From: an uncultured bacterium
GTDB lineage: Bacteria > Margulisbacteria > WOR-1 > CAZGTC01
Direction of reading: 5' to 3'
NCBI GenBank assembly: GCA_964528395.1
Contig: CAZGTC010000001.1
Location: 30,046-94,045 of the forward strand
DNA: 64,000 bases
The notes under the pieces: generated by a model
The model's database searches: none
Seen by the model: only the letters and a program-made list of their open reading frames with translations
What the model was told of the DNA's origin: nothing
Made by a program: the position numbers and the translations under genes
Shown: one piece after another, positions 1 through 64,000 of the stretch
How the letters are laid out: the number at the start of each line of letters is the position of its first letter
Numbering within the stretch: position 1 is the first letter of the stretch

Positions 1-684
<684 letters not shown>

Positions 685-686
685 AT

Positions 687-1805
687 ATGGATTCAGTTGG
701 AATTGTAGAAACTAAATATTTTAATCTGCCGGGCAGGCTGGTTCTAGAAAGCGGCGAAGTTTTAGACCAGGTTGCTTTGGCGTACGAGACTTACGGCAAG
801 TTAAACGCGGATAAGAGCAATGCGATTTTAATTTTCCACGCTCTCTCGGGCGATGCGCATGCAGCAGGCAAGCATTCCGAAAACGATAAAAAAACCGGGT
901 GGTGGGATAATACCGTGGGCCCGGGCAAAGCCTTTGATACGAATAAATATTTTGTTATTTGTGCGAATACGATTGGAGGCTGCAGCGGTTCAACCGGGCC
1001 ATCATCAATCAATCCAAAAACTAACCAGGCTTATGCTTTGAATTTTCCAGCTTTTACCTTAAAAGATATTGTTAACAGCCAAATTCCATTGCTTGACCAC
1101 TTCGGTATTAAGAAAATTTTGGTTGCAACCGGCGGATCCATGGGCGGGATGCTGGCACTGCAATTTGCCATCAGCTATCCAGAGCAAGTAAAAAATATTA
1201 TTGCCATTGCAGCAACGGCCCGGCTGTCGGCCCAGAATATTGCTTTTAATGAAGTAGGCCGGCGCTCGATTATCCATGATTCCAATTGGAAGGATGGAAA
1301 TTATTACCAAGGGAAAGCTCCGGTTGACGGGCTATCCATTGCGCGCATGATCGGGCATATAACTTATTTGAGCGATGAGTCCATGCGCCGCAAGTTTGGC
1401 CGCAAGGTTAAGAATGAAAAACAAATAGAGGCAAATTTTGATGTAAAATTTGAAGTAGAAAGTTATTTGCGCCATCAAGGGATTTCTTTTACCGAGCGCT
1501 TTGATGCCAATAGCTACCTTTATATTACCAAAGCCTTGGATTATTTTGACTTGGAGCGGGATTATGGATCTTTAAAAAAAGCTTTTGAAAAAGTTCAAGC
1601 CCGCTTTTTGCTCATTTCTTTTACTTCGGATTGGCTGTTTCCAGCTTATCAGTCCTTGGAAGTGGTCAAGGCTTTGAAAGACAACCGAAAAAATGTTTCT
1701 TATTGTTCGATTGAGTGCGACTATGGGCATGACGCTTTTTTAGTAGAGGTTGAACAGCAAACCAAAACTATAAAAAGTTTTTTAGCAGCAGAGGAGCAAG
1801 GCTAA
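687..1805 (+). CDS. metX: homoserine O-acetyltransferase
   Basis: 372 aa; alpha/beta-hydrolase MetX pattern (FHALSGDAHAAG, GGSMGGM); followed by metW. Confidence 0.9.
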   Translation: MDSVGIVETKYFNLPGRLVLESGEVLDQVALAYETYGKLNADKSNAILIFHALSGDAHAAGKHSENDKKTGWWDNTVGPGKAFDTNKYFVICANTIGGCSGSTGPSSINPKTNQAYALNFPAFTLKDIVNSQIPLLDHFGIKKILVATGGSMGGMLALQFAISYPEQVKNIIAIAATARLSAQNIAFNEVGRRSIIHDSNWKDGNYYQGKAPVDGLSIARMIGHITYLSDESMRRKFGRKVKNEKQIEANFDVKFEVESYLRHQGISFTERFDANSYLYITKALDYFDLERDYGSLKKAFEKVQARFLLISFTSDWLFPAYQSLEVVKALKDNRKNVSYCSIECDYGHDAFLVEVEQQTKTIKSFLAAEEQG

Positions 1806-2404
1806 TGGCAGATAAAAATTTAAGGCCGGATAAAAAAATTATCGCAAGCCTGATTCCTGCAGGATCTCGGGTTTTGGATCTTGGTTGCGGGGACGGCACG
1901 CTTTTAAAAACTTTGATCGCTGAAAAAAAAGCCTCGGGCATGGGCATAGAAAAAGATCCCGAAGCTTTAAATATCTGCCTATCTAAGGGCTTATCGGTTT
2001 TGCAGGTTGATTTGAATGAAGGCTTGAGCAAATTTGAGGATGGTTTTTTTGATTTTGTAATTTTGAATATGACCCTCCAAGTTATTGATCGTCCGGATAG
2101 ATTGGTGAAAGAAATGGTGCGGGTGGGTAAAAAGGCTATTGTGGGGTTTCCTAATTTTGGGCTTTGGATTTTGAGATTTGGATTTTTATTAAGCGGCCGC
2201 ATGCCAAAATCCCGGACCCTGCCTTATGAATGGTACGATACGCCGAATATCCGGTTAATGACCATCAAGGATTTTCGCGGCCTTTGTAAAGAAGTTAATG
2301 TTAAGATTGAAAAAGAGATTTTTATTGATGACGATGGCAAGCTCATTGCCCCATTTTGGGTTAACTTAAGGGCCGCAGAAGGGGTTTTTCTGCTAGGCCG
2401 GTAG
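1805..2404 (+). CDS. metW: methionine biosynthesis protein MetW
   Basis: 199 aa; methyltransferase-like LDLGCGDGTLL motif; start overlaps metX stop. Confidence 0.85.
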   Translation: MADKNLRPDKKIIASLIPAGSRVLDLGCGDGTLLKTLIAEKKASGMGIEKDPEALNICLSKGLSVLQVDLNEGLSKFEDGFFDFVILNMTLQVIDRPDRLVKEMVRVGKKAIVGFPNFGLWILRFGFLLSGRMPKSRTLPYEWYDTPNIRLMTIKDFRGLCKEVNVKIEKEIFIDDDGKLIAPFWVNLRAAEGVFLLGR

Positions 2405-2458
2405 AGTTATTGTTCTAGTAGCTAATAACATTCTTTTGATTTACATTAAAAAGCGATA

Positions 2459-2863
2459 ATGATAAAATTAGCTGAAATGGATCAACAATTTACCGCAACT
2501 TTACAGTCTATATTTAAGGAAAAAAAATGGGTTAAACTGGCTTTTCTTTTTGGTTCCCAATCAAAAGGGAAAAACAGGTCGGAATCGGATTTTGATATTG
2601 CTATTTGGCCAGAAGAGACCGCCAAAGACAAAGATATCAATAATTTATGGTTGGAATTAGAAGAAACGTTAAAAAAATCCGTTGATCTGGTAAACTTATC
2701 TTCAGCTGCGCCTCTGGTTGCCTGGGAAGCCTTTAAAGGGACTCCTATAGATATAAAAGATCAGCGTTTTTATATTAACAAAATGCTTGAGGTTTCTTCT
2801 GAGGCAGAGGATTTTAGTCGGTTTGTTATTGATGTTTGGAAAGCTAGAGAGGCTAAAAAATGA
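2459..2863 (+). CDS. nucleotidyltransferase-domain protein (MNT-type antitoxin)
   Basis: 134 aa; minimal NTase motif GSQSKGKNRSESDFDIAIW; ATGA overlap with the downstream HEPN gene. Confidence 0.7.
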   Translation: MIKLAEMDQQFTATLQSIFKEKKWVKLAFLFGSQSKGKNRSESDFDIAIWPEETAKDKDINNLWLELEETLKKSVDLVNLSSAAPLVAWEAFKGTPIDIKDQRFYINKMLEVSSEAEDFSRFVIDVWKAREAKK

Positions 2864-3291
2864 TTTTTAGTGAAGCAGAAAAAGGAAGCATTTTTACCAG
2901 AATTAGTTTTCTTGAATCAGAATTAAAGGATTTGAGCGAACAAAAAAATATGGATTGGAAAACTTATTTAGAAAATAAGCTGCTTCGAAAAAATGTTGAA
3001 AGAACCATTGAAAATATTGTTAATGCGCTTATTGATATCAGTAAAATTGTTTTGTCGGATAAAGCAGCAGGAGAAATTCCGCAAACTTATGGGGCTGTCA
3101 TATTAAAGCTTTCAGAGCTTAAGATAATTGAGTTTGAGCTTGCGCAACAATTAGCAGAATATGTAAAATTAAGAAATTTTTTGTCGCATCAATATTTAGA
3201 TCTTCGTTGGGATAAGATTAAGGGGTTTTTAAAGGATGCTCCGGAGTCTTTTTCTCTATTTATCCAGCAAATCAAAAAAAATATTCCATAA
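2860..3291 (+). CDS. HepT-like HEPN-domain protein (DUF86-type toxin)
   Basis: 143 aa; Rx4HxY motif (RNFLSHQY) near the C-terminus; coupled to the upstream NTase. Confidence 0.7.
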   Translation: MIFSEAEKGSIFTRISFLESELKDLSEQKNMDWKTYLENKLLRKNVERTIENIVNALIDISKIVLSDKAAGEIPQTYGAVILKLSELKIIEFELAQQLAEYVKLRNFLSHQYLDLRWDKIKGFLKDAPESFSLFIQQIKKNIP

Positions 3292-3332
3292 TTCCTTCTA
3301 TAGATAATATTTTTATTGGATGGATAAGACTT

Positions 3333-4406
3333 ATGTGGCCTAAATTAATATCGCTTCTTAATAAAATATTTAAGCAATTGCAGCAGGTTGAGCCATTGCC
3401 AAATGAATATGATGTTGTATGGGAAGGGCCGTATTTTATTCCCCAAAAAAAGAAATGGTCCCCTTCGCAATTTTTGTATTATAACGGAATTCTTTATTGT
3501 TCTCTTTTTATTGATTGGGGTACTTATCGTATGGATTGGAAGATAAAAGATAAAAAAATAAATTTTGAAACAGGATCTGGCAGCGGAGGAGATTATTATA
3601 ACAATGAATATCTCTGGGAAAGAGCTTTGACACAGATTTATCAAAGATTAAAAAGCGCTTTGAAGAATCCAGAAAGATATAATCGACACGTAAAACAATA
3701 TTTGCCATTTGCTTGTCAAGAGGGAAAAATTGAGCGCCGTTATACTTGGGATAGAAAAACAAAAAGTATTATTCCTTTTTCAAAAATTCAACACTTAGAA
3801 GATTTGCTAGCTGAAGCAGCTAAGTTGGAATATTTATCTCAAATGACACTTAGAAAATATTTAGAAACTGTTGCTATTACAAAAAATGCAGTGTTTAAAG
3901 GCTTAAAATCTTTATCTCTTGTTGAAAAATACAAGAAGCGAGCAGATACTAGGCATGGAGGCTTGCTTGATCTTCCTATGGATGATGCTGAGGCTTTTAA
4001 AAATTGGTATTGCTCAGGACGTTGGGCAGGATCTCATCCTTGGGAGATTGTTTATGGCCATCCCCATGGGATTATGCTAGCGCCACATCATGATGAAAAA
4101 GGTTGGAAATATATCTTATGGGTGGATTCCCTGGGCTGGTATGATTCGGCTGCTTATATGGCCATTGCTCTTGGAGAGAAGAAAATTTTCTTTGAGTTTC
4201 GCGACTCTCAAGAAATAATATCAGCTTTAAAAGGGGCAGATTTAGTGGAGGTTGGGCCCTTTTTTAGGATGGTTTCGTATGAGGAATTAAAGAGGGAGCG
4301 GCCGGAGGTAATAAAATATATTCAATGGAAACCCCTTTCACAATTTAAACTTATTACTCCAAATCAAAAAGAGCGCTTGCAAAGTATGCTTAAAGGAGTT
4401 TTATGA
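3333..4406 (+). CDS. hypothetical protein
   Basis: 357-aa ORF with ATG start; no family recognised by eye; 4-nt overlap with the next gene. Confidence 0.5.
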   Translation: MWPKLISLLNKIFKQLQQVEPLPNEYDVVWEGPYFIPQKKKWSPSQFLYYNGILYCSLFIDWGTYRMDWKIKDKKINFETGSGSGGDYYNNEYLWERALTQIYQRLKSALKNPERYNRHVKQYLPFACQEGKIERRYTWDRKTKSIIPFSKIQHLEDLLAEAAKLEYLSQMTLRKYLETVAITKNAVFKGLKSLSLVEKYKKRADTRHGGLLDLPMDDAEAFKNWYCSGRWAGSHPWEIVYGHPHGIMLAPHHDEKGWKYILWVDSLGWYDSAAYMAIALGEKKIFFEFRDSQEIISALKGADLVEVGPFFRMVSYEELKRERPEVIKYIQWKPLSQFKLITPNQKERLQSMLKGVL

Positions 4407-4963
4407 ATATTTTAGCTATATTAGGCAGTCCTCGTCGAGGCGGAAATTGTGAAAAGCTGCTGGATCAAGCTATTAAAAGTCAAAAGTCACAAGTTAAAAG
4501 TCACAAGTTAAAAGTCACAAGTTGCAAGAAAATCATTTTAAATGAATTAAATTTTCGGCCGTGCCAAGCGTGTGAAGAGATAAATCAAGACGGCACCTGC
4601 AAGATTCAAGATGATTTCAAGATCATTGAAAAAGCGGTTTTTGAGGCTGACATTATAATTTTGGCTTCACCTATTTATTTTGGTTCAATTTCTGCGCAAA
4701 CAAAAATGATGATTGACCGCTTCCAATGCCTTTGGCGAGCAAAAGAAAAGGGCCAAGTAGTCCCGCCTCTATATCATATAATAATGTTGCGGGATCCCGT
4801 ATGCGGGACAAGGGCCAAGGGCCAAAAAAAAGGATTCTTTATTTGTGTGCAGGCGGGAAATCGGACGGACTTTTTTGATAATGCCAGGGCAATCGTAAAA
4901 AACTTTTTTGCAACTATCGGCGCTTCTTACGAAAAAGAATTATTAGTCCCCAACCGAGAATAA
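4403..4963 (+). CDS. flavodoxin-like NAD(P)H-dependent FMN reductase / iron-sulfur flavoprotein family
   Basis: 186 aa; N-terminal ILGSPRRGGN and ILASPIYFGS flavodoxin-fold signatures; contains an in-frame tandem DNA repeat at ~4483-4530. Confidence 0.65.
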   Translation: MNILAILGSPRRGGNCEKLLDQAIKSQKSQVKSHKLKVTSCKKIILNELNFRPCQACEEINQDGTCKIQDDFKIIEKAVFEADIIILASPIYFGSISAQTKMMIDRFQCLWRAKEKGQVVPPLYHIIMLRDPVCGTRAKGQKKGFFICVQAGNRTDFFDNARAIVKNFFATIGASYEKELLVPNRE

Positions 4964-4977
4964 AGAAACTCTTAAAA

Positions 4978-5150
4978 GCCCTCATCCTAACTTCCCCAAA
5001 CTTGAAAGCTTTCTTTTCTGCAACCTTCTCCCACAGGAGAAGGAATGATTTTTAAACAAAAACTTATTTAGTCCCTCTCCTTTTAGGAGAGGGTTGTTTT
5101 GGAATTAGCTAACACATAAGAGATGTTGGGTGAGGTTTTAGCAGACCCAC
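4978..5150 (+). repeat. MITE-like composite intergenic repeat, copy A
   Basis: Modules ccctcatcct ... ccttctcc-caca-ggagaagg (5024-5043) ... ccctctcc-tttta-ggagaggg (5073-5093) ... gggtgagg (5128-5135); same module order as copies at 20800, 22827 and 61364. Confidence 0.6.
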
Positions 5151-5162
5151 CTAAAAAACTTC

Positions 5163-5190
5163 TTGACAATATTTTTTTGGCAAGTATAAT
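5163..5190 (+). promoter_or_regulatory. sigma70-type promoter upstream of hcp
   Basis: TTGACA (5163-5168), 16-nt spacer, TATAAT (5185-5190); RBS AAGGAGA precedes the ATG at 5234. Confidence 0.55.
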
Positions 5191-5233
5191 AGGTATAGCA
5201 AGTACTTATTATAAATAATTAAAGGAGAAAAAT

Positions 5234-6823
5234 ATGAATATGTTTTGCTTTCAATGCGAACAAGCCGCCAAAGGAAAAGGGTGCGAGATCCAAGGGGTAT
5301 GCGGAAAAAAGCCTGAAGTCGCGGCTCTGCAGGATTTGCTTGTTTATAAATTGCTACGAATTGCTGTCCTTAGCGACAAGTCGCGACTTGTTGCTAGGGA
5401 TAATTTTATAATTGAAGCTCTATTTTCAACTGTAACTAATGTTGATTTTGACCCAAAAAGGCTAAAAAAATATATTGATAAGGCGGATGAAATATTGGAA
5501 ACAAACGCAAGCCTTGAGATTGATGATTTAATCAAACAAGGCCAAGCCATCCAGTCAAAGCTCTTTTTTAATTTAACTGAAAATTCAGACGTTAATAGCT
5601 TAAAAAGCCTGCTTTTATTTGGTTTAAAGGGCATGGCTGCTTATTATGACCATGCTTCAATTTTGGGGCAAAAAGACGAAGCTGTAATATCTTTCTTTTA
5701 TAAAGGGTTAAACGCCTTGGCCGCGGAAAATATTTCAGTAGACGAGCTGATCAGCTTAAATATGGAGTTTGGCCAGGTTAATCTAAAATGCTTGGAGCTT
5801 TTGGACAAGGCAAATACCCAGCATTTTGGGCATCCTGTGCCGACCAAAGTTTCTCTCGGGGTAAAAAAAGGCCTAGCGATTTTGGTTTCTGGCCATGATT
5901 TATTAGATTTAGAAGAACTGTTAAAACAAACCGAAGGCAAAGGCATAAACATTTATACTCACGGAGAAATGCTGCCTGCTCATGGCTACCCAGCCTTAAA
6001 AAAATATAAGCATTTGGCGGGGAATTACGGTGGAGCCTGGCAAGACCAATATAAAGAATTTGCAGCTTTTCCGGGTGCGATTTTAATGACTACTAATTGT
6101 ATCCAAAGGCCCGCGGATTCTTATAAAAATAGGATTTTTACAACTGGGCTGGCGGCTTGGCCGGAAGTTGTACATATTTCAGATCGAGAACCTGGCAAGC
6201 CAAAAGATTTTTCTCCTTTGATTGAGGCAGCCAAAAAAGCTGACGGGTTTGAAAAAGATGAAGAGGGAAAAGAAATAATGGTGGGGTTTGGCCGCAATGC
6301 AGTGATGTCGATAGCAGATGAAATAATAGAGGCAATCGAAGCGGACCAAATCAAACATTTCTTTTTGATCGGCGGATGCGATGGGGCAAAGCCGGGCAGG
6401 AATTATTATACGGAATTTGCGCAATTAGCACCGAAAGATACAGTGGTTTTAACTTTGGCGTGTGGTAAGTACCGCTTTAATAAACTGGATTTTGGCGATA
6501 TTAACGGAATCCCGCGGCTTTTAGATATCGGCCAGTGCAATGATGCTTATTCTGCGATCCAGATTGCCTTGGCCTTAAGCAAAGCTTTTAACATGGGAGT
6601 AAATGAGCTTCCTTTGTCTTTAATTTTATCCTGGTACGAGCAAAAAGCAGTTTGTATTTTACTAACTCTGTTATCTTTGGGAATAAAAAATATAAAGCTT
6701 GGGCCCAGCCTGCCAGCTTTTATCTCTCCCAATGTCTTAAAAGTACTGGTTGAAAAGTTTAATATCGCGCCGGTGAAGACAGCACAGGAGGATTTGAAAG
6801 AGATATTAGAAAAAAAGGGATAA
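5234..6823 (+). CDS. hcp: hydroxylamine reductase / hybrid-cluster protein
   Basis: 529 aa; N-terminal Cys cluster FCFQCEQ...C...GVCGK and conserved GHD, GGCDGA, ACGKYRFN, GQCNDAYS blocks. Confidence 0.9.
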   Translation: MNMFCFQCEQAAKGKGCEIQGVCGKKPEVAALQDLLVYKLLRIAVLSDKSRLVARDNFIIEALFSTVTNVDFDPKRLKKYIDKADEILETNASLEIDDLIKQGQAIQSKLFFNLTENSDVNSLKSLLLFGLKGMAAYYDHASILGQKDEAVISFFYKGLNALAAENISVDELISLNMEFGQVNLKCLELLDKANTQHFGHPVPTKVSLGVKKGLAILVSGHDLLDLEELLKQTEGKGINIYTHGEMLPAHGYPALKKYKHLAGNYGGAWQDQYKEFAAFPGAILMTTNCIQRPADSYKNRIFTTGLAAWPEVVHISDREPGKPKDFSPLIEAAKKADGFEKDEEGKEIMVGFGRNAVMSIADEIIEAIEADQIKHFFLIGGCDGAKPGRNYYTEFAQLAPKDTVVLTLACGKYRFNKLDFGDINGIPRLLDIGQCNDAYSAIQIALALSKAFNMGVNELPLSLILSWYEQKAVCILLTLLSLGIKNIKLGPSLPAFISPNVLKVLVEKFNIAPVKTAQEDLKEILEKKG

Positions 6824-6865
6824 GGTGAGGGAGAAGAATGAGTTTTTTAGAAAGGAGGTGAAAAA

Positions 6866-7159
6866 ATGACAATTGACGAACTTAATATTTTTTTAGAGAA
6901 AAATTTAGAAGTTGAATGGCATCAAGATGATGACGGAACTATTTATTTGCGCCATTCGACATTTGACGATCCAACAGAAAAGCTTAAGATTGCACCTGGT
7001 GCGCTAGAAAAGATCTCGGTTTCACAACTAAAATCTTTGCTAGTGGGTGGCCGCAATATAGAGCATATTACCCGCATAACCGGGTATTTTTCAAAAGTTG
7101 AGGGCTGGAATAAGGGAAAACAAGGAGAATTAAGGGATCGGCAGAGGGTAGCGGTATAG
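6866..7159 (+). CDS. small protein resembling the glycyl-radical C-terminus of class III ribonucleotide reductase NrdD
   Basis: 97 aa; C-terminal TRITGYFSKVEGWNKGKQGELRDR resembles the NrdD motif TRVCGYLG...NAGKQEEVKRR; strong RBS GAAAGGAGGTG. Confidence 0.5.
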   Translation: MTIDELNIFLEKNLEVEWHQDDDGTIYLRHSTFDDPTEKLKIAPGALEKISVSQLKSLLVGGRNIEHITRITGYFSKVEGWNKGKQGELRDRQRVAV

Positions 7160-7171
7160 ATTTTTCTCAAT

Positions 7172-7258
7172 GTCATTGCGAGGAACGGAGTAACGAAGCA
7201 ATCTGTTTCTTATGCGAAACAAGATTGCTTCACTTCGTTCGCAATGACGGTTAAGGGG
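7172..7258. repeat. imperfect ~35-bp-arm inverted repeat (hairpin)
   Basis: gtcattgcgaggaacggagtaacgaagcaatctgtttc ... gaaacaagattgcttcacttcgttcgcaatgac; lies between the nrdD-like ORF and the Rrf2 gene. Confidence 0.5.
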
Positions 7259-7265
7259 AGGTTTT

Positions 7266-7652
7266 ATGCACATAACTAGAGCTGCGGATTTTGCAGTACG
7301 CATACTCTTATTTTTGGCGCGCAATGAAAGAGGAACGAGCAAAGAAATCGCCCAAAAAATGCAGGTTCCTTTTAATCATTTGGCCAAGCTGGTTCAAACG
7401 CTGGCTAAAAAGAAGCTGATTATCAGCCGGAAAGGCAAGGGCGGGGGATTGGCGCTGGCTTTGCCGCCTCAAAAAATTACTTTGCTTAAAGTGATAGAAG
7501 CAATCGAGGGGCCGATCTTGTTGAGCCAGTGTATTTTTTCAAAAAAAGTGTGCTGTTTTGGAAAAAAATGCAAAGTGCGCCTCTGTTTATCGTCAGCTCA
7601 AGAAAAATTAAAAGAAACTCTTTCAAAAGGGACGATTAGTGACCTTCTCTAA
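7266..7652 (+). CDS. Rrf2-family transcriptional regulator
   Basis: 128 aa; N-terminal wHTH (ADFAVRILLFLA), C-terminal cysteines; adjacent to hcp. Confidence 0.8.
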   Translation: MHITRAADFAVRILLFLARNERGTSKEIAQKMQVPFNHLAKLVQTLAKKKLIISRKGKGGGLALALPPQKITLLKVIEAIEGPILLSQCIFSKKVCCFGKKCKVRLCLSSAQEKLKETLSKGTISDLL

Positions 7653-8037
7653 GAAAAATTTATTAAATAAAATGCGGGATTATTTTGGCTCTGACCAAAA
7701 AAGGATTCAGCATGCGGAAAAAGTTTTAGCCGCAGCGGAAAAAGTTTTAAAAACAGAAAAGGGAAATCCCGAGGTAGTTATTGCCAGCGCTATTTTGCAC
7801 GATATTGGAATTAACGAAGCCGAGAGGAAATATCATAGCAATGCTGGAAAATACCAAGAAATTGAAGGCCCGCCCATTGCCCGGAAAATTTTGGAAGAAG
7901 TTGGCATGGATAAAAATATTATTCAAGAAATTTGCGAGATTATTGCCCATCATCATTCTCCCGGCAAAGTGAATACTTTAAATTTTAAAATTTTGTATGA
8001 TGCAGATGGAATAGTGAATAAGTCAGAAGGCGGATAA
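7639..8037 (+). CDS. HD-domain phosphohydrolase
   Basis: 132 aa; ILHDIG ... HHHS ... YDADG metal-binding pattern. Confidence 0.7.
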   Translation: MTFSKKNLLNKMRDYFGSDQKRIQHAEKVLAAAEKVLKTEKGNPEVVIASAILHDIGINEAERKYHSNAGKYQEIEGPPIARKILEEVGMDKNIIQEICEIIAHHHSPGKVNTLNFKILYDADGIVNKSEGG

Positions 8038-8109
8038 TTTTTTATGCTACAATACTTATGCTTTTATTCACACCTCGCTAAATTTAAAACTTATAATTAA
8101 TCTGAGGGG

Positions 8110-9333
8110 TTGAATATGTGGAAACGATTTTTATTGCTGCTTATTGTTTTAAATTTTAGCTCTTTAGCTTTTGCCTTAACTCTGGACCAAGCAATCCATC
8201 TAGCTTATAAAAATAACTATATTTTGCAAAAGCAGCAAGCCCGGCTTCAGGCCGCGAAGTCAAAAACCTGGTATAAAAGCTGGCTGGAGCAGCCTAGTTT
8301 AATTTATAATTTCAAAGAAATCCCGGTTAGCAGCCTTAATCCTTCACGCGCAGCCAAAAATCAATATGGAATTGGCCAAAAAATCCCCTTTCCCTATAAA
8401 TTATGGCTAAAACACGACCTGGCTTTAAACGATGAATCAAAGTCCAATTTCGAACTGCAGCAGATGCGCTATGAAGTGCGCGCCAAAGTTACAGCGGCTT
8501 ATTACAACTTATATCTTTCCCAAAAAGAAGATGAAATAACTAAACAAAGTTTAGATATATTAGCGCAGCTAAAAGAAATTGCCGCCAATAAATATAGGAT
8601 CAATCAAGCGGCATATTCAGATTTGTTATCTGCCCAGACCGAATATGCGGTTTTGAAGGAAAAGAGCCAAACCCTGCAGCAAAAAATTGCCCTGGCGGAA
8701 ACAAAGCTGAATAATTTTCTTAATCAAAAAATAAATTCAACCGTTGAAACCGACCCTAATTTTGAATTCAATCTTTTGCCCAAAAATACGCTGAAAGAAA
8801 AAGCAATGAAAAACAATTATTCCCTGCAAAAAATAAAGGCAGAACAAGAACTGCAAGCCGGGATGCTATTATTGAAAAAATTGGATTATGTCCCCGACCT
8901 TAGCTTAACTTATCTTAAAACAGACCATCCGGCAACCGGGATGAGCGATTGGGATTTTATGCTCATGGCAGAGGTGCCTTTATGGTTTTGGGCAAAGCAA
9001 GGAGAAGTGAACCAAGAATATTATATGCAAAGCGCAATAGATGCTTCTTACCAGGACCAAATAAATGAAATTAATGAAAAAGTAGAAGAATATTATATTG
9101 ATTTGGATGAATCCTTAAGGATGGAAAAAGCTTTTAGGAAAGAAGTCCTGCCCAAAAATAAAGCAGCTTTGAATTCTGCGCAAACTGCTTATATTAATAG
9201 CAAAATGGACTTTATTTCTTTGCTGAATATCCAAAAAATGTACCAGGAAAACCAGATTGAATACCAGCGGCATTTGGCTAATATCCAAGCTTCCAAGGCA
9301 GAATTAGAGGCTTTGTTGGGCCAAGAAATTTAA
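8110..9333 (+). CDS. TolC-family outer-membrane efflux protein
   Basis: 407 aa; signal peptide; coiled-coil-rich OEP-like sequence; first gene of an RND efflux operon. Confidence 0.8.
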   Translation: MNMWKRFLLLLIVLNFSSLAFALTLDQAIHLAYKNNYILQKQQARLQAAKSKTWYKSWLEQPSLIYNFKEIPVSSLNPSRAAKNQYGIGQKIPFPYKLWLKHDLALNDESKSNFELQQMRYEVRAKVTAAYYNLYLSQKEDEITKQSLDILAQLKEIAANKYRINQAAYSDLLSAQTEYAVLKEKSQTLQQKIALAETKLNNFLNQKINSTVETDPNFEFNLLPKNTLKEKAMKNNYSLQKIKAEQELQAGMLLLKKLDYVPDLSLTYLKTDHPATGMSDWDFMLMAEVPLWFWAKQGEVNQEYYMQSAIDASYQDQINEINEKVEEYYIDLDESLRMEKAFRKEVLPKNKAALNSAQTAYINSKMDFISLLNIQKMYQENQIEYQRHLANIQASKAELEALLGQEI

Positions 9334-9350
9334 AAAGAGGAGAAAAAACC

Positions 9351-10226
9351 ATGAAAAACATTTTTATATTAGGGATGCTCTTTAATTTGATATTTTTAGT
9401 TAATTCGGCACTTGGACAAATGGACCATAGCGGACACCATGATCATGACCAGATGAAAAAGGAAGAAATGAAAATAGTAAAACTTTCTCCGCAGCAAATT
9501 AAACTAGCCAATGTCCAGTCAATGCCGCTGCAAAAGCATTTTTTATTTAAAGAAATCCGGGCAACCGGGCAAGTGGCCTATGATCCAGAGATGCAAATTG
9601 CGCAGCAGGAGTATTTTTCCGCGGACGAGCAGAATAAAGTATTAGTTTTGAACCGCTTAAAGCTTTTGGGAATTAGCCCGCAAGAATTAAAAAGAGGACA
9701 GCCAGATGATGCCTTGATTTTACCCGGCGAGCGGGCTTGGGTTTATGCGCATGTTTATGAATATGAAATAAACAGTATAAAAGTTGGACAGCGCGTCAAT
9801 ATTTTTGCCAGCCCAGATATAAATTTACAAGGCATCCTCCGTGCGATTGTCCCGATTTTGGAGAAAAAAACCAGGACTTATAAATTAAGAATAGAAGTAT
9901 TAAGCACGCAGAACAAATTAAATCCCAATATGTATGTTGATGCTTACATAAAAAATGATTTAGGAGTTATGCCTGCTATCCCCAAAACCGCGGTGCTTGT
10001 AACCGGAAACGAGCAGATTATTTATATCGATGAATTAAATGGCAGCTATGAAAAGAGGAATATTAAAGTAGGGCCCTTATCTTATACCATGATAAAGAAA
10101 GAAAAATATCCATATTATCCGGTTTATTCTGGAATTAATTTGGGAGAAAAAGTAGTTGTTAAAGCCAACTTTTTAATTGATTCCCAAAGCGAAATTACCG
10201 GGCCTTCAACTCCGCATGTCCATTGA
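9351..10226 (+). CDS. efflux RND periplasmic adaptor subunit
   Basis: 291 aa; signal peptide followed by His-rich stretch HSGHHDHDQM; lies between the OMP and RND pump genes. Confidence 0.75.
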   Translation: MKNIFILGMLFNLIFLVNSALGQMDHSGHHDHDQMKKEEMKIVKLSPQQIKLANVQSMPLQKHFLFKEIRATGQVAYDPEMQIAQQEYFSADEQNKVLVLNRLKLLGISPQELKRGQPDDALILPGERAWVYAHVYEYEINSIKVGQRVNIFASPDINLQGILRAIVPILEKKTRTYKLRIEVLSTQNKLNPNMYVDAYIKNDLGVMPAIPKTAVLVTGNEQIIYIDELNGSYEKRNIKVGPLSYTMIKKEKYPYYPVYSGINLGEKVVVKANFLIDSQSEITGPSTPHVH

Positions 10227-10247
10227 TTTTTATAGGAGAAAAAAATT

Positions 10248-13200
10248 ATGAATTCATTAATTGAATTAATCCTGCGGCGCAGGATTGTTTCTTTAATTTT
10301 CTTTATTTTTTTGGTCTTGTGGGGGATTTATGCCCTGCAGAATACGGCGATTGATGCTATTCCAGATATTGGCGAAAAGCAGATTATTGTTTTTAGCGAT
10401 TGGCCGGGACGGTCTCCAAAGGATATAGAAGATCAAATTACTTATCCTTTAACCAATGCCCTGCAGGGGGTTCCAGGCGTTAAAGTAATCCGTTCATCTT
10501 CAGCTTTTGGTTTTTCTATGATTTACATGATTTTTAATGACAATGTAGATTTTTATTTTGCGCGCTCGCGGGTTTTAGAGCGGTTAAACGTTGTCCAGAA
10601 AAGCTTGCCCGAAGGGGTGGTCCCAGCGCTCGGGCCAGATGCTACGGGCCTGGGCCAGATATTTTGGTATACCGTGGAGGGGGAGGGCTATGATTTAAGT
10701 AGGCTTCGCTCAATCCAGGATTGGTATGTGCGCTATCAATTAACTGCAGTAGAAGGGGTAGCAGAAGTCGCCTCGATTGGCGGGTTTGTTAAAGAATACC
10801 AAATTGACATTGATCCGAATAGATTGACGGCCCTGGATGTAAAGGCTTCTAATGTTATCATGGCAGTAAAAAATTCCAACCTTGATGTTGGAGCCCAGGT
10901 AATTGAAGATAATGACAGGGAACTTATTGTTAGGGGAAAAGGATTTGTAAAAACTCTAGCAGATATTGAAAACATTGTGGTAGCAGAAAGGCAAGGGATC
11001 CCGATTTATGTAAAAAATCTAGGCCAGGTCCAAGAGGGCCCTGCGTTTCGGCGCGGGACTTTGGATAAAGATGGAAAAGAAGCAGTCGGCGGGGTAGTTT
11101 TGATGCGTTTTTCCGAAAATCCTAGCCGCGTGATTCAAGGGGTAAAAGAAAGAATAAAGGAAATTGAGCCCGGCCTTCCCAATGGTGTAAAAATTGTGCC
11201 ATTTTATGACCGCACCGGATTAATTAATCGGACGATTGATACTTTGTCTTCAGCTTTAAGGCTAGAAATTTTAATTACAGTTTTTGTTATTTATATTTTT
11301 CTTTTAAATATCCCGGCAACTATCATTGTTTCGTTAATCTTGCCGATCGGGGTATTGGTTTCTTTTATTGGAATGTATTATTTTAAAATTGATGCGAATG
11401 TCATGTCCTTGGGCGGGATTGCAATTGCCATTGGCGCAATGGTGGATTACAGTATTATTGTTACAGAAAATGTGTACCGCCATCTAATCAAAAAAACAAA
11501 AGATGCTACGGTCATCCAAGCGGTTTTTGAAGCCGTAAAAGAGATGTCCTCCCCGCTTTTAACCGCGACCCTCACCACGATAGTTGGGTTTGTCCCTATT
11601 TTTGCGCTCAAAGGCGAAGAAGGTAAACTTTTTATTCCCTTGGCTTATACCAAGACTTTTGCCATGGCAGCAGCTGCTATTTTAAGTTTAACCCTGGTTC
11701 CAGTATTGGCTTCGTTTTTCTTAAAAGGGAAATTGCAGGATCCGGAAAAAAACTATGTTTCTTTTCATTTGCAGAATTCGTATAAAAAAATCCTGCTGTG
11801 GTTTTTGCCAAAGAAGAAATTGGTTGTAATAATAACTGTCTTAATTACAATTTTGGGATTTGCTATGGGAAGGTTCATCGGCCGCGAATTTATGCCGCCT
11901 TTGGATGAAGGAACCGTTTTATTCATGCCGGTCATGTCTCCAGCGGTTTCCTTAACTTATGCCAATGAAATTATGCAGGAACAGGATGCCATTATCCGCC
12001 AATTTCCAGAGGTTGAAAGCGTGGCAGGAAAATTAGGACGGGCAGAAACCGCGGTTGATCCAGCCAATATTGAAATGTTTGAAACCATAATAAACCTTAA
12101 ACCATCTTCTGTCTGGCGACGCGGCATGACTAAGGATAAATTAATCGCTGAAATGGATCAGGCGCTTCAAATTCCGGGAGTTTCCAATATTTGGACCCAG
12201 CCGATCATTAACCGCATTTCCATGCTGTCAACCGGGATTAGGACCAATGTCGGGGTAAAAATATTTGGCCCGGATTTGGAAACTTTGGGCCATTTAGCCA
12301 GAGAAGTGGCAGATGTGGTACGCCCGATCCAAGGAGCTAAGGATGTTTATGCAGAAAAAGTTACTGGCAAGCCTTATCTTGAAATTACGATTGATCGAGA
12401 AGCAGCTGCGCGTTATGGGATAAATGTTATGGATATCCAATCAGTTATTGAAATGGCAATTGGCGGAATGCCATTGAGCTACAGTGTCGAAGGAAGAGAG
12501 CGTTATCCGATCCGCGTCCGATATTCAAGGGCTTTGCGGGATAACGTAGAAAGCATAAAACGCTTGCTGGTAGCAGGAGAGGGAGGAATACAGGTTCCTC
12601 TAGCGCAAGTTGCTAATATTGAAACTGTATCTGGCCCTTCCATGATAAACAGTGAAGACGGCTTGCTTAGATCGTTTGTCTTGATGAACGTGCGTGACCG
12701 CGACATGGTGGGATTTGTTGAAGAAGCCTCAAAAGTAGTAGCGCAAAGAGTAAAGGTTCCCACCGGATATTTTATCCAATGGTCCGGCCAGTTTGAAAAC
12801 CAGGTTCGCGCCCGCAAACAATTGATGCTAGTTGTGCCCTTGGCATTTTTTATCATATTCGCAATTCTATATATTTCTTTGAATTCTTTTAAACAATTAT
12901 TTTTAATTTTCTTAGGGATTCCAGTTTCAATTGCCGGGGGATTAATTCTGCAATTTTTGCTTGGATTTAATTTTTCCGTGGCAGTATGGGTTGGTTATAT
13001 TGCGCTGGCGGGCATTGCAACCGATGGCGGGGTTATTATGATTGCGGTTTTAAACCATTTGTTTGAAAATACAGAAATAAAAAACAAAGAAGATTTGGCC
13101 CGGGTTGTTGTCGAAGGGGCAATGCTGCGGGTGCGCCCGATTATGATGACCGTAGCTACTACCATACTTGCTTTAATCCCAGTTATGTTTTCAACTGGGG

Positions 13201-13328
13201 CTGGATCCGAGATTATGCGGCCCATGGCCACCCCGCTGATTGGCGGATTATTCAGCGCTACTTTTCTTAATTTAATTGTGGTTCCGGTTTTGTATAGCTG
13301 GGTTTTACCCAATAGGAGAAAGGAATAA
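10248..13328 (+). CDS. heavy-metal efflux RND transporter permease (CusA/CzcA family)
   Basis: 1026 aa; 12-TM RND architecture with conserved AIGAMVD and GIATDGGVIM-like blocks. Confidence 0.9.
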   Translation: MNSLIELILRRRIVSLIFFIFLVLWGIYALQNTAIDAIPDIGEKQIIVFSDWPGRSPKDIEDQITYPLTNALQGVPGVKVIRSSSAFGFSMIYMIFNDNVDFYFARSRVLERLNVVQKSLPEGVVPALGPDATGLGQIFWYTVEGEGYDLSRLRSIQDWYVRYQLTAVEGVAEVASIGGFVKEYQIDIDPNRLTALDVKASNVIMAVKNSNLDVGAQVIEDNDRELIVRGKGFVKTLADIENIVVAERQGIPIYVKNLGQVQEGPAFRRGTLDKDGKEAVGGVVLMRFSENPSRVIQGVKERIKEIEPGLPNGVKIVPFYDRTGLINRTIDTLSSALRLEILITVFVIYIFLLNIPATIIVSLILPIGVLVSFIGMYYFKIDANVMSLGGIAIAIGAMVDYSIIVTENVYRHLIKKTKDATVIQAVFEAVKEMSSPLLTATLTTIVGFVPIFALKGEEGKLFIPLAYTKTFAMAAAAILSLTLVPVLASFFLKGKLQDPEKNYVSFHLQNSYKKILLWFLPKKKLVVIITVLITILGFAMGRFIGREFMPPLDEGTVLFMPVMSPAVSLTYANEIMQEQDAIIRQFPEVESVAGKLGRAETAVDPANIEMFETIINLKPSSVWRRGMTKDKLIAEMDQALQIPGVSNIWTQPIINRISMLSTGIRTNVGVKIFGPDLETLGHLAREVADVVRPIQGAKDVYAEKVTGKPYLEITIDREAAARYGINVMDIQSVIEMAIGGMPLSYSVEGRERYPIRVRYSRALRDNVESIKRLLVAGEGGIQVPLAQVANIETVSGPSMINSEDGLLRSFVLMNVRDRDMVGFVEEASKVVAQRVKVPTGYFIQWSGQFENQVRARKQLMLVVPLAFFIIFAILYISLNSFKQLFLIFLGIPVSIAGGLILQFLLGFNFSVAVWVGYIALAGIATDGGVIMIAVLNHLFENTEIKNKEDLARVVVEGAMLRVRPIMMTVATTILALIPVMFSTGAGSEIMRPMATPLIGGLFSATFLNLIVVPVLYSWVLPNRRKE

Positions 13329-13332
13329 AATT

Positions 13333-14385
13333 ATGGCAAAAGATCCTTCCCCAGAAACTTGTATGCATTGTAGTTCCAGCCAAACCACCTCTTGGTTTAA
13401 AAACAAGCTTTTTATTCTTTTAATCGCTTACTTGTTAATTTTTGGCTTAAGCCCTTTGGTTTCTTTTTTAGCCCCTTTAAGCCTAGCGCTTTCTATGTAT
13501 TTAAAACAAATCTTTGGAGCAATTATCTTAGGCCTTTTCTTGGGGGGAGTGATTGATTGGCTGATCCCAAGGGAATATGTTTCCAAATTACTGGCTGCTA
13601 AGAAAAAACGAACGATTATTTACGCTGTTGTAGCTGGTTTTCTAATGTCAGCTTGCAGCCATGGAATTTTGGCTTTAGCCATCCAGCTTTATAAAAAAGG
13701 CGCTTCTCCTCCTGCGGTGGTAGCTTTTCTTCTTTCTAGTCCCTGGGCGAATCTGCCGTTAACCATTTTAATGTTTGGTTTTTTTGGCACAAAAGCATTG
13801 CTAATCATTTTTTCTGCAGTGATTATTGCTTTAATCTCCGGATATATTTTCATGTTTTTTGAAAAAAAAGCCTTAATTGAACATAACCCTAATACAATTA
13901 TGGTTGATGATAAGTTTTCTATTTTAAGCGATGCTGGCGTACGGATAAAAAATATTCGTTTTACTTTAGACAGGATAGGATTAGGAGCAAGAGGAATTTG
14001 GAAAGGGAGCGTTTCACTTGCCAATATGGTGCTTTGGTGGATTTTGCTTGGGATTCTTTTGTCTAGCATTGTGGCAGCTTATCTGCCTTCTGGTTTTATG
14101 CAGCAGTATATGGGCCCAACTCTTTTGGGCTTGCTGGTTACTTTATTTTTAGCTATGATTATCGAGGTTTGTTCCGAAGGCAGCGCGCCTTTGTCCTTTG
14201 AGATCTTCCGCCAAACTGGGGCATTAGGAAACAGTTTTGTTTTTTTAATGGCCGGAGTAGTAACAGATTATACAGAAATTGGTTTAATCTGGACAAATAT
14301 AGGGTGGAGGACAGCAGTGCTTATGCCGATTGTAACAGTACCGCAAGTTTTGGTTTTGGGGTGGGTTTTTAATTTGGTGTTTTAA
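13333..14385 (+). CDS. predicted permease (DUF318/YraQ-like), Cys-rich N-terminus
   Basis: Multi-TM protein; start placed at ATG 13333 (RBS AGGAGAAAGG) rather than the track start 13276 inside cusA; N-terminal CMHCSSS. Confidence 0.55.
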   Translation: MAKDPSPETCMHCSSSQTTSWFKNKLFILLIAYLLIFGLSPLVSFLAPLSLALSMYLKQIFGAIILGLFLGGVIDWLIPREYVSKLLAAKKKRTIIYAVVAGFLMSACSHGILALAIQLYKKGASPPAVVAFLLSSPWANLPLTILMFGFFGTKALLIIFSAVIIALISGYIFMFFEKKALIEHNPNTIMVDDKFSILSDAGVRIKNIRFTLDRIGLGARGIWKGSVSLANMVLWWILLGILLSSIVAAYLPSGFMQQYMGPTLLGLLVTLFLAMIIEVCSEGSAPLSFEIFRQTGALGNSFVFLMAGVVTDYTEIGLIWTNIGWRTAVLMPIVTVPQVLVLGWVFNLVF

Positions 14386-14546
14386 AAATAATTAGAAAAG
14401 TAAAATAGGGTTACTGCCACCAGCGGGGTTCAGGGCCGAATTTATATTTTAAATTTAAGCCAAAAGAACCATCTGGGCTGAACCAGATTCCTCCTTCGAG
14501 GAAATCTCCATTTGGCATGACTCTGCCTGACCATAAGTATAAGCCG

Positions 14547-15224
14547 CTAAAAGTTATGGCAGGCTGGTTTTTTCATTGAGCTTGCCCTAGTTCTTAGATC
14601 GATATTGTATTCTGGAGTAAACCGTACTCTGAGGCTGTCCATAATAGGATTGGGAATCGCTGGAGTTTTTATAAAAGGGGCAATCGCAAGGTTTCTGGCC
14701 TCATTTTTTGGATCCCCAATATTTCTTGCTGTATAGTTCGATCTTAAAACAAAGTATTCATTTGGGCCAGCATAAACAAATTCATGGTTAATGTTTTGCT
14801 GCCACTTATTTTGTTCTACATTTTGTGCAAAGTCATATTGCATACGATAAAAAAACTGGTGATCTTGAATATTCACTTGCATTTGCGGTTCTATTTTATA
14901 AATATTACCAGTATGTTTTTGATTAAGAATATCTTTTGCCATGCCTTGCCTTTGGTTCTCATAGCCGCCGAGTATTAATAAACGAGCATGGGAAGTTTTT
15001 CTTTTGCTTTCTATGGCTAAATATCCCATTTCAATGTTGCTGGAGGTTAAAGTAAGGTTATTAACTGCAAATAGCTTTCCTTCCAATGGATTAAAACTTG
15101 TTTTAGAGGGGACTTTTTTAGGAGGAGTAAACGTTGGCTTCGCCTTTTTATTTTTTTCTTTAATTGGTTTACCTTTTACGGTTTTTAATCTAGGTTTTAA
15201 ATCAATTTTTGATAAATCCGTCAT
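14547..15224 (-). CDS. hypothetical protein (possible frameshifted gene extending to 14411)
   Basis: 225-aa ORF; a protein-like 52-codon open frame continues downstream in another frame. Confidence 0.4.
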   Translation of the reverse strand: MTDLSKIDLKPRLKTVKGKPIKEKNKKAKPTFTPPKKVPSKTSFNPLEGKLFAVNNLTLTSSNIEMGYLAIESKRKTSHARLLILGGYENQRQGMAKDILNQKHTGNIYKIEPQMQVNIQDHQFFYRMQYDFAQNVEQNKWQQNINHEFVYAGPNEYFVLRSNYTARNIGDPKNEARNLAIAPFIKTPAIPNPIMDSLRVRFTPEYNIDLRTRASSMKKPACHNF

Positions 15225-15557
15225 AAAAATTATTTCTTTTTATTCTATTTTGTATCCAACATATGAAACCTATAGAGCCCAGTCACCAGAATAAATTACC
15301 CTAGCCTCTACTTTTATTTTTTCTCCTTTCTCTTTGTTATCGTATCTCTCATAGCAAAATTTCACCTTTTCCAAGTTATTTTTCGATAATATGAGCGAAT
15401 TTTTGCAGATTAAAACAAACTAAATTGAGAGCCTTTTACTTCTATTTGCTATTATAAAAAATAAGGGGCTGATGAAAATGTCTGAAATTAAAGATTTAAT
15501 GATTATACTAAACTATAGTTGACTATAATTTAGTATTATGATAAAGTATGCTTTAAT

Positions 15558-16844
15558 ATGAATAAAGAAGCCCTAATTAATATTATCAATTTTTGGCAAA
15601 AAGCCGCGGATAAGGAACATCTTTTTCCCCGTTTGCTGCTTAATGCCATCAATTTAAAAGGCGATGAAATTATTGATTTAGTGGGGCCGCGCCGCAGCGG
15701 GAAATCTTCTTTGCTATATTTGATTATTAACCAGATAAAGTCTAAAGGAAATTATTTGTTTATTAATTTTGAAGACCCCTTTTTTATTGAGAATAATGGC
15801 CCGCAAGTGATAGAAGAATTAATTGATGTTTATAAGGAATATTATAATCCTAAGCTCAAATATTTATTTTTTGATGAGATGCAAAATATCAAAGACTGGG
15901 AAAAGGCCATACGGAAATTAGGCGACGGAACAAATTATAAGATCTTTATAACTGGTTCTTCGTCTAAATTATTGAGCCGGGAACTTTCTTCCCTTATTAC
16001 TGGACGGCACCTATCTTTTGAATTGTGGCCGCTTAAATTTAAGGAATATCTTTTATTTAAAGGATTATCTATAGATTCATATCGTGATTTTGCGCAGCAG
16101 AAGACTAAAATCTCCCGTTATTTTAATAAATATATGAAGCTGGGGGGATTTCCAAAAATTGTGCTTAAAGAAAACGAGGAATTGTTGAAACAATATTATT
16201 TGGATATCCTAGAAAAAGATATTATCAAGCATTATGACATTCGGCATAAGCAAATTATAGAAAAATTAGGGGTGTATCTTTTAAGCCAAGCGGGAAAGCT
16301 CTTATCGATTGCCTCTATTCAAAAAACATTTTGGATTTCTTTTGAGATTGCTTCAAATTATATTGATTATTTTAAAGAAGCTTTCCTCGTATTTGAGTTG
16401 CCGCAATTTTCTTATTCTTTAAAAACCCAACAAAAAGCGCAAAAAAAGATATTCGCAGTGGATACTGGGTTGGCCAATGCGGTTTCTTTTCGTTTCTCGG
16501 AAGATAAAGGAAGAATTTTTGAAAACACCGTTTTTATCCATTTAAAGCAAATGTATTCAGAGCTTTATTATTATAAAACAAAAAACAATTTGGAAGTTGA
16601 TTTTCTCTGTAAACAGAGTAAAAAAGTAGAACTTATCCAAGCATGTTTCGATCTTTATGATGAAAAAACAAAGGCTCGTGAAATAAGCGCGCTCGTAGAA
16701 GCAATGAAAGAATTAAAGCTTTCTTCCGGGATTATCCTAACTAATTCCACAAAAGATACGATTAAAATTAAAGGCGCCACGATTCATGTTTTTCCAGCTT
16801 TTGAATGGTTCCTTTTTAATTCTGAAAAACAATTAAAGGATTGA
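15558..16844 (+). CDS. AAA+ superfamily ATPase (COG1373/DUF4143 type)
   Basis: 428 aa; Walker A GPRRSGKSSL, Walker B-like LFFDEMQ; C-terminal DUF4143-like region. Confidence 0.75.
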   Translation: MNKEALINIINFWQKAADKEHLFPRLLLNAINLKGDEIIDLVGPRRSGKSSLLYLIINQIKSKGNYLFINFEDPFFIENNGPQVIEELIDVYKEYYNPKLKYLFFDEMQNIKDWEKAIRKLGDGTNYKIFITGSSSKLLSRELSSLITGRHLSFELWPLKFKEYLLFKGLSIDSYRDFAQQKTKISRYFNKYMKLGGFPKIVLKENEELLKQYYLDILEKDIIKHYDIRHKQIIEKLGVYLLSQAGKLLSIASIQKTFWISFEIASNYIDYFKEAFLVFELPQFSYSLKTQQKAQKKIFAVDTGLANAVSFRFSEDKGRIFENTVFIHLKQMYSELYYYKTKNNLEVDFLCKQSKKVELIQACFDLYDEKTKAREISALVEAMKELKLSSGIILTNSTKDTIKIKGATIHVFPAFEWFLFNSEKQLKD

Positions 16845-16885
16845 ATTTATGAATGGAATTAAAGATCTAAGCAGCCCTCAAGCAC

Positions 16886-16914
16886 TTGACATCAAATTTA
16901 TATTATGGTAATAA
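16886..16914 (+). promoter_or_regulatory. putative sigma70 promoter with overlapping palindrome
   Basis: TTGACA (16886-16891), 17-nt spacer, TAATAA; overlaps inverted repeat ttatggta...accataa and a repeated attatggtaataa. Confidence 0.4.
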
Positions 16915-16939
16915 TATACCATAATTATGGTAATAAATT

Positions 16940-17485
16940 ATGATATCTTTTAAATCTAAAATAGCGGTTAAAATATTGAATTACTTCTTCTTAAATCCGC
17001 AAGAAGAACGTTATATTAACGAACTGTCAAAAATTTTAAATGTAGACGTGAAAAATCTTCATTCTAAGCTTAAGGAGCTGGAAAAAGAAGGCCTTTTAAA
17101 AAGCGAATTTCGCGGAAACCAAAGATATTTTTATCTTAATAAAGATTTTCCATTATTGGAACACTACCGCCAGATTTTCTTAAAAACATCGGGAATTGAA
17201 TATAGGTTAAAGAATATAATTAAAAAGATAAAAGGAATGAAAAATGCTTATCTCTTTGGTTCCTATGCACAAAATACGATGGAAACCGAAAGTGATATAG
17301 ACTTGTTGGCAATTGGAGACCATTCTGTTTTAGAATTACAAAAAAAAATAGCTAAACTTCAGCATGAAATTAGTCGGGAGATAAATGTTGTTAATATGAG
17401 CGAAAAAGAGTATTTAGAAAAAAAGAAAAAGAAAGATCAGTTTGTTTTAAATATTTTTAAAGATAAAGTAATTAATTTATTATGA
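16940..17485 (+). CDS. HTH plus nucleotidyltransferase-domain protein
   Basis: 181 aa; NTase motif LFGSYAQNTMETESDIDLLAI; ATGA overlap with downstream HEPN gene. Confidence 0.7.
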   Translation: MISFKSKIAVKILNYFFLNPQEERYINELSKILNVDVKNLHSKLKELEKEGLLKSEFRGNQRYFYLNKDFPLLEHYRQIFLKTSGIEYRLKNIIKKIKGMKNAYLFGSYAQNTMETESDIDLLAIGDHSVLELQKKIAKLQHEISREINVVNMSEKEYLEKKKKKDQFVLNIFKDKVINLL

Positions 17486-17889
17486 TAAAGTTTGATAAAG
17501 ATTATTTTCAAAAAATAGAATTTTCACAAAAGCAGCTAGAACAGTTTTTAGATTCAGCTAAAAGAGATTTAATTATTGCTAAGCAATCTGATGTTCCGGA
17601 GGTAGTTTTTAAGTTTGCTTATGATGCTCTCTTGAAATTAGGCATATATGTGATTGCTAAACGCGGCTACAAAGTTAAGGCCCGTAGCGGACATCATGTA
17701 AAAATACTAGAAAAATTAGCTCAAATATTAAAGAATGACGACGTTTTTGTTTTAGGAAATAAAATGAGGCAGGATCGTAACTTAGGACTTTATTCTGGCG
17801 GAAGTCCTGCAACAGAAAAAGAATCTGATGAGTATTTAACATTTGTTGAAAAAGTTTTTTCTGATATTTTGGACAAAGGAGTTTTATGA
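17482..17889 (+). CDS. HEPN-domain protein
   Basis: 135 aa, helical; classic NTase-HEPN gene pairing with translational coupling. Confidence 0.6.
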   Translation: MIKFDKDYFQKIEFSQKQLEQFLDSAKRDLIIAKQSDVPEVVFKFAYDALLKLGIYVIAKRGYKVKARSGHHVKILEKLAQILKNDDVFVLGNKMRQDRNLGLYSGGSPATEKESDEYLTFVEKVFSDILDKGVL

Positions 17890-18800
17890 GTTTAATAAAA
17901 GACTTAATTATTATTGGGGGAGGGCCGGCGGGAATCACGGCGGCAATCTATGCAGCCCGCAAGCGCTTGAATTTTTGCCTGCTGACGCGGGAAGTGGGGG
18001 GGCAGACTGCTTGGACCAGCAATGTAGAAAATTACACCGGCTACCAAATTATTTCCGGGCCGGATCTGGTGAAAAAATTCTACGACCAGCTAAAAACTTA
18101 TAAAATTGATCTGCGAGAAGGGCAAGAGGTTAAGTCCGTTGGAAAGAATGCTGGTATTTTTACAGTAAAAACTGCAAAAGACGAGGAGCTTCAAACTAAG
18201 ACGATTGTACTGGCTTCGGGCAAATATCCTCGGCGCTTGGGAGTTCCAGGAGAAGCCAAATTTAGCAATAAAGGGGTAGCCATCTGCGCAACTTGCGATG
18301 GCCCGATGTTTGCGGATAAAAATGTGGCGATTATCGGCGGCGGCAATTCCGCCCTGGATGCAGCTTTACAAATGATAAAGATTGCTGCAAAAGTCTATTT
18401 GATTACAGTAAATGATGATTTGAAGGGCGATCCAGTAATGATAGAAAAAGTAAAAACTGCAGAAAATATGGAAATTTTAACCAAAACGAAAACATTGGAA
18501 ATCTTAGGAGATAAGTTTGTTAAAGCCATAAAAATTGAAGAAAAAGGCGGAATTAGAGACTTAGTGGTTGAGGGAATTTTTGTGGAAATTGGCCTTGTGC
18601 CTAATGCGAAATTTATTGATTTTTTGGAAAAAAATGATCAGGGTGAAATTATCGTAAATTGTTTTATGGAAACTTCGGAACCTGGGATTTTTGCAGCTGG
18701 AGATGTTACACAAGTACCGGATAAGCAGATTATTATTGCAGCTGGGGACGGAGCCAAGGCGTGTTTGAGAGCCTTTCGTTACTTGTCAACGCATAGATAA
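17886..18800 (+). CDS. trxB: thioredoxin-disulfide reductase-like FAD/NAD(P) oxidoreductase
   Basis: 304 aa; GGGPAG FAD motif, redox CATCDG, second GGGNSA NAD(P) motif. Confidence 0.75.
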   Translation: MSLIKDLIIIGGGPAGITAAIYAARKRLNFCLLTREVGGQTAWTSNVENYTGYQIISGPDLVKKFYDQLKTYKIDLREGQEVKSVGKNAGIFTVKTAKDEELQTKTIVLASGKYPRRLGVPGEAKFSNKGVAICATCDGPMFADKNVAIIGGGNSALDAALQMIKIAAKVYLITVNDDLKGDPVMIEKVKTAENMEILTKTKTLEILGDKFVKAIKIEEKGGIRDLVVEGIFVEIGLVPNAKFIDFLEKNDQGEIIVNCFMETSEPGIFAAGDVTQVPDKQIIIAAGDGAKACLRAFRYLSTHR

Positions 18801-18837
18801 AGTAATAAGAAATAAGTAGTAAGGAATAAGAATAAAA

Positions 18838-19584
18838 ATGATACTCTGGCTTTATACTCTGGTTGCAGTTTTGATTGTCAGCTTATTTTCTTTAATTGGA
18901 ATTTTCACCGTAGTTTTTCGGATCAAAGACCTAAAAAATATCCTGCTTTTTCTGGTGAGCTTATCTGCAGGGACTCTTTTGGGCGGGGCTTTTTTACATC
19001 TCATTCCAGAAGCTGCGGAAAACGGTTTTTCTCTGGGAGTAAGTTTAAACATTTTATCCGGGATTATGGTTTTTTTCATCTTAGAAAAAATTATTTGCTG
19101 GCGGCATTGCCATATCCCCACCTCCAAAACCCATCCCCATCCTTTGGCTGCCATGAATTTGGTGGGGGATGCTTTTCATAATTTTTTAGATGGCACCATT
19201 ATTGCCGGGAGTTTTCTAGTCAGTATTCCTTTGGGTATAAGTACGACTTTGGCCGTGGTTTTGCACGAGATTCCTCAAGAAATCGGGGATTTCGGGGTGT
19301 TGGTGCATAGCGGCTATAGCCGATTAAAGGCTTTGATGATGAATTTTATGGTAGCCTTAACTTCTGTGGCCGGAGCAGTTGGGGTTTTGCTTTTGAGTTC
19401 TCAATTCCAAAAAATTTCTTCTTTTTTGGTGCCTTTTACAGCTGGGGCGTTTATTTATATCGCGGCTTCGGATCTAATTCCAGAATTAAAGCTTAATACC
19501 CAGGCAAAGCATTCGCTAGTCCAGCTTATAGTGTTGGTGTTTGGCATGGGGCTGATGGGCCTGCTTTTGCTGTTAGGGCACTAG
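18838..19584 (+). CDS. ZIP-family metal cation transporter
   Basis: 248 aa; multi-TM; HEIPQEIGDFGVL signature. Confidence 0.8.
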   Translation: MILWLYTLVAVLIVSLFSLIGIFTVVFRIKDLKNILLFLVSLSAGTLLGGAFLHLIPEAAENGFSLGVSLNILSGIMVFFILEKIICWRHCHIPTSKTHPHPLAAMNLVGDAFHNFLDGTIIAGSFLVSIPLGISTTLAVVLHEIPQEIGDFGVLVHSGYSRLKALMMNFMVALTSVAGAVGVLLLSSQFQKISSFLVPFTAGAFIYIAASDLIPELKLNTQAKHSLVQLIVLVFGMGLMGLLLLLGH

Positions 19585-19600
19585 TTAGTCATATGACTAA
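19585..19600. promoter_or_regulatory. perfect 16-bp palindrome, candidate operator
   Basis: TTAGTCATATGACTAA immediately after the ZIP stop and ~50 nt upstream of a wHTH gene. Confidence 0.4.
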
Positions 19601-19651
19601 CAATATTAGTCGTTGTTTTTTCTGCTATTTATTGCTATACTTTTCTTTAAT

Positions 19652-19981
19652 ATGTTAAAAGCAATCTTAGATAATCCAATCAAAGAATGTATTCTTCTTA
19701 TTATTTTAGAGGAAAAAGAGGCTTATGCTCGTGAGATAGCTTTGAGGCTTAATAAGTATTTGCTCTCTATCCAAAAACAATTAAAAAAGTTGGAATACGG
19801 GGGCGTCTTATGCAGCAAATTGATGGGGAGAACAAGAATATATTCATTTAATCCAAGGTATCCTTTTTTAGCAGAATTGAAGGCTTTACTAAAAAGATCA
19901 ATTGATTTTATGAATACACAGGAAAAAGAAGCGCTTTTTGTTGGAAGAACCAGGCCGCGTCGATCAGGAAAGCCAATATGA
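19652..19981 (+). CDS. small winged-helix DNA-binding protein (putative antitoxin/regulator)
   Basis: Start moved to the first ATG (the track start at 19613 is TTG); ATGA overlap with the downstream NTase-like gene. Confidence 0.4.
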   Translation: MLKAILDNPIKECILLIILEEKEAYAREIALRLNKYLLSIQKQLKKLEYGGVLCSKLMGRTRIYSFNPRYPFLAELKALLKRSIDFMNTQEKEALFVGRTRPRRSGKPI

Positions 19982-20541
19982 TTAAATCTTATAAGAATAT
20001 TTCAATAAAAGATTTAGCAGCAATTGTTTGCCAACAGCTTAAGCAATATTCAATTGATGCAGTGCTTACCGGAGGTGCTTGTGTATCTATTTATACTAAA
20101 AACAAGTATTTATCACATGATCTTGATTTTGTTTCAGGCGCAGTTGAATTGCTAGGTAAAAAGATTAAAGCTGCGATGGAAGAGATTGGATTTTATTTAA
20201 ATCCCCAAAATTATTTTGCCAATCCGCAATGTAAATTTTTTATTGAATTTATACCTTCTCCTTTGGCGATTGGAAAAGAGCTGGTAAAAAAAGTAAAGAG
20301 ATTGCCTACTAGAAGAGGGACTATAAAAATGCTTACCCCAACAGACAGTGTAAAAGACCGGTTAGCAGCTTATTTTTATTGGAATGATAAACAATCTTTT
20401 GAGCAGGCGCTTATGATTGCAGAAAAAAACAGAATAAATTTGGCAAATATTAAAAAATGGGCACAAAAAGAAAAACAAACTAAGAAACTTAAAGATTTTA
20501 CTTATACCTTATCTTCGCGCAGATCAAATAAAAGTCTATAA
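19978..20541 (+). CDS. minimal nucleotidyltransferase-fold protein (putative toxin partner)
   Basis: 187 aa; LTGGACVSIYTKNKYLSHDLDFV matches the GG...DhD NTase motif. Confidence 0.45.
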   Translation: MIKSYKNISIKDLAAIVCQQLKQYSIDAVLTGGACVSIYTKNKYLSHDLDFVSGAVELLGKKIKAAMEEIGFYLNPQNYFANPQCKFFIEFIPSPLAIGKELVKKVKRLPTRRGTIKMLTPTDSVKDRLAAYFYWNDKQSFEQALMIAEKNRINLANIKKWAQKEKQTKKLKDFTYTLSSRRSNKSL

Positions 20542-20752
20542 ACAGGGTAATGGAATTAGCGGCGATAATCGGCAGAGATTTTAAGATCAAGCCGTAGGTG
20601 GTCCACAAAATTAAGCCTGCAAAAAGCATAATCAGCATGGCCAAAGACAGGTCTTTTGTGTGCTTAGTTTGATAAACTTTAATTGCTTGCGGCAGAAAAG
20701 CAGCGGTGGTCAAAATAGCAGCCAGAGATCCGATATAAAATGTAATTTCCAT
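20498..20752 (-). CDS. SemiSWEET / PQ-loop family transporter
   Basis: ~84 aa from internal ATG (MEITFYIGS...); three TM helices with LPQAIKVYQTK motif. Confidence 0.6.
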   Translation of the reverse strand: MEITFYIGSLAAILTTAAFLPQAIKVYQTKHTKDLSLAMLIMLFAGLILWTTYGLILKSLPIIAANSITLFIDFYLICAKIRYK

Positions 20753-20799
20753 AGATTGAGATTCTATCTTTTTTGATGTGAAAAGTCTATTTTTTATGT

Positions 20800-20987
20800 C
20801 CTCACCCAAACCTCACCCTAATCTTTCTTATATGTTAGCGAATTCTAAAACTACCCTCTCCTAAAAGGAGAGGGATTATCTATTTTTCGCTCAAAATTAA
20901 ATCCTTCTCCTGTGGGAGAAGCCTGCCTGCCGGTAGGCAGGGTTGCATGCGAAAAGATTGCTAATAACGAGTAATCAGGATGAGGGT
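20800..20987 (-). repeat. MITE-like composite intergenic repeat, copy B (inverted relative to copy A)
   Basis: cctcaccc ... ccctctcc-taaaa-ggagaggg (20854-20874) ... ccttctcc-tgtggg-agaag (20903-20921) + inserted cctgcctgccggtaggcagg (20922-20941) ... aggatgagg. Confidence 0.6.
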
Positions 20988-21062
20988 TTTTCTATTTTTC
21001 CCTTGAGATTTCTTCGCGTTCTTGTTAAGCTAAGGAAGTTTAAGAAATAAAGGAGATTCTTT

Positions 21063-22094
21063 ATGCTTTTTCGATTGTTTCTCTGTTTGCTCTTGATTAT
21101 TTCTCTTTCTACATCAGTTCTGGCTTGCTGGGGTTTTAGGCCCATGGGCATGGGCGGGGTTTTTGTGGCAGTGGCAGATGATGCAAATATTGCATATTGG
21201 AATCGGGCTGGGGCAGGGCAAATGGATAATTGGAAAGATGGGGAAAAGCAATTTATTTGGACCAGTACGGTTTTGGATAATGTAGGATTTTTTAATCGCA
21301 AAGCTAGGGTAGGAAATACTTATTATGATAGTTTCAATTTTGCCCAAAAGCTTAATCATGATTGGGGATGGACTTTGGCTGGTACTTGGAACGGGGGGGG
21401 ATCTTTTGTTTTGAGCCCAGGATTTGGTTTTCGTTTGCCGGGAGGCGGGGTCATGGATCAAATGTCTTTGGGAATGGGGCTCAATTTTTGGACATTGGAA
21501 GGATATTGGAACAACCTTAAACTTAATCAATTTTATACTCAAATGCATTTAGATTATTTATATAAGATAACCAGTGAATTTAATTTTGGCGTGCATATTG
21601 AAAGGTTTTGGCAAATTTCTACTACGCAATCTTTTCCAGATGATAATGTTGCTGGTTTTCCAAAAACCTTTAGTGGGCAGATTGCTGAAAGCATGAATTT
21701 CCGTCCAGCAATTGCCTGGATGCCGCAAGGGAATTTAAAAGGTTTAATTGTTAATGCAGGTATTTATGATCTGTTTGCACAAGGGGGAGGCCCGCATTAT
21801 TCTTTTGGATTTGAATTTACGCCGCAAGCAGAATTCAAAAAAATTGTAACTGGAAAAGGAAAAGACAAAAAAGTAAAATATGTGGAAGATGATAAAGCTT
21901 GGCTGCAAAATAGCCATTTTAGGGCAGGTATCTATAATATGTTAGGGGCACCGGGGCAACAACATTCAGCTGTTATGCTTGGATATGGGTATGATTTGAA
22001 TAAAGATTTAGAAATTGGAGGCAACGGATACTTTGGTTTTGCAGATTCTTCAGGTGGTTGGAGTATTTCTGGTGGAGTGGCTTGGAAAAATTAA
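21063..22094 (+). CDS. outer-membrane beta-barrel protein (FadL/PorV-like N-terminal motif)
   Basis: 343 aa; signal peptide; GMGGVFVAVADDANIAYWNRAG resembles the FadL-type N-terminal motif; Gly/aromatic-rich; RBS AAGGAG. Confidence 0.5.
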   Translation: MLFRLFLCLLLIISLSTSVLACWGFRPMGMGGVFVAVADDANIAYWNRAGAGQMDNWKDGEKQFIWTSTVLDNVGFFNRKARVGNTYYDSFNFAQKLNHDWGWTLAGTWNGGGSFVLSPGFGFRLPGGGVMDQMSLGMGLNFWTLEGYWNNLKLNQFYTQMHLDYLYKITSEFNFGVHIERFWQISTTQSFPDDNVAGFPKTFSGQIAESMNFRPAIAWMPQGNLKGLIVNAGIYDLFAQGGGPHYSFGFEFTPQAEFKKIVTGKGKDKKVKYVEDDKAWLQNSHFRAGIYNMLGAPGQQHSAVMLGYGYDLNKDLEIGGNGYFGFADSSGGWSISGGVAWKN

Positions 22095-22190
22095 ATAAGA
22101 AAGGGATCTAGGTTTCTAGGTATCTAGGTATCCAGATAAACTTGATCTCTTGATACCTTGATACCTTTTTTTGAGAGGAGGTGAAATAAA

Positions 22191-22769
22191 ATGAAAAAAA
22201 TAGCAATTTTATTGTCTCTTTTGTTAATTGTAGCTTCTGTAGCTATGGCAGCGCCAAAAGCAACTGCTCCTGCAGCTGCTCCGGCTTATGCTGCATCGGA
22301 TAGGTCAGATATACAAATGGCAGTAACTGCGCGCGGGAATTCCTTTTTGAATAATACGACAGGTGGTTTTACTGGTAGCCCTACGCTAAGAATTGGCCTA
22401 AATAAGGATCAGGCTATGGAATTTGGGTTGAACTATTCTAGCTTGGGTGCTGGAGCATCAACCATGGGATTTATGGGTCGTTTTGAGATGGTTATGGCAA
22501 AAATTGGGGAAGTAAAAGCTTATTGGGCAGCGCAAGCTAGTTATTATACGGATACGAATATTACGGCTGCTAATGCTACTACTTCTACTTTAAGCCTTAT
22601 GGGATTTCTTGGAGCAGAATATATGTTTGCAAGAAACCTATCTATCATAGTAGAACTTATGCCCGCTGCATTTTCTTCTGTTAGCCAAGGCAATGCTAAT
22701 GCTACTCGATTTTATATTCTTAGTAATACGAGTGCCAACTTATACAGTGGCTTGAGATTGTACTTCTAG
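22191..22769 (+). CDS. small outer-membrane beta-barrel protein
   Basis: 192 aa; signal peptide LLIVASVAMAAP; ends in aromatic motif LRLYF; RBS GAGAGGAGGTG. Confidence 0.55.
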   Translation: MKKIAILLSLLLIVASVAMAAPKATAPAAAPAYAASDRSDIQMAVTARGNSFLNNTTGGFTGSPTLRIGLNKDQAMEFGLNYSSLGAGASTMGFMGRFEMVMAKIGEVKAYWAAQASYYTDTNITAANATTSTLSLMGFLGAEYMFARNLSIIVELMPAAFSSVSQGNANATRFYILSNTSANLYSGLRLYF

Positions 22770-22826
22770 TTTTTATATCAAAGGGAGCTTTGTTTGAAAA
22801 AGGCAAAGCTCTCTTTGTTTTATGAC

Positions 22827-22988
22827 CCTCACCCCTACCCCTCTCCCTCGCTACGCTGGGAGAGGGACATTTTGTTATTCGTTGGGTTATAATATGAAAA
22901 TACAAATTTTAGGAGATCCTTCTCCTGAGGGAGAAGGCGGCATAAGATAAATCTTCAAGTTTGAAGGAGTTAGGATGAGGGCAAATCA
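22827..22988 (-). repeat. MITE-like composite intergenic repeat, copy C; terminus overlaps priA RBS and start codon
   Basis: cctcaccc, ccctctcc-ctcgctacgctg-ggagaggg, ccttctcc-tgag-ggagaagg, then gaaggagttaggATGagggcaaatca; the rc of copy D ends in the same taggatgagggcaaatca. Confidence 0.6.
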
Positions 22989-24972
22989 AAAATTTGCAAA
23001 AGTAATTTTATCCAGGGTTTCCGCGGGATTGGATAAGGCTTATGATTACTCGATCCCGCTGGAATTAAAAGAAAAAATTGGGGTGGGGTCTTGGGTAAAA
23101 GTACCTTTTGGCAGTCGTGAATTGGAAGGTTTTGTTATTGATCTGGCAGATGAATCGCAGTTCGCAAAAATTAAACCTATTTCCGCGGTTTTGAGCGATG
23201 TCTTTTATTTTTCTAAAAGAGAAGTTGATCTAGCAAACTGGATAGCAGAATATTATTTTTCTTCTTTTTTTAAAGCCTTGGATCTATTTTTGCCCCCAGC
23301 CCTAGTAAAAAAAAATAAAATCCCAGCCGAAAAATCAGATTTTCTCCTCGCGGCCCAGCCAGCTTTTACCTTAACTTCATCCCAGGAAAAAGCTATTGGT
23401 AAAATTAAAGCAGCTTTACAGGATAAAAAGAGCCAGGTTTTTCTCCTGTGGGGAGTGGCAGGGTCGGGAAAAACCGAAGTTTACCTGCGCCTAGTGGAAG
23501 AAGTATTAAAGCAGGGTAAATCCGTGATTGTTTTGGTGCCGGAAATTATTTTAACTTCGCCAATCGCGGAAAAATTCCAGGCGCGCTTTGGAAATTTGCT
23601 GGCAATTTTGCATTCCAATATGAAAGATACCGAGCGCCGCACAGAGTGGCTGCGTTTAAAACAAGGCGAAGCGCGAATTGCCCTGGGCACGCGCCTGGCG
23701 CTTTTTGCCCCAATTTCTAACCTGGGCATTATCATTATGGATGAAGAATCTGACGGATCCTATAAACAAGACCAAAGCCCGCGCTACCATGGCCGCACAG
23801 TGGCAGAATATATGGCCCAAAGAGAAAAAATTCCTCTAGTTTTAGGTTCTGCTACCCCATCGGTTGAAACTTTTTATCGCGCGAAAAAAAATGAAATCCA
23901 GCTTCTGGCTTTGCCGGAAAAGGTGCAAGATACGCCCCTGCCTAAGATCGAAGTTGTAGATATGCACGAAGAAATAAAAAAAGGCAACCGCACGATTTTT
24001 AGCCGGCAGCTCCGAAAAGCCATGTACCAGGCCTTAGAAAAGAAAAAAAGAATCATTTTATTTACCAGCCGGCGGGGGCATTATACTTTTATCCTTTGCC
24101 GGACCTGCGGAAAACCTTTGAAATGCCCGCATTGCGAGGCTCTTCTAACTTTTCATTCTTTGCGGAAAACTTTGAATTGCCCGCGCTGTTCTTTTAAAAA
24201 ATCCCAAGCCCTGATGTGCCCAAATTGCCAGGGTACGGATATCCGTTATTTGGGTTTGGGCACGCAGAGGATTGAAGACGAGTTAAAAATCTTATTTCCC
24301 AAAGCCAAAAGCGTGCGCTTTGACCGCGAGAGCTTTGAAGTGCGGGATGCGCGCGAAAAATTATACCAAAGTTTTGCCAGCGGCCAGGCAGATATTCTCA
24401 TTGGTACACAGATGGTAGCCAAGGGTTTTGATTTTGAAAAAATTGCCTTGGTGGGGATTCTTTCCGCGGATTTTGCCTTAAACTCCCCGGATTTTCGCTC
24501 CAGCGAGCATACTTTCCAGATTTTAACCCAGGCCGTTGGCCGCTCTGGCCGGCACAAAGATGCAGGGACAGTTATCTTGCAGACTTTTAATCCCGAGCAC
24601 TTTGTGATTAAGTCGCTTCTGGAACATAATTATGAGGTTTTTTGGCAGGAAGAAATTAAGCAGCGCCAAATGCTTAATTTCCCGCCTTTTTCCCATATGG
24701 TCCGCGTGGTTTTTTCCGGGGAAAATGAAGAGAAATTAGAAAAGAACAGCTCGGATTTTGCGCGGCTTTTGGGACAGGGAGAAAAAATTTGCATCCTAGG
24801 TCCTTCGCCAGCCCCAATTCACCGCCTAAAAAATCTTTTCCGCTGGCAAGTAGTTATAACCAGCCAGGATTTACCTTTATTGCACTCAATAATTGCGGCA
24901 ACAATGCAAAAAATGGTAAAATTAAACGGAATTCGAATTATGATTGATGTTGATCCCAGGAGTTTATTATGA
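22975..24972 (+). CDS. priA: primosomal protein N' (replication-restart helicase)
   Basis: 665 aa; Walker A GVAGSGKTEV, DEES box, Cys-rich zinc-binding region. Confidence 0.9.
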   Translation: MRANQKFAKVILSRVSAGLDKAYDYSIPLELKEKIGVGSWVKVPFGSRELEGFVIDLADESQFAKIKPISAVLSDVFYFSKREVDLANWIAEYYFSSFFKALDLFLPPALVKKNKIPAEKSDFLLAAQPAFTLTSSQEKAIGKIKAALQDKKSQVFLLWGVAGSGKTEVYLRLVEEVLKQGKSVIVLVPEIILTSPIAEKFQARFGNLLAILHSNMKDTERRTEWLRLKQGEARIALGTRLALFAPISNLGIIIMDEESDGSYKQDQSPRYHGRTVAEYMAQREKIPLVLGSATPSVETFYRAKKNEIQLLALPEKVQDTPLPKIEVVDMHEEIKKGNRTIFSRQLRKAMYQALEKKKRIILFTSRRGHYTFILCRTCGKPLKCPHCEALLTFHSLRKTLNCPRCSFKKSQALMCPNCQGTDIRYLGLGTQRIEDELKILFPKAKSVRFDRESFEVRDAREKLYQSFASGQADILIGTQMVAKGFDFEKIALVGILSADFALNSPDFRSSEHTFQILTQAVGRSGRHKDAGTVILQTFNPEHFVIKSLLEHNYEVFWQEEIKQRQMLNFPPFSHMVRVVFSGENEEKLEKNSSDFARLLGQGEKICILGPSPAPIHRLKNLFRWQVVITSQDLPLLHSIIAATMQKMVKLNGIRIMIDVDPRSLL

Positions 24973-25466
24973 GCCAATTGGAAGTATTGCATTATCCTAA
25001 TCCGCTGCTGCGCAAAAAAAGCAAGTCCGTGCGCCGCGTTACCCCGGAAATAAAAAAACTAGCGGAAGATATGTTGGATACCATGTATAAGGCGCCGGGC
25101 GTGGGACTAGCTGCTCCGCAGGCGGGCAAGCTTATAAGACTTATTGTGGTAGATATTGGCGATAATCCGATTGTTTTTATCAATCCAAAAATCCTGAAAA
25201 AAAGCGGCAAGCAAACTTTTAACGAAGGGTGCTTATGCCTGCCCGGAGTTGAGGCTCCGGTTGAAAGGTCGGCGCATGTTTTGGTGGAGGGGTGGGATAA
25301 GAACGGCGCAAAGCAAGAAATCGAAGCCCAAGGGCTTTTAGCAACGGTTTTGCAGCATGAAATTGACCATTTGGAAGGCGTTCTTTTTATCGATCGGGTG
25401 AAAAACCAAGAAGATATCAAATATCCCCATTTAAAAAATCAGGAAAATTTCAGAGAGATCCAATGA
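24969..25466 (+). CDS. def: peptide deformylase
   Basis: 165 aa; GVGLAAPQ, EGCLCLPG, QHEIDHLEG motifs. Confidence 0.9.
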   Translation: MSQLEVLHYPNPLLRKKSKSVRRVTPEIKKLAEDMLDTMYKAPGVGLAAPQAGKLIRLIVVDIGDNPIVFINPKILKKSGKQTFNEGCLCLPGVEAPVERSAHVLVEGWDKNGAKQEIEAQGLLATVLQHEIDHLEGVLFIDRVKNQEDIKYPHLKNQENFREIQ

Positions 25467-26395
25467 AGCTTATTTTTTTTGGGACCCCGGCATGCGCAGC
25501 CCTAGTTTTGGAAAAAATTTTACAAGCTCCGCATCAAGTTTTGGCGGTGATTACCCAGCCGGATAAGCCCTCGGGCCGCGGACTGAAAAAGAATCCTTCC
25601 CCAGTCAAAGAATCAGCCCTTAAAAATAATTTGCCGTGCTTTGAGCCGGAAAAATTAAAAGATCCGGTTTTTTATTCTTTAATAAAGAGCCTTAACCCTG
25701 ATCTTATGGTGGTGGTGGCTTATGGAAGAATCTTGCCCAAGGAATTATTGGAAATCCCCAAATACGGGGCAATTAATTTGCATACCTCGCTTTTGCCTAA
25801 ATACCGCGGTGCTGCGCCGATTGAATGGGCAATTTTCCATGGAGAAAAAAAATTGGGCGCTACTATTATGAAAATAGCTGAAACCTTGGATACCGGGGAT
25901 ATACTTTTGCAGGATGCCATTAAATTAGGAGAAGAGGATTTAGTGGAAGAAGCTTCAGATAAACTTTTTGGCTTAGGGGCTAAGCTGATGCTAAAAGCTT
26001 TGGACGAAATTGAAAAAGGCCGGGCAGTTTTTACTCCCCAGGATGAAAAAAAAGCCACTTATGCCCCGCTTATCCGAAAAGAAATGGGCATTATTGACTG
26101 GAAAAAAAGCGCGCTGGAAATAAAAAACCAAATCCGAGCTTTTTCACGCTGGCCAGGAAGCTTTACTTATCATAATCAAAAAGTTTTAAAGGTTTTAAAA
26201 GTTAAATTATTGCCAGATAAAGGCGCTATTGCGGGACAGGTTTTAGAAGTGAAAAAAGGGGAGGGGTTTTTGGTGGCGTGCGGACAGGGAAGTTTAATGG
26301 TTGAAGAAGTCCAGCCGGAAAACCGCAAAAAAATGCGTGCTGCGGATTTTATCTTGGGTTATAATATACAGCCCGGTACGATTTTCCCGAATTAA
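25463..26395 (+). CDS. fmt: methionyl-tRNA formyltransferase
   Basis: 310 aa; formyltransferase fold (INLHTSLLPKYRGAAPI); def-fmt arrangement. Confidence 0.9.
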   Translation: MKLIFFGTPACAALVLEKILQAPHQVLAVITQPDKPSGRGLKKNPSPVKESALKNNLPCFEPEKLKDPVFYSLIKSLNPDLMVVVAYGRILPKELLEIPKYGAINLHTSLLPKYRGAAPIEWAIFHGEKKLGATIMKIAETLDTGDILLQDAIKLGEEDLVEEASDKLFGLGAKLMLKALDEIEKGRAVFTPQDEKKATYAPLIRKEMGIIDWKKSALEIKNQIRAFSRWPGSFTYHNQKVLKVLKVKLLPDKGAIAGQVLEVKKGEGFLVACGQGSLMVEEVQPENRKKMRAADFILGYNIQPGTIFPN

Positions 26396-26418
26396 AATTT
26401 TGGAAGGGAGTGAAAGAA

Positions 26419-26589
26419 ATGGCGCATAAGATTACGGATGATTGCTTAGCTTGCGGGGTTTGCAAGCCCGAATGCCCGGTGGATGCGATCAGCGAAGGGG
26501 ATCCAAAATATATTATTAGTGCGGATCTTTGCACAGATTGTGGAAATTGCGTAAATGTTTGCCCAGCCAGCGCAATTATAAAAGAGTAG
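26419..26589 (+). CDS. 2x[4Fe-4S] ferredoxin (56 aa, absent from the ORF track)
   Basis: MAHKITDDCLACGVCKPECP...CTDCGNCVNVCP: two CxxCxxCxxxCP motifs; RBS GGAAGGGAG. Confidence 0.8.
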   Translation: MAHKITDDCLACGVCKPECPVDAISEGDPKYIISADLCTDCGNCVNVCPASAIIKE

Positions 26590-26590
26590 C

Positions 26591-27403
26591 TTACTTATTT
26601 TCTTCTTTAGCGGGGAGGTTAATGTTGATGCGTTTGATCTGATTAGCTTTCCCGCTTTTTGCATCTATATCAACAACTACGGCATTGAAAATCCGGCGGC
26701 CTTTTTTCATGACCGTGAATTTAACCGGGATTTGCGATAAAAAGCGCTCAATAATTTCTTCTTTTTGCATGCCAATAACTGAATCTTTTGATCCAACCAT
26801 GCCTACATCCGTGATAAATGCGGTCCCTTGGGGAAAAATCTGCTCATCTGCAGTTTGCACGTGCGTGTGAGTCCCAATAATGGCAGAGACCCGGCCGTCC
26901 AAGAACCAGGCCAGCGCGGATTTTTCCGAAGAGGCTTCGGCATGGACATCAATTAAAATATTTTTTGTAATGGAGGAAACCTCGTCCAAAATTTTTTCCG
27001 CGGTTTGGAAAGGGCAATCCATGGGCGGCATAAAAGTGCGGCCTAAAAGATTTAATACCGCAATTTTTCCTGCGCGGGTTTCAACAATTAATCGATCCTG
27101 GCCCGGGGCGCGGGAAGGGTAATTGGCTGGCCGGATCAGGCGGGGGGTTTTGTCCTTATCTTTTAAAAGATTTATAAATTCTTTTTTGTCCCAGATATGG
27201 TTGCCCGAGGTCAATACATCGATCTGGCATTCGTCGAGCAGTTCATGGTAGACCTTTTCAGTTAATCCATAGCCGCTGGCAGCATTTTCTGCATTGGCAA
27301 TGGCAAGGTCAATTTGCTCTTCTTTTTTTATCTCCGGCAAAAGCTCTTTAACGATTTGCCGGCCCAAATGCCCGATGATGTCCCCGATAAAAAGTACTTT
27401 CAT
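26591..27403 (-). CDS. YmdB-family metallophosphoesterase (TIGR00282-like)
   Basis: 270 aa; [11 protein letters not shown] ... GNHIWD ... GTHTHVQTAD motifs; directly downstream of rny. Confidence 0.8.
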   Translation of the reverse strand: MKVLFIGDIIGHLGRQIVKELLPEIKKEEQIDLAIANAENAASGYGLTEKVYHELLDECQIDVLTSGNHIWDKKEFINLLKDKDKTPRLIRPANYPSRAPGQDRLIVETRAGKIAVLNLLGRTFMPPMDCPFQTAEKILDEVSSITKNILIDVHAEASSEKSALAWFLDGRVSAIIGTHTHVQTADEQIFPQGTAFITDVGMVGSKDSVIGMQKEEIIERFLSQIPVKFTVMKKGRRIFNAVVVDIDAKSGKANQIKRININLPAKEENK

Positions 27404-28950
27404 TATTTTGCAACCTCGGTAGACCGGGTTTCGCGGATAACCGTAACCTTTACTTCTCCCGGATACTCCAGTTCTGATTCAATTTTTCGGGCAATGTCGT
27501 GCGCAAGCTTGATTGCAGCATCGTCATTTATTTTTTCTGGCTGGACAATTACGCGCACTTCCCGGCCCGCTTGGATGGCAAAGCATTTTTCTACGCCTTC
27601 AAAGCCTTTGGCCACGTTTTCCAGCTTTTCTAAGCGTTTTACATAAGCTTCCAAGGTATCTCTCCTGGCGCCGGGGCGGGAGGCAGAAATTGCATCCGCA
27701 ACTGCAACTAAAACTGCTTCAATGGTGCGGGGCTGCTCGTCAAAATGGTGGGCTAAAATCGCATGCACAACCTCTGGAGATTCTCCCACTTTCTGGGCAA
27801 AAGTTGCGCCGAGTTTGGGGTGGGTGCCTTCGGTTTCTTGGTCAATGGCTTTTCCGATATCATGCAAAAGACCGGCTCTTCTTGCCAGCCGCACATTGAC
27901 ATTTAATTCATCGGCCAGCATGCCGGAAAGATGGGCGACTTCAATCGAGTGCTGGAGGACGTTTTGCCCGTAGCTGGTGCGGAAGCGCAGGCGCCCCAAG
28001 AGCTGGATAATGGCGGGCGGAAGATTGTGCACTCCAGCATCTAGAGCAGCTTGTTCGCCAAGTTCCCAGATGCGGTTTTTCATTTCCTGCTCGGCTTTTT
28101 TGTACATTTCTTCAACGCGCGATGGATGGATGCGGCCGTCCACGATTAATTTTTGCAGGGTCATGCGCGCCAATTCCCGGCGTAAAGGGCTGAACCCGGA
28201 TACGGTTACAATTTCCGGCGAATCATCTACCACAAGGTCGCAGCCGGTTAAGGTTTCAAATACCCGGATATTGCGTCCTTCCCGGCCGATAATGCGGCCT
28301 TTCATGTCATCCGAAGGAATTTCAACAGTGGAAGTAGTTGTTTCTACCACGTGGTCAGTAACGCAGCGCTGGATAGCGCTCGAGAGGATTTCTTTGGCTT
28401 TTTTTTCAGATTCCTGCTTGATTTTTTCTTCATTGCGCTTAATGGCAACTGCAGCTTCGGCATCCAATTCTTTCTCTATATTATCCAAAAGAATTTTTTT
28501 GGCGTCCTCGCGCGACAATTCTGAAATTTTTTCCAGCTTTTGGATATGCTCCCCCCGAATTTTTTCCAGCTGGCTTTGCATTTGGTCGACCTGTAAAAGC
28601 TTGTCTTTTATGGCATTGGCTTTTTCCAGCAGGGCTTTTTCCCTTTCTTCCATTTTTTCTTCTTTAATAAGGAGCCTTTTTTCCATGTTCATTAATTCGG
28701 ATTTTCTTTCTTTAGATTCCCGCTCTATTTCCTGGCGCATTCTAAGCGACTGGTCCTTGGCCTCAATCAGGGCTTCTTTTTTCTTAGCCTCGGCTTCTCT
28801 TTCCGCTTCTTTTACCAGCCTTTTGGCAGTTTCTTCTGCTACTTTTACTTTTTGGTCAAGGGTACTGCGCTTGAGATATATGAATGCGATCCCTAAAATA
28901 AAAACAACCGCGACCAATAAAAACAAAACTACTGCGATGCTGATATTCAT
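27403..28950 (-). CDS. rny: ribonuclease Y
   Basis: 515 aa; N-terminal TM, coiled coil, KH region, HD motif (GLLHDIGK). Confidence 0.9.
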
Positions 28951-28952
28951 GT

Positions 28953-30059
28953 TTAATTTTCCTTTCTATTGCTTTTTTTTGGTTCTTCTTTTTTGCTTTT
29001 TTCCTTTTCATCATCATCATTTTTTTCTTTTTCTTCTTCTTCTGAAACATCGTTTATTTTTTTAGGCTTTTGCTCTTTGATGTGTTTTTTGACCTTGTCC
29101 AAAATTTCGCTGAATAGGGTTGGATTTTCTTCTAAATATTTTTGCGCGTTTTCCAGTCCCTGCCCGATCTTTTTTCCTTCGTAGGAGTACCAGGCCCCGA
29201 CTTTTTCAATGAAGTTCAAATTTGATGCAACCTCTACCAAGTCAACATATTTGGAAATGCCTTCCCCGTATTTAAGGAGGAATTCCGCGCTTTTAAAGGG
29301 CGGGGCAACCTTGTTTTTTACCACTTTTACATTTACCCGCGCCCCAATAATCAGGGTGCCTTCGCGGATTTTTTCAATCGGCCTAACTTCCAACCTGACA
29401 GAAGAATAAAATTTTAGCGCCCGGCCTCCAGGGGTGATTTCGGGGTTGCCGAACATGATCCCGACTTTTTCCCTTAATTGGTTGACGAATACTACGATGC
29501 TTTTGGATTTATTAACTACAGCAGTTAATTTCCTCAAGGCTTGTGACATGAGCCGGGCTTGCAAACCGATCCTGGCTTCGCCCATTTCGCCTTCAATTTC
29601 AGCCTTGGGAACCAGTGCTGCCACAGAGTCAATAACAATAATATCAATGGCTCCAGAGCGCACCAGGGTCTCGGTAATTTCCAATGCTTGTTCCCCGTAA
29701 TCTGGCTGGGAAATCAAGAGGTCATCAATATTTACTCCCAATTTGCTGGCATAAACCGGGTCCATTGAATGTTCCGCATCAATAAAAGCAGCTGTGCCCC
29801 CGCTTCTTTGCACTTCAGCAATAGCGAGCAGCGTGACCGTTGTTTTTCCTCCAGCCTCGGGTCCAAAAATCTCAACGATTCTTCCGCGCGGCAGCCCGCC
29901 TACTCCCAATGCTAAATCCAGGGACAAGCAGCCAGTTGAAACAGCTTCGACCTTCATTTTTGAAGCTTCGCCCATTTTCATGATCGAACCTTTACCCCAA
30001 TTTTTTTCAATTTGCGATATAGCCAAGCCCAAAGCTTTATTTTTTTGATCAGTTACCAT
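28953..30059 (-). CDS. recA: recombinase RecA with extended charged C-terminal tail
   Basis: 368 aa; Walker [10 protein letters not shown] and canonical RecA core; long Lys/Glu-rich tail. Confidence 0.95.
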
Positions 30060-30121
30060 GATTCATTTTCCTCCTTTAATAATTAACAAGTCATAAGTTA
30101 TGAGTTATAAGTTATAGGTTA

Positions 30122-30673
30122 TTAGTTAATTTTCCCTCCTAAATTGAGCCAGAGAAAACCGAGAGCTGTTTGTGCGGCATTTTCTCTTATTTCGCTGCGG
30201 CTGCCGTTCAGGTGCAGTTCTTTAGCCTGCGTGCCTTTTTCGTTTGAAAAAGCTATAAATACTGTTCCTGGCTGCGCCCTTAAGAGCGGGTCAGGACCAG
30301 CCGCGCCGGTAGCAGACAAGCCAAGATTGGTTTTGAACCTTTGGCGGATGCCTTCAGCCATGGCAACCGCGGTTTCGCGGCTGACCGGGCCGAATTTCGA
30401 GATCACAGCTGGGGGAACATTGGCTTCCATAATTTTTATGCGGTTGTGATAGCAGACCGCACTGCCGATAAAATATTCCGAGGCCCCGGGAGGCGAAGAT
30501 AAGCGGCTAGAAATCATCCCGCCGGTCAAAGATTCAGCCACAGCAATGGTTAAATTATCATGGATTAAAATATCTGCAATTTGCTGGTCGGTAATTTTTC
30601 CGATAATTGACAGCATTTGGTCAAAAAAGGTTTCTAATTTTATTTCCGTTGTTTTTATTTTTTCTTCAGCCAT
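30122..30673 (-). CDS. pncC: CinA-family nicotinamide-nucleotide amidohydrolase domain protein
   Basis: 183 aa; AVAESLTGGMISSRL and SATGAAGPD motifs. Confidence 0.8.
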   Translation of the reverse strand: MAEEKIKTTEIKLETFFDQMLSIIGKITDQQIADILIHDNLTIAVAESLTGGMISSRLSSPPGASEYFIGSAVCYHNRIKIMEANVPPAVISKFGPVSRETAVAMAEGIRQRFKTNLGLSATGAAGPDPLLRAQPGTVFIAFSNEKGTQAKELHLNGSRSEIRENAAQTALGFLWLNLGGKIN

Positions 30674-31163
30674 TTTTTTCTACTTTTATTATAATTTCCG
30701 CGCCCGAAACCAAAGTCAAGATGCAAGCCATCCAGAGCAGGGTTGCTGCAAAAACTAAATTCAAAATATATGCGCTAATTGCCAAGACTTGGGAAAAAGT
30801 TTTTAATTTTCCCCAGCTGTCTGCAGCAATTACCCGGTTTTTTCTGCCTTTAGCCATGCGGTATCCGGTTATTAAGATTTCCCGGCCGATAATTAAAAGA
30901 ACCGCGGCGATTGGCGCCTGGCTTTTAAGAATTAAAGCCACAAGGCAGCTAATCACCAGCAATTTATCGGCCAAAGGGTCCAAAAATTTTCCCAAGGAGC
31001 TTTCGCATTTCAGATAGCGGGCTAAAAACCCGTCGAGGATGTCCGAAAGCGCAATGGCCAAAAAAATGGCCAAAGATATGCCAGGATCAAATTTAAATAA
31101 AGAGACGATTAAGAGGGGGATAAAAACAATTCTTAGAATCGTTATGAGATTGGGCAGGTTCAA
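30666..31163 (-). CDS. pgsA: CDP-diacylglycerol--glycerol-3-phosphate 3-phosphatidyltransferase
   Basis: 165 aa; CDP-alcohol phosphatidyltransferase motif DILDGFLAR...DPLADK. Confidence 0.85.
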   Translation of the reverse strand: MNLPNLITILRIVFIPLLIVSLFKFDPGISLAIFLAIALSDILDGFLARYLKCESSLGKFLDPLADKLLVISCLVALILKSQAPIAAVLLIIGREILITGYRMAKGRKNRVIAADSWGKLKTFSQVLAISAYILNLVFAATLLWMACILTLVSGAEIIIKVEKNG

Positions 31164-32473
31164 GTAACCGGTCGGGCGAGAAGGTCATAAGGCAAGGCAG
31201 CTAGAACCTTGGCTTTTATGATTTCTCCTGGGTTTATTTTTTTGCCAGTTATTATAACCGAACCATCGATTTCTGGAGCATCCATATATGACCGGCCCAC
31301 GCTGCCTTTAGGAGTGACTTTATCTATTAAAACTTCGATTATTTTCCCGATCATTTTCTTGTTTTTCTCTTCTGAAACCGATTTTTGTAAACTCATTAAG
31401 GTTCTTAATCTTTTTCTCTTTAATGGAGCTGGAACCTGTCCCCTCATCTTATTTGCCAGCGTGCCAGCTTCTCGAGAATATTCAAAAACACCCAATCTTT
31501 CAAACTTCGTCTCTTTAACAAAATTAAAAAGTTCTTCAAAATCTTTTTGCGTTTCCCCTGGGAACCCGACAATTAAAGAAGTCCGAAGAACTATGCCTGG
31601 TATTTCCCTCCTAATTTTTTGAATGAGCCGGATGAGCTTATTTTTGGGCGTTTTACGGCCCATTTTCGATAAAATGTTATCACATATATGCTGGATTGGC
31701 AAGTCAAGATACTTAACGATTTTCTTCTCTTTTGCCATGATTTTTATCAATTCCGGGGTAATATGTTTGGGGTGGGTGTACATGATGCGGATCCATTTTA
31801 TGGCTGGGATTTGGCAAGTTTTTCGCAGTAATTCAACAAATTTTGGATGCTGGGTCGTGTCTTGGGCAACAAAAATGATTTCTTTTACCCCTTGTTTAGC
31901 TAATTGTTTTACTTCAGCGATGACATCGACTAATGGCCGGCTATGATAATTCCCGCGGATTGAGGGAATTAAACAATAAGAACAGCGGTTATTGCACCCA
32001 TCCGCGATTTTGACATAGGCAGTGTGGGGTGGGGTAAGTTTTAAACGCGGAATATTATGAGAAAATAGTATGGCTCCGGACTTAGCTTGGGATTTAGTAA
32101 TTGGGATTTTATTTGGATTTTGGATTTTGACATTGGGATTTTTTAGGAGGTCTAATATCTGTTCTAATTGATTACACCCTAGCCAAACATCAATTTCTTT
32201 TAGAGGAGGTTTTTTTTCACGCTTGGGCAGGCAGCCGATAACTGCCAAAATTTTACAACAGCCGGTTTTTTTGTATTGGCTGTATTTTTTTATGGTTTGA
32301 ATGGATTCTGCAACCGAAGATTTTAAAAATGCGCAAGTATTGATGAGAATAATTTCTGCGAGCTTAGGATTTGTGGTTAAACTAAAACCATTGGTCAATA
32401 ATATTCCCAAAACTGCTTCAGAATCAGTTAGGTTTTTTGGGCAACCCAGGCTTAAAAGATAGATTAAGTTCAC
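31160..32473 (-). CDS. rimO: ribosomal protein S12 methylthiotransferase
   Basis: 437 aa; SLGCPKNLTDSE, radical-SAM CNNRCSYC, C-terminal TRAM; GTG start overlapping doc stop (GTGA); in-frame repeat-derived segment at ~32095-32160. Confidence 0.8.
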   Translation of the reverse strand: MNLIYLLSLGCPKNLTDSEAVLGILLTNGFSLTTNPKLAEIILINTCAFLKSSVAESIQTIKKYSQYKKTGCCKILAVIGCLPKREKKPPLKEIDVWLGCNQLEQILDLLKNPNVKIQNPNKIPITKSQAKSGAILFSHNIPRLKLTPPHTAYVKIADGCNNRCSYCLIPSIRGNYHSRPLVDVIAEVKQLAKQGVKEIIFVAQDTTQHPKFVELLRKTCQIPAIKWIRIMYTHPKHITPELIKIMAKEKKIVKYLDLPIQHICDNILSKMGRKTPKNKLIRLIQKIRREIPGIVLRTSLIVGFPGETQKDFEELFNFVKETKFERLGVFEYSREAGTLANKMRGQVPAPLKRKRLRTLMSLQKSVSEEKNKKMIGKIIEVLIDKVTPKGSVGRSYMDAPEIDGSVIITGKKINPGEIIKAKVLAALPYDLLARPVT

Positions 32474-32862
32474 GCAAGTATAATTCTTTCAATTATCCAT
32501 TGTTTTATTTTTTGGAAGGCTAGTTTGTTTTGGGCGATATTAATTACAAAATCTACAATTTCTCTGTCTTTAAATTCCCAAATATACCAGTTTTCTACTA
32601 AAAATAATTTTGTCAATATTGCTGCGGTTCTTTTATTACCATCGACGAAAGGATGTAGCCTAATAATACCTTCTAATAGAGCAGCTGCTTTATCAAATAA
32701 ATCCGGAAAGAATTCTATCCCATTGGATAGGCCTGTAAATGGTTTATTGAGGGCAGCATCTAGAGATTCTACGCTTATTAATCCTTTTAATCCTCCAAAT
32801 TCTTCGATGATTTTATCGTGTAAATCAATTACTTTTTCTAGCTTCAGAAATTCCTTTTTCAT
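32470..32862 (-). CDS. doc: Doc-family (Fic/Doc) toxin
   Basis: 130 aa; HPFVDGNKRTA matches the Doc motif HxFx(D/N)GNKR. Confidence 0.75.
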   Translation of the reverse strand: MKKEFLKLEKVIDLHDKIIEEFGGLKGLISVESLDAALNKPFTGLSNGIEFFPDLFDKAAALLEGIIRLHPFVDGNKRTAAILTKLFLVENWYIWEFKDREIVDFVINIAQNKLAFQKIKQWIIERIILA

Positions 32863-33011
32863 TTATTAGCAAGTTCTTTCCAAGCTCCAGCGTGTTTTTT
32901 TATGATAGTTTTATACTCTTTTGAGTTTTTTTTGAAGACTTTTTCTGTTGCTATGATAAGCCTTGATAATTGTTTTTTCCCTTCTTTAGTTAAATTTTCT
33001 TTTTTAGTCAT
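32859..33011 (-). CDS. small ORF, putative Doc-partner antitoxin
   Basis: 50 aa (MTKKENLTKEGKKQLSRLIIATEKVFKK...); ATGA overlap with doc start; RBS-like GAGGTG 5 nt upstream; not in ORF track. Confidence 0.35.
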   Translation of the reverse strand: MTKKENLTKEGKKQLSRLIIATEKVFKKNSKEYKTIIKKHAGAWKELANK

Positions 33012-33032
33012 TTAAACACCTCTTTTATTATT

Positions 33033-33185
33033 TTAATCTTTGGAGGGCCATTTATCTGGGTCAGGGCCGTATTTTTTTACGTTGTCTTGGATTTTCTGCT
33101 TAAAAAGAGCAACATTATTTTGCAGTTTGGCAATCGTGGCTTCGAAAGTTTCAATTTGTTTCATGAGATCATCAAGTTTTGACAT
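33033..33185 (-). CDS. small predicted coiled-coil protein
   Basis: 50 aa (MSKLDDLMKQIETFEATIAKLQNN...); strong RBS AAGGAG 5 nt upstream; not in ORF track. Confidence 0.35.
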   Translation of the reverse strand: MSKLDDLMKQIETFEATIAKLQNNVALFKQKIQDNVKKYGPDPDKWPSKD

Positions 33186-33233
33186 GTTTTCTCCTTAACT
33201 TTATTTTACCATGAATCTAAGCGAAAAGTTCTT

Positions 33234-33893
33234 TTAAGTTTTTTGGTGCTCAACCAGGTGCATAGCAAGATCGGCAAAAGTTTTTAACCCCATAAAAATT
33301 AGGATTGCCAAGCTTTTATGCAAAAGTCCGGCCGCCCCTCCGAAGATAATCGTTAAATGCATGGGAATAATGCGAAAATATGGAAAAAACATCATTTTTC
33401 CCAGATTTTGTTTTGTTTCCCTTTCTTTGGGCCAATGGCTGATTAAAGATATGAAGTGATTTATAAAAAACAAGCCCCAAATGCTAAAAATGCTTAAAAA
33501 ATTGATCGATGAGCTTGATCCTGCGGCTGAAAAAGATATTAAGAACATACCATAAACTAAGTGAAAGATGCCGTAATGTATCAGAAAGAAAAAAGCCGCA
33601 GTATTTTTGGCCGCGGAGCTAACATCAATTATTTTGCCGTTCATGGTCATGCCGCTGGAGTCAAAATTTTTTAGGGTTAGTATTTTTATGAAACTTGCCA
33701 GCCCGATAATTACGCTTTGTCCCCAATAAGCCAGCATTAGGTCATTGACATTCCAGTGCTGGAAAATCGCAGCAGCCATAGTTATCAGGTTTGAAAGAAT
33801 AAGAAAAATAAGGGAAGGTTCGGTAAAGAGGTTTTTGGATATTTTCACCTGGTCAAAGCCTATTTTCCCCAATCCCATACTCATTTGCGGCAT
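33234..33893 (-). CDS. hypothetical integral membrane protein
   Basis: 219 aa; several hydrophobic helices; no family recognised. Confidence 0.45.
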   Translation of the reverse strand: MPQMSMGLGKIGFDQVKISKNLFTEPSLIFLILSNLITMAAAIFQHWNVNDLMLAYWGQSVIIGLASFIKILTLKNFDSSGMTMNGKIIDVSSAAKNTAAFFFLIHYGIFHLVYGMFLISFSAAGSSSSINFLSIFSIWGLFFINHFISLISHWPKERETKQNLGKMMFFPYFRIIPMHLTIIFGGAAGLLHKSLAILIFMGLKTFADLAMHLVEHQKT

Positions 33894-33942
33894 AAATTTA
33901 TTATAGCAGTTTTTTGGTTTTTCCGTGTTAAAATTACCTCCT

Positions 33943-34695
33943 ATGCAGCATAGGCATACTAATTGGAATAAAGTGGCAAAATGGTACGATGGCTTAGTGG
34001 GAGAAAAAGGTTCGAACTTTCACCAGTCAATAATTTTCCCGCGGGTTTTGGATATTCTGAAAAATAAAAAAGCCAAAAAAGTCCTGGATATTGCCTGTGG
34101 CCAAGGGGCTTTTTGCCGCCAATTATTTAAGGAGGGGTTTTCTGCAACGGGCGTAGATGCTGCGGAAAACCTCATTCGCTTAGCTCGGCAAAGAACTCCT
34201 AAAGCAGACTATTTTGTGGCAGCTGCGGATAAAATGATAAATTTAAAATCCCAATCTTTTGATGCTGCGGTTTGCATCTTGGCGATCCAAAATATGGATC
34301 CGATTGAGCCGGTTTTTCAAGAGATAAAGAGAGTTTTAAAACCCGGAGGATCTTTTCTTCTGGTCATGAATCACCCCTGCTTCCGCATTCCCCGGCAGAG
34401 CGGGTGGGGGATTGACGAAAAAAGGAAGCTGCAGTACCGCCGCATCGACAGTTACCTTTCTCCCCAGAAAATTCCCATAAGGATGCATCCCGGGGCGGAT
34501 CCAAAAACCATGACGATCAGCTTTCACCGGCCGCTAGAAAATTATTTTAAGGCTTTGGCTGGGGCGGGGTTTTGCGTGGAGAATTTGGAAGAATGGAGTT
34601 CGCACCGCCAGAGTTTGGCTGGCAAAACCAAAAAAATGGAAGATCGCGCTCGAGATGAAATCCCGCTGTTTTTAATGATTAGTGCAAGACTATAA
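33943..34695 (+). CDS. class I SAM-dependent methyltransferase
   Basis: Motif I VLDIACGQGAF; start set at the first ATG (the track start at 33925 is GTG). Confidence 0.75.
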   Translation: MQHRHTNWNKVAKWYDGLVGEKGSNFHQSIIFPRVLDILKNKKAKKVLDIACGQGAFCRQLFKEGFSATGVDAAENLIRLARQRTPKADYFVAAADKMINLKSQSFDAAVCILAIQNMDPIEPVFQEIKRVLKPGGSFLLVMNHPCFRIPRQSGWGIDEKRKLQYRRIDSYLSPQKIPIRMHPGADPKTMTISFHRPLENYFKALAGAGFCVENLEEWSSHRQSLAGKTKKMEDRARDEIPLFLMISARL

Positions 34696-34781
34696 TGAAG
34701 TAATAAGCAATAAGAAATAAGTAATAAGAAAAAGATTATTTTACATCGATTTTTGGGCTGACGAAGAGAAGAATAAATATA

Positions 34782-36068
34782 TTGGAAGATCAAAAACAAA
34801 ACCATATTTTTTTTGTTATTGATGAGCTGTTGTTTGAAAATAATGTAAATAATGGGCCAATAGATTTATTAATTTATTTAACTAATATACTAAACAAGAT
34901 AAATATTAAATCTGTTAGTAATAAAATATTGGAGATAGGCAGCATCAATTATGTAATTAAAGATGAAGAGATATTTTTTTATAATATTAAAGGAATTAAA
35001 AGCTCTCTTCCTTCTTATCGTATTGAAGAACCGGTCTGGGGAAAAATTGATAAAATACCTGAAAAAGAATTTGTATTACAATATAAAATTGCTAAGAATT
35101 TATCAGCGGATTATTATGTTTCCGCTGATAAACATTTTAAATCGCTTCTTAAAGAACAAAAAAGAGGCCAACATAGGAATACACAGATAATCCCGCCTTT
35201 GAAAGCGCTAAGATTAGTGCGGGCTTTGCTTCATGCTAACGATGTTAGGTTTGGTGCAGCTCAATTTGCTTCTGTTAAGGAGTCTGTTATGAGCAGGGCG
35301 CCCTTCCATTTTTCCAAAAATCTCAACCTTATTTTTGATAAGAATAGATCAACTTATAAAAAATTACCGGTAGAAATTGGATGGGGCATTAGAAATATTT
35401 TATCGTTTCTTATTGAGACAAGGGATAAGATTGAAATCTTATTTTATGAGAAACAGAATGAATATAATGCTATAGTTGATAGCGTTTATTATTTGAACTA
35501 TTTTTTTATTTTAATGTGTTCGCTTTTTGATAATCTAGCTTGGTTTCTTGTTAAATATTATGATATCAAATATGATGATCCCAAAAGAGTAAAGTTAAAT
35601 GAATATAGGATTAAAAATAGCGTTCTTTGTAAATTTTTTTCAGAAACTAATGAGCATAACGATCTCCATGAATTTATTCAAGAAAAGCACAATTTTATTG
35701 AAATATTTTTCCCTTTGAGAAATTTAATCGCTCATCGACCTAGAATTCCTTCTCTGCTTACTAGTGTTGATAAGAGCAGGTATATTACCTATGATATAGG
35801 CTTGGAAAATGGCTTATTTGACTACTTAAAATCAAAAGACGGAAAAAAATATAATGTAAAATATTGGTATGATAAAGATGAAGACGAGAATAAAATATCT
35901 ATATCTCCTTTGAAATTTATATATGCTGTATTTGATGACTTGAAGATTTTTTTAGATTTACTATTCCAAAACATTTATAAATACAAGAGCGAGGTAGACT
36001 CCCCATTAATATTTAAAGCAAAGTCGGATCCTGTTTGCGATAGTTTGGCAAAATTAGAATCAGTATAA
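34782..36068 (+). CDS. hypothetical protein, possible Abi-like HEPN abortive-infection protein
   Basis: 428 aa; markedly AT-rich; FPLRNLIAHRP contains an RNxxAH (Rx4H) HEPN-type motif; next to a tRNA and flanked by direct repeats. Confidence 0.4.
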   Translation: MEDQKQNHIFFVIDELLFENNVNNGPIDLLIYLTNILNKINIKSVSNKILEIGSINYVIKDEEIFFYNIKGIKSSLPSYRIEEPVWGKIDKIPEKEFVLQYKIAKNLSADYYVSADKHFKSLLKEQKRGQHRNTQIIPPLKALRLVRALLHANDVRFGAAQFASVKESVMSRAPFHFSKNLNLIFDKNRSTYKKLPVEIGWGIRNILSFLIETRDKIEILFYEKQNEYNAIVDSVYYLNYFFILMCSLFDNLAWFLVKYYDIKYDDPKRVKLNEYRIKNSVLCKFFSETNEHNDLHEFIQEKHNFIEIFFPLRNLIAHRPRIPSLLTSVDKSRYITYDIGLENGLFDYLKSKDGKKYNVKYWYDKDEDENKISISPLKFIYAVFDDLKIFLDLLFQNIYKYKSEVDSPLIFKAKSDPVCDSLAKLESV

Positions 36069-36168
36069 ATACTAAAAAACTCCCAGATTTTTTAACTGTA
36101 TTAGAACAAAAAGACAACATGTATTAGAACATTTGTCTTATGCTAAAAAATAATGGAAGTAAAAATAA

Positions 36169-36513
36169 TTACTTCTGTGAATTTATCAAGCCGGAGAACA
36201 TTTTTGATAATTCTTCTACTATGCTATTGAATTTTTCTATTGTTTCTTCTCCAGGATTTGAATGCAATAAAATAAGATCAAAACAAGTTGCCGTTTCATT
36301 TAAAGAAGCCCTTGCTGTAATATAGAAATGCTTTTTATCGTTTTTTGTAAATCTGCCATAACCTTCAGAAAAATTTAAGATAATCGAGATGACTGCCCTT
36401 AATATTTGGTCTTTTAATGGTCGGGGAACATTGGTATTAAGGCAATTGTTTACTAAAGAATATAACTCTTTTGCCTTTTTGTAGATTTCTTTATCTTTAA
36501 AATCAGTAAACAA
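36169..36513 (-). CDS. four-helix-bundle protein (TIGR02436 / 23S rRNA IVS protein family)
   Basis: 114 aa; characteristic ILNFSEGYGRF ... ITARASLNET pattern. Confidence 0.8.
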   Translation of the reverse strand: MFTDFKDKEIYKKAKELYSLVNNCLNTNVPRPLKDQILRAVISIILNFSEGYGRFTKNDKKHFYITARASLNETATCFDLILLHSNPGEETIEKFNSIVEELSKMFSGLINSQK

Positions 36514-36644
36514 AGCTTTTTTCCTTCTTTTTTCTTATTTCTTGTTACTTATTTCTTAAATATTGCGAAAGACAAGGGGGACTTATTAAGAAACAAGTAA
36601 TAAGCAATAAGTAGCAAGAAAAATATTGCTTTCGCAATATTTTA

Positions 36645-36716
36645 TGGGCCTTGTAGGATTCGAACCTACAACCAATCGGTTATGAGCCGAGTGCTCTACC
36701 CTTGAGCTAAAGGCCC
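36645..36716 (-). tRNA. tRNA with CAT anticodon, elongator type; probably tRNA-Ile2 (lysidine)
   Basis: GGGCCTTTAGCTCAAGGGTAGAGCACTCGGCTCATAACCGATTGGTTGTAGGTTCGAATCCTACAAGGCCCA folds as a cloverleaf; G1:C72 paired so not initiator; tilS is 2 kb away. Confidence 0.8.
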
Positions 36717-36760
36717 GCAATCCGAGTATTATAACAAAAATTGTGTTAAAATTTCCTTTT

Positions 36761-37687
36761 ATGCTTAATCTAAAAGATAAAATTATTGAACTAAAGAAGA
36801 AAAAAAACGCTGTAATTTTGGCGCATAACTACCAGAATCCAGAGATCCAAGATATTGCGGATTTTACCGGGGATTCTCTCGGTCTTTCGATCAAAGCTTC
36901 TAAAACTAAGGCTGATATTATTTTGTTTTGCGGCGTGCATTTTATGGCAGAAACCGCGGTGCTTGCTTCCCCTTCTAAAAAAGTCATTCTCCCAGATATA
37001 ACTGCCGGATGCCCTATGGCAGATATGATCACCGCAGATGATCTGCGCAAGCTCAAAATCCAAAACCTGCCTGCCGACAGGCACGGTCCAAAATCCAAAG
37101 TAGTTTGCTATGTAAATAGTTCGGCCGAAGTTAAAGCAGAATCTGATATTTGCTGCACCTCGGCCAATTCAGTTGATGTAGTTAATTCGATCAAAGATAC
37201 TGATGAAATAATTTTTGTGCCGGATAAATATTTGGGGATGTATACGCAGAGCAAATGTCCGGATAAAAAATTTATTTTATGGAATGGTTATTGTCCCACC
37301 CACGCTAGAATTTTGCCGGAATATTTAGAAGTAGCAAAGGCCAATCATCCCAAGGCTAAGGTTTTGGTTCATCCGGAATGCCGGCCGGAAGTTATTGCGC
37401 AAGCAGACGAAGTTTTATCCACTGGAGGTATGATAAAATTTGTCCAAAAAGCAGAAGCAAAAGAATTTATTATTGCGACAGAGATCAATATGCTTTATGC
37501 TTTGAAAAAAATTGCCCCGGATAAAATTTTCTATCCAGCCACAGAACTTGCCACTTGTCCGAATATGCGAAAAATTACCCTGGAAAAAGTCATCTGGTCG
37601 CTGGAAGAAGAAAAAACAATTGTTACTGTCCCGCAGGAAATAGCTGTCAGGGCTAAAAGAGCAGTTGACGCAATGCTGAGCATATAA
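36761..37687 (+). CDS. nadA: quinolinate synthase
   Basis: ILAHNYQ, DIADFTGDSL, CPMA, YVNS, CTSAN, HPEC blocks; start set at ATG 36761 (track start is GTG). Confidence 0.85.
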   Translation: MLNLKDKIIELKKKKNAVILAHNYQNPEIQDIADFTGDSLGLSIKASKTKADIILFCGVHFMAETAVLASPSKKVILPDITAGCPMADMITADDLRKLKIQNLPADRHGPKSKVVCYVNSSAEVKAESDICCTSANSVDVVNSIKDTDEIIFVPDKYLGMYTQSKCPDKKFILWNGYCPTHARILPEYLEVAKANHPKAKVLVHPECRPEVIAQADEVLSTGGMIKFVQKAEAKEFIIATEINMLYALKKIAPDKIFYPATELATCPNMRKITLEKVIWSLEEEKTIVTVPQEIAVRAKRAVDAMLSI

Positions 37688-37803
37688 ATCCCAATTAACC
37701 AAATCCAAATATCAAATAAAATCCCAATGACCAATAATCCAATTAGAAATTTGTGAATTGGATGATTTATTTGTCATTTGCTAATTGGGATTTTGGATTT
37801 TTC
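37686..37803. repeat. inverted-repeat element (ggatttt family) filling the nadA / response-regulator convergent spacer; possible bidirectional terminator
   Basis: Left arm aaatcccaattaaccaaatccaaat, right arm attgggattttggattttt; internal hairpin tccaatt-N11-aattgga followed by a T-rich run. Confidence 0.45.
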
Positions 37804-37804
37804 C

Positions 37805-38230
37805 CTAATGTATGTTGCCCGGTCCTTCAGAGGGGGTGCCTTTGGTGGTTTTGCTGCGGCGGCGGCGCAGGGCTCTTTCAACTAATTCGTAAATTTCTTC
37901 CATTAAAAAGGGTTTTCTCAAATATTCCAAAGCACCAAGGGTAATGGCATTGGAGTGGGAAGATTCGGTGGCATAAGCTGTAACAATAACGCATTCAAGG
38001 GAAGGGTCTTTTTGCTTTAAGTTCTTTAAGATTTCGATCCCGTCCATGCCCGGCAATTTAAGGTCAATAAACGCCAGGTCAAATTTGCCGGATTCCAGGG
38101 AGTTTATGGCCGAAGGCCCGTCAGCAAAGGTTTCTACTTCGTAATCTTTTATTTGCAGGATCATTTTAAAGGATTCTAGAACCGAGGGTTCATCATCTAC
38201 TACCATGATTTTGACTTTGTCTTGCGGCAC
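37805..38230 (-). CDS. single-domain response regulator (CheY-like receiver)
   Basis: 141 aa; MVVDDE ... FDLAFIDLKLPGMDG ... receiver signature; GTG start with RBS AGGGAGGG. Confidence 0.8.
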   Translation of the reverse strand: MPQDKVKIMVVDDEPSVLESFKMILQIKDYEVETFADGPSAINSLESGKFDLAFIDLKLPGMDGIEILKNLKQKDPSLECVIVTAYATESSHSNAITLGALEYLRKPFLMEEIYELVERALRRRRSKTTKGTPSEGPGNIH

Positions 38231-38390
38231 GATTTTCCCTCCCTGTGAAGAATTATTCAGCGTTTAAAGTGTAACAGAAAGGCTTTTGCATTGCAATATT
38301 TTTTTGGGTATGATAGTATCTGTTTTCGAGGAAAATAGAGCTATTTTTCCCCCAATTCCTTGTTTTTCAAGCGTTTGCGGGGAAAGTTAT

Positions 38391-38464
38391 GGCTGGGTAG
38401 CTCAGCTGGTTAGAGCAAACGGCTCATACCCGTTGTGTCGGCAGTTCGAATCTGCCCCCAGCCA
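38391..38464 (+). tRNA. tRNA-Met (CAT), elongator type
   Basis: GGCTGGGTAGCTCAGCTGGTTAGAGCAAACGGCTCATACCCGTTGTGTCGGCAGTTCGAATCTGCCCCCAGCCA; canonical arms; G1:C72 paired. Confidence 0.8.
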
Positions 38465-38477
38465 AAAATGAAAAATT

Positions 38478-38804
38478 ATGAAACAAGTAAATAAGTCTTT
38501 AGCAGCATTATCTTATCTTTTGTTTTTTCCGTGCTTTTTGGTGGTTTTGACCAATTGGCGCATGAGTAATTTTGAGGCGCGCCATGCAGCTCAGGCTTTT
38601 TTTTATTGGATGGAGTTTTTGCTGGCCTTGGTTTTGTTGCGGTCGGCGATGTTTTTTTTGGGCTGGTTTGGAGTGGCGGGGATTTTTTCTTTTATCCTCT
38701 TTCTGTTTTTCTGGTTTAGGAGCTTCAAATATACTTATTTGGCTTTAAAGGGTCGGACCTTTAAGCTATTTTTAATTGGGGACTGGGCGCAAAAGCTGGT
38801 TTAG
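38478..38804 (+). CDS. small hypothetical membrane protein
   Basis: 108 aa; hydrophobic helices; no family recognised. Confidence 0.4.
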   Translation: MKQVNKSLAALSYLLFFPCFLVVLTNWRMSNFEARHAAQAFFYWMEFLLALVLLRSAMFFLGWFGVAGIFSFILFLFFWFRSFKYTYLALKGRTFKLFLIGDWAQKLV

Positions 38805-38807
38805 TTT

Positions 38808-48143: not shown

Positions 48144-51100
48144 TTAATTTTCTCCTCTAGCCTCGAGTAATCGGTTTATCTCGGCGGATATGTTTAATAT
48201 TGTCTTGATTTCCGATTTTATTTGAGAAGGGATTTTTTCTTCTTTATCATAGGAATAAAGAATGTTTTTAATGGTTAATTCTACATAAAGTTGAGTATCG
48301 ATAACATATGCTGTTAATTTAGGATTTGCTGCAATGTTTCTCACGGCTTCTATTTGAGAATATAAAGCAGAAAGTAAATTTAATATTTTTTCCAGAGTTA
48401 AATTTTGCGGATCTGCCAGATAGGTTAGAGCTTTATTAAGAGATATTTCTGGGTTATCGTTGATTAAATCATTGGTTGTAGTTGGCGGCAGGGGTGGTGG
48501 AGCAAGGGGTTGTGGAGCTGGTTTTGATGCTTCTTCTGCTTGTTTTCTTTCTAATTCTTCTAGTTTTTGTTCTACGCTTGGTAAATTTTTTGATACACCC
48601 CTGTGTGTTTTAAGTATTTTCTGTAGATATTCTAGGGCAATTCGGCAGTTTTTTACCTCATTTGTTTGCGGCAATGTTTCAAGCTGCGTTAAAAAATCTA
48701 TTCGTTTCATCCAAAACGCTGCAGCGGAGAATATAAGGTCGTGCGGAAGATTGGATTCTGCTTCTATGGCTCTCAAGTGTCCGCTCAAAGTTGCCATAGG
48801 GCTGTTTATTAAATCATTTGCTTGTAGCGCTTGAATTCTAATTTTAATTTCTTCAATAGAAGTCGAAGGCAACCTCAAAGATGCTGCTGGAGGTGCTGGA
48901 GTAGGTGCTGGAGGTGGGGTTTTTTCTTGACCCTTGACCCTTGCTACTTGTTTCTCTTGTTTTGCGGATGGAGTTTGTGGTGAGGTGAAGGGTTTTTCTT
49001 TAGGAGGCAGAAAATTGGCGGGTTCTACAAGAGCTGGCGCTGGTGCAGGGGGGGGAGGTGTGTGTAACAAGGAATCAGCAGCAGCATTGATACCTTCTTG
49101 AGAATAGGCTCGACCTGTTTCTCTTGATGAACCAATGAGTTCTTGTAATTTGGCATTAATTCTAGATAAATTATCCATAACGTTTTGTTTATTTTCTTGT
49201 AAATCTGCTTGCTCGGGAGCAATAGAGATAGCTGCTGTTTTGCGATAAATTTTTTCATAAATAGCAGCATATTGATTAGCTGCGTTAATATCGTTGGGAT
49301 TATTGGAATCAAGTGGAGAAATTATAGGCAATAGAAGATTAACTAGCTCTTCTAGTATTTTTATTGAAAGAATATCTTTTCTTTTTTCTCTTGATTCAAA
49401 GAAAGATATGAAGGCTTGGCATATATGGAAAGGAGTTTGGGCTTTTGTTAAATTAATAGTTAATAAAGAAATATCTCTTTTATCTGTTTTTGTTCTTATT
49501 TTATCATCAAAAATGCCAATAACTTCTTGAAGATTTTTAGGGAAATTTGCTCCCAAATGTTCAGTTTTCTTTTCTAATAAAGTATAAATATTTATAAAAA
49601 TTTCTAATGTTTCAAAAGGAGCCGAAGATATTTTTTGGATGGCGATTTTGTATAAGGAAATCGCAAGATTTACTTTTAAATTTTCCGCCAAATCCTCACG
49701 AATAATCCTCTCAATTTCTTCTGGTGCAGCCGCGGCCATGGCCTGCAAATGATGTTTTTCTAAAGTCGCGAGTTTGATTTCACTTCTTTGTCTTAATCCT
49801 TCATATTGATTTTTTATTGATTCTGGAGCGCGGTCAAATTTCCCCCATACAAAAACTGCGGCTTCGGTTATTTGTCCTGCGGCGCGGGCTTGTTCATGGG
49901 GGAAGGCGCGGTCAAAAGCCTTCGAATACTCCCCGACAATAGCCTCGATCCAGGCGGGGTTATAGGATAAGAGCTGGTAAGAAATATTTTGGAGGTCTTC
50001 AAGAGTTTTTGCTAAATCAATGGAATGAGGATTGCTAAATATGTTTTGATTGAATTGGGCAGAAAAATTTTGTAATTGCTCTCTTTCTTTTTTTCTTGTT
50101 TCTTCAACAAAAGCGTCTAATTCCTCTATATTTTGTGGAATCTGTAGATTGCTTTCCTCTTGATTTGATTGTTTTAAATCTAATAGTCTTTTAACCCCAG
50201 TATTACTTTGATTGGCATGTTGCCGGGCATATTGCAAGGTGCCTTTTTTTGGGCTGATAAGTCCGGGAAAAGCTGCTTCCAGCGCTTGTACGTCTTCTCT
50301 TGAAGGGACATATTGAGAGGCACATAAAAAATCAAGCAAGGCAGGAGTTCCCAAGCGAAAGATCCCTTCGCAATCGAGGAACATCAATTGTAAAGCGCGG
50401 GTTTTTAATGCTATCGCAGTTTCTCCTTGTAAATCTAATGCTGCCAATATGAGGCCGAACAATTCGATGTTTTTGCATTTAATAATAGCTAAAGTGGCAT
50501 TATAAATTAAGTCTTTTTGCGCAGGACTTAGGTTTTCTTCTTGCGCCAGGATAGAAACCGCACGAGGGAATTCAATGGCAACATCGGTTACGTCAATGCC
50601 GTTTTTTAGGGGCTGTAAATTATTTTTTATTTCTTTTTCATTTTTTCCATCTGCCTCAAGCCCTTCAATGATCTGCAACTGGCGCAGGGCTATATATAGA
50701 GGTTTTTTAGCTAAGTCTTGATAAACTATTTTTACTATGGCATTTAAAGAGTTTAATTTTTGGTCGTTAAATAGGTTGAATAGTAAGTGGTGTAATCCTG
50801 CGTAAGACTGGTCAACATCCTCTTCTATTTTAGTTTCTTTGGCATTAGCTAAGCGCAATAAAAAAAATAGTTCAAAAAGCTCGTTCATCTGCTGAAAACA
50901 TGTATTTTGGTCTAAAGGATTTAGCGAGTTTTGGATTTTAAAAGCCTCTCTTAAGGCAATATGTTTTAGCGTGATTACCTGGTTGTCTGCAGTATCCATG
51001 ATTATTTCTTTATGTTCAAAAATTTGCGTAACATATAAGCAGTTCATGGCAGTTTTGTAGAAGAGCAATGAAATATCCCTTAATTCTTTTTTGGATGGGA

Positions 51101-51518
51101 CATCATATAAAGTTGAGATGCCATGGAAAATTTCCATAAAAGCCCGACAGCTGACATAAAAAACGGCATTACTAATATCTTTTGGGATTGTTTCTCCAGA
51201 GGCTGTTTCATAAGCCTGAATAAAAGCTTCAATTTTTCTTTCTGAATTCTCTTCATTCAGAGCTGCATTATTTATGTCTTCGATAATTGTCAAAAAGTCT
51301 TTGGCTTCTTGAATAGATGCAATGCGAGTAAACCGATCTTTCTGCTCCAGAACTTTTTGATGAACAGTGTCTGGGGATATTCCAAAGATATTCTTTGGAG
51401 GAAGAAGCCCCCTCAAAAATTCTTTTTGCTTGCTGGTTGCTTGTATAGGAAGCCTAAGAGCAGGAGAATTGGCTCCAGGGTTTGGTTGAAATCTTCTTAT
51501 TTCTATTCCATTGGTCAT
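48144..51518 (-). CDS. giant hypothetical protein (operon member)
   Basis: 1124 aa; mostly helical; Pro-rich linkers (HTPPPPAPAPA, KTPPPAPTPAPP, APPPLPP); no recognisable domain. Confidence 0.5.
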   Translation of the reverse strand: MTNGIEIRRFQPNPGANSPALRLPIQATSKQKEFLRGLLPPKNIFGISPDTVHQKVLEQKDRFTRIASIQEAKDFLTIIEDINNAALNEENSERKIEAFIQAYETASGETIPKDISNAVFYVSCRAFMEIFHGISTLYDVPSKKELRDISLLFYKTAMNCLYVTQIFEHKEIIMDTADNQVITLKHIALREAFKIQNSLNPLDQNTCFQQMNELFELFFLLRLANAKETKIEEDVDQSYAGLHHLLFNLFNDQKLNSLNAIVKIVYQDLAKKPLYIALRQLQIIEGLEADGKNEKEIKNNLQPLKNGIDVTDVAIEFPRAVSILAQEENLSPAQKDLIYNATLAIIKCKNIELFGLILAALDLQGETAIALKTRALQLMFLDCEGIFRLGTPALLDFLCASQYVPSREDVQALEAAFPGLISPKKGTLQYARQHANQSNTGVKRLLDLKQSNQEESNLQIPQNIEELDAFVEETRKKEREQLQNFSAQFNQNIFSNPHSIDLAKTLEDLQNISYQLLSYNPAWIEAIVGEYSKAFDRAFPHEQARAAGQITEAAVFVWGKFDRAPESIKNQYEGLRQRSEIKLATLEKHHLQAMAAAAPEEIERIIREDLAENLKVNLAISLYKIAIQKISSAPFETLEIFINIYTLLEKKTEHLGANFPKNLQEVIGIFDDKIRTKTDKRDISLLTINLTKAQTPFHICQAFISFFESREKRKDILSIKILEELVNLLLPIISPLDSNNPNDINAANQYAAIYEKIYRKTAAISIAPEQADLQENKQNVMDNLSRINAKLQELIGSSRETGRAYSQEGINAAADSLLHTPPPPAPAPALVEPANFLPPKEKPFTSPQTPSAKQEKQVARVKGQEKTPPPAPTPAPPAASLRLPSTSIEEIKIRIQALQANDLINSPMATLSGHLRAIEAESNLPHDLIFSAAAFWMKRIDFLTQLETLPQTNEVKNCRIALEYLQKILKTHRGVSKNLPSVEQKLEELERKQAEEASKPAPQPLAPPPLPPTTTNDLINDNPEISLNKALTYLADPQNLTLEKILNLLSALYSQIEAVRNIAANPKLTAYVIDTQLYVELTIKNILYSYDKEEKIPSQIKSEIKTILNISAEINRLLEARGEN

Positions 51519-51539
51519 AAAATTGACTCTCGCTTTTTA

Positions 51540-52796
51540 TTATTTCTTTTTGTTTCTTAACCAGCCAATAGCTTCTCTTGAGCTATATATAATTAGAGAT
51601 AGAATTAGAGATGCGGCTATTGTGATAAGAATGTTTTCACCCACGATATCTAAGTAATTGTCAGACCACAGATGTTCTGTTAGTTCTGGAGTCATACTTC
51701 CAGCATCAAAATAACTCAAAACTGATCCAGCAATTCCTCCACCAATTATTCCACCCCCTGCAAATTTCAATGCTGTCCGTATTTTGCTTGATTGTTTTTC
51801 TACACGGTCTTTTACTTTTTTTGTTGGGGGCTTTGCTGGTTTATTAGCTGGAGGAGGAGGGGTTTCTGGTGCTGAAGGAGGAGTTGGTACTGGTGTTGGA
51901 GCAGGAGATGTTGCTGATGCTGGAGAAGGAGTTACTGGTGGGGTTGGTGGCTGTTCTGAAACAGATGATGGTTTTTCTTGAGAGATAGTTTCTCTTCCGG
52001 TTCTTGGTTTTTCTCGATCAGAAATAAGTGTCTTTTTTTGTCCTTCAGTTGTTTGGCGCGATAAATCTGATAAATTTATAGGTTTGCGACCAGGAGCTGA
52101 TTCCGTCTCTGAATCTAACTCCTCAAAAATAAGATCAAGGTCATCTAACCCTTTTATTTCATTGCTAGAAGCAGGGGCAGGTGGGGTATTTATTACTCTT
52201 GGTTTTGGGGTAGACCTTCTTTTTTGTTTTTCAATTAGTATTAAATCTATCCCTCTATCGGTTGGTGCTTCTGGAGGAAGGGGTGGGAGGGAGACTGGGG
52301 GGGTGGGGTCGGCTTTATTAGGGTCTGGGGCGGCGGTTACTTCTGGCATTGAAACCCAAGGAGTTCCAACAGCATGTTGTCCGTTTGCAGTTTTGGAAGG
52401 ATCTAGTCTCTCAACTAATGCTTCTATTTCATTCCCTGTTTCTCCTTTTCCTCTTGGGACACCGGGTAATTTTGGACTAGTAACACCAGGAAGACTGGCT
52501 GGTTGTCCAATTTTTTCATCTTGAGTATCATTAGGTTTTTCAGCCATTTTAACTATTTGTATTTCATTTAAAGTTAAATCTTTTACTAATTTTCTTGTTG
52601 GGATTTCTTGCGAGCCGGTGGCAAGGGCGAAATTTTGATTAGAAATAGACAAGAAAGATTGCACAGCTGTTTTCCAACTGTCTAGCGCAATCCTAACTTG
52701 TGCTTCCCTTCCCTGAAAACACCGAAAGGTTTCGTGTGTTCTTCTCCAATTTGTTGCCGGGACATGATTTGCTATTCTTCCAAAAAAAGATGCCAT
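51540..52796 (-). CDS. proline-rich hypothetical protein with C-terminal hydrophobic anchor (first gene of operon)
   Basis: 418 aa; long low-complexity Pro/Thr/Ser region; C-terminus has two hydrophobic segments; RBS AGGAGG. Confidence 0.5.
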   Translation of the reverse strand: MASFFGRIANHVPATNWRRTHETFRCFQGREAQVRIALDSWKTAVQSFLSISNQNFALATGSQEIPTRKLVKDLTLNEIQIVKMAEKPNDTQDEKIGQPASLPGVTSPKLPGVPRGKGETGNEIEALVERLDPSKTANGQHAVGTPWVSMPEVTAAPDPNKADPTPPVSLPPLPPEAPTDRGIDLILIEKQKRRSTPKPRVINTPPAPASSNEIKGLDDLDLIFEELDSETESAPGRKPINLSDLSRQTTEGQKKTLISDREKPRTGRETISQEKPSSVSEQPPTPPVTPSPASATSPAPTPVPTPPSAPETPPPPANKPAKPPTKKVKDRVEKQSSKIRTALKFAGGGIIGGGIAGSVLSYFDAGSMTPELTEHLWSDNYLDIVGENILITIAASLILSLIIYSSREAIGWLRNKKK

Positions 52797-53006
52797 AAAA
52801 CAATTTCCTCCTATAAAAATTAATTAAAAATTTCCAATTTCAAATGACAAACAAGGAAGAATAATTAATATTAATACATTGTTTGACATTTTTAATTGCC
52901 TGCCTGCCGGCAAGGCAGGGTCATTTGTCATTATACTTGTATCGGCAAAACAATGGCAAGATTTCAGTTTGGGGAAAATATTTTATGAGGGTTGGGCGTT
53001 TTTATG

Positions 53007-53034
53007 TTGACTCTTATATTGTAAATGATATAAT
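53007..53034 (+). promoter_or_regulatory. sigma70-type promoter upstream of the AbiEi-like/Fic pair
   Basis: TTGACT (53007-53012), 16-nt spacer, TATAAT (53029-53034); gene start at 53085. Confidence 0.5.
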
Positions 53035-53084
53035 CTATCCATAATGTTTACGAATAAACTATCTAAAATATTTACGGATAAAAT

Positions 53085-53759
53085 ATGACAACAATTAATG
53101 AAAAAGCCCATATTTTTTGGCAAAAACATGCAGACGAAGGGAAAATAGTTTTAACTAAAGAAGATTTTCCAAATGAATACATCCGGCGATTTTTAATTAA
53201 AAAAAGCTTTTTGTACCGGTTGCGCAGGAATTTGTATATCCTTAAAAACCCTTTAGATAGCCTAGAAGACATCATATATAAGAATTACTGGCAAATTGCT
53301 GCAACTGTTTTAAAAAGATATTATCCTTGGTCGATTGAGAAAGAAAATGCCCTAAGTTTATGGGCCGGCAGCCAAAGCATCCCAAATTTGCTAAAAGTAA
53401 GGACTGCCAAAATAATTAAAAATAAGATTAAGCTCCCTTTTCATATTAATATATCTGTTCGCCCAGATAAAATGTTTAAAAAAGAAACATCGGGCGAAAT
53501 AAAAATTAATAATTCCCGCATATTCTTGGATCTCCCAGAAAAAATAATCTTTGAAGCAAAAAATTTAGAAGACCCTAATTTAAAAGCTTTAATCAAAGGG
53601 CATAAATTTAATAAATTGCTTTTGGAGGCCCTTTATTCAAAAAAACCCAAGCCTATTGTGGCTAAAAGGCTTATTAAATTAGCAAAAGAACTAGGACAAA
53701 ATGATCTGCAGGAAGCATTAGAAAAAATAGCAAAAGAATATACTTACTATCGATTTTAG
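53085..53759 (+). CDS. hypothetical protein, possibly AbiEi-like antitoxin-domain protein
   Basis: 224 aa; N-terminal GKIVLTKEDF...YRLRRNLYIL resembles AbiEi-type wHTH; directly upstream of Fic gene. Confidence 0.4.
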   Translation: MTTINEKAHIFWQKHADEGKIVLTKEDFPNEYIRRFLIKKSFLYRLRRNLYILKNPLDSLEDIIYKNYWQIAATVLKRYYPWSIEKENALSLWAGSQSIPNLLKVRTAKIIKNKIKLPFHINISVRPDKMFKKETSGEIKINNSRIFLDLPEKIIFEAKNLEDPNLKALIKGHKFNKLLLEALYSKKPKPIVAKRLIKLAKELGQNDLQEALEKIAKEYTYYRF

Positions 53760-53774
53760 AAGAAGGATAATCAT

Positions 53775-54554
53775 ATGGAAAAAATATGGATTAAGCGTCT
53801 TGAGGAAGATTTTTCTTTTTATGAAAAAGAAATAACCGGTAAATATTTTGACCTTATAAAAAATAAAAAAAGGATGCCCGTTGAAAGGATTTTAGCATCC
53901 GCAGAAAAAAATAAAAGCTATGACATATACCATTCTACAACAATTGAAGGGTATCAAATAACAGAAAAGGAAGTCGAAAATGTCTTATTGGGTAAAATAC
54001 CCCTCAAAGGCAAAGAAAGTGATAGCTTAAGGAATAAGCTGGCGATTTTGGGGCATTCTTTAGCTTTTGATTTTGTTATAAAAATGGTAAAAAAGCACTT
54101 TGATAAAATTAGAATAAGCGAAGAATTAATTTTGGATATTTATTTTCAGCTTTTTAAGCCATCCGCAGATGCTGAAATACTGGATAAATTTTCTTTAACC
54201 GGATATCGTAAAGTCCCGGTTTATATACGCGGAAGCCGTTTTGTCCCCCCAGCCTATGAAAAACTGGCGGATTTAATGAAGTCTTTTATACAACAAAGCA
54301 ATCTTATTAAGCAGCCTATTATAAAAGCCATTCTTTGCCATTACTTTTTGGTTACAATCCATCCTTTTATTGATGGCAATGGCAGATCTGCGAGGCTTTT
54401 GATGAATTGTATTTTAGCTGGAAATGGATATAAATGGATAACTATCAGTGCAAATGAGAGGGAAAAATATTTTGAAAGCTTAAAAATTGGCCAATTAGAA
54501 AACAATATATTGCCTTTTGCAGATTTTATTCTTTCTTTTTATGCCCCGCGCTAA
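53775..54554 (+). CDS. Fic-family protein (class II, with N-terminal inhibitory motif)
   Basis: 259 aa; Fic motif HPFIDGNGRSAR; upstream STTIEG matches the (S/T)xxxE(G/N) inhibitory helix. Confidence 0.8.
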   Translation: MEKIWIKRLEEDFSFYEKEITGKYFDLIKNKKRMPVERILASAEKNKSYDIYHSTTIEGYQITEKEVENVLLGKIPLKGKESDSLRNKLAILGHSLAFDFVIKMVKKHFDKIRISEELILDIYFQLFKPSADAEILDKFSLTGYRKVPVYIRGSRFVPPAYEKLADLMKSFIQQSNLIKQPIIKAILCHYFLVTIHPFIDGNGRSARLLMNCILAGNGYKWITISANEREKYFESLKIGQLENNILPFADFILSFYAPR

Positions 54555-54637
54555 ACTCTATCTAAATCCTTAATATTAGATTAAATTGGGGTGGGGTTGT
54601 GCTAAAATGCTTGAAATGATTTTTTAGGAGGCGAAAT

Positions 54638-55666
54638 ATGCTAGCAGTTTGGATCAAATTTATCGTGTGCACCCTCATTATTCTATGGTCAGGAGTGAAG
54701 CTGGCAAAGTACGGGGATGTGATCGCAGAAAAAACCGGGATTTCCAAGCTTTTTATTGGGACTATTGTGCTGGCTATGATCACTTCCCTGCCTGAACTTT
54801 CTTCCGGCATTTCTGCGGTTACTAGCCTTAAGATCCCGGATCTGGCTGTGGCGAATGTGGTGGGGTCTTGTTTGATCAATTTACTGGCTATCGCGTTTTT
54901 GGACTTTGTCTATAATAAAAAAGGCAAGGGCCCGATTTTGGGAGAAGCTGGTTTTGGCCATGTTTTGGCTGCGGGCTTAAGCATTTTACTTTTATCCTTG
55001 TGCTTGGCCGGCATCTTGAGCAGCCTTCTTTTAGTTCCCATTTCCCTATGGGTGGTCAGCTTTTATTCAGTGGCGATCTTTTTAGTTTATATTTTGTGCG
55101 AGCGCTTGATCTGCCGCTTTGAAGGCCGCGAATGCGACCGGTTCCTGGAAAAAAAGATCCAAAAAACCGAAAAACAAGAATTCGAAAAAAATACCGCAGC
55201 TTCAGCCTACACAAAATTTTTGCTACTCGCAATTTTGGTGGCTGCGGCCAGCTCATATTTGCCTGCAATTGCCCGTGAAATGGCGATTGCCTATAATTTA
55301 TCCTATACTTTTTCCGGCAGTGTTTTTATGTCTCTGGCTTGCAGCTTGCCGGAAATTGCCGTGGCTTTTTCCGCGATGATGATCGGCAGTATTGATATGG
55401 CGATTGCCAGCCTGATCGGCAGTAATATTTTTAATATCGCGGCCATTTTCTTTTTTGACTTTTTTTATGGCGAAGCCCCGATCTTTTCCCAGCTTTCCCT
55501 AAGCAATGCTTTTATCTGCGCCATGGCGATTTTTATGACTGCAATTGCCATTATGGGCTTGATTTATCGCTCGCATAAAGGCGTAGAAAGAAAGATCCGC
55601 TGGGACGCTATCGGATTAGTGGTGGCGTATCTTTTTGCCATGCTCATACTCTATAAAATCAATTAA
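54638..55666 (+). CDS. Ca2+/cation antiporter (CaCA family) membrane protein
   Basis: 342 aa; two alpha-repeat signatures (ITSLPELSSG and CSLPEIAVAF); RBS TAGGAGG. Confidence 0.75.
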   Translation: MLAVWIKFIVCTLIILWSGVKLAKYGDVIAEKTGISKLFIGTIVLAMITSLPELSSGISAVTSLKIPDLAVANVVGSCLINLLAIAFLDFVYNKKGKGPILGEAGFGHVLAAGLSILLLSLCLAGILSSLLLVPISLWVVSFYSVAIFLVYILCERLICRFEGRECDRFLEKKIQKTEKQEFEKNTAASAYTKFLLLAILVAAASSYLPAIAREMAIAYNLSYTFSGSVFMSLACSLPEIAVAFSAMMIGSIDMAIASLIGSNIFNIAAIFFFDFFYGEAPIFSQLSLSNAFICAMAIFMTAIAIMGLIYRSHKGVERKIRWDAIGLVVAYLFAMLILYKIN

Positions 55667-55765
55667 AAAAATGTCCGAATTTCCTAAATCCAAACAAGGA
55701 TTTTTATTTATAATAATTTTACATTGTTCGGATTTTAGGATTTTAGGACTTTAGGACTTTATTTT

Positions 55766-57235
55766 ATGAGGACGATTCAAGAAAAGTTCAGCGATTATAA
55801 GTTTATCGTGGTTTCCAACCGCGAACCGTACATGCATACTTACAGTCCTGAAGGCGACATTGTCTGGTACCGGCCGGCTTCGGGCCTGGTTTCTGCGCTT
55901 GACCCGATCCTGCGCAGCTTAAAAGGCACGTGGATTGCCTGGGGCGATGGGGAGGCGGATAAAGAGGCTGCCAACAGCCGCGGCGAAATTATGGTCCCTC
56001 CAGATGCCCCGGCTTACAAGCTCAAGCTTTTATTCCTGGATAAAAATGAGATCAAAGGATATTACGACGGGATTTCAAACCAGATGTTTTGGCCGCTTTG
56101 CCATATTGTGCACTACCGCCCGCAGTTCAGCCAGGAAAACTGGGAGATCTTTAAAAAAGTAAACCGCAAATTCGCCCGCGCGATTTTGGACGAAGTAGGA
56201 GACAATAAAAAAGCTTTTGTCTGGCTGAATGACTACCATCTGGCGCTCTGCTCTAAATATATAAAAGAAGAAAATCCCTTGATCAATGTCGTGCAATTTT
56301 GGCATATTCCCTGGCCCAACCCCGAGGCCTTCCGCATTTGCCCGTGGAAAGAAGAAATCTTGCAGGGCCTTTTGGCAAATGATCTTTTGGCCTTTCACCT
56401 GCGCTACCACTGCGACAATTTTTTGCAGACCGTAGATGCTTTTTTGGAATCCCGCATTGACCGCGAATCATCCGCAGTTATTTACAACCGCCAAATTACC
56501 AAAGTTAAGCCTTTTCCCATCAGCATTGATTTCAAAAATACTTTTGAAGAAGCAGCCAGCGCCCAGGTTAAGCGCGTGGAAAAAAGTATTGAGCGCAGCA
56601 TAAAAATTCCGCACAAAATTTTGGCCGTGGGCGTGGACCGCTTGGATTATATCAAAGGCATCCGCGAGCGCTTGATTGCGATTGACCGGTTTTTGGAAAA
56701 ATATCCGGAATTTATCGGACAGTTCCTTTATTTGGGATTGGCTTACCCCAGCCGCACCCGCTTAAAAGAATTCAACCGTTTGGCAGATGATATTTCCGAC
56801 ATGGTAGAGGAAATAAATTGGAAATACCGCACGCAAAACTGGTACCCGATTATCTACCGGGAAGAAACTGTCAAATACCCGGATGTTTTGGCCTATTACC
56901 GCCTGGCGGATTTGTGCCTGGTTTCCTCCCTGCACGATGGCATGAACCTGGTTTCCAAGGAATTTATTGCCAGCTGGGACGGACAAAAGCCTGCGGCCCT
57001 GATTTTGTCCCAATTTACCGGCGCAGCGCGGGAATTGGCAGATGCAATTTTGATCAACCCCTATGATATCGAAGCTTTTGCGGATGCTATTTACCATGCT
57101 ATCCAAATGCCCAAAGAAGAAAAAATAGCGCGCATGCAAAGGATGCAAAATGAAATCAAAGAAAATGATATTTTCCGCTGGGCTGAAAACTTCCTTTTGG
57201 AATCATCTAAAATCGGCGCTGGCGCAGCCGCATAA
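55766..57235 (+). CDS. otsA: alpha,alpha-trehalose-phosphate synthase (GT20)
   Basis: 489 aa; FWPLCH, HDYHL-like and FWHIPWP blocks typical of OtsA. Confidence 0.9.
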   Translation: MRTIQEKFSDYKFIVVSNREPYMHTYSPEGDIVWYRPASGLVSALDPILRSLKGTWIAWGDGEADKEAANSRGEIMVPPDAPAYKLKLLFLDKNEIKGYYDGISNQMFWPLCHIVHYRPQFSQENWEIFKKVNRKFARAILDEVGDNKKAFVWLNDYHLALCSKYIKEENPLINVVQFWHIPWPNPEAFRICPWKEEILQGLLANDLLAFHLRYHCDNFLQTVDAFLESRIDRESSAVIYNRQITKVKPFPISIDFKNTFEEAASAQVKRVEKSIERSIKIPHKILAVGVDRLDYIKGIRERLIAIDRFLEKYPEFIGQFLYLGLAYPSRTRLKEFNRLADDISDMVEEINWKYRTQNWYPIIYREETVKYPDVLAYYRLADLCLVSSLHDGMNLVSKEFIASWDGQKPAALILSQFTGAARELADAILINPYDIEAFADAIYHAIQMPKEEKIARMQRMQNEIKENDIFRWAENFLLESSKIGAGAAA

Positions 57236-57965
57236 CCGAATCGGCTTGTTTTTGGATTTTGACGGGACATTGTCAAAAATTGCCGCGCATCCGGATAAAG
57301 CGGTTTTTTCCAAAAGCATGAAGCAGGCGGTCACGGATTTGATCCGCACTAAGAGGTTCCAAGTTTCTATTGTCAGCGGCCGCAGCTTAAAAAGCCTCAA
57401 GAAAAAAATTGGGATCAAAAATATTTTTTATGCCGGCAACCACGGGTTCGAAGTCTCCGGACCTAATTTTTCCTGGAAATTAGCCTGTGTTGAGGCCGTT
57501 GAAAAAGAAATGCCGCAAATTGCCCGGGCGCTGGAAAAAGCTGGAGCAATCCCCGGAGTTTACCTGGAAGAGAAAAAAATTGCCTTATCGATCCATTTTC
57601 GCCGCATGCCTTTGCGTTTTTTCCCCCGGCTAAAAAAAGAAATAAAAAAAGCAGCCAAGCCGTTTATGGATAAGCGCTTGGTAAAAATCAATCGGGGAAA
57701 GAAGATTTTCGAGGTGCGGCCGAATTTATCCTGGGACAAGGGCCGGGTGGTGCAGTTTCTCATAAAGAAGTTGCAATTGGAGCAATCTTTAAATATATTT
57801 GTAGGCGATGATACGACCGATGAAGATGCTTTTGCGGTGCTTGCCGGCAAGAATTTCGGCATAAAGGTCGGCCTGCTTAAAAAAAGCAAGGCGCGCTACG
57901 GGCTAAGAAACATAGAGGAAGTGAGAAAATTCCTTGTCCAAGCCTTTTCGCTTTGTCACATCTAA
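57150..57965 (+). CDS. otsB: trehalose-phosphatase (HAD IIB)
   Basis: HAD motif LFLDFDGTLS and GDDTTDEDAF; start uncertain because the ORF overlaps the otsA 3' end by 86 nt. Confidence 0.8.
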   Translation: MKSKKMIFSAGLKTSFWNHLKSALAQPHNRIGLFLDFDGTLSKIAAHPDKAVFSKSMKQAVTDLIRTKRFQVSIVSGRSLKSLKKKIGIKNIFYAGNHGFEVSGPNFSWKLACVEAVEKEMPQIARALEKAGAIPGVYLEEKKIALSIHFRRMPLRFFPRLKKEIKKAAKPFMDKRLVKINRGKKIFEVRPNLSWDKGRVVQFLIKKLQLEQSLNIFVGDDTTDEDAFAVLAGKNFGIKVGLLKKSKARYGLRNIEEVRKFLVQAFSLCHI

Positions 57966-58722
57966 TATTTTGGCGGAATTAACCGGCCGCTCGGCTGCCA
58001 ACCTCAAGGAATTTGTCGAGGGGATAAAAGCCGCGGATGAATCCACGATTTTTACCCACACGCACATGGCTTTTAAGGAATTCCATTTTGCCCGCGGAAT
58101 TTATACCAATGATTTTTCGCGCTGGGTGGCAGAATCCGTGCAGGACGATGTTCTGGCCGAAAAACTGGCGGCCATTGATATTACAGATTTTACGGATTTG
58201 CTGGAGCTCAAGAAAAATTTTATTAAGACGATTGAAGATTATTTAGGCAGCATTCCGATGATCCGCTCTGCTCCCAAGGGAGAGGAGTTTCACTTTTACC
58301 GCAATATCGGCATTATTTCTTTGACAGCTTTTGAGGTTTGGGACCTGGAAGAATTCAAAAAAGCGCTGAAGCTGGTTGGCCCGCGCTCTATTTTTTACCA
58401 TTTTTTTGAATCGCGCCTTCGGCTCAAGAAAAAAACCAATGATTTTTCCGCATGGATTGAAGATGCCTTGGGTAAAAAGGATTTAGCCCAGGCTATTGAA
58501 CAGATTGATCCTTATGTTGTTTCCCTGGATGAGCTGGCAGATAAAATGATCGCGATTATTGACCGTCACCAGCGCCAGGCCTCGCTGGAAGAAATTATCG
58601 AAGACAAGACTTTCTCTTTGTTTGCGCGCATCCGCTTGGGTTTTGTCCGCAGCCGGGGATTGCCCATCCGCGACCGCACCAAGCTGTTCTTTAAAATTTT
58701 AAGGAGCAAGCGGCCCAAATGA
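57934..58722 (+). CDS. hypothetical protein inside the trehalose cluster (start uncertain)
   Basis: Track start is TTG; first in-frame ATG is at 58066; no family recognised; stop overlaps treT start. Confidence 0.4.
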   Translation: MSKPFRFVTSNILAELTGRSAANLKEFVEGIKAADESTIFTHTHMAFKEFHFARGIYTNDFSRWVAESVQDDVLAEKLAAIDITDFTDLLELKKNFIKTIEDYLGSIPMIRSAPKGEEFHFYRNIGIISLTAFEVWDLEEFKKALKLVGPRSIFYHFFESRLRLKKKTNDFSAWIEDALGKKDLAQAIEQIDPYVVSLDELADKMIAIIDRHQRQASLEEIIEDKTFSLFARIRLGFVRSRGLPIRDRTKLFFKILRSKRPK

Positions 58723-59948
58723 ACAAAAGAACCTTGAACGATTATATCCCGATTGTCGGCCAGAGCGTTATTGACGAAATCCGCATGCTGGCAGAAAAGC
58801 TGCGGGGCAAAAAAATAAAAATGATAAATTCAACAGCCGTGGGCGGGGGGGTGGCAGAGATTTTGCACCGCTTGGTTCCTTTGTTTGTCGAGGCTGGGGT
58901 GGATATGAAATGGGAAGTGATCAAAGGCTCGGAAGCTTTTTTTGCCATTACCAAGACCATGCACAATGCCCTGCACGGCAAGACCGTAGAATTTACCAAT
59001 GAAATGATGGAAATTTTTCTTGCGGCAAACCGCGAAAATGCCGAAAGCATGCGTTTTGACGAAGATATTATTATTATCCACGACCCCCAGCCCGCAGCGC
59101 TAATTGAGAAAAAAATAAAAAGCGAGGCCCGCTGGCTCTGGCGCTGCCATATAGATTTATCTTCTCCCTATGCGCCGGTATGGAAGTTCCTCCACCATTA
59201 TGTAAAAATGTATGACGGTGCTTATTTTTCTTCTCCTAAATTTTCGCAAAAACTGGCGATTCCGCAGTATCTTTTGTACCCGTCGATTGATCCTTTGAGC
59301 GATAAGAACCGCGAGATTCCCCAAAGCTTTATTGATAAGACTTTAAGAAAATACCATCTTGATCCGCACCGGCCCATTATTACCCAAATTTCACGCTTTG
59401 ATTATTTAAAAGACCCGGTCGGGGTTATCGAAGCCTATAAAATGGTTAAGAAAAAAACCGATTGCCAGCTGGTCTTGGCTGGGGGCGGGGCAGATGATGA
59501 CCCTGAAGCAGTGCAAGTTTTAAACGAAGTAAAAACCCATGCTGCAGGAGAAAAAGATATCCATATTTTAGAGCTGCCGCCTTTTTCAGACCTGGAAATT
59601 AATGCTTTGCAGCGCGCCTCGCGCATTATCCTGCAAAAATCATTAAAAGAAGGCTTTGCGTTAACTGTTGCTGAGGGCTTGTGGAAAGGCGTGCCTGTTA
59701 TTGGATCAGCTGTGGGAGGGATTCCCTTGCAGATTATCCATAATTTTACCGGGGTTTTGGTGCATTCAATTGAGGGAGCAGCTTACCAGATCCGCTATCT
59801 TTTGAGCAACCCGGATTTTGCCAAGCGCTTGGGCCAATTCGGCAAGGAATTGGTGCGGGAAAAATATGTTACTACCAGCCATTTGCGCAATTACCTTTTA
59901 TCTTTTATTGCCCAGCAGTATCCGGAAAAGAGTATAATAGAAATCTAA
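58719..59948 (+). CDS. treT: trehalose glycosyltransferring synthase TreT-like glycosyltransferase (GT4)
   Basis: 409 aa; NSTAVGGGVAEILH, HDPQPAALIE, WLWRCHIDLSSP, IITQISRFD blocks match my recollection of archaeal/bacterial TreT. Confidence 0.75.
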   Translation: MNKRTLNDYIPIVGQSVIDEIRMLAEKLRGKKIKMINSTAVGGGVAEILHRLVPLFVEAGVDMKWEVIKGSEAFFAITKTMHNALHGKTVEFTNEMMEIFLAANRENAESMRFDEDIIIIHDPQPAALIEKKIKSEARWLWRCHIDLSSPYAPVWKFLHHYVKMYDGAYFSSPKFSQKLAIPQYLLYPSIDPLSDKNREIPQSFIDKTLRKYHLDPHRPIITQISRFDYLKDPVGVIEAYKMVKKKTDCQLVLAGGGADDDPEAVQVLNEVKTHAAGEKDIHILELPPFSDLEINALQRASRIILQKSLKEGFALTVAEGLWKGVPVIGSAVGGIPLQIIHNFTGVLVHSIEGAAYQIRYLLSNPDFAKRLGQFGKELVREKYVTTSHLRNYLLSFIAQQYPEKSIIEI

Positions 59949-59952
59949 AAAT

Positions 59953-61362
59953 ATGCTGCATCATTTGAAAAAAACTGTTTCGCATGACCGCATTTTTGTG
60001 CCGGTTTTGGTTTTGCTCTGTGGTTTTCTCTTCTTTTTTAATTTAGGCGGGCTTTCTTTAATTGAGACCGATGAATTTATTTACACCCACATTGCCCGCG
60101 AAATACTTTCAACTGGTGATTTTCTCACCCTGCATTTAAAAGGCCAAAATTGGTTCATGCATCCGCCGCTTTTCATGTGGATTTCCGCATTTTTTATTTA
60201 TTTTTTGGGGTTGAGCGAATTTAGCGCGCGCATAGCCAGTGCTTTTTTTGGCTTAGGCGGGGTTTTGGCAGTTTATTATTTGGGCAAGAACATGTTTTCC
60301 AAGCGCGATGGGTTTATTGCTGCCATTGTTTTAGCCAGCAGCCTGCAATATATAGTCCAGTCCCGTATTGCACTTTTTGACGGAGCCTTGGTTTGTTTTA
60401 TGACGCTTTCAATTTTATTTTTCTGGCTGGGGTACAAAAGGCAGCAGAGTAATTTTTACCTTTTATCTTCTCTTTGCATGGGTCTTGGCACCTTGACTAA
60501 GGGCCCAGTGGCTGCGCTTTTGCCGCTTTTGATCATTGTTCCTTTTATATTATTGCAGGGGACCTGGCGCCAGGTTTTAAAAGATGCCCAACTGCGATTA
60601 TCTATTCCTATATATATAGCAGTGGGGTGGTGGTGGTATTTATTGAGCTTTCTCCTGCATGGACAAGTATTTTTTAACGAAGTCATCATCCATTACCATG
60701 TTTTTCGCTATTTTGGGGTAATTGACCATACCGGGCCATGGTATTATTATTTTGTGGTAGTGGCAGCAGGATTTTTGCCCTGGATAATTTTTCTTATCCC
60801 AGCGCTTTTCTTTTTATTCCAAAAAAAATTCCGGGCAGAAGAGCAATTTCTTTTGCTAGGCATTGTTATAACTTTTGTTTTCTTTTCTCTGGCGCAGACC
60901 AAGCTGCCGGGATATATTTTAGGGCTTTATCCTTTTCTTGCCTTGGGGGTGGGGAAATTTATCAATGACCGCATAAATAACTTATGGATGCGCTACTTTT
61001 TTGTTTCTCTAGTGCTTTTTATGTGCTTGCTGATTGCTTTTCTCATGATTTATGTTGCTCCCCAAGTAGATGACGCCCGGCCCTACAAAAGCCTTTCTTT
61101 AAGGGCCAATGAACTGGTCCATTCGGATGATTTTGTGGGGGGCTACCAGCTTTACCAATTGGGATTTGATTATTATGTGATCCATCCGATTGTCTGGTTT
61201 GAAACACCTGCCAAAGCAGCTGAATCTTTGGCAAATACGAACCAGAGAATTTTTATTCTTGTACCCAAGTCAGAATTTGAAAATTTCGCCAGCCATTTTT
61301 CTTATCTTTTTTATGTCCTAGATGAAAAAGCCGGAGTTTTGATCATCAGCAACCAGCTTTAG
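59953..61362 (+). CDS. membrane GT-C glycosyltransferase (ArnT / PMT family, GT39/GT83-like)
   Basis: 469 aa; multi-TM; N-terminal DE-containing loop (IETDEFIYTHIA) typical of GT-C enzymes. Confidence 0.6.
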   Translation: MLHHLKKTVSHDRIFVPVLVLLCGFLFFFNLGGLSLIETDEFIYTHIAREILSTGDFLTLHLKGQNWFMHPPLFMWISAFFIYFLGLSEFSARIASAFFGLGGVLAVYYLGKNMFSKRDGFIAAIVLASSLQYIVQSRIALFDGALVCFMTLSILFFWLGYKRQQSNFYLLSSLCMGLGTLTKGPVAALLPLLIIVPFILLQGTWRQVLKDAQLRLSIPIYIAVGWWWYLLSFLLHGQVFFNEVIIHYHVFRYFGVIDHTGPWYYYFVVVAAGFLPWIIFLIPALFFLFQKKFRAEEQFLLLGIVITFVFFSLAQTKLPGYILGLYPFLALGVGKFINDRINNLWMRYFFVSLVLFMCLLIAFLMIYVAPQVDDARPYKSLSLRANELVHSDDFVGGYQLYQLGFDYYVIHPIVWFETPAKAAESLANTNQRIFILVPKSEFENFASHFSYLFYVLDEKAGVLIISNQL

Positions 61363-61363
61363 C

Positions 61364-61538
61364 TGATTTGCCCTCATCCTAGCTACTTTAAATTTGAGAA
61401 TTATTCTTATGCAACCTTCTCCCTCAGGAGAAGGATATAATTTTATGCGAAGATCAATTAACCCCTCTCCCAGTGTAACGCGGGAGAGGGTAGCATGAGA
61501 ACAGTAGGCATCTTAGAAAAATTTGGGTGAGGGTGAGG
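61364..61538 (+). repeat. MITE-like composite intergenic repeat, copy D
   Basis: tgatttgccctcatcct ... ccttctcc-ctca-ggagaagg ... ccctctcc-cagtgtaacgcg-ggagaggg ... gggtgagggtgagg. Confidence 0.6.
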
Positions 61539-61642
61539 TTTTTTCCAACACCCATGTTGAAAATTCCCTCATAAATTTATATATCGCCTAAGAGGCGATA
61601 CTACGCGAAGAGGCTGCCGGCGAAATTGCAGTAAGCTTGAGC

Positions 61643-62041
61643 ATGTTGAGATTATTAAGTTTGATTCTAATTTTATACTGCTTAGTTTTAGGCTGTGCGC
61701 CCACGATAGAAAAAATCGAAGAAGCTCCGCCAAAAACCACCCCGCCTTCTTCCCTTGAAGCAGCTTCTTCAGGAAAGAGCCAAAATCTTTTGGTGGAAGA
61801 TTTATTCCCAGAAACTAAAGAAGTCGTGCTTTCTTTTAACGATGACCCCAAGCTGATTGCCCCGCGCACCTATGCCAGCTTGACCGGCATTCTGCGGGAC
61901 AAAGGAATTTGCGTAATTATTGAAATTAATGGCAAAGCCTTTATTTTACAAAAGGGCCAATCGATTAAAGATTTTATGGTAGAAGAAATCAGCAACAGTT
62001 GGGTTTTGCTGGTAAAAGCTTCTTCCGGGGAGGCCAGATAA
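61643..62041 (+). CDS. lipoprotein, possibly pilus-assembly PilP-like
   Basis: Lipobox LVLGC; start set at ATG 61643 (track start is TTG); immediately upstream of the secretin gene. Confidence 0.45.
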   Translation: MLRLLSLILILYCLVLGCAPTIEKIEEAPPKTTPPSSLEAASSGKSQNLLVEDLFPETKEVVLSFNDDPKLIAPRTYASLTGILRDKGICVIIEINGKAFILQKGQSIKDFMVEEISNSWVLLVKASSGEAR

Positions 62042-62043
62042 CC

Positions 62044-63198
62044 ATGTCCCGATTTTTTGTCCTGTTTTTTTTAATTATTTTCCTCTGCGGCTCGGTTTTG
62101 GCAGAGGCAGAATTTCGCGAAGCAGCTTTGGGAGATGTCCTTAATCTTTTAGCCCAGAGGTCGGGCTATGATCTGATCGCTCCGCTTGAAGTTAAAGAAA
62201 CCCTGCAGAAAAGAATCAGCCTTAAAATCAATGACGCAGAATATCTAGCCATTTTAAAGCAGCTTTTATTGAGCCACAACTTGGCTTATGAATTTTCCGG
62301 CCAGCAATTGGTGCTTTCATCTTTTCCCAGCGATATTTCAGGCAGTGCTTTTGAAAAAAAGTCCGAAGTGGTGGACCTGGATTATATTTTAGCGTCAGAG
62401 GCCCTAGAAACTCTCACCAAGCTGCTTCCCGGGCTTTTGGCGGTTCATGGGTCCGGGGGCGCGCAGATTTGTTTGCGGGGCACCTCTCGCCAAATTGCCG
62501 AGGCCAAAAAAATCCTCTCTGGAATTGACCAAGCCCCCAAGCAGATTTTGATTGAAGCCCAAGTAATGGAGGTTTCTTCTTCGGATTTGCGCCAGCTCGG
62601 CTTGGATTATAAGAATTCCCTGGGGGATTTTAATTTTTCTTTTAAAGATTCCGGGTTTACCATGGATGGAAATCTTTTAATTAATTTGAAAAAATTAGTC
62701 AGCGAAGGCAAGGCGCGGATCTTGGCCAGCCCGAGCATTTTAGCGCAAGCGCACAAGGAAGCCGTAGTAAATATCGGCAGCCGCTTGCCTTATGCGGTTC
62801 CAGCTTCTTCGGGCAACAGCAATTTATGGAACGTTTCGTATATTGAAGCTGGGATCAACCTCAAGATTACTCCGCGCATTGGAGAAAAAAATCTCATTTG
62901 CGCAAAGATCAAGCCCGAAGTCAGTGCGATTTCTGAATGGCGGCCAACGATTGTAGGGGAATTCCCTGTGATTGCCAGCCGCAATGTGGAGACTGAAGTC
63001 GCGGTTGAAGACGGACAAACGATTGTGGTGGGGGGATTAAAGAGCGAGATGGAGAGGGAAACAACGGTTCGCGTCCCGTGGTTTTCGCATTTGCCGATAT
63101 TGGGAAATCTCTTCCAGTGGAAAAACCGCGAAAAAGAAAAAACCGAAATAATTTTTCTTATTACCCCGCATTTGGCCCAATACAAAGGCCCCCAATAG
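62044..63198 (+). CDS. secretin (PilQ/GspD family, short form)
   Basis: Start at ATG 62044 with RBS GGGGAGG; signal peptide; C-terminal secretin signature VPWFSHLPILGNLF ... EIIFLITPHL. Confidence 0.8.
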   Translation: MSRFFVLFFLIIFLCGSVLAEAEFREAALGDVLNLLAQRSGYDLIAPLEVKETLQKRISLKINDAEYLAILKQLLLSHNLAYEFSGQQLVLSSFPSDISGSAFEKKSEVVDLDYILASEALETLTKLLPGLLAVHGSGGAQICLRGTSRQIAEAKKILSGIDQAPKQILIEAQVMEVSSSDLRQLGLDYKNSLGDFNFSFKDSGFTMDGNLLINLKKLVSEGKARILASPSILAQAHKEAVVNIGSRLPYAVPASSGNSNLWNVSYIEAGINLKITPRIGEKNLICAKIKPEVSAISEWRPTIVGEFPVIASRNVETEVAVEDGQTIVVGGLKSEMERETTVRVPWFSHLPILGNLFQWKNREKEKTEIIFLITPHLAQYKGPQ

Positions 63199-63751
63199 CA
63201 TTTATTTCCTGATCCTTTAGGATAAGGGTCCCGATAATTTCTCCCGCGTGCTTTTTTACCAGGCTTTTTATTTCAACCAAATCAATTTCATCTGTTTTTA
63301 AATACGGCAAAATAATTTGGCTGCCAGCCGCAGCCAGCAAAGGAGTTTTTGCAGTAACAGCCAGGATAGTTTTCTCATCCAAGGAGCAAATATACGCCCC
63401 GCAGGGAGAGTCAACTTCGAGTGCCAAGTTTGAAGAAACCTTTATTTTTTGGTGCGTGCGGCTTTGGATGAATAATGAACCGTGGTTTTCTATCATGATC
63501 TCATTTAACAGCAGTCCAAACTCCTTGCCCAAGAATTCGGTCAGGGCTGGGGAAATAAGCAGCTGGGGTGAGATTTTGTATTTTTTGGCCACCTGCATGA
63601 TGCGCTGTACGATTTCCGGTGATTTTTTCGGGGGCTTGGGCCATTTGTCGGTTTTTGAATATTCCGGATTGCCCTGGAAAAAAAGATCTGCTTCAGCGCG
63701 GTATTTATAGGTTAAGCCCAGGGCTTTTTCCTTGAGGTTCTCTTCAGCCAA
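63161..63751 (-). CDS. hypothetical protein
   Basis: 196-aa ORF; 3' end overlaps the secretin gene convergently by 38 nt; no family recognised. Confidence 0.4.
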   Translation of the reverse strand: MAEENLKEKALGLTYKYRAEADLFFQGNPEYSKTDKWPKPPKKSPEIVQRIMQVAKKYKISPQLLISPALTEFLGKEFGLLLNEIMIENHGSLFIQSRTHQKIKVSSNLALEVDSPCGAYICSLDEKTILAVTAKTPLLAAAGSQIILPYLKTDEIDLVEIKSLVKKHAGEIIGTLILKDQEINAIGGLCIGPNAG

Positions 63752-63838
63752 GAAAAAAATCTGGCCTTCTTTTTCTTTGATGCAAAAAGAAGTTAAATCT
63801 TTGGCCTTAATATAAGCTGGTAGGGTATCGATGGTTTT

Positions 63839-64000
63839 TTACTTTCTTTTTTTAGGGGCTTTTGCTGCGCTAAAAACAACTTTACCATCTTCCGCTTTTA
63901 CCAGCACACTATCCCCATCCTTCCACTTATTTTCCAAGATTTCATTGGAAAGGGGATTTTCGATCAGCTGCTGGATGGCGCGGCGGATCGGCCGGGCCCC
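63839..64000 (-). CDS. Clp/Hsp100-family AAA+ chaperone, C-terminal fragment (5' end outside window)
   Basis: Minus-strand translation GARPIRRAIQQLIENPLSNEILENKWKDGDSVLV... matches the ClpB/ClpC C-terminal motif; stop at 63839-63841. Confidence 0.7.
   Translation of the reverse strand, partial: GARPIRRAIQQLIENPLSNEILENKWKDGDSVLVKAEDGKVVFSAAKAPKKRK

Follow-up and report, generated by a model that had tools for sequence, protein, structure and literature searches.

Origin and anatomy of the repeat tract

How a tandem repeat has come to lie in frame within a gene that otherwise specifies a conserved flavodoxin-like protein, and whether it does anything there beyond lengthening the product, is the question raised by the following two features of the window (the whole 64,000-nucleotide stretch of DNA analyzed here).

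4403..4963, + strand: host gene, 186 aa, predicted member of the flavodoxin-fold FMN-reductase family (ORF, Pfam, AF2, and Foldseek)
4475..4532, + strand: main array, AAGTCAA AAGTCAC AAGTTAA AAGTCAC AAGTTAA AAGTCAC AAGTTGC AAGAAAA (Tandem Repeats Finder [TRF], direct-repeat search, protein and DNA alignments, and shuffles)

The main array is located, in frame, within the 5′ part of the gene, where it encodes residues 25 to 43 of 186 as the peptide KSQKSQVKSHKLKVTSCKK. Both this peptide and the repeat string quoted in the initial annotation, the latter being found at positions 4476 to 4528, were recovered as described, while the repeat unit of approximately 12 to 13 nt proposed there was replaced by one of 7 nt with a higher-order unit of 14 nt. 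TRF describes positions 4477 to 4523 at period 14 (3.4 copies, 96% matches, score 87) and the same tract, at 4475 to 4522, at period 7 (6.9 copies, 78% matches). The 14-mer AAGTCACAAGTTAA occurs approximately three times within the array, and a direct-repeat search returned three 24-nt copies, spaced by 14 and 14 nt and in register. The basic unit is 7 nt (AAG-N4), and the latest amplification was that of the 14-nt double unit.

None of 20 shuffles contained an array at period 7, 14, or 21, as opposed to the 4, 6, and 4 such arrays, respectively, observed in the window. The pattern (AAG-N4)x4+AAG, with at most one mismatch, was matched 13 times (0.02 expected), and AAGTYAN x3, with up to two mismatches, 10 times (0.04 expected), with all matches of the latter falling within the main array or a further array at 30081 to 30128. 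The comparison with shuffles used a soft mismatch score, suited to degenerate units; under a penalty of −3, no period-7 array was returned. With its head-to-tail units, a length beyond chance, and copy-number differences which separate lineages only, not strains, the tract is a heptanucleotide SSR, or microsatellite. A repeat search identified no inverted partner for the main array within the gene, returning only 9-nt arms of 89% complementarity.

The gene harbors a second site of the same kind:

4805..4825, + strand: second in-gene array, GGGACAA GGGCCAA GGGCCAA, unit AAGGGCC (TRF period 7, 3.0 copies, 92% matches)
4758..4806, + strand: 49-nt piece interrupting the second array (repeat search, AF2, and alignment)

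The 49-nt piece is flanked by a 13-nt direct repeat, GAnAAGGGCCAAG (4745 to 4757 and 4807 to 4819), and contains the inverted repeat GTCCCGC/GCGGGAC. Together with the second array, it adds 12 aa relative to the only close ortholog, encoded by locus L001, which carries GGGTCAG GGGTCAA GGGTCAA at this site. The corresponding stretch, residues 122 to 138, is disordered in the AF2 model (pLDDT below 50). The piece was also considered as a dispersed element, a candidate that was rejected on its single occurrence across the window and all loci. The host gene remains intact despite these two in-frame repeat-associated insertions.

Host protein and structural placement of the extension

The flavodoxin-like character ascribed to the gene product from the outset was borne out by Pfam (FMN_red [PF03358], E = 1e-18, 67.8 bits against a cut-off of 24; Flavodoxin_2, E = 3e-8) and by Foldseek, which returned 2oys, 1rli, FMN reductases, azoreductases, and SsuE at probability 1.00. 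The fold search was used in place of a sequence search of solved structures, in which only weak matches were obtained (1rli, E = 8.6e-6). The protein is, on this basis, predicted to be an FMN reductase with a flavodoxin-like fold. Its 667 homologs derive mostly from Omnitrophota MAGs, and four Cys residues (C54, C57, C66, and C109) are invariant in a 20-sequence alignment. Relative to L001, strong purifying selection is apparent on the gene core (dN/dS 0.086, dS 0.83), with a dN/dS of 0.32 in the repeat regions.

In the AF2 model (pLDDT 83.9, pTM 0.81), helix α1 spans residues 15 to 33, with pLDDT block means of 90 to 95 over residues 11 to 40, while in P0002 this helix spans residues 23 to 37 (15 to 29 in window numbering). 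The loop which follows α1 comprises six residues, as opposed to three in P0002. The models assign the additional residues partly to the C-terminal end of α1 and partly to the α1-β2 loop, the predicted extension being Lys/Ser/Gln rich and amounting to approximately one more helical turn plus three loop residues. This segment varies in sequence throughout the homologs, represents the least conserved part of the family, and is distant from the phosphate-binding GSPRRGGN loop; the effect of the extension on the protein is probably near-neutral.

Comparison with orthologs and copy-number variation

The segment between the LLDxA and PCxxC motifs comprises 32 aa in the window protein and 23 to 25 aa in each of the 57 other homologous genes that the loci yielded, and alignment with 19 homologs assigns the tract a net gain of 21 nt, or seven residues, equivalent to three heptamers. 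The initial annotation had raised the possibility of an insertion, and the seven additional residues agree with this, but the tract was not inserted into repeat-free sequence, as L001 possesses a shorter heptamer array, of a different unit, at the same site. Eight heptamer slots are present there in the window and five in L001, with the first and last units common to both; the first window heptamer, AAAAGTC, corresponds to GAAAGTA in L001. Because arrays occupy both sites in two orthologs separated by a dS of approximately 0.8, continual turnover or repeated origin is needed, a requirement which weighs against the explanation favored below.

The proposal that the tract affects protein length holds for the difference between lineages; a single slip of 7 or 14 nt would, instead, truncate the protein. 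In simulation, slips by ±7, ±14, or ±28 nt lead to products of 33 to 42 aa, while ±21 nt retains the full length. As the former create a stop codon within the array, the tract represents a potential loss-of-function hotspot, and ON/OFF switching of the type described for neuO of Escherichia coli is mechanically possible.

No length variant or OFF allele was seen among the homologs, in the contig collections, or in L162, the sole other assembly covering the tract, and the window and L001 alleles are both in frame. L162, which was recovered via the neighboring Hcp protein, starts 11 nt upstream of the main array and is 100% identical over 2,516 nt, with the same copy number, representing the same strain. 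No relative above 79% identity was found in 5.8 billion proteins or in contig collections, the P0001 protein cluster has a single member, and scans of genome and metagenome contigs returned no close relative (best matches 51 to 53% identical). The failure to find any allele of a different copy number among the relatives and contigs examined counts against the slippage-based explanation favored below.

Heptamer arrays elsewhere in the window and in related DNA

Approximately eight AAG-core arrays are present within the 64 kb, at 4477, 4810, 18800, 30088, 34698, 36527 (−), 36588, and 48919 (−); with respect to the local gene, the orientation is sense for six of them, antisense for one, and ambiguous for one. 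Those outside the flavodoxin-like gene are as follows:

30081..30131, + strand: related array, AAGTCAT AAGTTAT GAGTTAT AAGTTAT AGGTTAT TAGTTAA (TRF and pattern search)
18800..18837, + strand: intergenic AAGNAAT-type array abutting the ATG of a ZIP transporter gene (18838..19584) (TRF, pattern search, and Pfam)
34698..34734, + strand: intergenic AAGNAAT-type array downstream of a methyltransferase gene (TRF, pattern search, and Pfam)
36516..36623, no single strand: inverted AAGNAAT-type array pair, 36516 to 36559 reverse and 36584 to 36623 forward (folding, Pfam, and tRNA scan)
48919..48956, − strand: coding heptamer array, AAGTAGC AAGGGTC AAGGGTC AAGAAAAAA, in a Pro-rich linker of a 1,124-aa protein (peptide KQVARVKGQEK)

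The first of these corresponds to the tandem motif that had been noted upstream of recA as a relative of the main array. It is a genuine array (TRF, 30088 to 30128, period 7, 5.9 copies), and it is upstream of recA because it lies between cinA (30122..30673, −) and recA (28953..30059, −; Pfam CinA and RecA), both of which are on the minus strand, the array being antisense to both. As regards the suggested kinship, the two arrays belong to a common AAG-N4 family, but their additional T-Y-A likeness is only weakly significant, given that approximately eight AAG-core arrays are present.

The inverted pair at 36516..36623 folds as a long hairpin (z −4.9 and −5.6) between a 23S_rRNA_IVP-family gene (−) and tRNA-Met (36645 to 36716, −). 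The Avd-like nature of the former gene (36169 to 36513) suggested a diversity-generating retroelement, a candidate that was set aside as no reverse transcriptase was present among the flanking ORFs scanned, and the invariance of the A residues of the AAG core is also against it. With the exception of tRNAs, no RNA family was detected in Rfam gathering scans of the window and seven array-rich loci. The triplet register of HutP is NAG-N4; a HutP-like reading of the arrays was considered, and AG is expected by chance in the 7-mer core of an estimated 60% or so of units. The coding array at 48919..48956 and the first site of the L001 flavodoxin gene contain a nearly identical string, AAGTAGC (AAGGGKC)n, although the genes are unrelated, an observation which does not favor an origin by slippage at each site.

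Across 162 related loci (1.58 Mb, mostly Omnitrophota labeled), 53 arrays of period 7, 34 of period 14, and 28 of period 21 were identified, with 0 to 16 arrays at each period not divisible by 7. While approximately 89% of this DNA is in long ORFs, 37 of the 53 period-7 arrays are fully intergenic, an excess which fits the removal of most coding arrays by selection. Comparable arrays were found in many independent MAGs and one SAG, and a full-text literature search returned no description of heptamer arrays in Omnitrophota. The core triplet is genome specific: AAG-N4 (5/5) is confined to the window and TAG-N4 (4/4) to L046, with CAG-N4 found in several other genomes. Degenerate heptamers around such a constant, genome-specific core (here AAG) are not predicted by pure local slippage, to which they stand opposed, and the constancy of the core hints at genome-wide constraint or exchange between arrays. 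Units may also vary between arrays of one genome, as in L032 (AACGAGC and GTTACTG).

Coding arrays in these relatives are exemplified by the variable linker of a 4Fe-4S protein, which contains different heptamer arrays in L032, L097, and L037, with a lag-7 match fraction of 0.55 to 0.75 as opposed to 0.13 to 0.35 at lags 6, 8, and 9. Stable hairpins are formed by inverted array pairs both in the window and in its relatives, array hairpins being present at 22102 to 22175 as well as at 36516 to 36623. Such pairs are located beside tRNA genes in three genomes, and between L074 and L132, the hairpin arms are conserved while the loop and flanks are unrelated.

Proposed origin of the tract and alternative explanations

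We propose that the tract is a heptanucleotide microsatellite which grew in situ by slippage and is tolerated, with a probably near-neutral effect, an explanation that is reasonably likely to be correct. Slippage is the most likely generating mechanism. Slipped-strand mispairing would have grown the array in place, in a lineage strongly prone to period-7 arrays and, to judge by the names of the homologs, probably within Omnitrophota, from a unit that would have arisen within the local coding sequence, and the last rounds may have copied the 14-nt double unit. The reading frame was kept because the net gain of three heptamers (21 nt) equals seven codons, and the array could survive within a gene under selection because the frame was kept and the site lies at the variable end of α1 and in the α1-β2 loop.

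A different origin, which we consider unlikely, is that the tract belongs to a lineage-specific, actively maintained AAG-N4 system, sustained by a trans-acting nucleic-acid-binding factor or spread, like STRR or REP elements, by conversion or mobile hairpins. Exchange with other arrays would then have brought the array into the gene or remodeled it there, and it might have a role within the coding sequence as DNA or as RNA. The genome-specific core triplet (AAG-N4 in the window, TAG-N4 in L046) argues for such a system, as do the number of AAG-core arrays in the window and the sense orientation of six of them, the position of an array directly before a start codon (18800 to 18837), the stable hairpins formed by inverted pairs beside tRNA genes, the retention of hairpin arms between L074 and L132, and the similar strings at unrelated loci, with precedents in STRR hairpins (PMC2670836) and the TAACTGA arrays of Beggiatoaceae (PMC4679880). 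The coding array, however, has no inverted partner, and the agreement of its first unit with the ancestral sequence of the site favors growth in situ; furthermore, no candidate binding protein was identified, the AG dinucleotide in the 7-mer core is not statistically compelling, and units differ between arrays of one genome, as noted for L032.

The wider proposition, that Omnitrophota and related genomes carry actively maintained NAG-N4 array systems (based on a factor reading a 7-nt register, or on array-armed hairpins which flank tRNAs or fill intercistronic spacers), with the flavoprotein tract as an outpost, not slippage debris, that serves to switch the frame reversibly or to regulate from within the CDS, is one that we regard as speculative and doubtful.

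Phase variation at a contingency locus of the neuO type, whereby heptamer slips not divisible by three would turn the flavoprotein off and a further slip would restore it, is distinctly improbable. The unit length is not divisible by three, the array occupies codons 25 to 43 of 186, the simulated slips of ±7, ±14, and ±28 nt truncate the product, and neuO of E. coli K1 provides a precedent (PMC13001214); the start of the L162 contig 11 nt from the array may, as a weak indication, reflect a branch in the assembly graph. Against this stand the small number of units (approximately seven degenerate heptamers [78%], or 3.4 14-mers, as opposed to the 3 to 53 perfect units of neuO), the in-frame state of both alleles without any OFF allele or length variant seen, and the nature of the gene, which specifies a redox protein of the cytoplasm, subject to strong purifying selection, and not a surface or host-interaction function. 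In addition, a mutational process of general scope is suggested by the second in-gene site and by the similar arrays that other genes carry in unconstrained linkers.

It is very unlikely that the insertion is adaptive, with the Lys-rich seven-residue extension of α1 creating or tuning a surface for contact with a partner, for instance the downstream-encoded Hcp as a redox partner. The helix is modeled confidently, 21 nt corresponds to one protein heptad, longer neuO repeats are reported to raise enzyme activity (in work cited in PMC13001214), and hcp is directly downstream of the flavoprotein gene in the window and in L001. This adjacency is, however, observed in only 1 of 161 related loci, and a general functional link to hcp by synteny was rejected; moreover, the segment is the least conserved of the family and has a raised dN/dS, and its residues are dictated by the nucleotide repeat in three frames, with no evident protein motif. 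An assembly artifact or a chance low-complexity stretch is hardly credible, for although repeats can be mis-sized in MAG assemblies and the second assembly's contig ends 11 nt from the array, the array (54 to 58 nt) would probably fit within one sequencing read, that second contig is identical, the frame is intact, shuffle and pattern expectations are close to zero, and comparable arrays are present in the independent MAGs and the SAG mentioned above.

Implications and comparison with known heptamer-repeat systems

For the flavoprotein gene alone, the repeat explains an oddity of seven residues, and little else is at stake, save that annotators and curators of MAGs should be prepared for frameshifts, for which the tract is a likely hotspot. 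Period-7 arrays at large remodel unconstrained linkers of otherwise conserved proteins, with orthologs differing in unit at the same site, and build long intergenic hairpins resembling the STRR hairpins of cyanobacteria. If the pattern holds, the still unexplained phenomenon of heptamer repeats reaches a large uncultivated phylum, which would offer many natural cases in which to separate the bias of polymerase slippage from a function dependent on binding factors.

Canonical cyanobacterial STRR units are CCCCAGT, TTGGTCA, and CAACAGT. The arrays described here resemble STRR in forming dispersed families of 7-bp-unit arrays within one genome and intergenic hairpins in the window and its relatives. 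They differ in that the host is not a heterocystous cyanobacterium, homologs and loci bearing the names of Omnitrophota or Omnitrophica MAGs, and the units are AAG-N4, CAG-N4, or TAG-N4, and in that the flavoprotein array is direct, fully inside a CDS, and without an inverted partner, although the class itself is mostly intergenic (37/53). Effects on the stability of transcripts or on translational coupling have been proposed for intergenic STRR hairpins (PMC2670836). In the RNase P RNA gene, STRR tracts are cited as a tolerated insertion (Vioque 1997, cited in PMC2858038), and tolerance within a functional gene is a further point of resemblance.

The TAACTGA repeats of marine Beggiatoaceae, Cyanobacteria, and Bacteroidetes (MacGregor 2015, PMC4679880) are mostly intergenic, often ending a few nucleotides upstream of start codons, with a minority inside ORFs at peripheral, tolerant positions. 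The likeness here lies in a genome-specific heptamer family, in the window arrays at 18800 and 36527 (−), and in coding arrays placed in linkers; in contrast to the exact single heptamer found across phyla in the TAACTGA case, only a core of 3 to 4 nt is constant here, and this core differs between genomes.

In neuO, located on prophage CUS-3 of E. coli K1, AAGACTC heptamers occupy the 5′ coding region, and full translation occurs only when the copy number is divisible by three; alleles contain 3 to 53 perfect units, most often approximately 20, and switching is documented at the population level, with OFF alleles in 65.6% of genomes (PMC13001214). The flavoprotein array shares with neuO an AAG-N4 heptamer in the 5′ coding region, the equivalence of three units to seven residues, and, in simulated slips, a full-length product only in multiples of three, and departs from it in its approximately seven degenerate units, the lack of observed variation, and its housekeeping-type redox gene.

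Another close setting for the tract is that of the long SSRs of prokaryotes. Heptanucleotides are the most abundant class of 5- to 11-nt long SSRs in many prokaryotes, according to Mrazek, Guo & Shah 2007 as summarized in PMC4679880, and an excess of heptameric repeats in bacteria has also been noted elsewhere (PMC4692102). In the same summary of Mrazek 2007, polymerase slippage is proposed as the cause, and long SSRs are given as mostly noncoding. The tract shares with these repeats its tandem 7-nt units beyond chance, and its related loci share the dominance of period 7 and the intergenic bias; it differs in its location within the gene for a conserved enzyme, where a net gain of three units preserves the frame, and, relative to near-perfect heptamer repeats, in the degeneracy of its units around a 3-nt core. 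The flavoprotein tract belongs to this already known kind of bacterial heptamer repeat, which is common in the group to which the window probably belongs.

Sequence and host gene of the focal repeat

The string quoted in the initial annotation was located at 4476-4528 and lies within a plus-strand open reading frame of 186 aa (4403..4963), in which the focal tract specifies residues 25-43, KSQKSQVKSHKLKVTSCKK. Tandem Repeats Finder detected this tract at period 14 (4477-4523; 3.4 copies, 96% matches, score 87) and at period 7 (4475-4522; 6.9 copies, 78% matches), while a repeat search returned three 24-nt copies spaced by 14 and 14 nt. Written in register, its sequence is AAGTCAA AAGTCAC AAGTTAA AAGTCAC AAGTTAA AAGTCAC AAGTTGC AAGAAAA, from which it is apparent that the unit is 7 nt long and that its AAG core is constant; the latest amplification is that of a 14-nt double unit. 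The repeat and its reading frame are thus as originally described, with the proposed unit of approximately 12 to 13 nt being replaced by one of 7 nt and its 14-nt double. The second tandem array reported near recA is likewise real (period 7, 5.9 copies) and sits between cinA and recA, both of which are encoded on the minus strand (Pfam).

Chance origin of the focal array is excluded. Shuffled sequences yielded no arrays at periods 7, 14, and 21, for which 4, 6, and 4 were observed, respectively. Pattern searches for (AAG-N4)x4+AAG with at most one mismatch gave 13 matches (0.02 expected), and those for AAGTYAN x3 with at most two mismatches gave 10 (0.04 expected), all 10 being confined to the focal array and the array at 30081-30128.

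The assignment of the host gene as flavodoxin-like was upheld by Pfam (FMN_red, E=1e-18; Flavodoxin_2, E=3e-8) and by an AlphaFold2 model of its product (pLDDT 83.9, pTM 0.81), which matched FMN reductases and azoreductases (2oys, 1rli, AzoR, and SsuE among them) with a Foldseek probability of 1.00. Among its 667 homologs, those that are named derive mostly from Omnitrophota or Omnitrophica MAGs, and C54, C57, C66, and C109 are invariant in a 20-sequence alignment. The C-terminal ~25-45 residues are absent from this flavoprotein and from that of the related Logan contig L001 (3947-4474); the missing stretch, which follows VPNxE in the other 18 aligned homologs, is probably a helix.

The repeat as a seven-residue insertion

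As to whether the repeat-bearing segment is an insertion, alignment showed residues 31-37 to lie opposite a seven-column gap in 19/19 aligned homologs. The segment from LLDxA to PCxxC, measured in 58 homologous genes taken from the related loci and the window, spans 25 aa in 55, with single genes at 24 aa and 23 aa, and reaches 32 aa in the window alone. The only close ortholog, P0002 of L001 (72-79% protein and 84% DNA identity), carries at the same site a shorter heptamer array of another unit, GAAAGTA GCAAGGG GCAAGGG GCAAGGG TCAAAAA. As the first and last slots are common to the two arrays (eight slots in the window and five in L001), growth in place out of local sequence is favored by this comparison. 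Both genes also harbor a second array downstream:

4805-4825, plus strand: GGGACAA GGGCCAA GGGCCAA (L001 counterpart, GGGTCAG GGGTCAA GGGTCAA)
4758-4806: in-frame 49-nt piece interrupting this second array in the window, with a 13-nt direct repeat at its borders and GTCCCGC/GCGGGAC inverted repeats inside; no other copies in the window or the related loci

Across the core of the flavoprotein gene (133 codons, the two repeat regions being left out), dN/dS between the window and L001 was 0.086 (dS 0.83), compared with 0.32 in the repeat regions, values which indicate that the gene is functional in both lineages and that its repeat regions are relaxed. In the AlphaFold2 models, helix α1 of the window protein spans residues 15-33 and is followed by a six-residue loop, whereas that of P0002 spans residues 23-37 (15-29 in window numbering) and is followed by a three-residue loop; the seven residues would accordingly amount to approximately one further turn of the helix and three more residues in the loop. 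These are modeled at that end of α1 which is farther from the GSPRRGGN loop, with block-mean pLDDT values of 90-95 for residues 11-40, while the second insertion (residues 122-138) is modeled as disordered (pLDDT <50).

Period-7 arrays in related DNA

In 162 related loci (1.58 Mb, mostly Omnitrophota labeled), 53, 34, and 28 arrays were detected at periods 7, 14, and 21, respectively, and between 0 and 16 at any other period. With a column-conservation detector, the period-7 count was 91 arrays, compared with 15 for period 6 and 3 for period 8, although its thresholds differ by period and these counts are only roughly comparable. Of the 53 period-7 arrays, 37 are wholly intergenic, while ~89% of the DNA comprises long ORFs. 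The units retain a constant core of 3 to 4 nt with other positions variable, the core being genome specific: AAG-N4 in the window only, TAG-N4 in L046 only, and CAG-N4 in seven other loci. In the window, AAGAAAA is the closing unit of most arrays of the AAG type. Further coding arrays were observed as follows:

48919-48956, minus strand: AAGTAGC AAGGGTC AAGGGTC AAGAAAAAA, located in the Pro-rich linker of a protein of 1,124 aa with no apparent domains
L032, 6743-6784: AACGAGC x4, in a 4Fe-4S protein (variable linker)
L097, 1310-1350: AAGGCTC x4, in the orthologous linker
L037, 5458-5493: duplicated 14-mer ACGGAATACGGACG, in the orthologous linker

The first of these differs little from the first-site array of the L001 flavodoxin gene. 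The 4Fe-4S linkers, for which the L032 and L097 flanks are ~88-90% identical, display the same-site, different-unit pattern of the flavoprotein gene. Weaker period-7 tracts (2154-2186 and 32112-32129; unit ATTTTGG / CCAAAAT) occur inside MetW and MiaB-like radical-SAM genes; the former encodes FGLWILRFGFLL, resembling what we take to be a conserved motif, and the period-7 match there may therefore be fortuitous.

Array hairpins and neighboring repeats

Many intergenic heptamer arrays are inverted pairs with about 1-110 nt of loop between the arms, and their folding gives long stems (z about -5). No Rfam family matched these hairpins, of which tRNA genes adjoin examples in three genomes:

window, 36516-36623: hairpin, fold z -4.9 and -5.6; adjoining tRNA-Met at 36645-36716 (minus strand)
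L046, 1770-1866: hairpin, -47.4 kcal/mol, z -5.1, with a Shine-Dalgarno sequence just after its end
L023, 4730-4866 and 4949-5060: inverted arrays; adjoining tRNA at 4869-4944
L004, 15443-15521: inverted pair; adjoining tRNA at 15524-15598
L012, 172-280, and L018, 11201-11300: inverted pairs

L023, a 5.7-kb contig, harbors such an array in nearly every intergenic spacer. Further inverted pairs occur in L074 (3116-3280) and L132 (2865-3045), whose arms, GTAACT-(CAGGAGC/CAGAATT)n ... (ATTCTGG/CTCCTG)n-AGTTAC, are common to both while their loops and outer flanks are unrelated, which is suggestive of a mobile, array-armed hairpin element. The focal tract might belong to an actively maintained array system, whether factor dependent or mobile; the repeat search found no inverted partner for it, and we regard such membership as unlikely.

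Other features of the window were recorded:

2860..3291: HepT-like toxin gene, preceded by a small ORF (2459..2863) which may be its MNT-type partner
4964-5233: spacer running from the flavoprotein gene to the hcp promoter, ~190 nt of which is absent from L001 and consists of REP-like palindromes CCTTCTCC-N4-GGAGAAGG and CCCTCTCC-TTTT-GGAGAGGG
20826-20921, 22917-22982, and 61410-61435: copies of these palindromes
22102-22175: octamer arrays (TCTAGGTA)n and (CTTGATAC)n in inverted orientation, then a T-run, between two plus-strand genes; resembles an intrinsic terminator made of tandem units
36169-36513: 23S_rRNA_IVP (Avd-like four-helix-bundle) gene beside the array hairpin; no reverse transcriptase family match among the flanking ORFs scanned
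51847-51947: 24- and 48-nt in-frame repeats within a gene on the minus strand (51540..52796); translated from the plus strand, the consensus GCTGGAGGAGGAGATGTTACTGGT would be a Gly-rich repeat
53030-53086: 24-nt direct repeat ATAAACTATCCAAAATATTTACGA, 2.4 copies, directly upstream of a gene starting at 53085; could be an operator or iteron-like site
55730-55761: octamer array GGATTTTA GGATTTTA GGACTTTA GGACTTTA, its end lying 4 nt upstream of the ATG at 55766

Consequences of slippage

Simulated slips of ±7, ±14, and ±28 nt gave products of 33-42 aa, with stop codons within the focal array, while those of ±21 nt gave 179 or 193 aa. Slippage by a single unit would therefore turn the gene off instead of varying protein length, contrary to the initial annotation. 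Such an outcome is what a contingency switch would entail; however, no other copy-number allele was found in protein, genome-contig, or metagenome-contig collections or in L162, and a switching role is considered improbable. The protein database contained the identical protein and P0002 as the sole close matches, and the best identity in genome and metagenome contig scans was 51-53%. L162 (ENA ERZ27284381), a contig of a second assembly recovered via the neighboring Hcp protein, is 100% identical to 4464-6979, with the array unchanged, and represents the same strain.

Comparison with known heptamer systems

The focal tract is a genuine in-frame heptamer microsatellite. It is proposed that slippage in situ, in a lineage biased to period-7 repeats, would generate the tract, which would be tolerated because exactly seven residues are added where a helix end and loop are unconstrained; we consider this combined account the probable one. 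The pattern of arrays and hairpins across the phylum represents a more interesting lead than the tract itself.

The tract conforms to the definition of a heptanucleotide simple sequence repeat, the commonest class of prokaryotic long simple sequence repeats with 5-11-nt units according to Mrazek 2007 as cited in PMC4679880, with polymerase slippage as the proposed cause; an excess of bacterial heptameric repeats is also noted in PMC4692102. In neuO of E. coli K1, AAGACTC heptamers in the 5' coding region permit expression only at copy numbers that are multiples of 3 (PMC13001214); the slippage mechanics are alike, but the focal tract lacks the long perfect tract of neuO, and no switching was seen. 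Cyanobacterial STRR sequences are 7-bp units forming intergenic hairpins with no assigned function (PMC2670836), and are also described inside the RNase P RNA gene (Vioque 1997, as cited in PMC2858038), while most TAACTGA arrays of Beggiatoaceae closely precede a start codon, a smaller share lying within ORFs, in tolerant regions (PMC4679880). Both resemble the window arrays at the genome level, the focal tract differing in being coding and in lacking a hairpin. Heptamer repeats are, as a kind, already known, and the focal tract is a further example.

Follow-up and report, generated by a model that had tools for sequence, protein, structure and literature searches.

Within the 64-kb window, the whole stretch of 64,000 nucleotides that we analyzed, four copies of a composite repeat of approximately 160–190 bp are dispersed among genes that include those for an FMN reductase, Hcp, a SemiSWEET (PQ-loop) protein, PriA, a PMT-family glycosyltransferase and a secretin (Table 1). 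The window has a GC content of about 39%, and conserved GC-rich hairpins mark each copy. The best named homologs of two of the neighboring proteins, PriA (44–45% identity) and the PMT glycosyltransferase (46–48% identity), come from Candidatus Saganbacteria, WOR-1 and Margulisiibacteriota. The boundaries given in Table 1 are refined ones and replace the four ranges of the initial annotation of this DNA, which described all copies as intergenic. All four, two on the plus strand and two on the minus strand and each an inverted pair, do lie between genes, but the end of copy 3 overlaps the start-codon end of priA by 8 nt and contains the ATG itself.

Table 1. Positions of the four composite repeats, their modules and nearby signals in the window
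Feature	Position	Strand	Remarks
Copy 1	4978–5135	+	after FMN-reductase gene (stop 4963), before promoter and hcp
Copy 1, left terminus GCCCTCATCC	4978–4987	+	complement of left third strand GGATGAGGGC; then 36-nt spacer
Copy 1, hairpin 1 CCTTCTCC-CACA-GGAGAAGG	5024–5043	+	then 29-nt AT-rich center
Copy 1, hairpin 2 CCCTCTCC-TTTTA-GGAGAGGG	5073–5093	+	then 34-nt spacer
Copy 1, third strand GGGTGAGG	5128–5135	+	
Perfect sigma-70-like promoter, TTGACA-16-TATAAT	5163–5190		outside copy 1, upstream of hcp; consensus scan
Copy 2	20800–20986	-	divergent intergenic region, upstream of SemiSWEET (PQ-loop) gene (minus strand, ATG 20752)
Copy 2, left terminus CCCTCATCC	20978–20986	-	then spacer
Copy 2, nested 20-nt hairpin CCTGCCTGCCGGTAGGCAGG	20922–20941		exact junction of hairpin 1 and spacer
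Copy 2, hairpin 1	20903–20922	-	one mismatch; first stem GCTTCTCC
Copy 2, hairpin 2	20854–20874	-	then 35-nt spacer
Copy 2, third strand GGGTGAGG, twice	20811–20818 and 20800–20807	-	
Canonical terminator	22779–22817		precedes copy 3
Copy 3	22826–22982	-	flanked by priA and by a gene that has a strong terminator of its own
Copy 3, third strand GGGGTGAGGG	22826–22835	-	only 4 nt from hairpin 2
Copy 3, hairpin 2	22839–22866	-	12-nt loop
Copy 3, center			51 nt, with TATAAT
Copy 3, promoter-like site	22864–22893	+	
Copy 3, hairpin 1	22918–22937	-	then 35-nt spacer containing AAGGAG
Copy 3, end GGATGAGGGC	22973–22982	-	contains priA ATG at 22975
Relative of nested hairpin	~37066–37086		in frame within nadA
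Relative of nested hairpin	~52898–52919		intergenic
Copy 4	61370–61538	+	7 nt past PMT-family glycosyltransferase stop codon; upstream of secretin gene
Copy 4, left terminus GCCCTCATCC	61370–61379	+	then 35-nt spacer
Copy 4, hairpin 1	61415–61434	+	then 28-nt center
Copy 4, hairpin 2	61463–61490	+	12-nt loop; then 34-nt spacer
Copy 4, overlapping third strands GGGTGAGGGTGAGG	61525–61538	+	

The modules follow the same order in every copy: GCCCTCATCC, a spacer, a first hairpin (CCTTCTCC-loop-GGAGAAGG), an AT-rich center, a second hairpin (CCCTCTCC-loop-GGAGAGGG), another spacer and GGGTGAGG. Both this order and the number of copies, as put forward in the initial annotation, were confirmed, and shuffled sequence gives no copies. 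The hairpin pattern CCTTCTCC-N-GGAGAAGG occurs three times in the window and CCCTCTCC-N-GGAGAGGG four times, always within the elements, while neither occurs in 100 shuffles. Likewise, the six occurrences of GGGTGAGG in the window (0.78 expected) are all inside elements. A profile built from the four copies (nhmmer --max) recovered the same four in the window and detected no partial copies there; the same search found no further copies in 4.2 kb of additional upstream sequence.

How closely are the copies related? Left spacers of different copies are 56–75% identical. Right spacers share 77% identity between copies 1 and 2 and 63% between copies 2 and 4, with copies 1 and 4 at the level of shuffled sequence (52%), and the similarity of left to right spacers is also that of shuffles (50 ± 5%). 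Since the left spacers are homologous to one another, as are the right spacers, and left and right spacers are not, the composite was propagated as one unit, which bears out its description as a dispersed composite repeat of conserved GC-rich hairpins. The variability initially ascribed to the loops was overstated, as the minus-strand copies had been listed unreversed. When all copies are oriented alike the loops are largely shared, reading CACA, CACA, CTCA and CTCA in hairpin 1 and TTTTA, TTTTA and two related 12-mers in hairpin 2.

Stems and termini are invariant in a MAFFT alignment of the four copies, and the claim that the stems are identical holds except in the first stem of copy 2, which has one mismatch at a nested insertion. 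This insertion is itself a small hairpin, two relatives of which occur elsewhere in the window (Table 1), and once it is removed in silico, copy 2 reads GCAACCTTCTCC, like copies 1 and 4.

The termini, initially described as near-inverted repeats of each other, each mirror their own adjacent purine arm. Read in reverse, the neighboring purine arm GGAGAGGG gives the right terminus, GGGTGAGG, provided that an A may be matched by either A or T; by the same rule, the left purine arm, GGAGAAGG, read in reverse gives GGATGAGG, which is complementary to the left terminus. This relation is the code of a potential antiparallel purine-motif intrastrand triplex (class II; G·GC, A·AT and T·AT triads). On one strand, a unit consists of a pyrimidine arm, a loop, a purine arm, a spacer and a G/A/T third strand, and each copy is probably an imperfect palindrome made of two such potential triplex units in inverted orientation. 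The T in CCCTCATCC leaves the termini only near-inverted because the triplex rule of the left stem requires a T at this position. Taken together with their stems, the termini are better explained as putative triplex third strands than as terminal inverted repeats of the transposase type.

A purpose-written finder for perfect 8-nt Y/R/H triplets (pyrimidine arm, purine arm and third strand) identified, in the entire window, only seven of the eight element half-sites, and it returned no perfect triplets from 30 block-shuffles of the window. The eighth half-site, which is the interrupted one in copy 2, becomes perfect after removal of the nested insertion. Loop 1 is 4–5 nt or 12 nt long. In the right half of copy 3, loop 2, which extends from the purine arm to the third strand, measures 4 nt; in the other seven half-sites it measures 34–36 nt, a length at which the third strand pays a greater entropic penalty to fold back. 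These AT-rich spacers contain only weak, non-conserved palindromes. The idea that they are promoter cassettes was dropped, as a consensus scan placed no promoter in any 34–36-nt spacer; the only sites were in the center of copy 3 and outside copy 1. In several half-sites of the window, TTA adjoins the third strand. Such a position would fit insertion into an ancestral type-A (TTA-loop) motif.

The units resemble H-DNA and other mirror-repeat triplexes in their homopurine mirror relation, in the purine-motif Hoogsteen logic and in the link to genetic instability, but they differ in that the duplex part is a hairpin of the same strand (intrastrand class II) rather than a half-unpaired duplex mirror repeat. 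A closer counterpart is the class of bacterial repeats called BoxC, PIT or TMECO, which have been known since the 1990s. BoxC and PIT elements were reportedly described by Bachellier et al. in the 1990s and by Hoyne et al. in 2000 and 2002. The TMECO consensus, CCCTCNCCC-N3-6-GGGNGAGGG-N3-GGGNGAGGG, comprises what was formerly called BoxC or PIT (Holder et al., 2015; PMC4666352), and the unit has been reported in E. coli and cyanobacteria (PMC4666352). In both the window family and this class, one strand holds a C/T arm, a purine arm and, as the mirror of the latter, a G/A/T third strand, and the core sequences CCCTCTCC, GGAGAGGG and GGGTGAGG are common to both. Both are intergenic, without strand bias, and form inverted pairs with outer third strands, as TMECO does at five MG1655 sites (PMC4666352). 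A further likeness is local insertion/deletion instability, to which TMECO has been tied and which includes loss of the inner parts of palindromic pairs (PMC4666352).

The two also differ. The spacer from hairpin to third strand is 32–36 nt in the window family, compared to 3 nt, and the stems are 8 nt long instead of 9 or more. The left unit of the window copies is a GGAGAAGG/GGATGAGG variant, all four copies are paired and carry family-specific homologous spacers, and the host is a relative of Saganbacteria/Margulisiibacteriota with ~39% GC, not a proteobacterium or cyanobacterium. As judged from sequence, the window repeats are a long-spacer, paired, lineage-specific variant of the known BoxC/PIT/TMECO repeats and are not specific to this genome. 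A strict TMECO expression matched nothing in the window and matched two E. coli loci (L012, three matches; L013, one). The window loops exceed the limits of published searches (1–6 nt for ITxF; 0–10 nt for Hoyne et al.), and as spacers of 32–36 nt lie outside published limits of 1–10 nt, such searches would miss these sites and the resulting censuses under-count them.

As a purine arm and its third strand together contain four G-tracts, the element could instead be a G-quadruplex. The G3N1-7 rule does accommodate GGGAGAGGG-TTA-GGGTGAGGG, the canonical sequence, as well as copy 3 in its right half (GGGAGAGGGGTAGGGGTGAGGG). However, the remaining seven of the window's eight half-sites do not fit it, since their GG/GGG tracts are split by a spacer of 34–36 nt, and the complementary C-rich arm, which is always present, would compete for pairing. 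Moreover, TMECO as single-stranded DNA forms a stable triplex in vitro, which Holder et al. assigned by CD and NMR and distinguished from a quadruplex (PMC4666352). We regard a quadruplex as the least probable of the explanations considered here. A literature search for GGGTGAGGG matched only papers on telomere primers.

If the mirror relation reflects a triplex, does the third strand track its own stem? Within the window family, a single change, passed on by inheritance, could account for the difference between AAG-type and GAG-type units, with no need for repeated covariation. In a Saganbacteria MAG (L025), two solo motifs that share a homologous 19-nt spacer consist of CCTTCTCC/GGAGAAGG/GGATGAGG and CCCTCTCC/GGAGAGGG/GGGTGAGG, respectively. 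In a pair from another Saganbacteria MAG (L019), both stems are of the GAG type and both third strands are GGGTGAGG, with the left terminus reading CCTCACCC and not CCTCATCC.

Viral contigs provide a larger sample. A scan of IMG/VR for single GAG-type motifs gave at least 120 loci, and in 1.09 Mb of the listed loci we tabulated each homopyrimidine/homopurine hairpin against the third-strand rule of each stem type, within 48 nt. At least five purine arms (GGAGAGGG, GGAGAAGG, GGGGAGGG, GGAGGGGA and AGGGGAGG) occur with their own mirror third strand in the 120 viral contigs listed. Among these matches, 13 of 28 hairpins with the AAG-type arm GGAGAAGG have a third strand of their own rule and 3 have one of the GAG rule. 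For arm GGGGAGGG the corresponding numbers are 7 (GGGTGGGG) and 2 of 17 hairpins, and for arm GGAGGGGA they are 12 (AGGGGAGG or AGGGGTGG) and 1 of 26; arm AGGGGAGG has as its own third strand GGTGGGGA or GGAGGGGT. The table of stems and third strands from the viral matches listed is strongly diagonal, with cross-type matches being rare. Since the scan selected for the GAG type alone, the other stem types are independent evidence that third strands track their stems. Mirror repeats are not, to our knowledge, produced by any replication process, and we infer that selection on Hoogsteen pairing would be the only rationale available for the relation. These data suggest that the triplex-forming relation itself, beyond the hairpin, is under selection. 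Loop 2 of the viral motifs peaks at 3 nt (133 of 264 motifs among the matches listed), with a tail to ~30 nt and few examples above 30 nt, and many of the long loops listed have a GC hairpin of their own.

To survey cellular genomes, we scanned 185,579 species genomes with a query consisting of hairpin 1 followed 20–50 nt on by the 5′ arm of hairpin 2, the outer third strands being left out of the query. Eleven loci matched: five contigs of an Anaerolineae MAG, loci in Fibrobacterota, Spirochaetota and Oscillospiraceae MAGs and in one unclassified MAG (L009), and loci in Nostoc sp. ATCC 43529 and Buttiauxella izardii. A complete triplex unit stands beside one or both hairpins at 10 of the 11 loci, and no triplex site was found at L009. 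Spacers at these loci are mostly 2–3 nt, with 7–17 nt in L006, L007 and L008; in the hairpin pairs of Nostoc, Buttiauxella, E. coli and the Anaerolineae, Fibrobacterota and Spirochaetota MAGs, they are about 2–4 nt. The Anaerolineae MAG, with at least five copies on its five contigs, has additional lineage-specific inverted flanks (GTAACTACTCAG/CTGAGTAGTTAC).

The link to E. coli is direct. Of 5,426 complete E. coli genomes searched by BLAST with the Buttiauxella copy, 2,691 contained a match, and every match lay in intergenic DNA that bears no annotation, such as that downstream of phnP. The window profile (nhmmer) detected the Nostoc (L004), Buttiauxella (L010) and E. coli (L012) loci with E-values of 1e-11, 1.3e-9 and 1.6e-3, respectively. 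The E. coli copies that we fetched fit the TMECO consensus, and one is identical over the 33 nt of the consensus to TMECO no. 1 in Table 1 of the earlier study (PMC4666352). The long-spacer variant is seen in two further places: a metagenome scan for it returned one 1.4-kb contig (L014) with spacers of 34 and 36 nt, and the L019 pair has spacers of 33 and 32 nt. As the spacers of L019 and the window are alike in length and, in sequence, show no similarity above shuffle level, length is conserved and sequence is not. Near-identical cores, including the loop C(A/T)CA, are found in at least seven phyla, and triplex chemistry alone is insufficient to explain this identity.

One possibility is that the repeat is a non-autonomous mobile element, similar to a MITE or REPIN, in which termini and hairpins are the sites of a transposase encoded elsewhere, for example a Y1/HUH enzyme; its triplex potential would then be either the structure recognized or incidental. 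The initial annotation had proposed such a miniature element. Propagation of the multi-copy composite as a unit is in keeping with this proposal, as is the fact that the assembly breaks at copies, with a 40,687-bp contig of the Logan short-read assembly starting inside copy 2 and ending inside copy 4. The distribution is patchy, with bursts such as that in the Anaerolineae MAG, IMG/VR viral contigs are rich in single triplex motifs (up to 5 per 3–7 kb among the matches listed), and the small hairpin in copy 2 is precisely nested.

The whole element is also an imperfect palindrome, as REPINs are. REPINs are reportedly inverted doublets of REP sequences that are mobilized by RAYT transposases, as described by Bertels and Rainey in 2011. 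The window elements share with REPINs two inverted structured units around a spacer, a long imperfect hairpin, intergenic dispersal and the lack of target-site duplications. However, there is no RAYT gene in the 64-kb window, the units are triplex motifs rather than REP palindromes and the core is common to several phyla, unlike REP sequences, each of which is tied to one species and the RAYT of that species. Similarly, although the elements resemble MITEs in being shorter than 200 bp, multi-copy and intergenic, with near-inverted termini and with copies that can carry regulatory signals, they differ in having no target-site duplications, no related IS or transposase in the window and termini that the adjacent-stem mirror rule, not transposase binding, explains.

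Several observations argue against mobility. Target-site duplications had been suggested as a check, and when the flanks of the four copies were read, they shared no direct repeat. None of the ~60 ORFs in the window was assigned by Pfam to a transposase, an integrase or a RAYT. Nor did any clean empty site turn up; the sole orthologous comparison, which rests on one site (copy 3 and its counterpart in the relative L017), shows internal loss of modules and not excision, and for other element sites the searches with PMT and Hcp gave orthologs of at most 48% and 68% identity, respectively. Different phyla share the termini, which obey the mirror rule set by the neighboring stem, a pattern that co-evolving transposase ends would not predict. 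Finally, a pattern scan for the exact hairpin pair gave 0 matches in viral contigs, and on plasmids the pair is rare (27 records, mostly megaplasmids). We therefore consider a mobile element of this type unlikely.

Does the element act as RNA? Copy 1 folds more stably than shuffled sequence both as DNA (z = -4.25) and as RNA (z = -4.8 on the given strand and -5.2 on the opposite strand). In the minimum-energy RNA folds, the arms of hairpin 1 pair with those of hairpin 2 to give one long imperfect palindrome, and the outer termini pair over 10 bp with one T.G. These folds predict competition between a cruciform or one long stem, on the one hand, and a pair of separate triplex arms, on the other.

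A structured non-coding or cis-regulatory RNA, which the initial annotation had also raised, would have an outer helix (GCCCUCAUCC/GGGUGAGGGC, with one G.U) enclosing the two hairpins. The stability of the fold is compatible with such an RNA, as is the single T.G mismatch between the termini, which is a wobble only in the RNA of the given strand. However, the opposite strand folds at least as well, and the orientation relative to genes is mixed, with two copies sense and two not. The covariation analysis that had been envisaged lends no support, as the stems are invariant within the family. At the gathering score Rfam detects only two tRNAs in the window and no family at the elements; at a relaxed threshold, copy 1 and the E. 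coli copies give only sub-threshold miRNA-like noise on both strands. Further, the T that makes the wobble is a triplex requirement of the GGAGAAGG stem, and where the left stem is of the GAG type, as in L019, the terminus is CCTCACCC. A purine-motif triplex, moreover, cannot form in RNA (PMC4666352). Overall, a functional RNA is very improbable.

It is also possible that the hairpins function at the RNA level as Rho-independent terminators or 3′-end stabilizers and spread through their usefulness in a low-GC host. In a consensus scan, terminator-like signals with T-rich tracts coincided with the pair of hairpins in copy 1 and with one or two hairpins in the other copies. Copies 1 and 4 immediately follow genes in sense orientation, with no other terminator visible there. 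Nevertheless, the T-tracts are interrupted, neither copy 2 nor copy 3 follows a gene in sense orientation and copy 3 is preceded by a separate canonical terminator that is much stronger than the element hairpins. Termination would also leave no role for the third strands or their covariation with the stems, and E. coli PITs had no promoter, terminator or replication effect in earlier work (reported in PMC4666352). This explanation seems improbable for the family as a whole.

Turnover of the modules is visible at copy 3. In the relative L017, whose PriA is 85% identical to that of the window, the orthologous region upstream of priA can be compared: it retains CCCTCACCC, the central spacer with TATAAT and GAAGGAGTTAGGATGAGGGC, and it has neither of the two hairpins. 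By analogy, this loss matches the “palindrome effect” reported for E. coli (PMC4666352). Hairpin modules are thus gained or lost between relatives, and the nested 20-nt insertion in copy 2 is a further sign of instability.

The same region suggests a secondary use for the element. In both the window and L017, priA is called from the ATG within GGATGAGGGC, 5 nt after the AAGGAG of the element spacer, and neither has an alternative in-frame start. Other PriA proteins begin with MFAEV..., whereas those of the window and L017 begin with MRA(N/D)Q(K/N)FAKV..., such that translation of priA now appears to begin in what was the end of the element. In the Saganbacteria MAG with the GAG-type pair (L019), too, priA has an element immediately upstream. 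An association with priA was considered and set aside: four other Margulisiibacteriota loci lack an element upstream of priA, and the second case was treated as coincidence.

In the interpretation that we favor, and that we think is probably correct, the window elements are paired, BoxC-type triplex repeats that act at the DNA level, form structures, are unstable and essentially selfish or neutral, and are occasionally co-opted. That they would act as DNA, rather than RNA, is drawn from the sequence rule and the published work on E. coli. When a strand is exposed in replication, repair or transcription, each arm would fold into a hairpin capped by its third strand. This structure might impede polymerases and favor slippage or template switching, which would account for the local turnover by insertion and deletion. 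For TMECO, the triplex was not detected in vivo by DMS footprinting (PMC4666352). The family would persist as an essentially selfish or neutral repeat, with copy 3 secondarily co-opted to supply a Shine-Dalgarno sequence and a start codon for priA and copies 1 and 4 possibly serving as terminator-like hairpins.

A broader proposal, which we consider distinctly doubtful, is that pairs of triplex motifs constitute pan-bacterial non-autonomous mobile DNA, in which the hairpin-plus-third-strand fold of single-stranded DNA would be the structure recognized by a mobilizing or copying machinery. Such a class would cover the cross-phylum cores, the bursts of copies in genomes and viral contigs and the spacers that are conserved in length and free in sequence. 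If the proposal is true, the Saganbacteria-type elements, with their fixed spacer of 32–36 nt, would be a distinct active subfamily.

The value of the window findings is incremental, and they do not establish a function. With the paired BoxC-type triplex repeat as the probable identity of these elements, the BoxC/PIT/TMECO class gains a new lineage, that of a Saganbacteria/Margulisiibacteriota relative. Saganbacteria/Margulisiibacteriota are sister to the Cyanobacteria, in whose genomes BoxC/PIT/TMECO motifs are plentiful. The window elements also offer a worked example of how the modules of such repeats may turn over and how one copy may be co-opted, in this case as the start codon and ribosome-binding site of priA.

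From sequence comparison, the copy 3 repeat appears to supply a new translation start for priA. The terminus of the element in the window, GGATGAGGGC, contains the priA ATG, and the AAGGAG that constitutes the priA Shine-Dalgarno sequence is located within the spacer of the same element. Moreover, PriA homologues begin MFAEV..., whereas the N-terminus is MRANQKFAKV in the window protein and MRADQNFAKV in its 85% identical relative.

A paired triplex-motif element with 32–33-nt spacers also lies directly 5′ of priA in L019 (9777–9986; GCA_026387795.1), a Saganbacteria MAG that is a distant relative (44% PriA identity). Since four other Margulisiibacteriota loci that we examined have no triplex-pair element at priA, the placement shared by L019 and the window is probably coincidence. 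In a separate observation, elements of different lineages repeatedly carry the motif CGCTACGC in their hairpin loops.

Locations of the priA start region, recurring motifs, repeats and other window genes (window positions unless a locus is named)
Feature	Location	Context
priA start region	22961–22982; counterpart in L017 (the 85% relative), 1273–1294	ATG at 22975
CGCTACGC	22843–22854	copy 3 loop CTCGCTACGCTG
CGCTACGC	L019, 9829–9860	within 38-nt loop
CGCTACGC	L006 (Oscillospiraceae)	as GTCGGCTACGCCG
Hairpin module	20922–20941	precisely nested in copy 2
Hairpin module	~37066–37086	within nadA coding sequence, in frame; AAAATCCAAA repeats on flanks
Hairpin module	~52898–52919	intergenic
7-nt arrays	2154–2186, 4475–4523, 4805–4825, 18800–18839, 30088–30128, 32100–32129, 34693–34731, 36525–36621, 48926–48943
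Nucleotidyltransferase/HepT-like (MNT-HEPN type) toxin-antitoxin-like gene pairs (2)	2459–3291; 16940–17889
Fic-domain genes (2)	32470–32862; 53775–54554

Elsewhere, in the Anaerolineae MAG JALHOR01 (L001, L003, L005, L008 and L011), the triplex pair sits within a larger repeat bounded by outer inverted flanks of its own, GTAACTACTCAG ... CTGAGTAGTTAC. A direct repeat of ~25 nt is present at each side in L003, and the right hairpin carries an insertion of ~50 nt in L008 and L011.

The window also contains numerous short tandem arrays in which the repeat period is 7 nt (AAGTNNN, TAATAAG, TTTGGAT, CTTGACC); they are reminiscent of cyanobacterial STRR heptamer repeats. Two of these arrays (4475–4523 and 4805–4825) fall in the FMN-reductase ORF, the reading frame of which is intact.

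Single triplex motifs are common on IMG/VR contigs, with at least 120 loci (L028–L147) and up to five motifs per 3–7 kb on contigs that are classed as viral, which may be genuine phage genomes or else host DNA flanking prophages. The 2015 study (Holder et al., 2015; PMC4666352) reported that there was no phage or plasmid association.

Finally, we note that a separate hairpin module of 20–21 nt, CCTGCCTGCCGG(T/C)AGGCAGG, which occurs three times in the window, resembles an insertion element of very small size.

Follow-up and report, generated by a model that had tools for sequence, protein, structure and literature searches.

Nucleotidyltransferase (NTase) toxins of the AbiEii/MenT class, understood only in recent years, extend tRNA 3' ends, which blocks translation, and they are switched off by antitoxin-induced auto-phosphorylation. 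AbiEii, MenT3 and MenT4 are proteins of about 290 aa belonging to DUF1814, and the antitoxin AbiEi (COG5340), ∼195 aa in length, carries a C-terminal domain of ∼120 aa that is required for antitoxicity. In the candidate system PDC-M05, a winged helix-turn-helix (wHTH) domain is fused to a minimal nucleotidyltransferase (MNT) that serves as antitoxin to a HEPN RNase toxin; MNT AMPylates HEPN. The wHTH antitoxin of AbiE, MenAT3 and MenAT4 is encoded first and represses its own promoter via inverted repeats (PMC7319586). Phosphoacceptors are located in the active-site loop of the toxins, S78 in MenT3 and T65 in AbiEii (PMC10435456, PMC11375011, bioRxiv 10.64898/2026.01.19.700257). [quoted passage not shown]

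We have analysed a two-gene cassette in a 64,000-nucleotide stretch of DNA from an uncultured bacterium, referred to here as the window, in which a small wHTH gene precedes a gene for a compact NTase. The data are best read as pointing to a new module family in which an NTase toxin is paired with an autoregulating wHTH antitoxin, its mechanism resembling that of MenAT and AbiE, with toxicity and target being what we infer. The features of the locus are as follows.

19584..19601, no strand: perfect 18-bp palindrome GTTAGTCATATGACTAAC, with a 16-bp core at 19585-19600
19606..19611, + strand: third putative operator half-site, TTAGTC, read from the sequence, in an arrangement that recurs at other loci
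19613..19641, + strand: putative sigma-70-type promoter, placed by position from locus L005
19652..19981, + strand: encodes an ArsR-like winged-helix protein of 109 aa, proposed to act as autorepressor and antitoxin
19978..19981, + strand: ATGA overlap of the wHTH stop and NTase start, a 4-nt NTGA overlap being present in 65 of 79 loci
19978..20541, + strand: encodes a nucleotidyltransferase of 187 aa, proposed to be the toxin, with a Pol-beta fold and a C-terminal domain of four helices

Conservation, distribution and genomic context

The overlap of wHTH stop and NTase start implies translational coupling, and both the overlap (19978-19981) and the 187-aa ORF (19978-20541) with its GG...DhD signature (D48-L-D50) are as the original prediction described them. 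The suspected gene pair is also conserved. In 80 loci chosen via the NTase, which span more than 10 phyla, a wHTH gene is found immediately upstream in 79, the exception being cut by a contig end, and look-ups starting from wHTH homologues detected an NTase homologue downstream, with the 4-nt overlap, in three of three cases. The two proteins diverge in step between loci (Spearman 0.58 for pairwise divergences, Mantel p≤0.001), and one natural wHTH-NTase fusion is observed (P0185). The overlap, the co-divergence and the fusion together suggest that wHTH and NTase act together physically.

The family, which forms at least 2,100 clusters when grouped at 50% identity, is present in at least 580 species genomes from more than 10 phyla. 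Most hosts are environmental chlamydiae or anaerobes that have not been cultivated; among them are Nitrospirota, Margulisiibacteriota/Saganbacteria, environmental Chlamydiae and plasmids of Leptospira and Campylobacterota. The cassette is carried by 23 plasmids, Leptospira, Bdellovibrio and Campylobacterota being among the hosts; in Leptospira pLiSL32 it lies between parB and parA, and in a Sulfurospirillum plasmid it adjoins an IS982 transposase and recombinases. Flanking ORFs are unrelated between loci, with 260 ORFs falling into 250 similarity clusters, and no conserved third gene or regulon was detected among them. Among the 136 nearest neighbour genes, 144 Pfam families are matched, nearly every one of them once only and the majority with housekeeping roles. 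The suspected toxin-antitoxin (TA) or Abi-like layout is backed by the conserved 4-nt overlap, the unrelated flanking genes and the plasmid copies: the genes are small, co-directional and coupled, with the wHTH first and operator candidates upstream, as in a generic type II-like TA system, and the patchy phyletic spread, variable context and plasmid location are likewise of TA type.

The same context bears on the possibility that the mechanism is that of a TA module but the selected function is phage defence, making the cassette a dedicated abortive-infection system as AbiE is. The NTase fold resembles the AbiEii/MenT class, the wHTH domain matches PADLOC candidate-system models, a PDC-M05 candidate system is located 2 kb upstream in the window (16940-17889) and a few homologous loci have defence genes as neighbours. 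However, PADLOC and Pfam scans of the 136 neighbour genes revealed defence genes only sporadically and no defence-island signal, neighbours being overwhelmingly housekeeping, and the NTase is recognised by no PADLOC model. The family has no match in the INPHARED phage collection and a single locus in the IMG/VR viral collection, on which grounds a phage origin of the cassette was rejected. The housekeeping neighbours and this near-absence from phage and viral collections provide no support for a dedicated anti-phage role, which we consider very unlikely.

RefSeq, Pfam, NCBIfam and PADLOC all leave the family as 'hypothetical'. A literature search found no paper describing the wHTH-NTase pair, the TA survey of Makarova et al. 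2009 (PMC2701414) lists no wHTH and NTase pair of this kind, and nothing on the family was found in the literature on DUF2204, Leptospira or NetFlax-type systems.

Upstream repeats and autoregulation

The original prediction described a 16-bp perfect palindrome ∼50 nt upstream of a small winged-helix gene. The 16-mer, TTAGTCATATGACTAA, is present at 19585-19600, extends by one base on either side to the perfect 18-mer and ends 51 nt upstream of the ATG at 19652; the gene matches ArsR-family wHTH profiles, as described below. The palindrome starts at 19584, where the stop codon of the ZIP-transporter gene upstream of it ends. A role as terminator of that gene was rejected, as the palindrome has neither a loop nor a T-run and a terminator scan found nothing at this position. 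The palindrome holds two half-sites, TTAGTC and GACTAA, separated by a 4-nt ATAT spacer, and GACTAA (19595-19600) forms an everted repeat with a third half-site, TTAGTC at 19606-19611, across a 5-nt spacer. The identical 16-mer occupies the same relative position in loci L001 and L005, palindromes of related design are present in most other loci, and the combination of palindrome and third half-site abutting the -35 is also observed in L001, L005, L008 and L010. Analogous units, ACCAT-N5-ATGGT, are found at Nitrospirota loci.

In L005 the layout is TTAGTC-A-TTGACA followed by TATAAT, and by position the predicted promoter of the window cassette consists of a -35 TTGTTT (19613-19618), a 17-nt spacer and an extended -10 TGcTATACT (19633-19641), a site that a stringent consensus promoter scan did not report. 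TTGAC is present in 79% of upstream regions versus 20% of background windows. As the start codon follows the predicted -10 hexamer by 10 nt, the mRNA would be leaderless or nearly so.

Chance could account for the palindrome by itself: when the window is shuffled by mononucleotides, perfect palindromes number 1.0 on average for arms ≥8 and 0.23 for arms ≥9. Since a single perfect 16-bp palindrome is expected in 64 kb, the locus might be no more than a random palindrome beside two unrelated small ORFs. The evidence already refutes this explanation, whose probability is negligible: both ORFs belong to large conserved families, their pairing is conserved, and the upstream repeats are enriched and covary with the recognition helix. 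The window contains three such palindromes in total, two of which, at 16917-16932 and 19584-19601, are directly upstream of its two genes of this wHTH lineage, and other genomes have equivalent repeats at the orthologous position. Of the 100-nt upstream regions, 91% contain an inverted repeat with arms ≥6, compared with 26% of shuffled sequences and 26% of downstream controls, and these repeats overlap the -35 or the -10/start region. Furthermore, half-sites correspond to recognition helices, LLS-IQ being associated with TTAGTC, PVNxxQQQ with TACCAT, LSPIQK with TAGGTC/T and PVNGV(T/V)QQ with GTACA. Because half-site sequence changes together with the recognition helix, the wHTH protein is likely to autoregulate the cassette via the upstream repeats, a proposal that is strongly supported by the comparative evidence; the enrichment and the covariation strongly support the autoregulation idea of the original prediction at the level of sequence. 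The protein, presumably as a dimer, would bind the three half-sites TTAGTC, GACTAA and TTAGTC in 19585-19611, which the comparison of loci likewise strongly supports, and as the half-site array abuts the -35 of the cassette, its binding is proposed to repress the bicistronic operon.

The winged-helix protein

A program-made ORF list starts the wHTH ORF at TTG 19613. This start was rejected because homologues all begin at the position of ATG 19652 and align from residue 1 of its product, defining a gene of 19652-19981 (109 aa); nearly all of the 716 matches in the wHTH family are also 109 aa in length. The domain is similar to ArsR/SmtB proteins, the family profile matching ArsR-family structures 3f6v (E=8.4e-5) and 6o8k (E=4.2e-4) over residues 11-81, and the NCBIfam model HTH_metalloreg matching the window protein at E=8.9e-4, below its cut-off. 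Among the invariant and near-invariant columns of the family there is no Cys or His that would represent an ArsR/SmtB metal or ligand site. Almost no variation is seen in the C-terminal tail, R-x-R-P-R-R-x-G-K-P. That its RPRRxGKP stretch is conserved simply to supply a Shine-Dalgarno sequence for the NTase gene was rejected because the tail codons vary synonymously between loci while the protein sequence is retained.

The wHTH domain is of the same lineage as that of PDC-M05A (E=3.6e-8; hhalign probability 93.8%). The PDC-M05 module of the window also has a perfect palindrome directly upstream of its wHTH-encoding gene and, as a pair of minimal NTase (PF01909/PF18765) and HEPN protein, is of the MNT-HEPN type. 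The cassette resembles PDC-M05 in wHTH lineage, upstream perfect palindrome and involvement of an NTase-superfamily protein, but it is not an MNT-HEPN system, the wHTH domain alone being held in common: its wHTH is a separate protein, its NTase has a helical domain of its own and is not an MNT by Pfam, matching neither NTP_transf_2 nor Polbeta (PF01909/PF18765), and there is no HEPN partner. Compared with AbiEi, the 109-aa wHTH protein lacks the antitoxicity domain and has no PADLOC AbiEi match.

An alternative is a non-toxic switch, in which the NTase would AMPylate a protein as MNT does HEPN, possibly the wHTH protein or its Arg/Lys-rich tail, and thereby tune DNA binding and expression, so that the cassette would be a regulator complete in itself and free of any growth-arresting toxin. 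Membership of a lineage that is fused to MNT in PDC-M05A and the near-invariance of the tail protein sequence despite synonymous codon changes are compatible with such a role, as is the persistence of catalytically dead relatives, at least one of which is fused to a wHTH; this side branch of the NTase family has lost the catalytic residues, indicating that some family members do something non-catalytic. However, it is not evident what selection would favour in a cassette whose sole target is itself, a conserved third gene or regulon is lacking, the invariant positions of the tail include no conserved Ser, Thr or Tyr as acceptor, and the nearest characterised structural relatives with an upstream partner gene are toxins. 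We regard the switch as quite unlikely.

The nucleotidyltransferase

The 187-aa protein is predicted by AlphaFold to adopt a Pol-beta NTase fold (pLDDT 94.5), in agreement with the NTase assignment originally drawn from its motif. The signature is L-T-G32-G33-A-C...S46-H-D48-L-D50-F with E90 as the third carboxylate, and the conserved residues are G32, G33, S46, D48, D50, E90, D127, R128, W135 and D137. G32, G33, S46, D48, D50 and E90 are invariant in alignment A1, and among 245 family members the retention is 98% for G32, 94% for S/T46, 92% for D48, 99.6% for D/E50 and 92% for E/D90. The motif GG...[S/T]-x-D-x-[D/E] with a third carboxylate is that of the MenT class and, in the model, the Pol-beta core and the C-terminal helical region superpose on MenT structures as expected for this class. 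The solved structures closest to the model are those of a fungal NTase-like protein, ANT(2''), MenT1, LnuA and MenT3/4, and the top structural match, 5uvd, carries [S/T]-x-D-x-D as T-E-D-V-D.

At the sequence level, no Pfam, NCBIfam or PADLOC model gives the 187-aa protein a name, and neither AbiEii/DUF1814 nor MNT nor any of the PADLOC toxin models matches it significantly. AbiEii/DUF1814 (Pfam PF08843) and PADLOC AbiEii do not match it at E≤1, and AbiEii/DUF1814 is absent from the 22 Pfam families matched by any of 28 scanned NTase members. Searching the PDB by sequence, whether with the protein alone or with a profile of its family, returned nothing significant, the best being 5uvd at E=0.5 over motif I only. 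DUF2204 (PF09970) matches the window protein weakly (15.4 bits against a gathering cut-off of 20.3, ∼36 residues covered) and 26 of the 28 members likewise, all below the gathering cut-off with a best E of 5.7e-4; the match covers the N-terminal helix and GG...D-x-D, and the protein is similar in length to the 181-position profile. DUF2204 is an NTase family to which no function is assigned, and the similarity adds no mechanistic information. A HEPN-like C-terminal domain was also considered, the consensus R128-LAAYY-H134 fitting Rx4-6H, and rejected: an RNase active site is unlikely because position 134 is Y/F in the window protein and several homologues.

The original prediction held the NTase to be much shorter than AbiEii or MNT partners. 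This is correct with respect to AbiEii, MenT3 and MenT4, whose DUF1814 models the cassette NTase also fails, but not to MNTs, which at <150 aa are smaller, and the wider notion that it is shorter than all known partners falls with MenT1, which is of about the same size. The cassette resembles MenAT1 (MenA1-MenT1, Rv0078B/Rv0078A) of Mycobacterium tuberculosis in being bicistronic with a small antitoxin gene followed by an NTase of ∼190 aa, and in both NTases a conserved Ser/Thr precedes the first catalytic Asp by two residues, as T39-x-D41-x-D43 in MenT1 (PMC10435456) and S46-x-D48-x-D50 here. The S78-x-D80 spacing of MenT3 is the same as that of S46-x-D48; T65 of AbiEii is the equivalent phosphoacceptor, the spacing match to S46 being claimed for MenT1 and MenT3 alone. 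Tentative candidates for the motif III Lys and motif IV Asp, K137 and D152 in MenT1, are K126 and D137, whose spacing is similar but of which K126 varies within the family. In contrast, the 187-aa NTase has no detectable sequence similarity to MenT1 and no DUF1814/AbiEii model match, and its partner is a 109-aa ArsR-like wHTH protein with a predicted operator array of its own, unlike MenA1. With AbiE, MenAT3 and MenAT4 the cassette shares the gene order, the NTase (the toxin there and the proposed toxin here) being second, and these modules are likewise widespread and mobile.

Since ANT(2'') and LnuA are structurally as near as the MenT toxins, the fold does not identify the substrate. The NTase could modify a small molecule, an antibiotic or xenobiotic being adenylylated much as by ANT(2'')-Ia or Lnu enzymes, with the wHTH protein as dedicated repressor of a mobile resistance or detoxification cassette. 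One of the 28 NTase members weakly matches the Aminoglyc_resit Pfam model, the cassette is mobile and plasmid-borne, and Makarova et al. 2009 (PMC2701414) cautioned that mobile pairs of genes under regulation may turn out to be resistance systems. However, the 109-aa wHTH protein lacks a ligand-binding domain and conserved Cys/His and has no obvious way to sense a drug; the conserved overlap, co-divergence and fusion suggest physical joint action; hosts are mostly uncultivated anaerobes or environmental chlamydiae, with no resistance-gene context among neighbours; and the [S/T]-x-D-x-D motif is of the MenT/AbiEii type. ANT(2'')-Ia and LnuA differ further from the cassette NTase in having about 9-14% identity and no sequence-model match to it, and we know of no translationally coupled pair with an autoregulating wHTH among these enzymes. 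A resistance function is judged unlikely.

Proposed function and significance

We consider it somewhat probable that the cassette is an autonomous, horizontally mobile two-gene module of TA type. The translationally coupled NTase gene encodes a compact Pol-beta enzyme with an intact catalytic triad that is predicted to be active, most likely adding nucleotides to an RNA 3' end, probably to tRNA acceptor stems, by analogy with MenT1, MenT3, MenT4 and AbiEii. On the same analogy, an unchecked NTase would cause translation arrest. The wHTH protein could neutralise it by direct contact, speculatively through sequestration or through induced auto-phosphorylation of Ser46, the residue two positions before the first catalytic Asp. 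The likely role would be stabilisation of a replicon or locus, or growth arrest triggered by stress or phage. Against the TA reading, K126, the candidate MenT motif III Lys, is variable, being K in 176 of 245 members (72%); R128 and D137 are near-invariant. Also against it, no toxin model matches the sequence, antibiotic-modifying NTases are equally close in fold, and a side branch of the family lacks the catalytic residues.

A more specific version, which we put forward as an unlikely extension, is a hitherto unrecognised, phylogenetically broad type VII-like NTase TA family in which the 109-aa wHTH protein would repress the operon and inactivate a compact, MenT1-sized RNA NTase via its invariant Arg-rich tail, driving Ser46 auto-phosphorylation. 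If true, antitoxin-induced auto-phosphorylation would be an ancestral control of the NTase clade, reaching beyond DUF1814.

The cassette defines a sequence family separate from AbiEii/MenT, and the way in which half-sites correlate with recognition helices offers a data set, ready for use, on wHTH-DNA specificity. Most likely, this so far unnamed, widespread and mobile cassette works as a TA module. If it does, the NTase-toxin repertoire would be enlarged by a system with a very small, tractable antitoxin/repressor whose operator code is readable from comparative data, and the cassette would be a candidate for the module that maintains Leptospira plasmids.

Pairing of the wHTH and NTase genes

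The cassette and its immediate surroundings comprise the following features.

19584-19601: perfect 18-mer palindrome GTTAGTCATATGACTAAC, whose first base also ends the stop codon of a ZIP-family transporter gene
19585-19600: 16-mer palindrome TTAGTCATATGACTAA, from which the 18-mer is extended
19606-19611: third copy of the half-site, TTAGTC
19613-19618 and 19633-19641: inferred promoter, -35 TTGTTT, 17-nt spacer and TGcTATACT
19652-19981: wHTH gene
19978-20541: NTase gene
20498-20809, minus strand: convergent PQ-loop/MtN3 (SemiSWEET-like) gene, 103 aa, overlapping the NTase 3' end by 44 nt

A mechanical ORF list gives a 122-aa wHTH ORF from TTG 19613. However, in all 79 homologues from elsewhere the alignment begins at residue 1 of the protein translated from ATG 19652, and the gene is therefore assigned to 19652-19981 (109 aa), starting 51 nt 3' of the 16-mer. 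Its stop codon, TGA, shares bases with the start codon, ATG, of the 187-aa ORF (ATGA), exactly as the original prediction described, and the gene pair is conserved: a wHTH homologue lies immediately upstream on the same strand in 79 of the 80 genome loci retrieved via the NTase, the sole exception being cut by a contig end. From the wHTH side, each of three homologues is followed by an NTase homologue that it overlaps by 4 nt. Among 79 loci, 65 join the two genes through a 4-nt NTGA overlap, and the wHTH and NTase divergences between loci correlate (Spearman 0.58, Mantel p<=0.001). One natural single-chain wHTH and NTase-like fusion was found (P0185, 279 aa). It argues for physical association of the two proteins, but with its degenerate motif (GG to GP, DLD to HLI) it is not itself a functional enzyme.

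The wHTH protein and its upstream repeats

The perfect 16-bp palindrome of the original prediction is present, can be extended to 18 bp and, with the third half-site, forms the array TTAGTC-ATAT-GACTAA-CAATA-TTAGTC. A palindrome of such length is unremarkable alone, as shuffles of the window yield 1.0 (arms >=8) or 0.23 (arms >=9). Only three perfect palindromes of this size occur in the window, and one of them, TACCATAATTATGGTA (16917-16932), lies 8 nt 5' of the one further gene in the window that belongs to this wHTH lineage. Its half-sites are those found in the operators of Nitrospirota wHTH-NTase copies. The third is ACAAGTCGCGACTTGT (5376-5391).

Inverted repeats (arms >=6, loop <=7, in the 100 nt preceding the wHTH gene) are observed in 91% of 76 loci, compared with 26% in shuffled sequence and 26% downstream of the NTase gene. 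They consist of arrays of three or four half-sites which abut the -35 element in the window and in four homologous loci (L001, L005, L008, L010), and span the region from a TTGACA -35 to the start codon in most Nitrospirota loci. Half-site sequence varies by lineage, following the start of the wHTH recognition helix.

Half-sites and the corresponding start of the recognition helix
TTAGTC: (Y/H)LLS(I/V)Q; window, L001, L005
TACCAT/ATGGTA: PVNxxQQQ; many loci
TAGGT(C/T): LSPIQK; many loci
TTGGTC: LNAVQN; L039, L053
GTACA: PVNG(V/I)(T/V)QQ; L041, L047, L075

This co-variation is otherwise hard to explain, suggesting that the wHTH protein binds the upstream repeats, and the palindrome is thus a well-supported candidate for its operator. 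The promoter, assigned by position and by alignment with L005 (TTGACA/TATAAT), was not reported by a stringent consensus scan; its placement would yield a nearly leaderless mRNA.

The 109-aa protein has no Pfam match of its own. A profile built from 30 members of the family matches the ArsR-family structures 3f6v (E=8.4e-5) and 6o8k (E=4.2e-4) over residues 11-81, corresponding to the HTH and wing, and single members weakly match HTH_29, TrmB, MarR_2 and HTH_5. The family is strikingly uniform, nearly all of 716 matches being 109 aa, and has no conserved Cys or His. The C-terminal tail R-x-R-P-R-R-x-G-K-P (residues 99-108; 19946-19975) is nearly invariant while its codons differ synonymously between loci, indicating constraint on the protein. 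Candidate roles for this basic tail are contact with the NTase and AT-hook-like reading of the minor groove in the A/T-rich spacers.

Homologues of the wHTH domain include the N-terminal domain of PADLOC PDC-M05A (E=3.6e-8) and the PDC-M05A-like protein of the window (hhalign probability 93.8%, E=1.8e-7). PDC-M05A proteins are wHTH-MNT fusions with a HEPN partner (PMC12988326). An MNT-HEPN identity was rejected for the cassette, even though its wHTH shares a lineage with the domain that PDC-M05A proteins fuse to MNT. The following genes lie upstream of the cassette.

~15558-16844, plus strand: AAA_14/DUF4143 ATPase gene, directly 5' of the PDC-M05-like pair (gene table of the identical Logan contig L081)
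16917-17889: PDC-M05-like module, a second NTase-type module ~2 kb upstream of the cassette
16940-17485: wHTH-MNT fusion gene (PDC-M05A, E=2.3e-36; Pfam NTP_transf_2, Polbeta)
17482-17889: HEPN-like PDC-M05B gene (E=4.1e-13), overlapping the fusion gene

The ATPase gene and the two NTase modules suggest a small accessory-gene islet among trxB-like and ZIP genes.

Fold, catalytic residues and candidate activity of the NTase

The 187-aa protein matches DUF2204 below threshold (15.4 bits, cut-off 20.3), as do 26 of 28 relatives weakly, and has no match in NCBIfam, PADLOC or PDB sequence searches. Its family, ~177-187 aa proteins annotated 'hypothetical', forms 876 clusters at 90% identity and 2,127 at 50% identity (E<=1e-3) and is present in at least 580 species genomes. 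The window protein carries a non-conserved C-terminal extension of ~8 aa relative to most homologues. An AlphaFold2 model from a 28-sequence alignment (pLDDT 94.5, pTM 0.89) has an alpha-beta-alpha-beta-alpha-beta core followed by four helices. Its structural neighbours, with scores, are 5uvd, a fungal NTase-like protein (13.0), ANT(2'')-Ia (11.8), MenT1 toxin (11.7), LnuA (10.6), JHP933 (9.9), TM1012, MenT3 and MenT4 (9.6 each). Foldseek recovers the same set, and the NTase fold anticipated for the second ORF is thereby predicted by model and neighbours alike.

Invariant residues include G32, G33, S46, D48, D50, E90 and the TPTDSVKDRLAAYYHWND block. S/T46 is kept in 231 of 245 members and D127, R128 and D137 are conserved, whereas K126, the candidate MenT motif III lysine, is poorly kept (K 176, R 30, M 28 of 245). 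The top match, 5uvd, carries T-E-D-V-D. A side branch of 200-255 aa (P0184, P0248, P0237, P0244, P0211, P0255 and others) has a Lys/Arg-rich N-terminal extension and has lost GG, S46, D48 and E90, and is probably a non-catalytic derivative. It keeps the C-terminal TPTDCVRQRLSxYYRWGD block, suggesting a role for the block that is independent of catalysis.

Combined, these results strongly support a self-contained bicistronic operon whose first product would recognize repeats in its own promoter, the second gene being translationally coupled and encoding an NTase of Pol-beta fold in which the catalytic triad is intact. By analogy, the NTase may be a growth-arresting toxin of the MenT/AbiEii kind, enzymes which extend tRNA 3'-CCA ends with nucleotides and prevent aminoacylation (PMC7450476, PMC10435456), with the wHTH protein as its antitoxin. 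We consider this toxin-antitoxin reading slightly better than an even proposition. The scores of ANT(2'') and LnuA are on a par with that of MenT1, such that the fold cannot separate antibiotic NTases from RNA-modifying toxins. The chief rival reading is a regulated small-molecule NTase, but it is weakened by a wHTH without a sensor domain, strict translational coupling and the natural wHTH-NTase fusion. A protein-modifying regulatory switch ranks second among the rivals. With the NTase as toxin, antitoxin binding may lead to auto-phosphorylation of Ser46. T39 (MenT1), S78 (MenT3) and T65 (AbiEii) are auto-phosphorylated upon antitoxin binding, and in MenT1 and MenT3 the first catalytic Asp follows the phosphoacceptor by two residues (PMC11375011; bioRxiv 10.64898/2026.01.19.700257). 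The family arrangement, S46-x-D48-x-D50, parallels this site, making Ser46 modification a concrete, testable hypothesis.

Distribution and relation to known systems

ORFs flanking the pair are unrelated between loci, 260 falling into 250 similarity clusters, and the 136 nearest neighbours match 144 Pfam families, of which nearly all occur once and most are housekeeping. Hosts include Nitrospirota/Thermodesulfovibrionia, Saganbacteria/Margulisiibacteriota, Chlamydiota, Omnitrophota, Elusimicrobiota, Actinomycetota, Desulfobacterota, Planctomycetota, Pseudomonadota and others. The pair is carried by 23 plasmids (20 Leptospira and one each of Bdellovibrio, Sulfurospirillum and Sulfurimonas), is absent from 50,697 phage genomes and occurs on 1 of 2.9 million IMG/VR contigs. 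It thus behaves like an autonomous module that spreads by horizontal transfer. The cassette may have a dedicated anti-phage role, but genomic context offers no support for one, defence-model matches among the neighbours being only sporadic. Two plasmid copies, from cultured bacteria, are useful experimental entry points.

3655-4546, Leptospira interrogans plasmid pLiSL32 (L083): between parB and parA; two direct repeats GTATTGACTAAAAAGTAG and palindrome CTTAATATATTAAG upstream
3675-4537, Sulfurospirillum plasmid pSulSP (L084): adjoins IS982 transposase and recombinase genes; GATATA/TATATC repeats upstream

The closest systems in working would be MenAT1, which pairs a small antitoxin, encoded upstream, with a compact NTase toxin of ~190 aa, and AbiE, in which a wHTH antitoxin autoregulates via inverted repeats (PMC7319586). 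However, the wHTH partner is not COG5340/AbiEi, and DUF1814/AbiEii membership of the NTase is unsupported by every sequence model tested. The original view, by which described partners are all much longer than the NTase, is wrong in the case of MenT1 and MNTs. The pair is undescribed in Pfam, NCBIfam, PADLOC, RefSeq product names and the literature searched. The cassette is a real, conserved and widespread feature which, by analogy of function, would belong with the NTase-toxin toxin-antitoxin systems as a variant of them.

What the first reader, a model, noticed from the sequence alone, without database searches (positions are those of the whole stretch)
22960..22990. Repeat terminus supplies the RBS and ATG of priA
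The end of repeat copy C reads gaaggagttaggATGagggcaaatca and the ATG is the only in-frame start for priA (MRANQKFAKV...). The reverse complement of copy D ends in the identical taggatgagggcaaatca, so the first five priA codons (MRANQ) appear to be repeat-derived. Copy A has a variant of the same terminus (ggggaagttaggatgagggc). This suggests the element can donate a translation-initiation region to an essential gene.
Basis: seen in the sequence. Interest (0 to 1): 0.55.

Follow-up and report, generated by a model that had tools for sequence, protein, structure and literature searches.

The report
Triplex-motif repeat supplies priA start codon
In an uncultured Margulisbacteria-type bacterium, the start codon and first residues of the replication-restart helicase PriA come from the end of a dispersed BoxC/"triplex-motif" repeat, a tidy but single example of a repeat being co-opted as a gene start.

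Summary
priA (22975..24972) starts at an ATG inside AGGATGAGGG, a 10-mer present at the same end of all four repeat copies in the window (4 found, 0.05 expected). Copies C and D are identical over 18 nt.

The repeat is not a new element. [quoted passage not shown] The ATG lies in the third-strand segment GGATGAGG. That segment follows the CCTTCTCC/GGAGAAGG hairpin in 96 of 113 cases in unrelated phyla.

Thirty of 34 phylum-level PriA orthologs start M-[F/Y/I]-A-[E/Q/H]-V. The window protein starts MRANQK-FAKV, a 5-residue extension with Lys where the ancestral Met sat.

The only close relative (85 % identity) has the same start. Its SD-ATG block is 21/21 identical and its promoter block 34/34 identical, yet it has lost both hairpins. 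So the co-option predates that species split and is under selection.

In distant relatives priA follows coaBC. Here the repeat sits at a synteny break.

- The AAGGAG Shine-Dalgarno is specific to copy C, not a family feature.
- No other copy starts a gene.

Repeats that carry an RBS and ATG are already known (Neisseria REP2). Interest is moderate.

The parts
22779..22825 (+). Intrinsic-terminator-like hairpin plus T-run of the upstream porin-like gene (22191..22769). It marks the left border of native DNA before repeat copy C.
   Evidence: 17-pair stem, TTTTAT tail. Conserved in L002.
22826..22835 (+). Copy C left motif CCCTCACCCC. On the minus strand this reads GGGTGAGG, the third-strand segment of triplex unit 1. 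It is also 7/8 complementary to the right motif.
   Evidence: rule 8/8, 4-nt spacer. Retained in L002.
22839..22866 (+). Copy C hairpin 1: CCCTCTCCC-TCGCTACGCT-GGGAGAGGG. Absent from L002.
22864..22893 (+). Promoter-like site GGGACA-18 nt-TATAAT. The -35 hexamer overlaps the 3' arm of hairpin 1. The -10 lies in a 34-nt block that is 100 % identical in L002.
   Evidence: 10/12 matches.
22918..22937 (+). Copy C hairpin 2: CCTTCTCC-TGAG-GGAGAAGG. Absent from L002.
   Evidence: The same hairpin occurs in many phyla.
22963..22969 (+). Shine-Dalgarno GAAGGAG, 5 nt before the ATG. It lies inside the hairpin-2-to-third-strand spacer of the repeat. The sequence is specific to copy C and L002.
22972..22981 (+). 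Right motif AGGATGAGGG. It contains the third-strand segment GGATGAGG of triplex unit 2 and the priA ATG (22975-22977).
22982..22988 (+). CAAATCA, shared only with copy D. It covers the last base of codon 3, codon 4 and the first two bases of codon 5 of priA.
   Evidence: Not shared by A, B or L125.
22990..22992 (+). Codon 6, AAA (Lys; AAT Asn in L002), at the position of the ancestral Met start codon.
22975..24972 (+). priA (665 aa), followed by def and fmt.
4978..5135 (-). Repeat copy A. Its right motif lies 14 nt after the stop codon of a convergent FMN-reductase-like gene (4403..4963). Its ATG opens only a 23-codon ORF.
20800..20986 (+). Repeat copy B. It has a duplicated left motif and an extra GC hairpin at 20922-20941. 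Its right motif lies 77 nt upstream of the porin-like gene 21063..22094.
61364..61538 (-). Repeat copy D. Its right end lies 1 nt after the TAG stop of a convergent PMT/GT39-type glycosyltransferase gene (59953..61362). Its ATG opens a 19-codon ORF.

Best explanation
[quoted passage not shown] Unit 1, on the antisense strand, is CCCTCTCC-loop-GGAGAGGG-spacer-GGGTGAGG. Unit 2, on the sense strand, is CCTTCTCC-TGNG-GGAGAAGG-spacer-GGATGAGG.

In the ancestor of the window organism and its sister species, priA was separated from its ancestral upstream partner coaBC. A copy of this repeat came to lie directly in front of priA. Which event came first is inferred, not shown.

The third-strand segment GGATGAGG contains an ATG that is in frame with priA and 15 nt upstream of the ancestral start. 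Together with an AAGGAG Shine-Dalgarno in the adjacent repeat spacer and a TATAAT promoter between the two hairpins, this ATG became the working start. That added MRA(N/D)Q to PriA, and the old Met codon then decayed to Lys/Asn.

Shown: the repeat's identity, the position of the ATG in the motif, the N-terminal extension, the synteny break, and conservation in the sister species. Inferred: that the ATG is the start actually used, the order of events, and that the promoter-like site is the promoter.
For: - Motif identity: the triplex rule is satisfied 8/8 in 7 of 8 units. The same four-motif architecture occurs in Cyanobacteria, Anaerolineae, Verrucomicrobia and Desulfobulbaceae. In other genomes 96/113 hairpin-2 sites are followed by a compliant third strand, 93 of them exactly GGATGAGG, against controls of 1 and 3. 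The octamers match E. coli TM_ECO/BoxC.
- N-terminal extension: 30/34 orthologs start M-[FYI]-A-[EQH]-V, while the window starts MRANQK-FAKV.
- Sister species L002: same MRADQN start. The SD-ATG block is 21/21 identical and the promoter block 34/34 identical, against 73 % third-position identity in priA and 75 % nt identity in the upstream gene. No other in-frame start is conserved.
- Synteny: distant relatives have coaBC-priA-def(-fmt), with the priA ATG 4 nt after the coaBC stop in L122. The window has porin-like gene - repeat - priA - def - fmt, and coaBC is absent from the window.
- Gene callers in public data use the same start (P0001 and P0002).
- The predicted 5'-UTR leaves the ATG unpaired. 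Purine-motif triplexes do not form in RNA (Holder 2015).
Against: - There is no expression, proteomic or ribosome-profiling data, so the start is inferred from sequence only.
- Only one close relative exists. No genome shows the 'empty' intermediate (porin gene next to priA without the repeat).
- The SD and the -10 element are not shared by copies A, B or D, so part of the initiation region may be native or later-evolved DNA rather than donated.
- The ~35-nt spacers fall outside the 1-6-nt loop definition used for TM motifs, so triplex formation by these copies is unproven.
- Only 4 copies from this genome could be examined, so a genome-wide tendency cannot be assessed.
Confidence: 0.8

Rival explanations
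1. Capture in the opposite direction. The AGGATGAGGGCAAATCA sequence was native priA leader and coding DNA, and it was copied into the repeat family (for example, copy D derived from C). On this view priA donated sequence to the repeat, not the reverse.
For: C and D are identical for 7 nt beyond the canonical motif end, whereas A, B and L125 diverge there. So at least CAAATCA could be flanking DNA carried along.
Against: GGATGAGG follows the CCTTCTCC/GGAGAAGG hairpin in 93 of 113 sites in unrelated phyla that have nothing to do with priA. It obeys the triplex rule relative to that hairpin. PriA orthologs lack the extension. Copy D lacks the promoter-bearing insertion of C/L002 and has the 35-nt left spacer that C lacks, so it is not a simple copy of C.
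Confidence: 0.07
2. The motif ATG is not the functional start. PriA would be translated from a downstream or non-canonical codon, and the overlap with the repeat would be incidental.
For: There is no experimental start-site evidence. The extension residues change between the two species (N4D, K6N), so they are not individually constrained.
Against: The ancestral Met position is AAA/AAT. ATT-11 and TTG-19 are not conserved in L002. The next shared candidates (codons 27-37) lie beyond the conserved FAKV...YDYSIP part of the 3'-DNA-binding domain. The SD-ATG block is 21/21 conserved, with canonical 5-nt spacing.
Confidence: 0.06
3. The element is a transposase-mobilised MITE or REP/REPIN-type element whose terminal inverted repeats happen to resemble triplex motifs. 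It would have inserted upstream of priA by transposition.
For: Left and right motifs are 7/8 complementary, like TIRs, and the element is 160-190 nt long. In Nostoc, Calothrix and Pseudanabaena the compact core sits inside larger lineage-specific inverted repeats. Short-read contigs break inside copies, which suggests many copies.
Against: No target-site duplications are visible at any of the 4 copies. No transposase was noticed next to any copy. Holder 2015 found no association of TMs with mobile elements. The third-strand rule is met far beyond what a TIR explanation requires. This rival changes how the repeat arrived, not whether it supplies the start.
Confidence: 0.15

Closest known systems
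[quoted passage not shown] E. coli TM_ECO; Holder et al. 2015, PMC4666352; Hoyne/Maher 2000 as cited there)
   Same: - Pyrimidine arm, loop, purine arm and G/T/A third strand obey the purine-motif rule.
- Near-identical octamers (CCCTCTCC / GGAGAGGG / GGGTGAGG).
- Inverted-tandem pairing of two motif types.
- Intergenic, multi-copy, and found in many phyla.
- Small deletions between close relatives that remove parts of the palindrome, as seen between the window and L002.
   Different: - The spacer between hairpin and third strand is 34-36 nt (55 in copy B) instead of 1-6 nt.
- The second unit is the GGAGAAGG/GGATGAGG type.
- One copy overlaps a start codon and carries a promoter-like site and an SD, whereas TM_ECO was reported as always intergenic, 10-310 nt from ORFs, and without promoter or terminator activity.
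Neisseria REP2 repeats and Borrelia IR sequences (Morelle 2003 and Dunn 1994, as reviewed by Delihas 2011, PMC3184786)
   Same: [quoted passage not shown]
   Different: In REP2 these signals are family-wide and serve many genes (14 in N. meningitidis Z2491). Here only one of four copies serves a gene, and the SD and -10 are copy-specific. No sequence relationship was tested.
In-frame fusion of small repeats with coding sequences (Rickettsia RPE, ERIC/BOX-type and other MITE fusions; Delihas 2011, PMC3184786)
   Same: Repeat-derived nucleotides become part of a protein-coding sequence without destroying function.
   Different: The cases highlighted in that review are internal insertions or 3'-terminal extensions. 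Here it is a 5' extension that replaces the start codon.

Membership tests
BoxC/PIT/TM intrastrand triplex motif | Three blocks on one strand: a pyrimidine arm, a complementary purine arm, and a third strand antiparallel to the purine arm with G*G, A*A or T*A triplets. | tested here: met
   8/8 triplets for unit 1 in A, B, C and D, and for unit 2 in A, C and D. The purine arm of B unit 2 has one mismatch (GGAGAAGC).
BoxC/PIT/TM intrastrand triplex motif | Short loops between blocks (1-6 nt in the ITxF definition of Holder 2015). | tested here: not met
   Loop 2 is 34-36 nt (A, D, C unit 2), 55 nt (B unit 2), and 4 nt only in C unit 1. Loop 1 is 4-5 nt, or 10-12 nt in C/D hairpin 1. Heterologous units show spacers of 0-42 nt.
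BoxC/PIT/TM intrastrand triplex motif | Sequence relationship to the conserved G/C-rich TM of other bacteria. | tested here: met
   The octamers match TM_ECO. The same order of four motifs occurs in ~18 loci of other phyla. In 93/113 sites GGATGAGG follows hairpin 2.
BoxC/PIT/TM intrastrand triplex motif | Inverted-tandem configuration that combines two motif types. | tested here: met
   Every window copy pairs a GGAGAGGG/GGGTGAGG unit (antisense) with a GGAGAAGG/GGATGAGG unit (sense). Holder 2015 reports A+B pairs in E. coli.
BoxC/PIT/TM intrastrand triplex motif | Actual formation of an intrastrand triplex. | not testable with these tools
   This needs CD/NMR on oligonucleotides carrying the 35-nt loop. 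Holder 2015 saw a triplex only in isolated single strands, not in vivo.
REP2-type expression-cassette repeats | Promoter, RBS and ATG are part of the repeat consensus, and copies sit immediately upstream of many genes. | tested here: not met
   Only the ATG is common to all copies. The SD and TATAAT are unique to C/L002. A and D abut 3' ends of convergent genes, and B is 77 nt from a gene start.
MITE | Terminal inverted repeats plus target-site duplications. | tested here: inconclusive
   TIR-like ends are 7/8 complementary. No direct repeats are visible at the flanks of A-D. Four copies are too few to be decisive.
REP/REPIN-RAYT | A conserved 5' tetranucleotide next to the hairpin and a cognate RAYT gene flanked by the repeats. 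| not tested
   No systematic search for RAYT/IS200-type genes was made in the window, and the whole genome was not available.

The most novel reading that the evidence does not exclude
BoxC/TM-type triplex repeats may be more than passive instability hot-spots. Their purine arms mimic Shine-Dalgarno sequences and their conserved third strand always contains (A/G)TG-AGG. So they could act as latent, portable translation-start modules that both promote rearrangements and rescue expression of the genes they strand. priA would then be the first documented case. The near-invariance of GGATGAGG (93/96, although the triplex rule allows 8 variants) would reflect selection on something other than triplex formation.
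Probability: 0.12. Interest if true: 0.65.

Novelty: new variant of a known kind. Interest (0 to 1): 0.38.

Why it matters
This gives a function-relevant consequence to a repeat class (BoxC/PIT/TM) that has been known for about 30 years without any demonstrated role and was described as strictly intergenic. One copy provides the start codon, and probably the promoter/RBS context, of a core replication-restart gene after a synteny break. The arrangement has been kept under selection through a speciation.

It also matters for annotation. The MRA... N-terminus of PriA in this lineage is genuine rather than a mis-called start. The 'LTPTPLP...PSPEGEG'-type small ORFs across these repeats are artefacts.

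The scope is limited: one locus, in uncultured organisms, and the general principle (repeats that carry an RBS and ATG) is already established for Neisseria REP2.

Tried and rejected
- Rfam, gathering threshold on the window and E-value mode on three heterologous loci: only tRNAs and sub-threshold hairpin noise, so there is no known RNA family.
A genome-wide census of copies was therefore impossible, but the scan revealed the cross-phylum architecture.
- Metagenome scan for the long-spacer variant: one hit only (L125).
- Extending the window by 10 kb to the right and 4 kb to the left through edge genes: no additional copies. One look-up failed because of a wrong start choice.
- RNA folding of the 5'-UTR and of the whole element: z-scores of only about -2 and no sequestration of the ATG, so I dropped a riboregulator reading. 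Two fold calls failed on size or format limits.
- Ribozyme (hammerhead-like GAUGAG) idea: rejected, because the core CUGAUGA/GAAA elements are absent.
- Other ORFs of at least 100 aa starting at the motif ATG in other genomes: Arg-rich, no Pfam hits, judged spurious.
- Literature search for MITE-donated start codons by keyword returned mostly plant papers. The useful precedents came from Delihas 2011.
Full report
**1. Observation**

The window sequence at 22960-22990 is tttGAAGGAGttaggATGagggcaaatcaaaa. The ATG at 22975 follows an in-frame TAA (22948-22950) and opens a 665-aa ORF. That ORF carries the PriA 3'-DNA-binding, DEAD/ResIII helicase and PriA_C domains and is followed by def and fmt.

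The 18-mer TAGGATGAGGGCAAATCA occurs exactly twice, at the priA start and in reverse orientation at 61364-61381, against 0.09 expected. The 10-mer AGGATGAGGG occurs four times against 0.05 expected. Each occurrence lies at the same end of one of four copies of a 160-190-nt repeat:
- A: 4978-5135, minus strand.
- B: 20800-20986, plus strand.
- C: 22826-22988, plus strand.
- D: 61364-61538, minus strand.

**2. What the repeat is**

All copies share one layout:
- a left motif CCTCACCC;
- hairpin 1, CCCTCTCC-loop-GGAGAGGG;
- a spacer;
- hairpin 2, CCTTCTCC-TGNG-GGAGAAGG;
- a ~35-nt spacer;
- the right motif AGGATGAGGG.

In about 18 of those loci the same four motifs occur in the same order, in a compact ~95-nt form. 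An example is gcCCTCACCCccagcCCCTCTCCcaaagGGAGAGGG...CCTTCTCCTGCGGGAGAAGGggttaggGGATGAGGGc.

A literature search on the octamers led to Holder et al. 2015 (PMC4666352). Its E. coli 'TM_ECO' motifs are CCCTCTCCC-loop-GGGAGAGGG-TTAG-GGTGAGGG. These were formerly called BoxC or PIT elements. They are potential purine-motif intrastrand triplexes, present in more than 260 genomes and especially in Enterobacteria and Cyanobacteria. They are often arranged as inverted pairs of two types.

I tested the triplex rule directly: the third strand must run antiparallel to the purine arm, with G*G, A*A or T*A triplets.
- GGGTGAGG matches GGAGAGGG 8/8.
- GGATGAGG matches GGAGAAGG 8/8.
- This holds in 7 of the 8 units in the window. 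Copy B's hairpin 2 has one stem mismatch.

Among 113 hairpin-2 sites in unrelated genomes, 96 have a compliant third strand within 60 nt downstream. The controls give 1 (upstream side) and 3 (shuffled). In 93 of the 96 the sequence is exactly GGATGAGG. Spacers range from 0 to 42 nt.

So the repeat is an inverted tandem of two TM units. It differs from the published definition mainly in its long spacers: 34-36 nt, 55 nt in B, and 4 nt only in C unit 1. One further long-spacer copy exists in JGI metagenomes (L125, intergenic). Rfam has no family for the motif.

The consequence for the finding is direct. The priA ATG is the A*A / T*A / G*G part of a conserved third-strand segment. It is not a chance trinucleotide.

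**3. Is the ATG the priA start, and is it derived?**

The organism belongs to the Margulisbacteria/Saganbacteria group, judging by the source names of the PriA homologs. Of the 34 nearest phylum-level orthologs (41-45 % identity), 30 begin directly M-[F/Y/I]-A-[E/Q/H]-[V/I/L]. The other four have longer called N-termini that still contain the same [M/T]-[F/Y]-A-E-V sequence.

The window protein begins MRANQK-FAKV. That is five extra residues, and Lys (AAA, 22990-22992) sits where the ancestral Met would be.

The only close relative is P0002/L002, with 85.5 % amino-acid and 84.8 % nucleotide identity. It begins MRADQN-FAKV. In both species the motif ATG is the only conserved in-frame start in the first 26 codons. 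The window's ATT-11 and TTG-19 are GTT and TTA in L002. Later candidates lie beyond the conserved FAKV...YDYSIP segment that aligns with solved PriA N-terminal domains.

The block TGAAGGAGTTAGGATGAGGGC is 21/21 identical between the two species. A 34-nt block containing TATAAT is 34/34 identical. By comparison, priA third codon positions are 73 % identical and the upstream gene is 75 % identical at the nucleotide level. This argues for purifying selection on a promoter, an SD and this start codon.

Signals and folding:
- The SD (GAAGGAG, 22963-22969) sits 5 nt from the ATG.
- A GGGACA-18-TATAAT promoter-like site (22864-22893) draws its -35 from the 3' arm of hairpin 1.
- In the predicted 5'-UTR, hairpin 2 forms and the ATG is unpaired. 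The z-score is about -2, so I attach no regulatory claim to the fold.
- According to Holder 2015, purine-motif triplexes do not form in RNA. The motif should therefore not occlude the start on the mRNA.

**4. History of the locus**

In three more distant relatives the order is coaBC-priA-def(-fmt). In L122 the priA ATG lies 4 nt after the coaBC stop. In the window and in L002 the downstream side (def, fmt, ferredoxin, YmdB) is conserved. Upstream, however, lie two porin-like genes without Pfam matches, and coaBC is absent from the 64-kb window. The repeat therefore sits exactly at a synteny breakpoint. This fits the association of TM motifs with local rearrangement reported by Holder 2015.

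L002 retains the left motif, part of the left spacer, the promoter block and the SD-ATG block. It lacks hairpin 1, hairpin 2 and most of the right spacer. The missing segments are bounded by short direct repeats (AGGAG...AGGAG; TGTTA-like). This is the kind of small deletion within palindromic TM pairs that Holder 2015 described.

Two things follow:
- The full element was already upstream of priA in the common ancestor.
- The hairpins are dispensable for priA expression, whereas the start block is not.

**5.

- The SD is inside the repeat's spacer, but AAGGAG is unique to C/L002. A has GGGGAAG, D has AAAGTAG and B has CGAGTAA. It looks like local adaptation rather than a donated RBS. The -10 element lies in a segment the other copies lack.
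- Codons 1-2 and two bases of codon 3 are motif-derived with high confidence. Codons 3-5 rest only on the 7-nt identity with copy D. My own estimate of the chance of that identity is about 1e-4 per pair at this base composition. A, B and L125 diverge immediately after GGGC/GGGT.
- The ATG serves no gene elsewhere:
  - A and D point into the 3' ends of convergent genes, 14 nt and 1 nt after the stop codons.
  - B is 77 nt from the next start.
  - In 137 heterologous sites the ORF from the motif ATG has a median of 18 codons. The few ORFs of 100 codons or more have no family matches and look compositional.
- From my own knowledge, priA is important but not strictly essential in E. coli or B. subtilis.

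**6. Comparison with what is known, and novelty**

The repeat is a long-spacer variant of the BoxC/PIT/TM class. Repeats that carry a promoter, an RBS and an ATG, have two internal stem-loops, and sit immediately upstream of genes are documented for Neisseria REP2 and Borrelia IR sequences. In-frame fusion of small repeats with ORFs is also known (Delihas 2011, PMC3184786).

What appears not to have been described is a TM-class element overlapping and supplying a start codon. TM_ECO was reported as always intergenic, 10-310 nt from ORFs, and PIT elements as lacking promoter or terminator activity. I therefore rate this a new variant of a known kind. It is well supported by comparative sequence evidence, but it is a single locus in uncultured organisms.

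**7. Limits**

- There is no experimental evidence for the start site.
- Only four copies from this genome could be examined. Short-read contigs L001 and L126 begin inside copies B and D, which hints at many more copies.
- Only one close relative is available.
- Triplex formation across 35-nt loops is untested.
- How the repeat spreads is unknown, here as in the literature.

Noticed in passing
L003-L121 (e.g. L007 6180-6440, L038 4100-4360, L072 1290-1640): The hairpin-2 + GGATGAGG unit is conserved across phyla with almost no variation in the third strand (93/96 exactly GGATGAGG, although the triplex rule allows 8 variants). In Nostoc and Calothrix the compact two-unit core is nested inside a larger inverted repeat (GTGTCAACTTAAC...GTTAAGTTGACAC), and in Pseudanabaena inside a different one. 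In Clostridia an extra small hairpin sits between hairpin 2 and the third strand (spacer 16-17 nt).
   Followed up: partly
L123 1390-1500: Another Margulisbacteria genome has a different triplex-type motif (CCCCTTCCCCC-ttattaa-GGGGGAAGGGG-agaaga-GGGGTTAGGGG) in the 330-nt coaBC-priA spacer. It does not touch the normal MIAEV start.
   Followed up: no
L001 position 1 and L126 position 1 (window ~20846 and ~61505): Short-read Logan contigs of the same organism begin inside repeat copies B and D. This suggests the repeat is abundant enough genome-wide to break assemblies.
   Followed up: no
window 20922-20941: Copy B carries an additional GC-rich hairpin (CCTGCCT-GCCGGT-AGGCAGG) inserted right after hairpin 2, and a duplicated left motif (CCTCACCC at 20800 and 20811). 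Copy D also has an overlapping duplicated left motif.
   Followed up: no
window 4915-4986 (minus strand): The motif ATG of copy A opens a 23-codon ORF, MRAFKSFFILGWGLIILFRKKRR, with a hydrophobic core and a basic tail. It runs antisense to the 3' end of the FMN-reductase-like gene. It is probably fortuitous.
   Followed up: no
window 22822-22950 (+): A 42-codon ORF (MTLTPTPLPRYAGRGTF...DPSPEGEGGIR) is simply the translation of the triplex repeat. ORFs of this type are likely annotation artefacts wherever these repeats occur.
   Followed up: no
window 2156-2187, 32094-32145, 37683-37800, 42077-42112: An unrelated AT-rich repeat family (TTTGGATTTTGGATTTTGA...ATTGGGATTT) occurs in direct and inverted copies, some near the two tRNA genes (36645-36716, 38391-38464). 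A second family (AAGTAATAAGAAATAAGTA) occurs at 18800, 34705 and 36528-36621.
   Followed up: no
window 2459-3291 (+): Adjacent small genes with Polbeta/NTP_transf_2 and HepT-like domains (per the L128 gene table), i.e. an MNT-HepT-type toxin-antitoxin pair. Fic-domain genes are also present nearby (L001, L126 tables).
   Followed up: no
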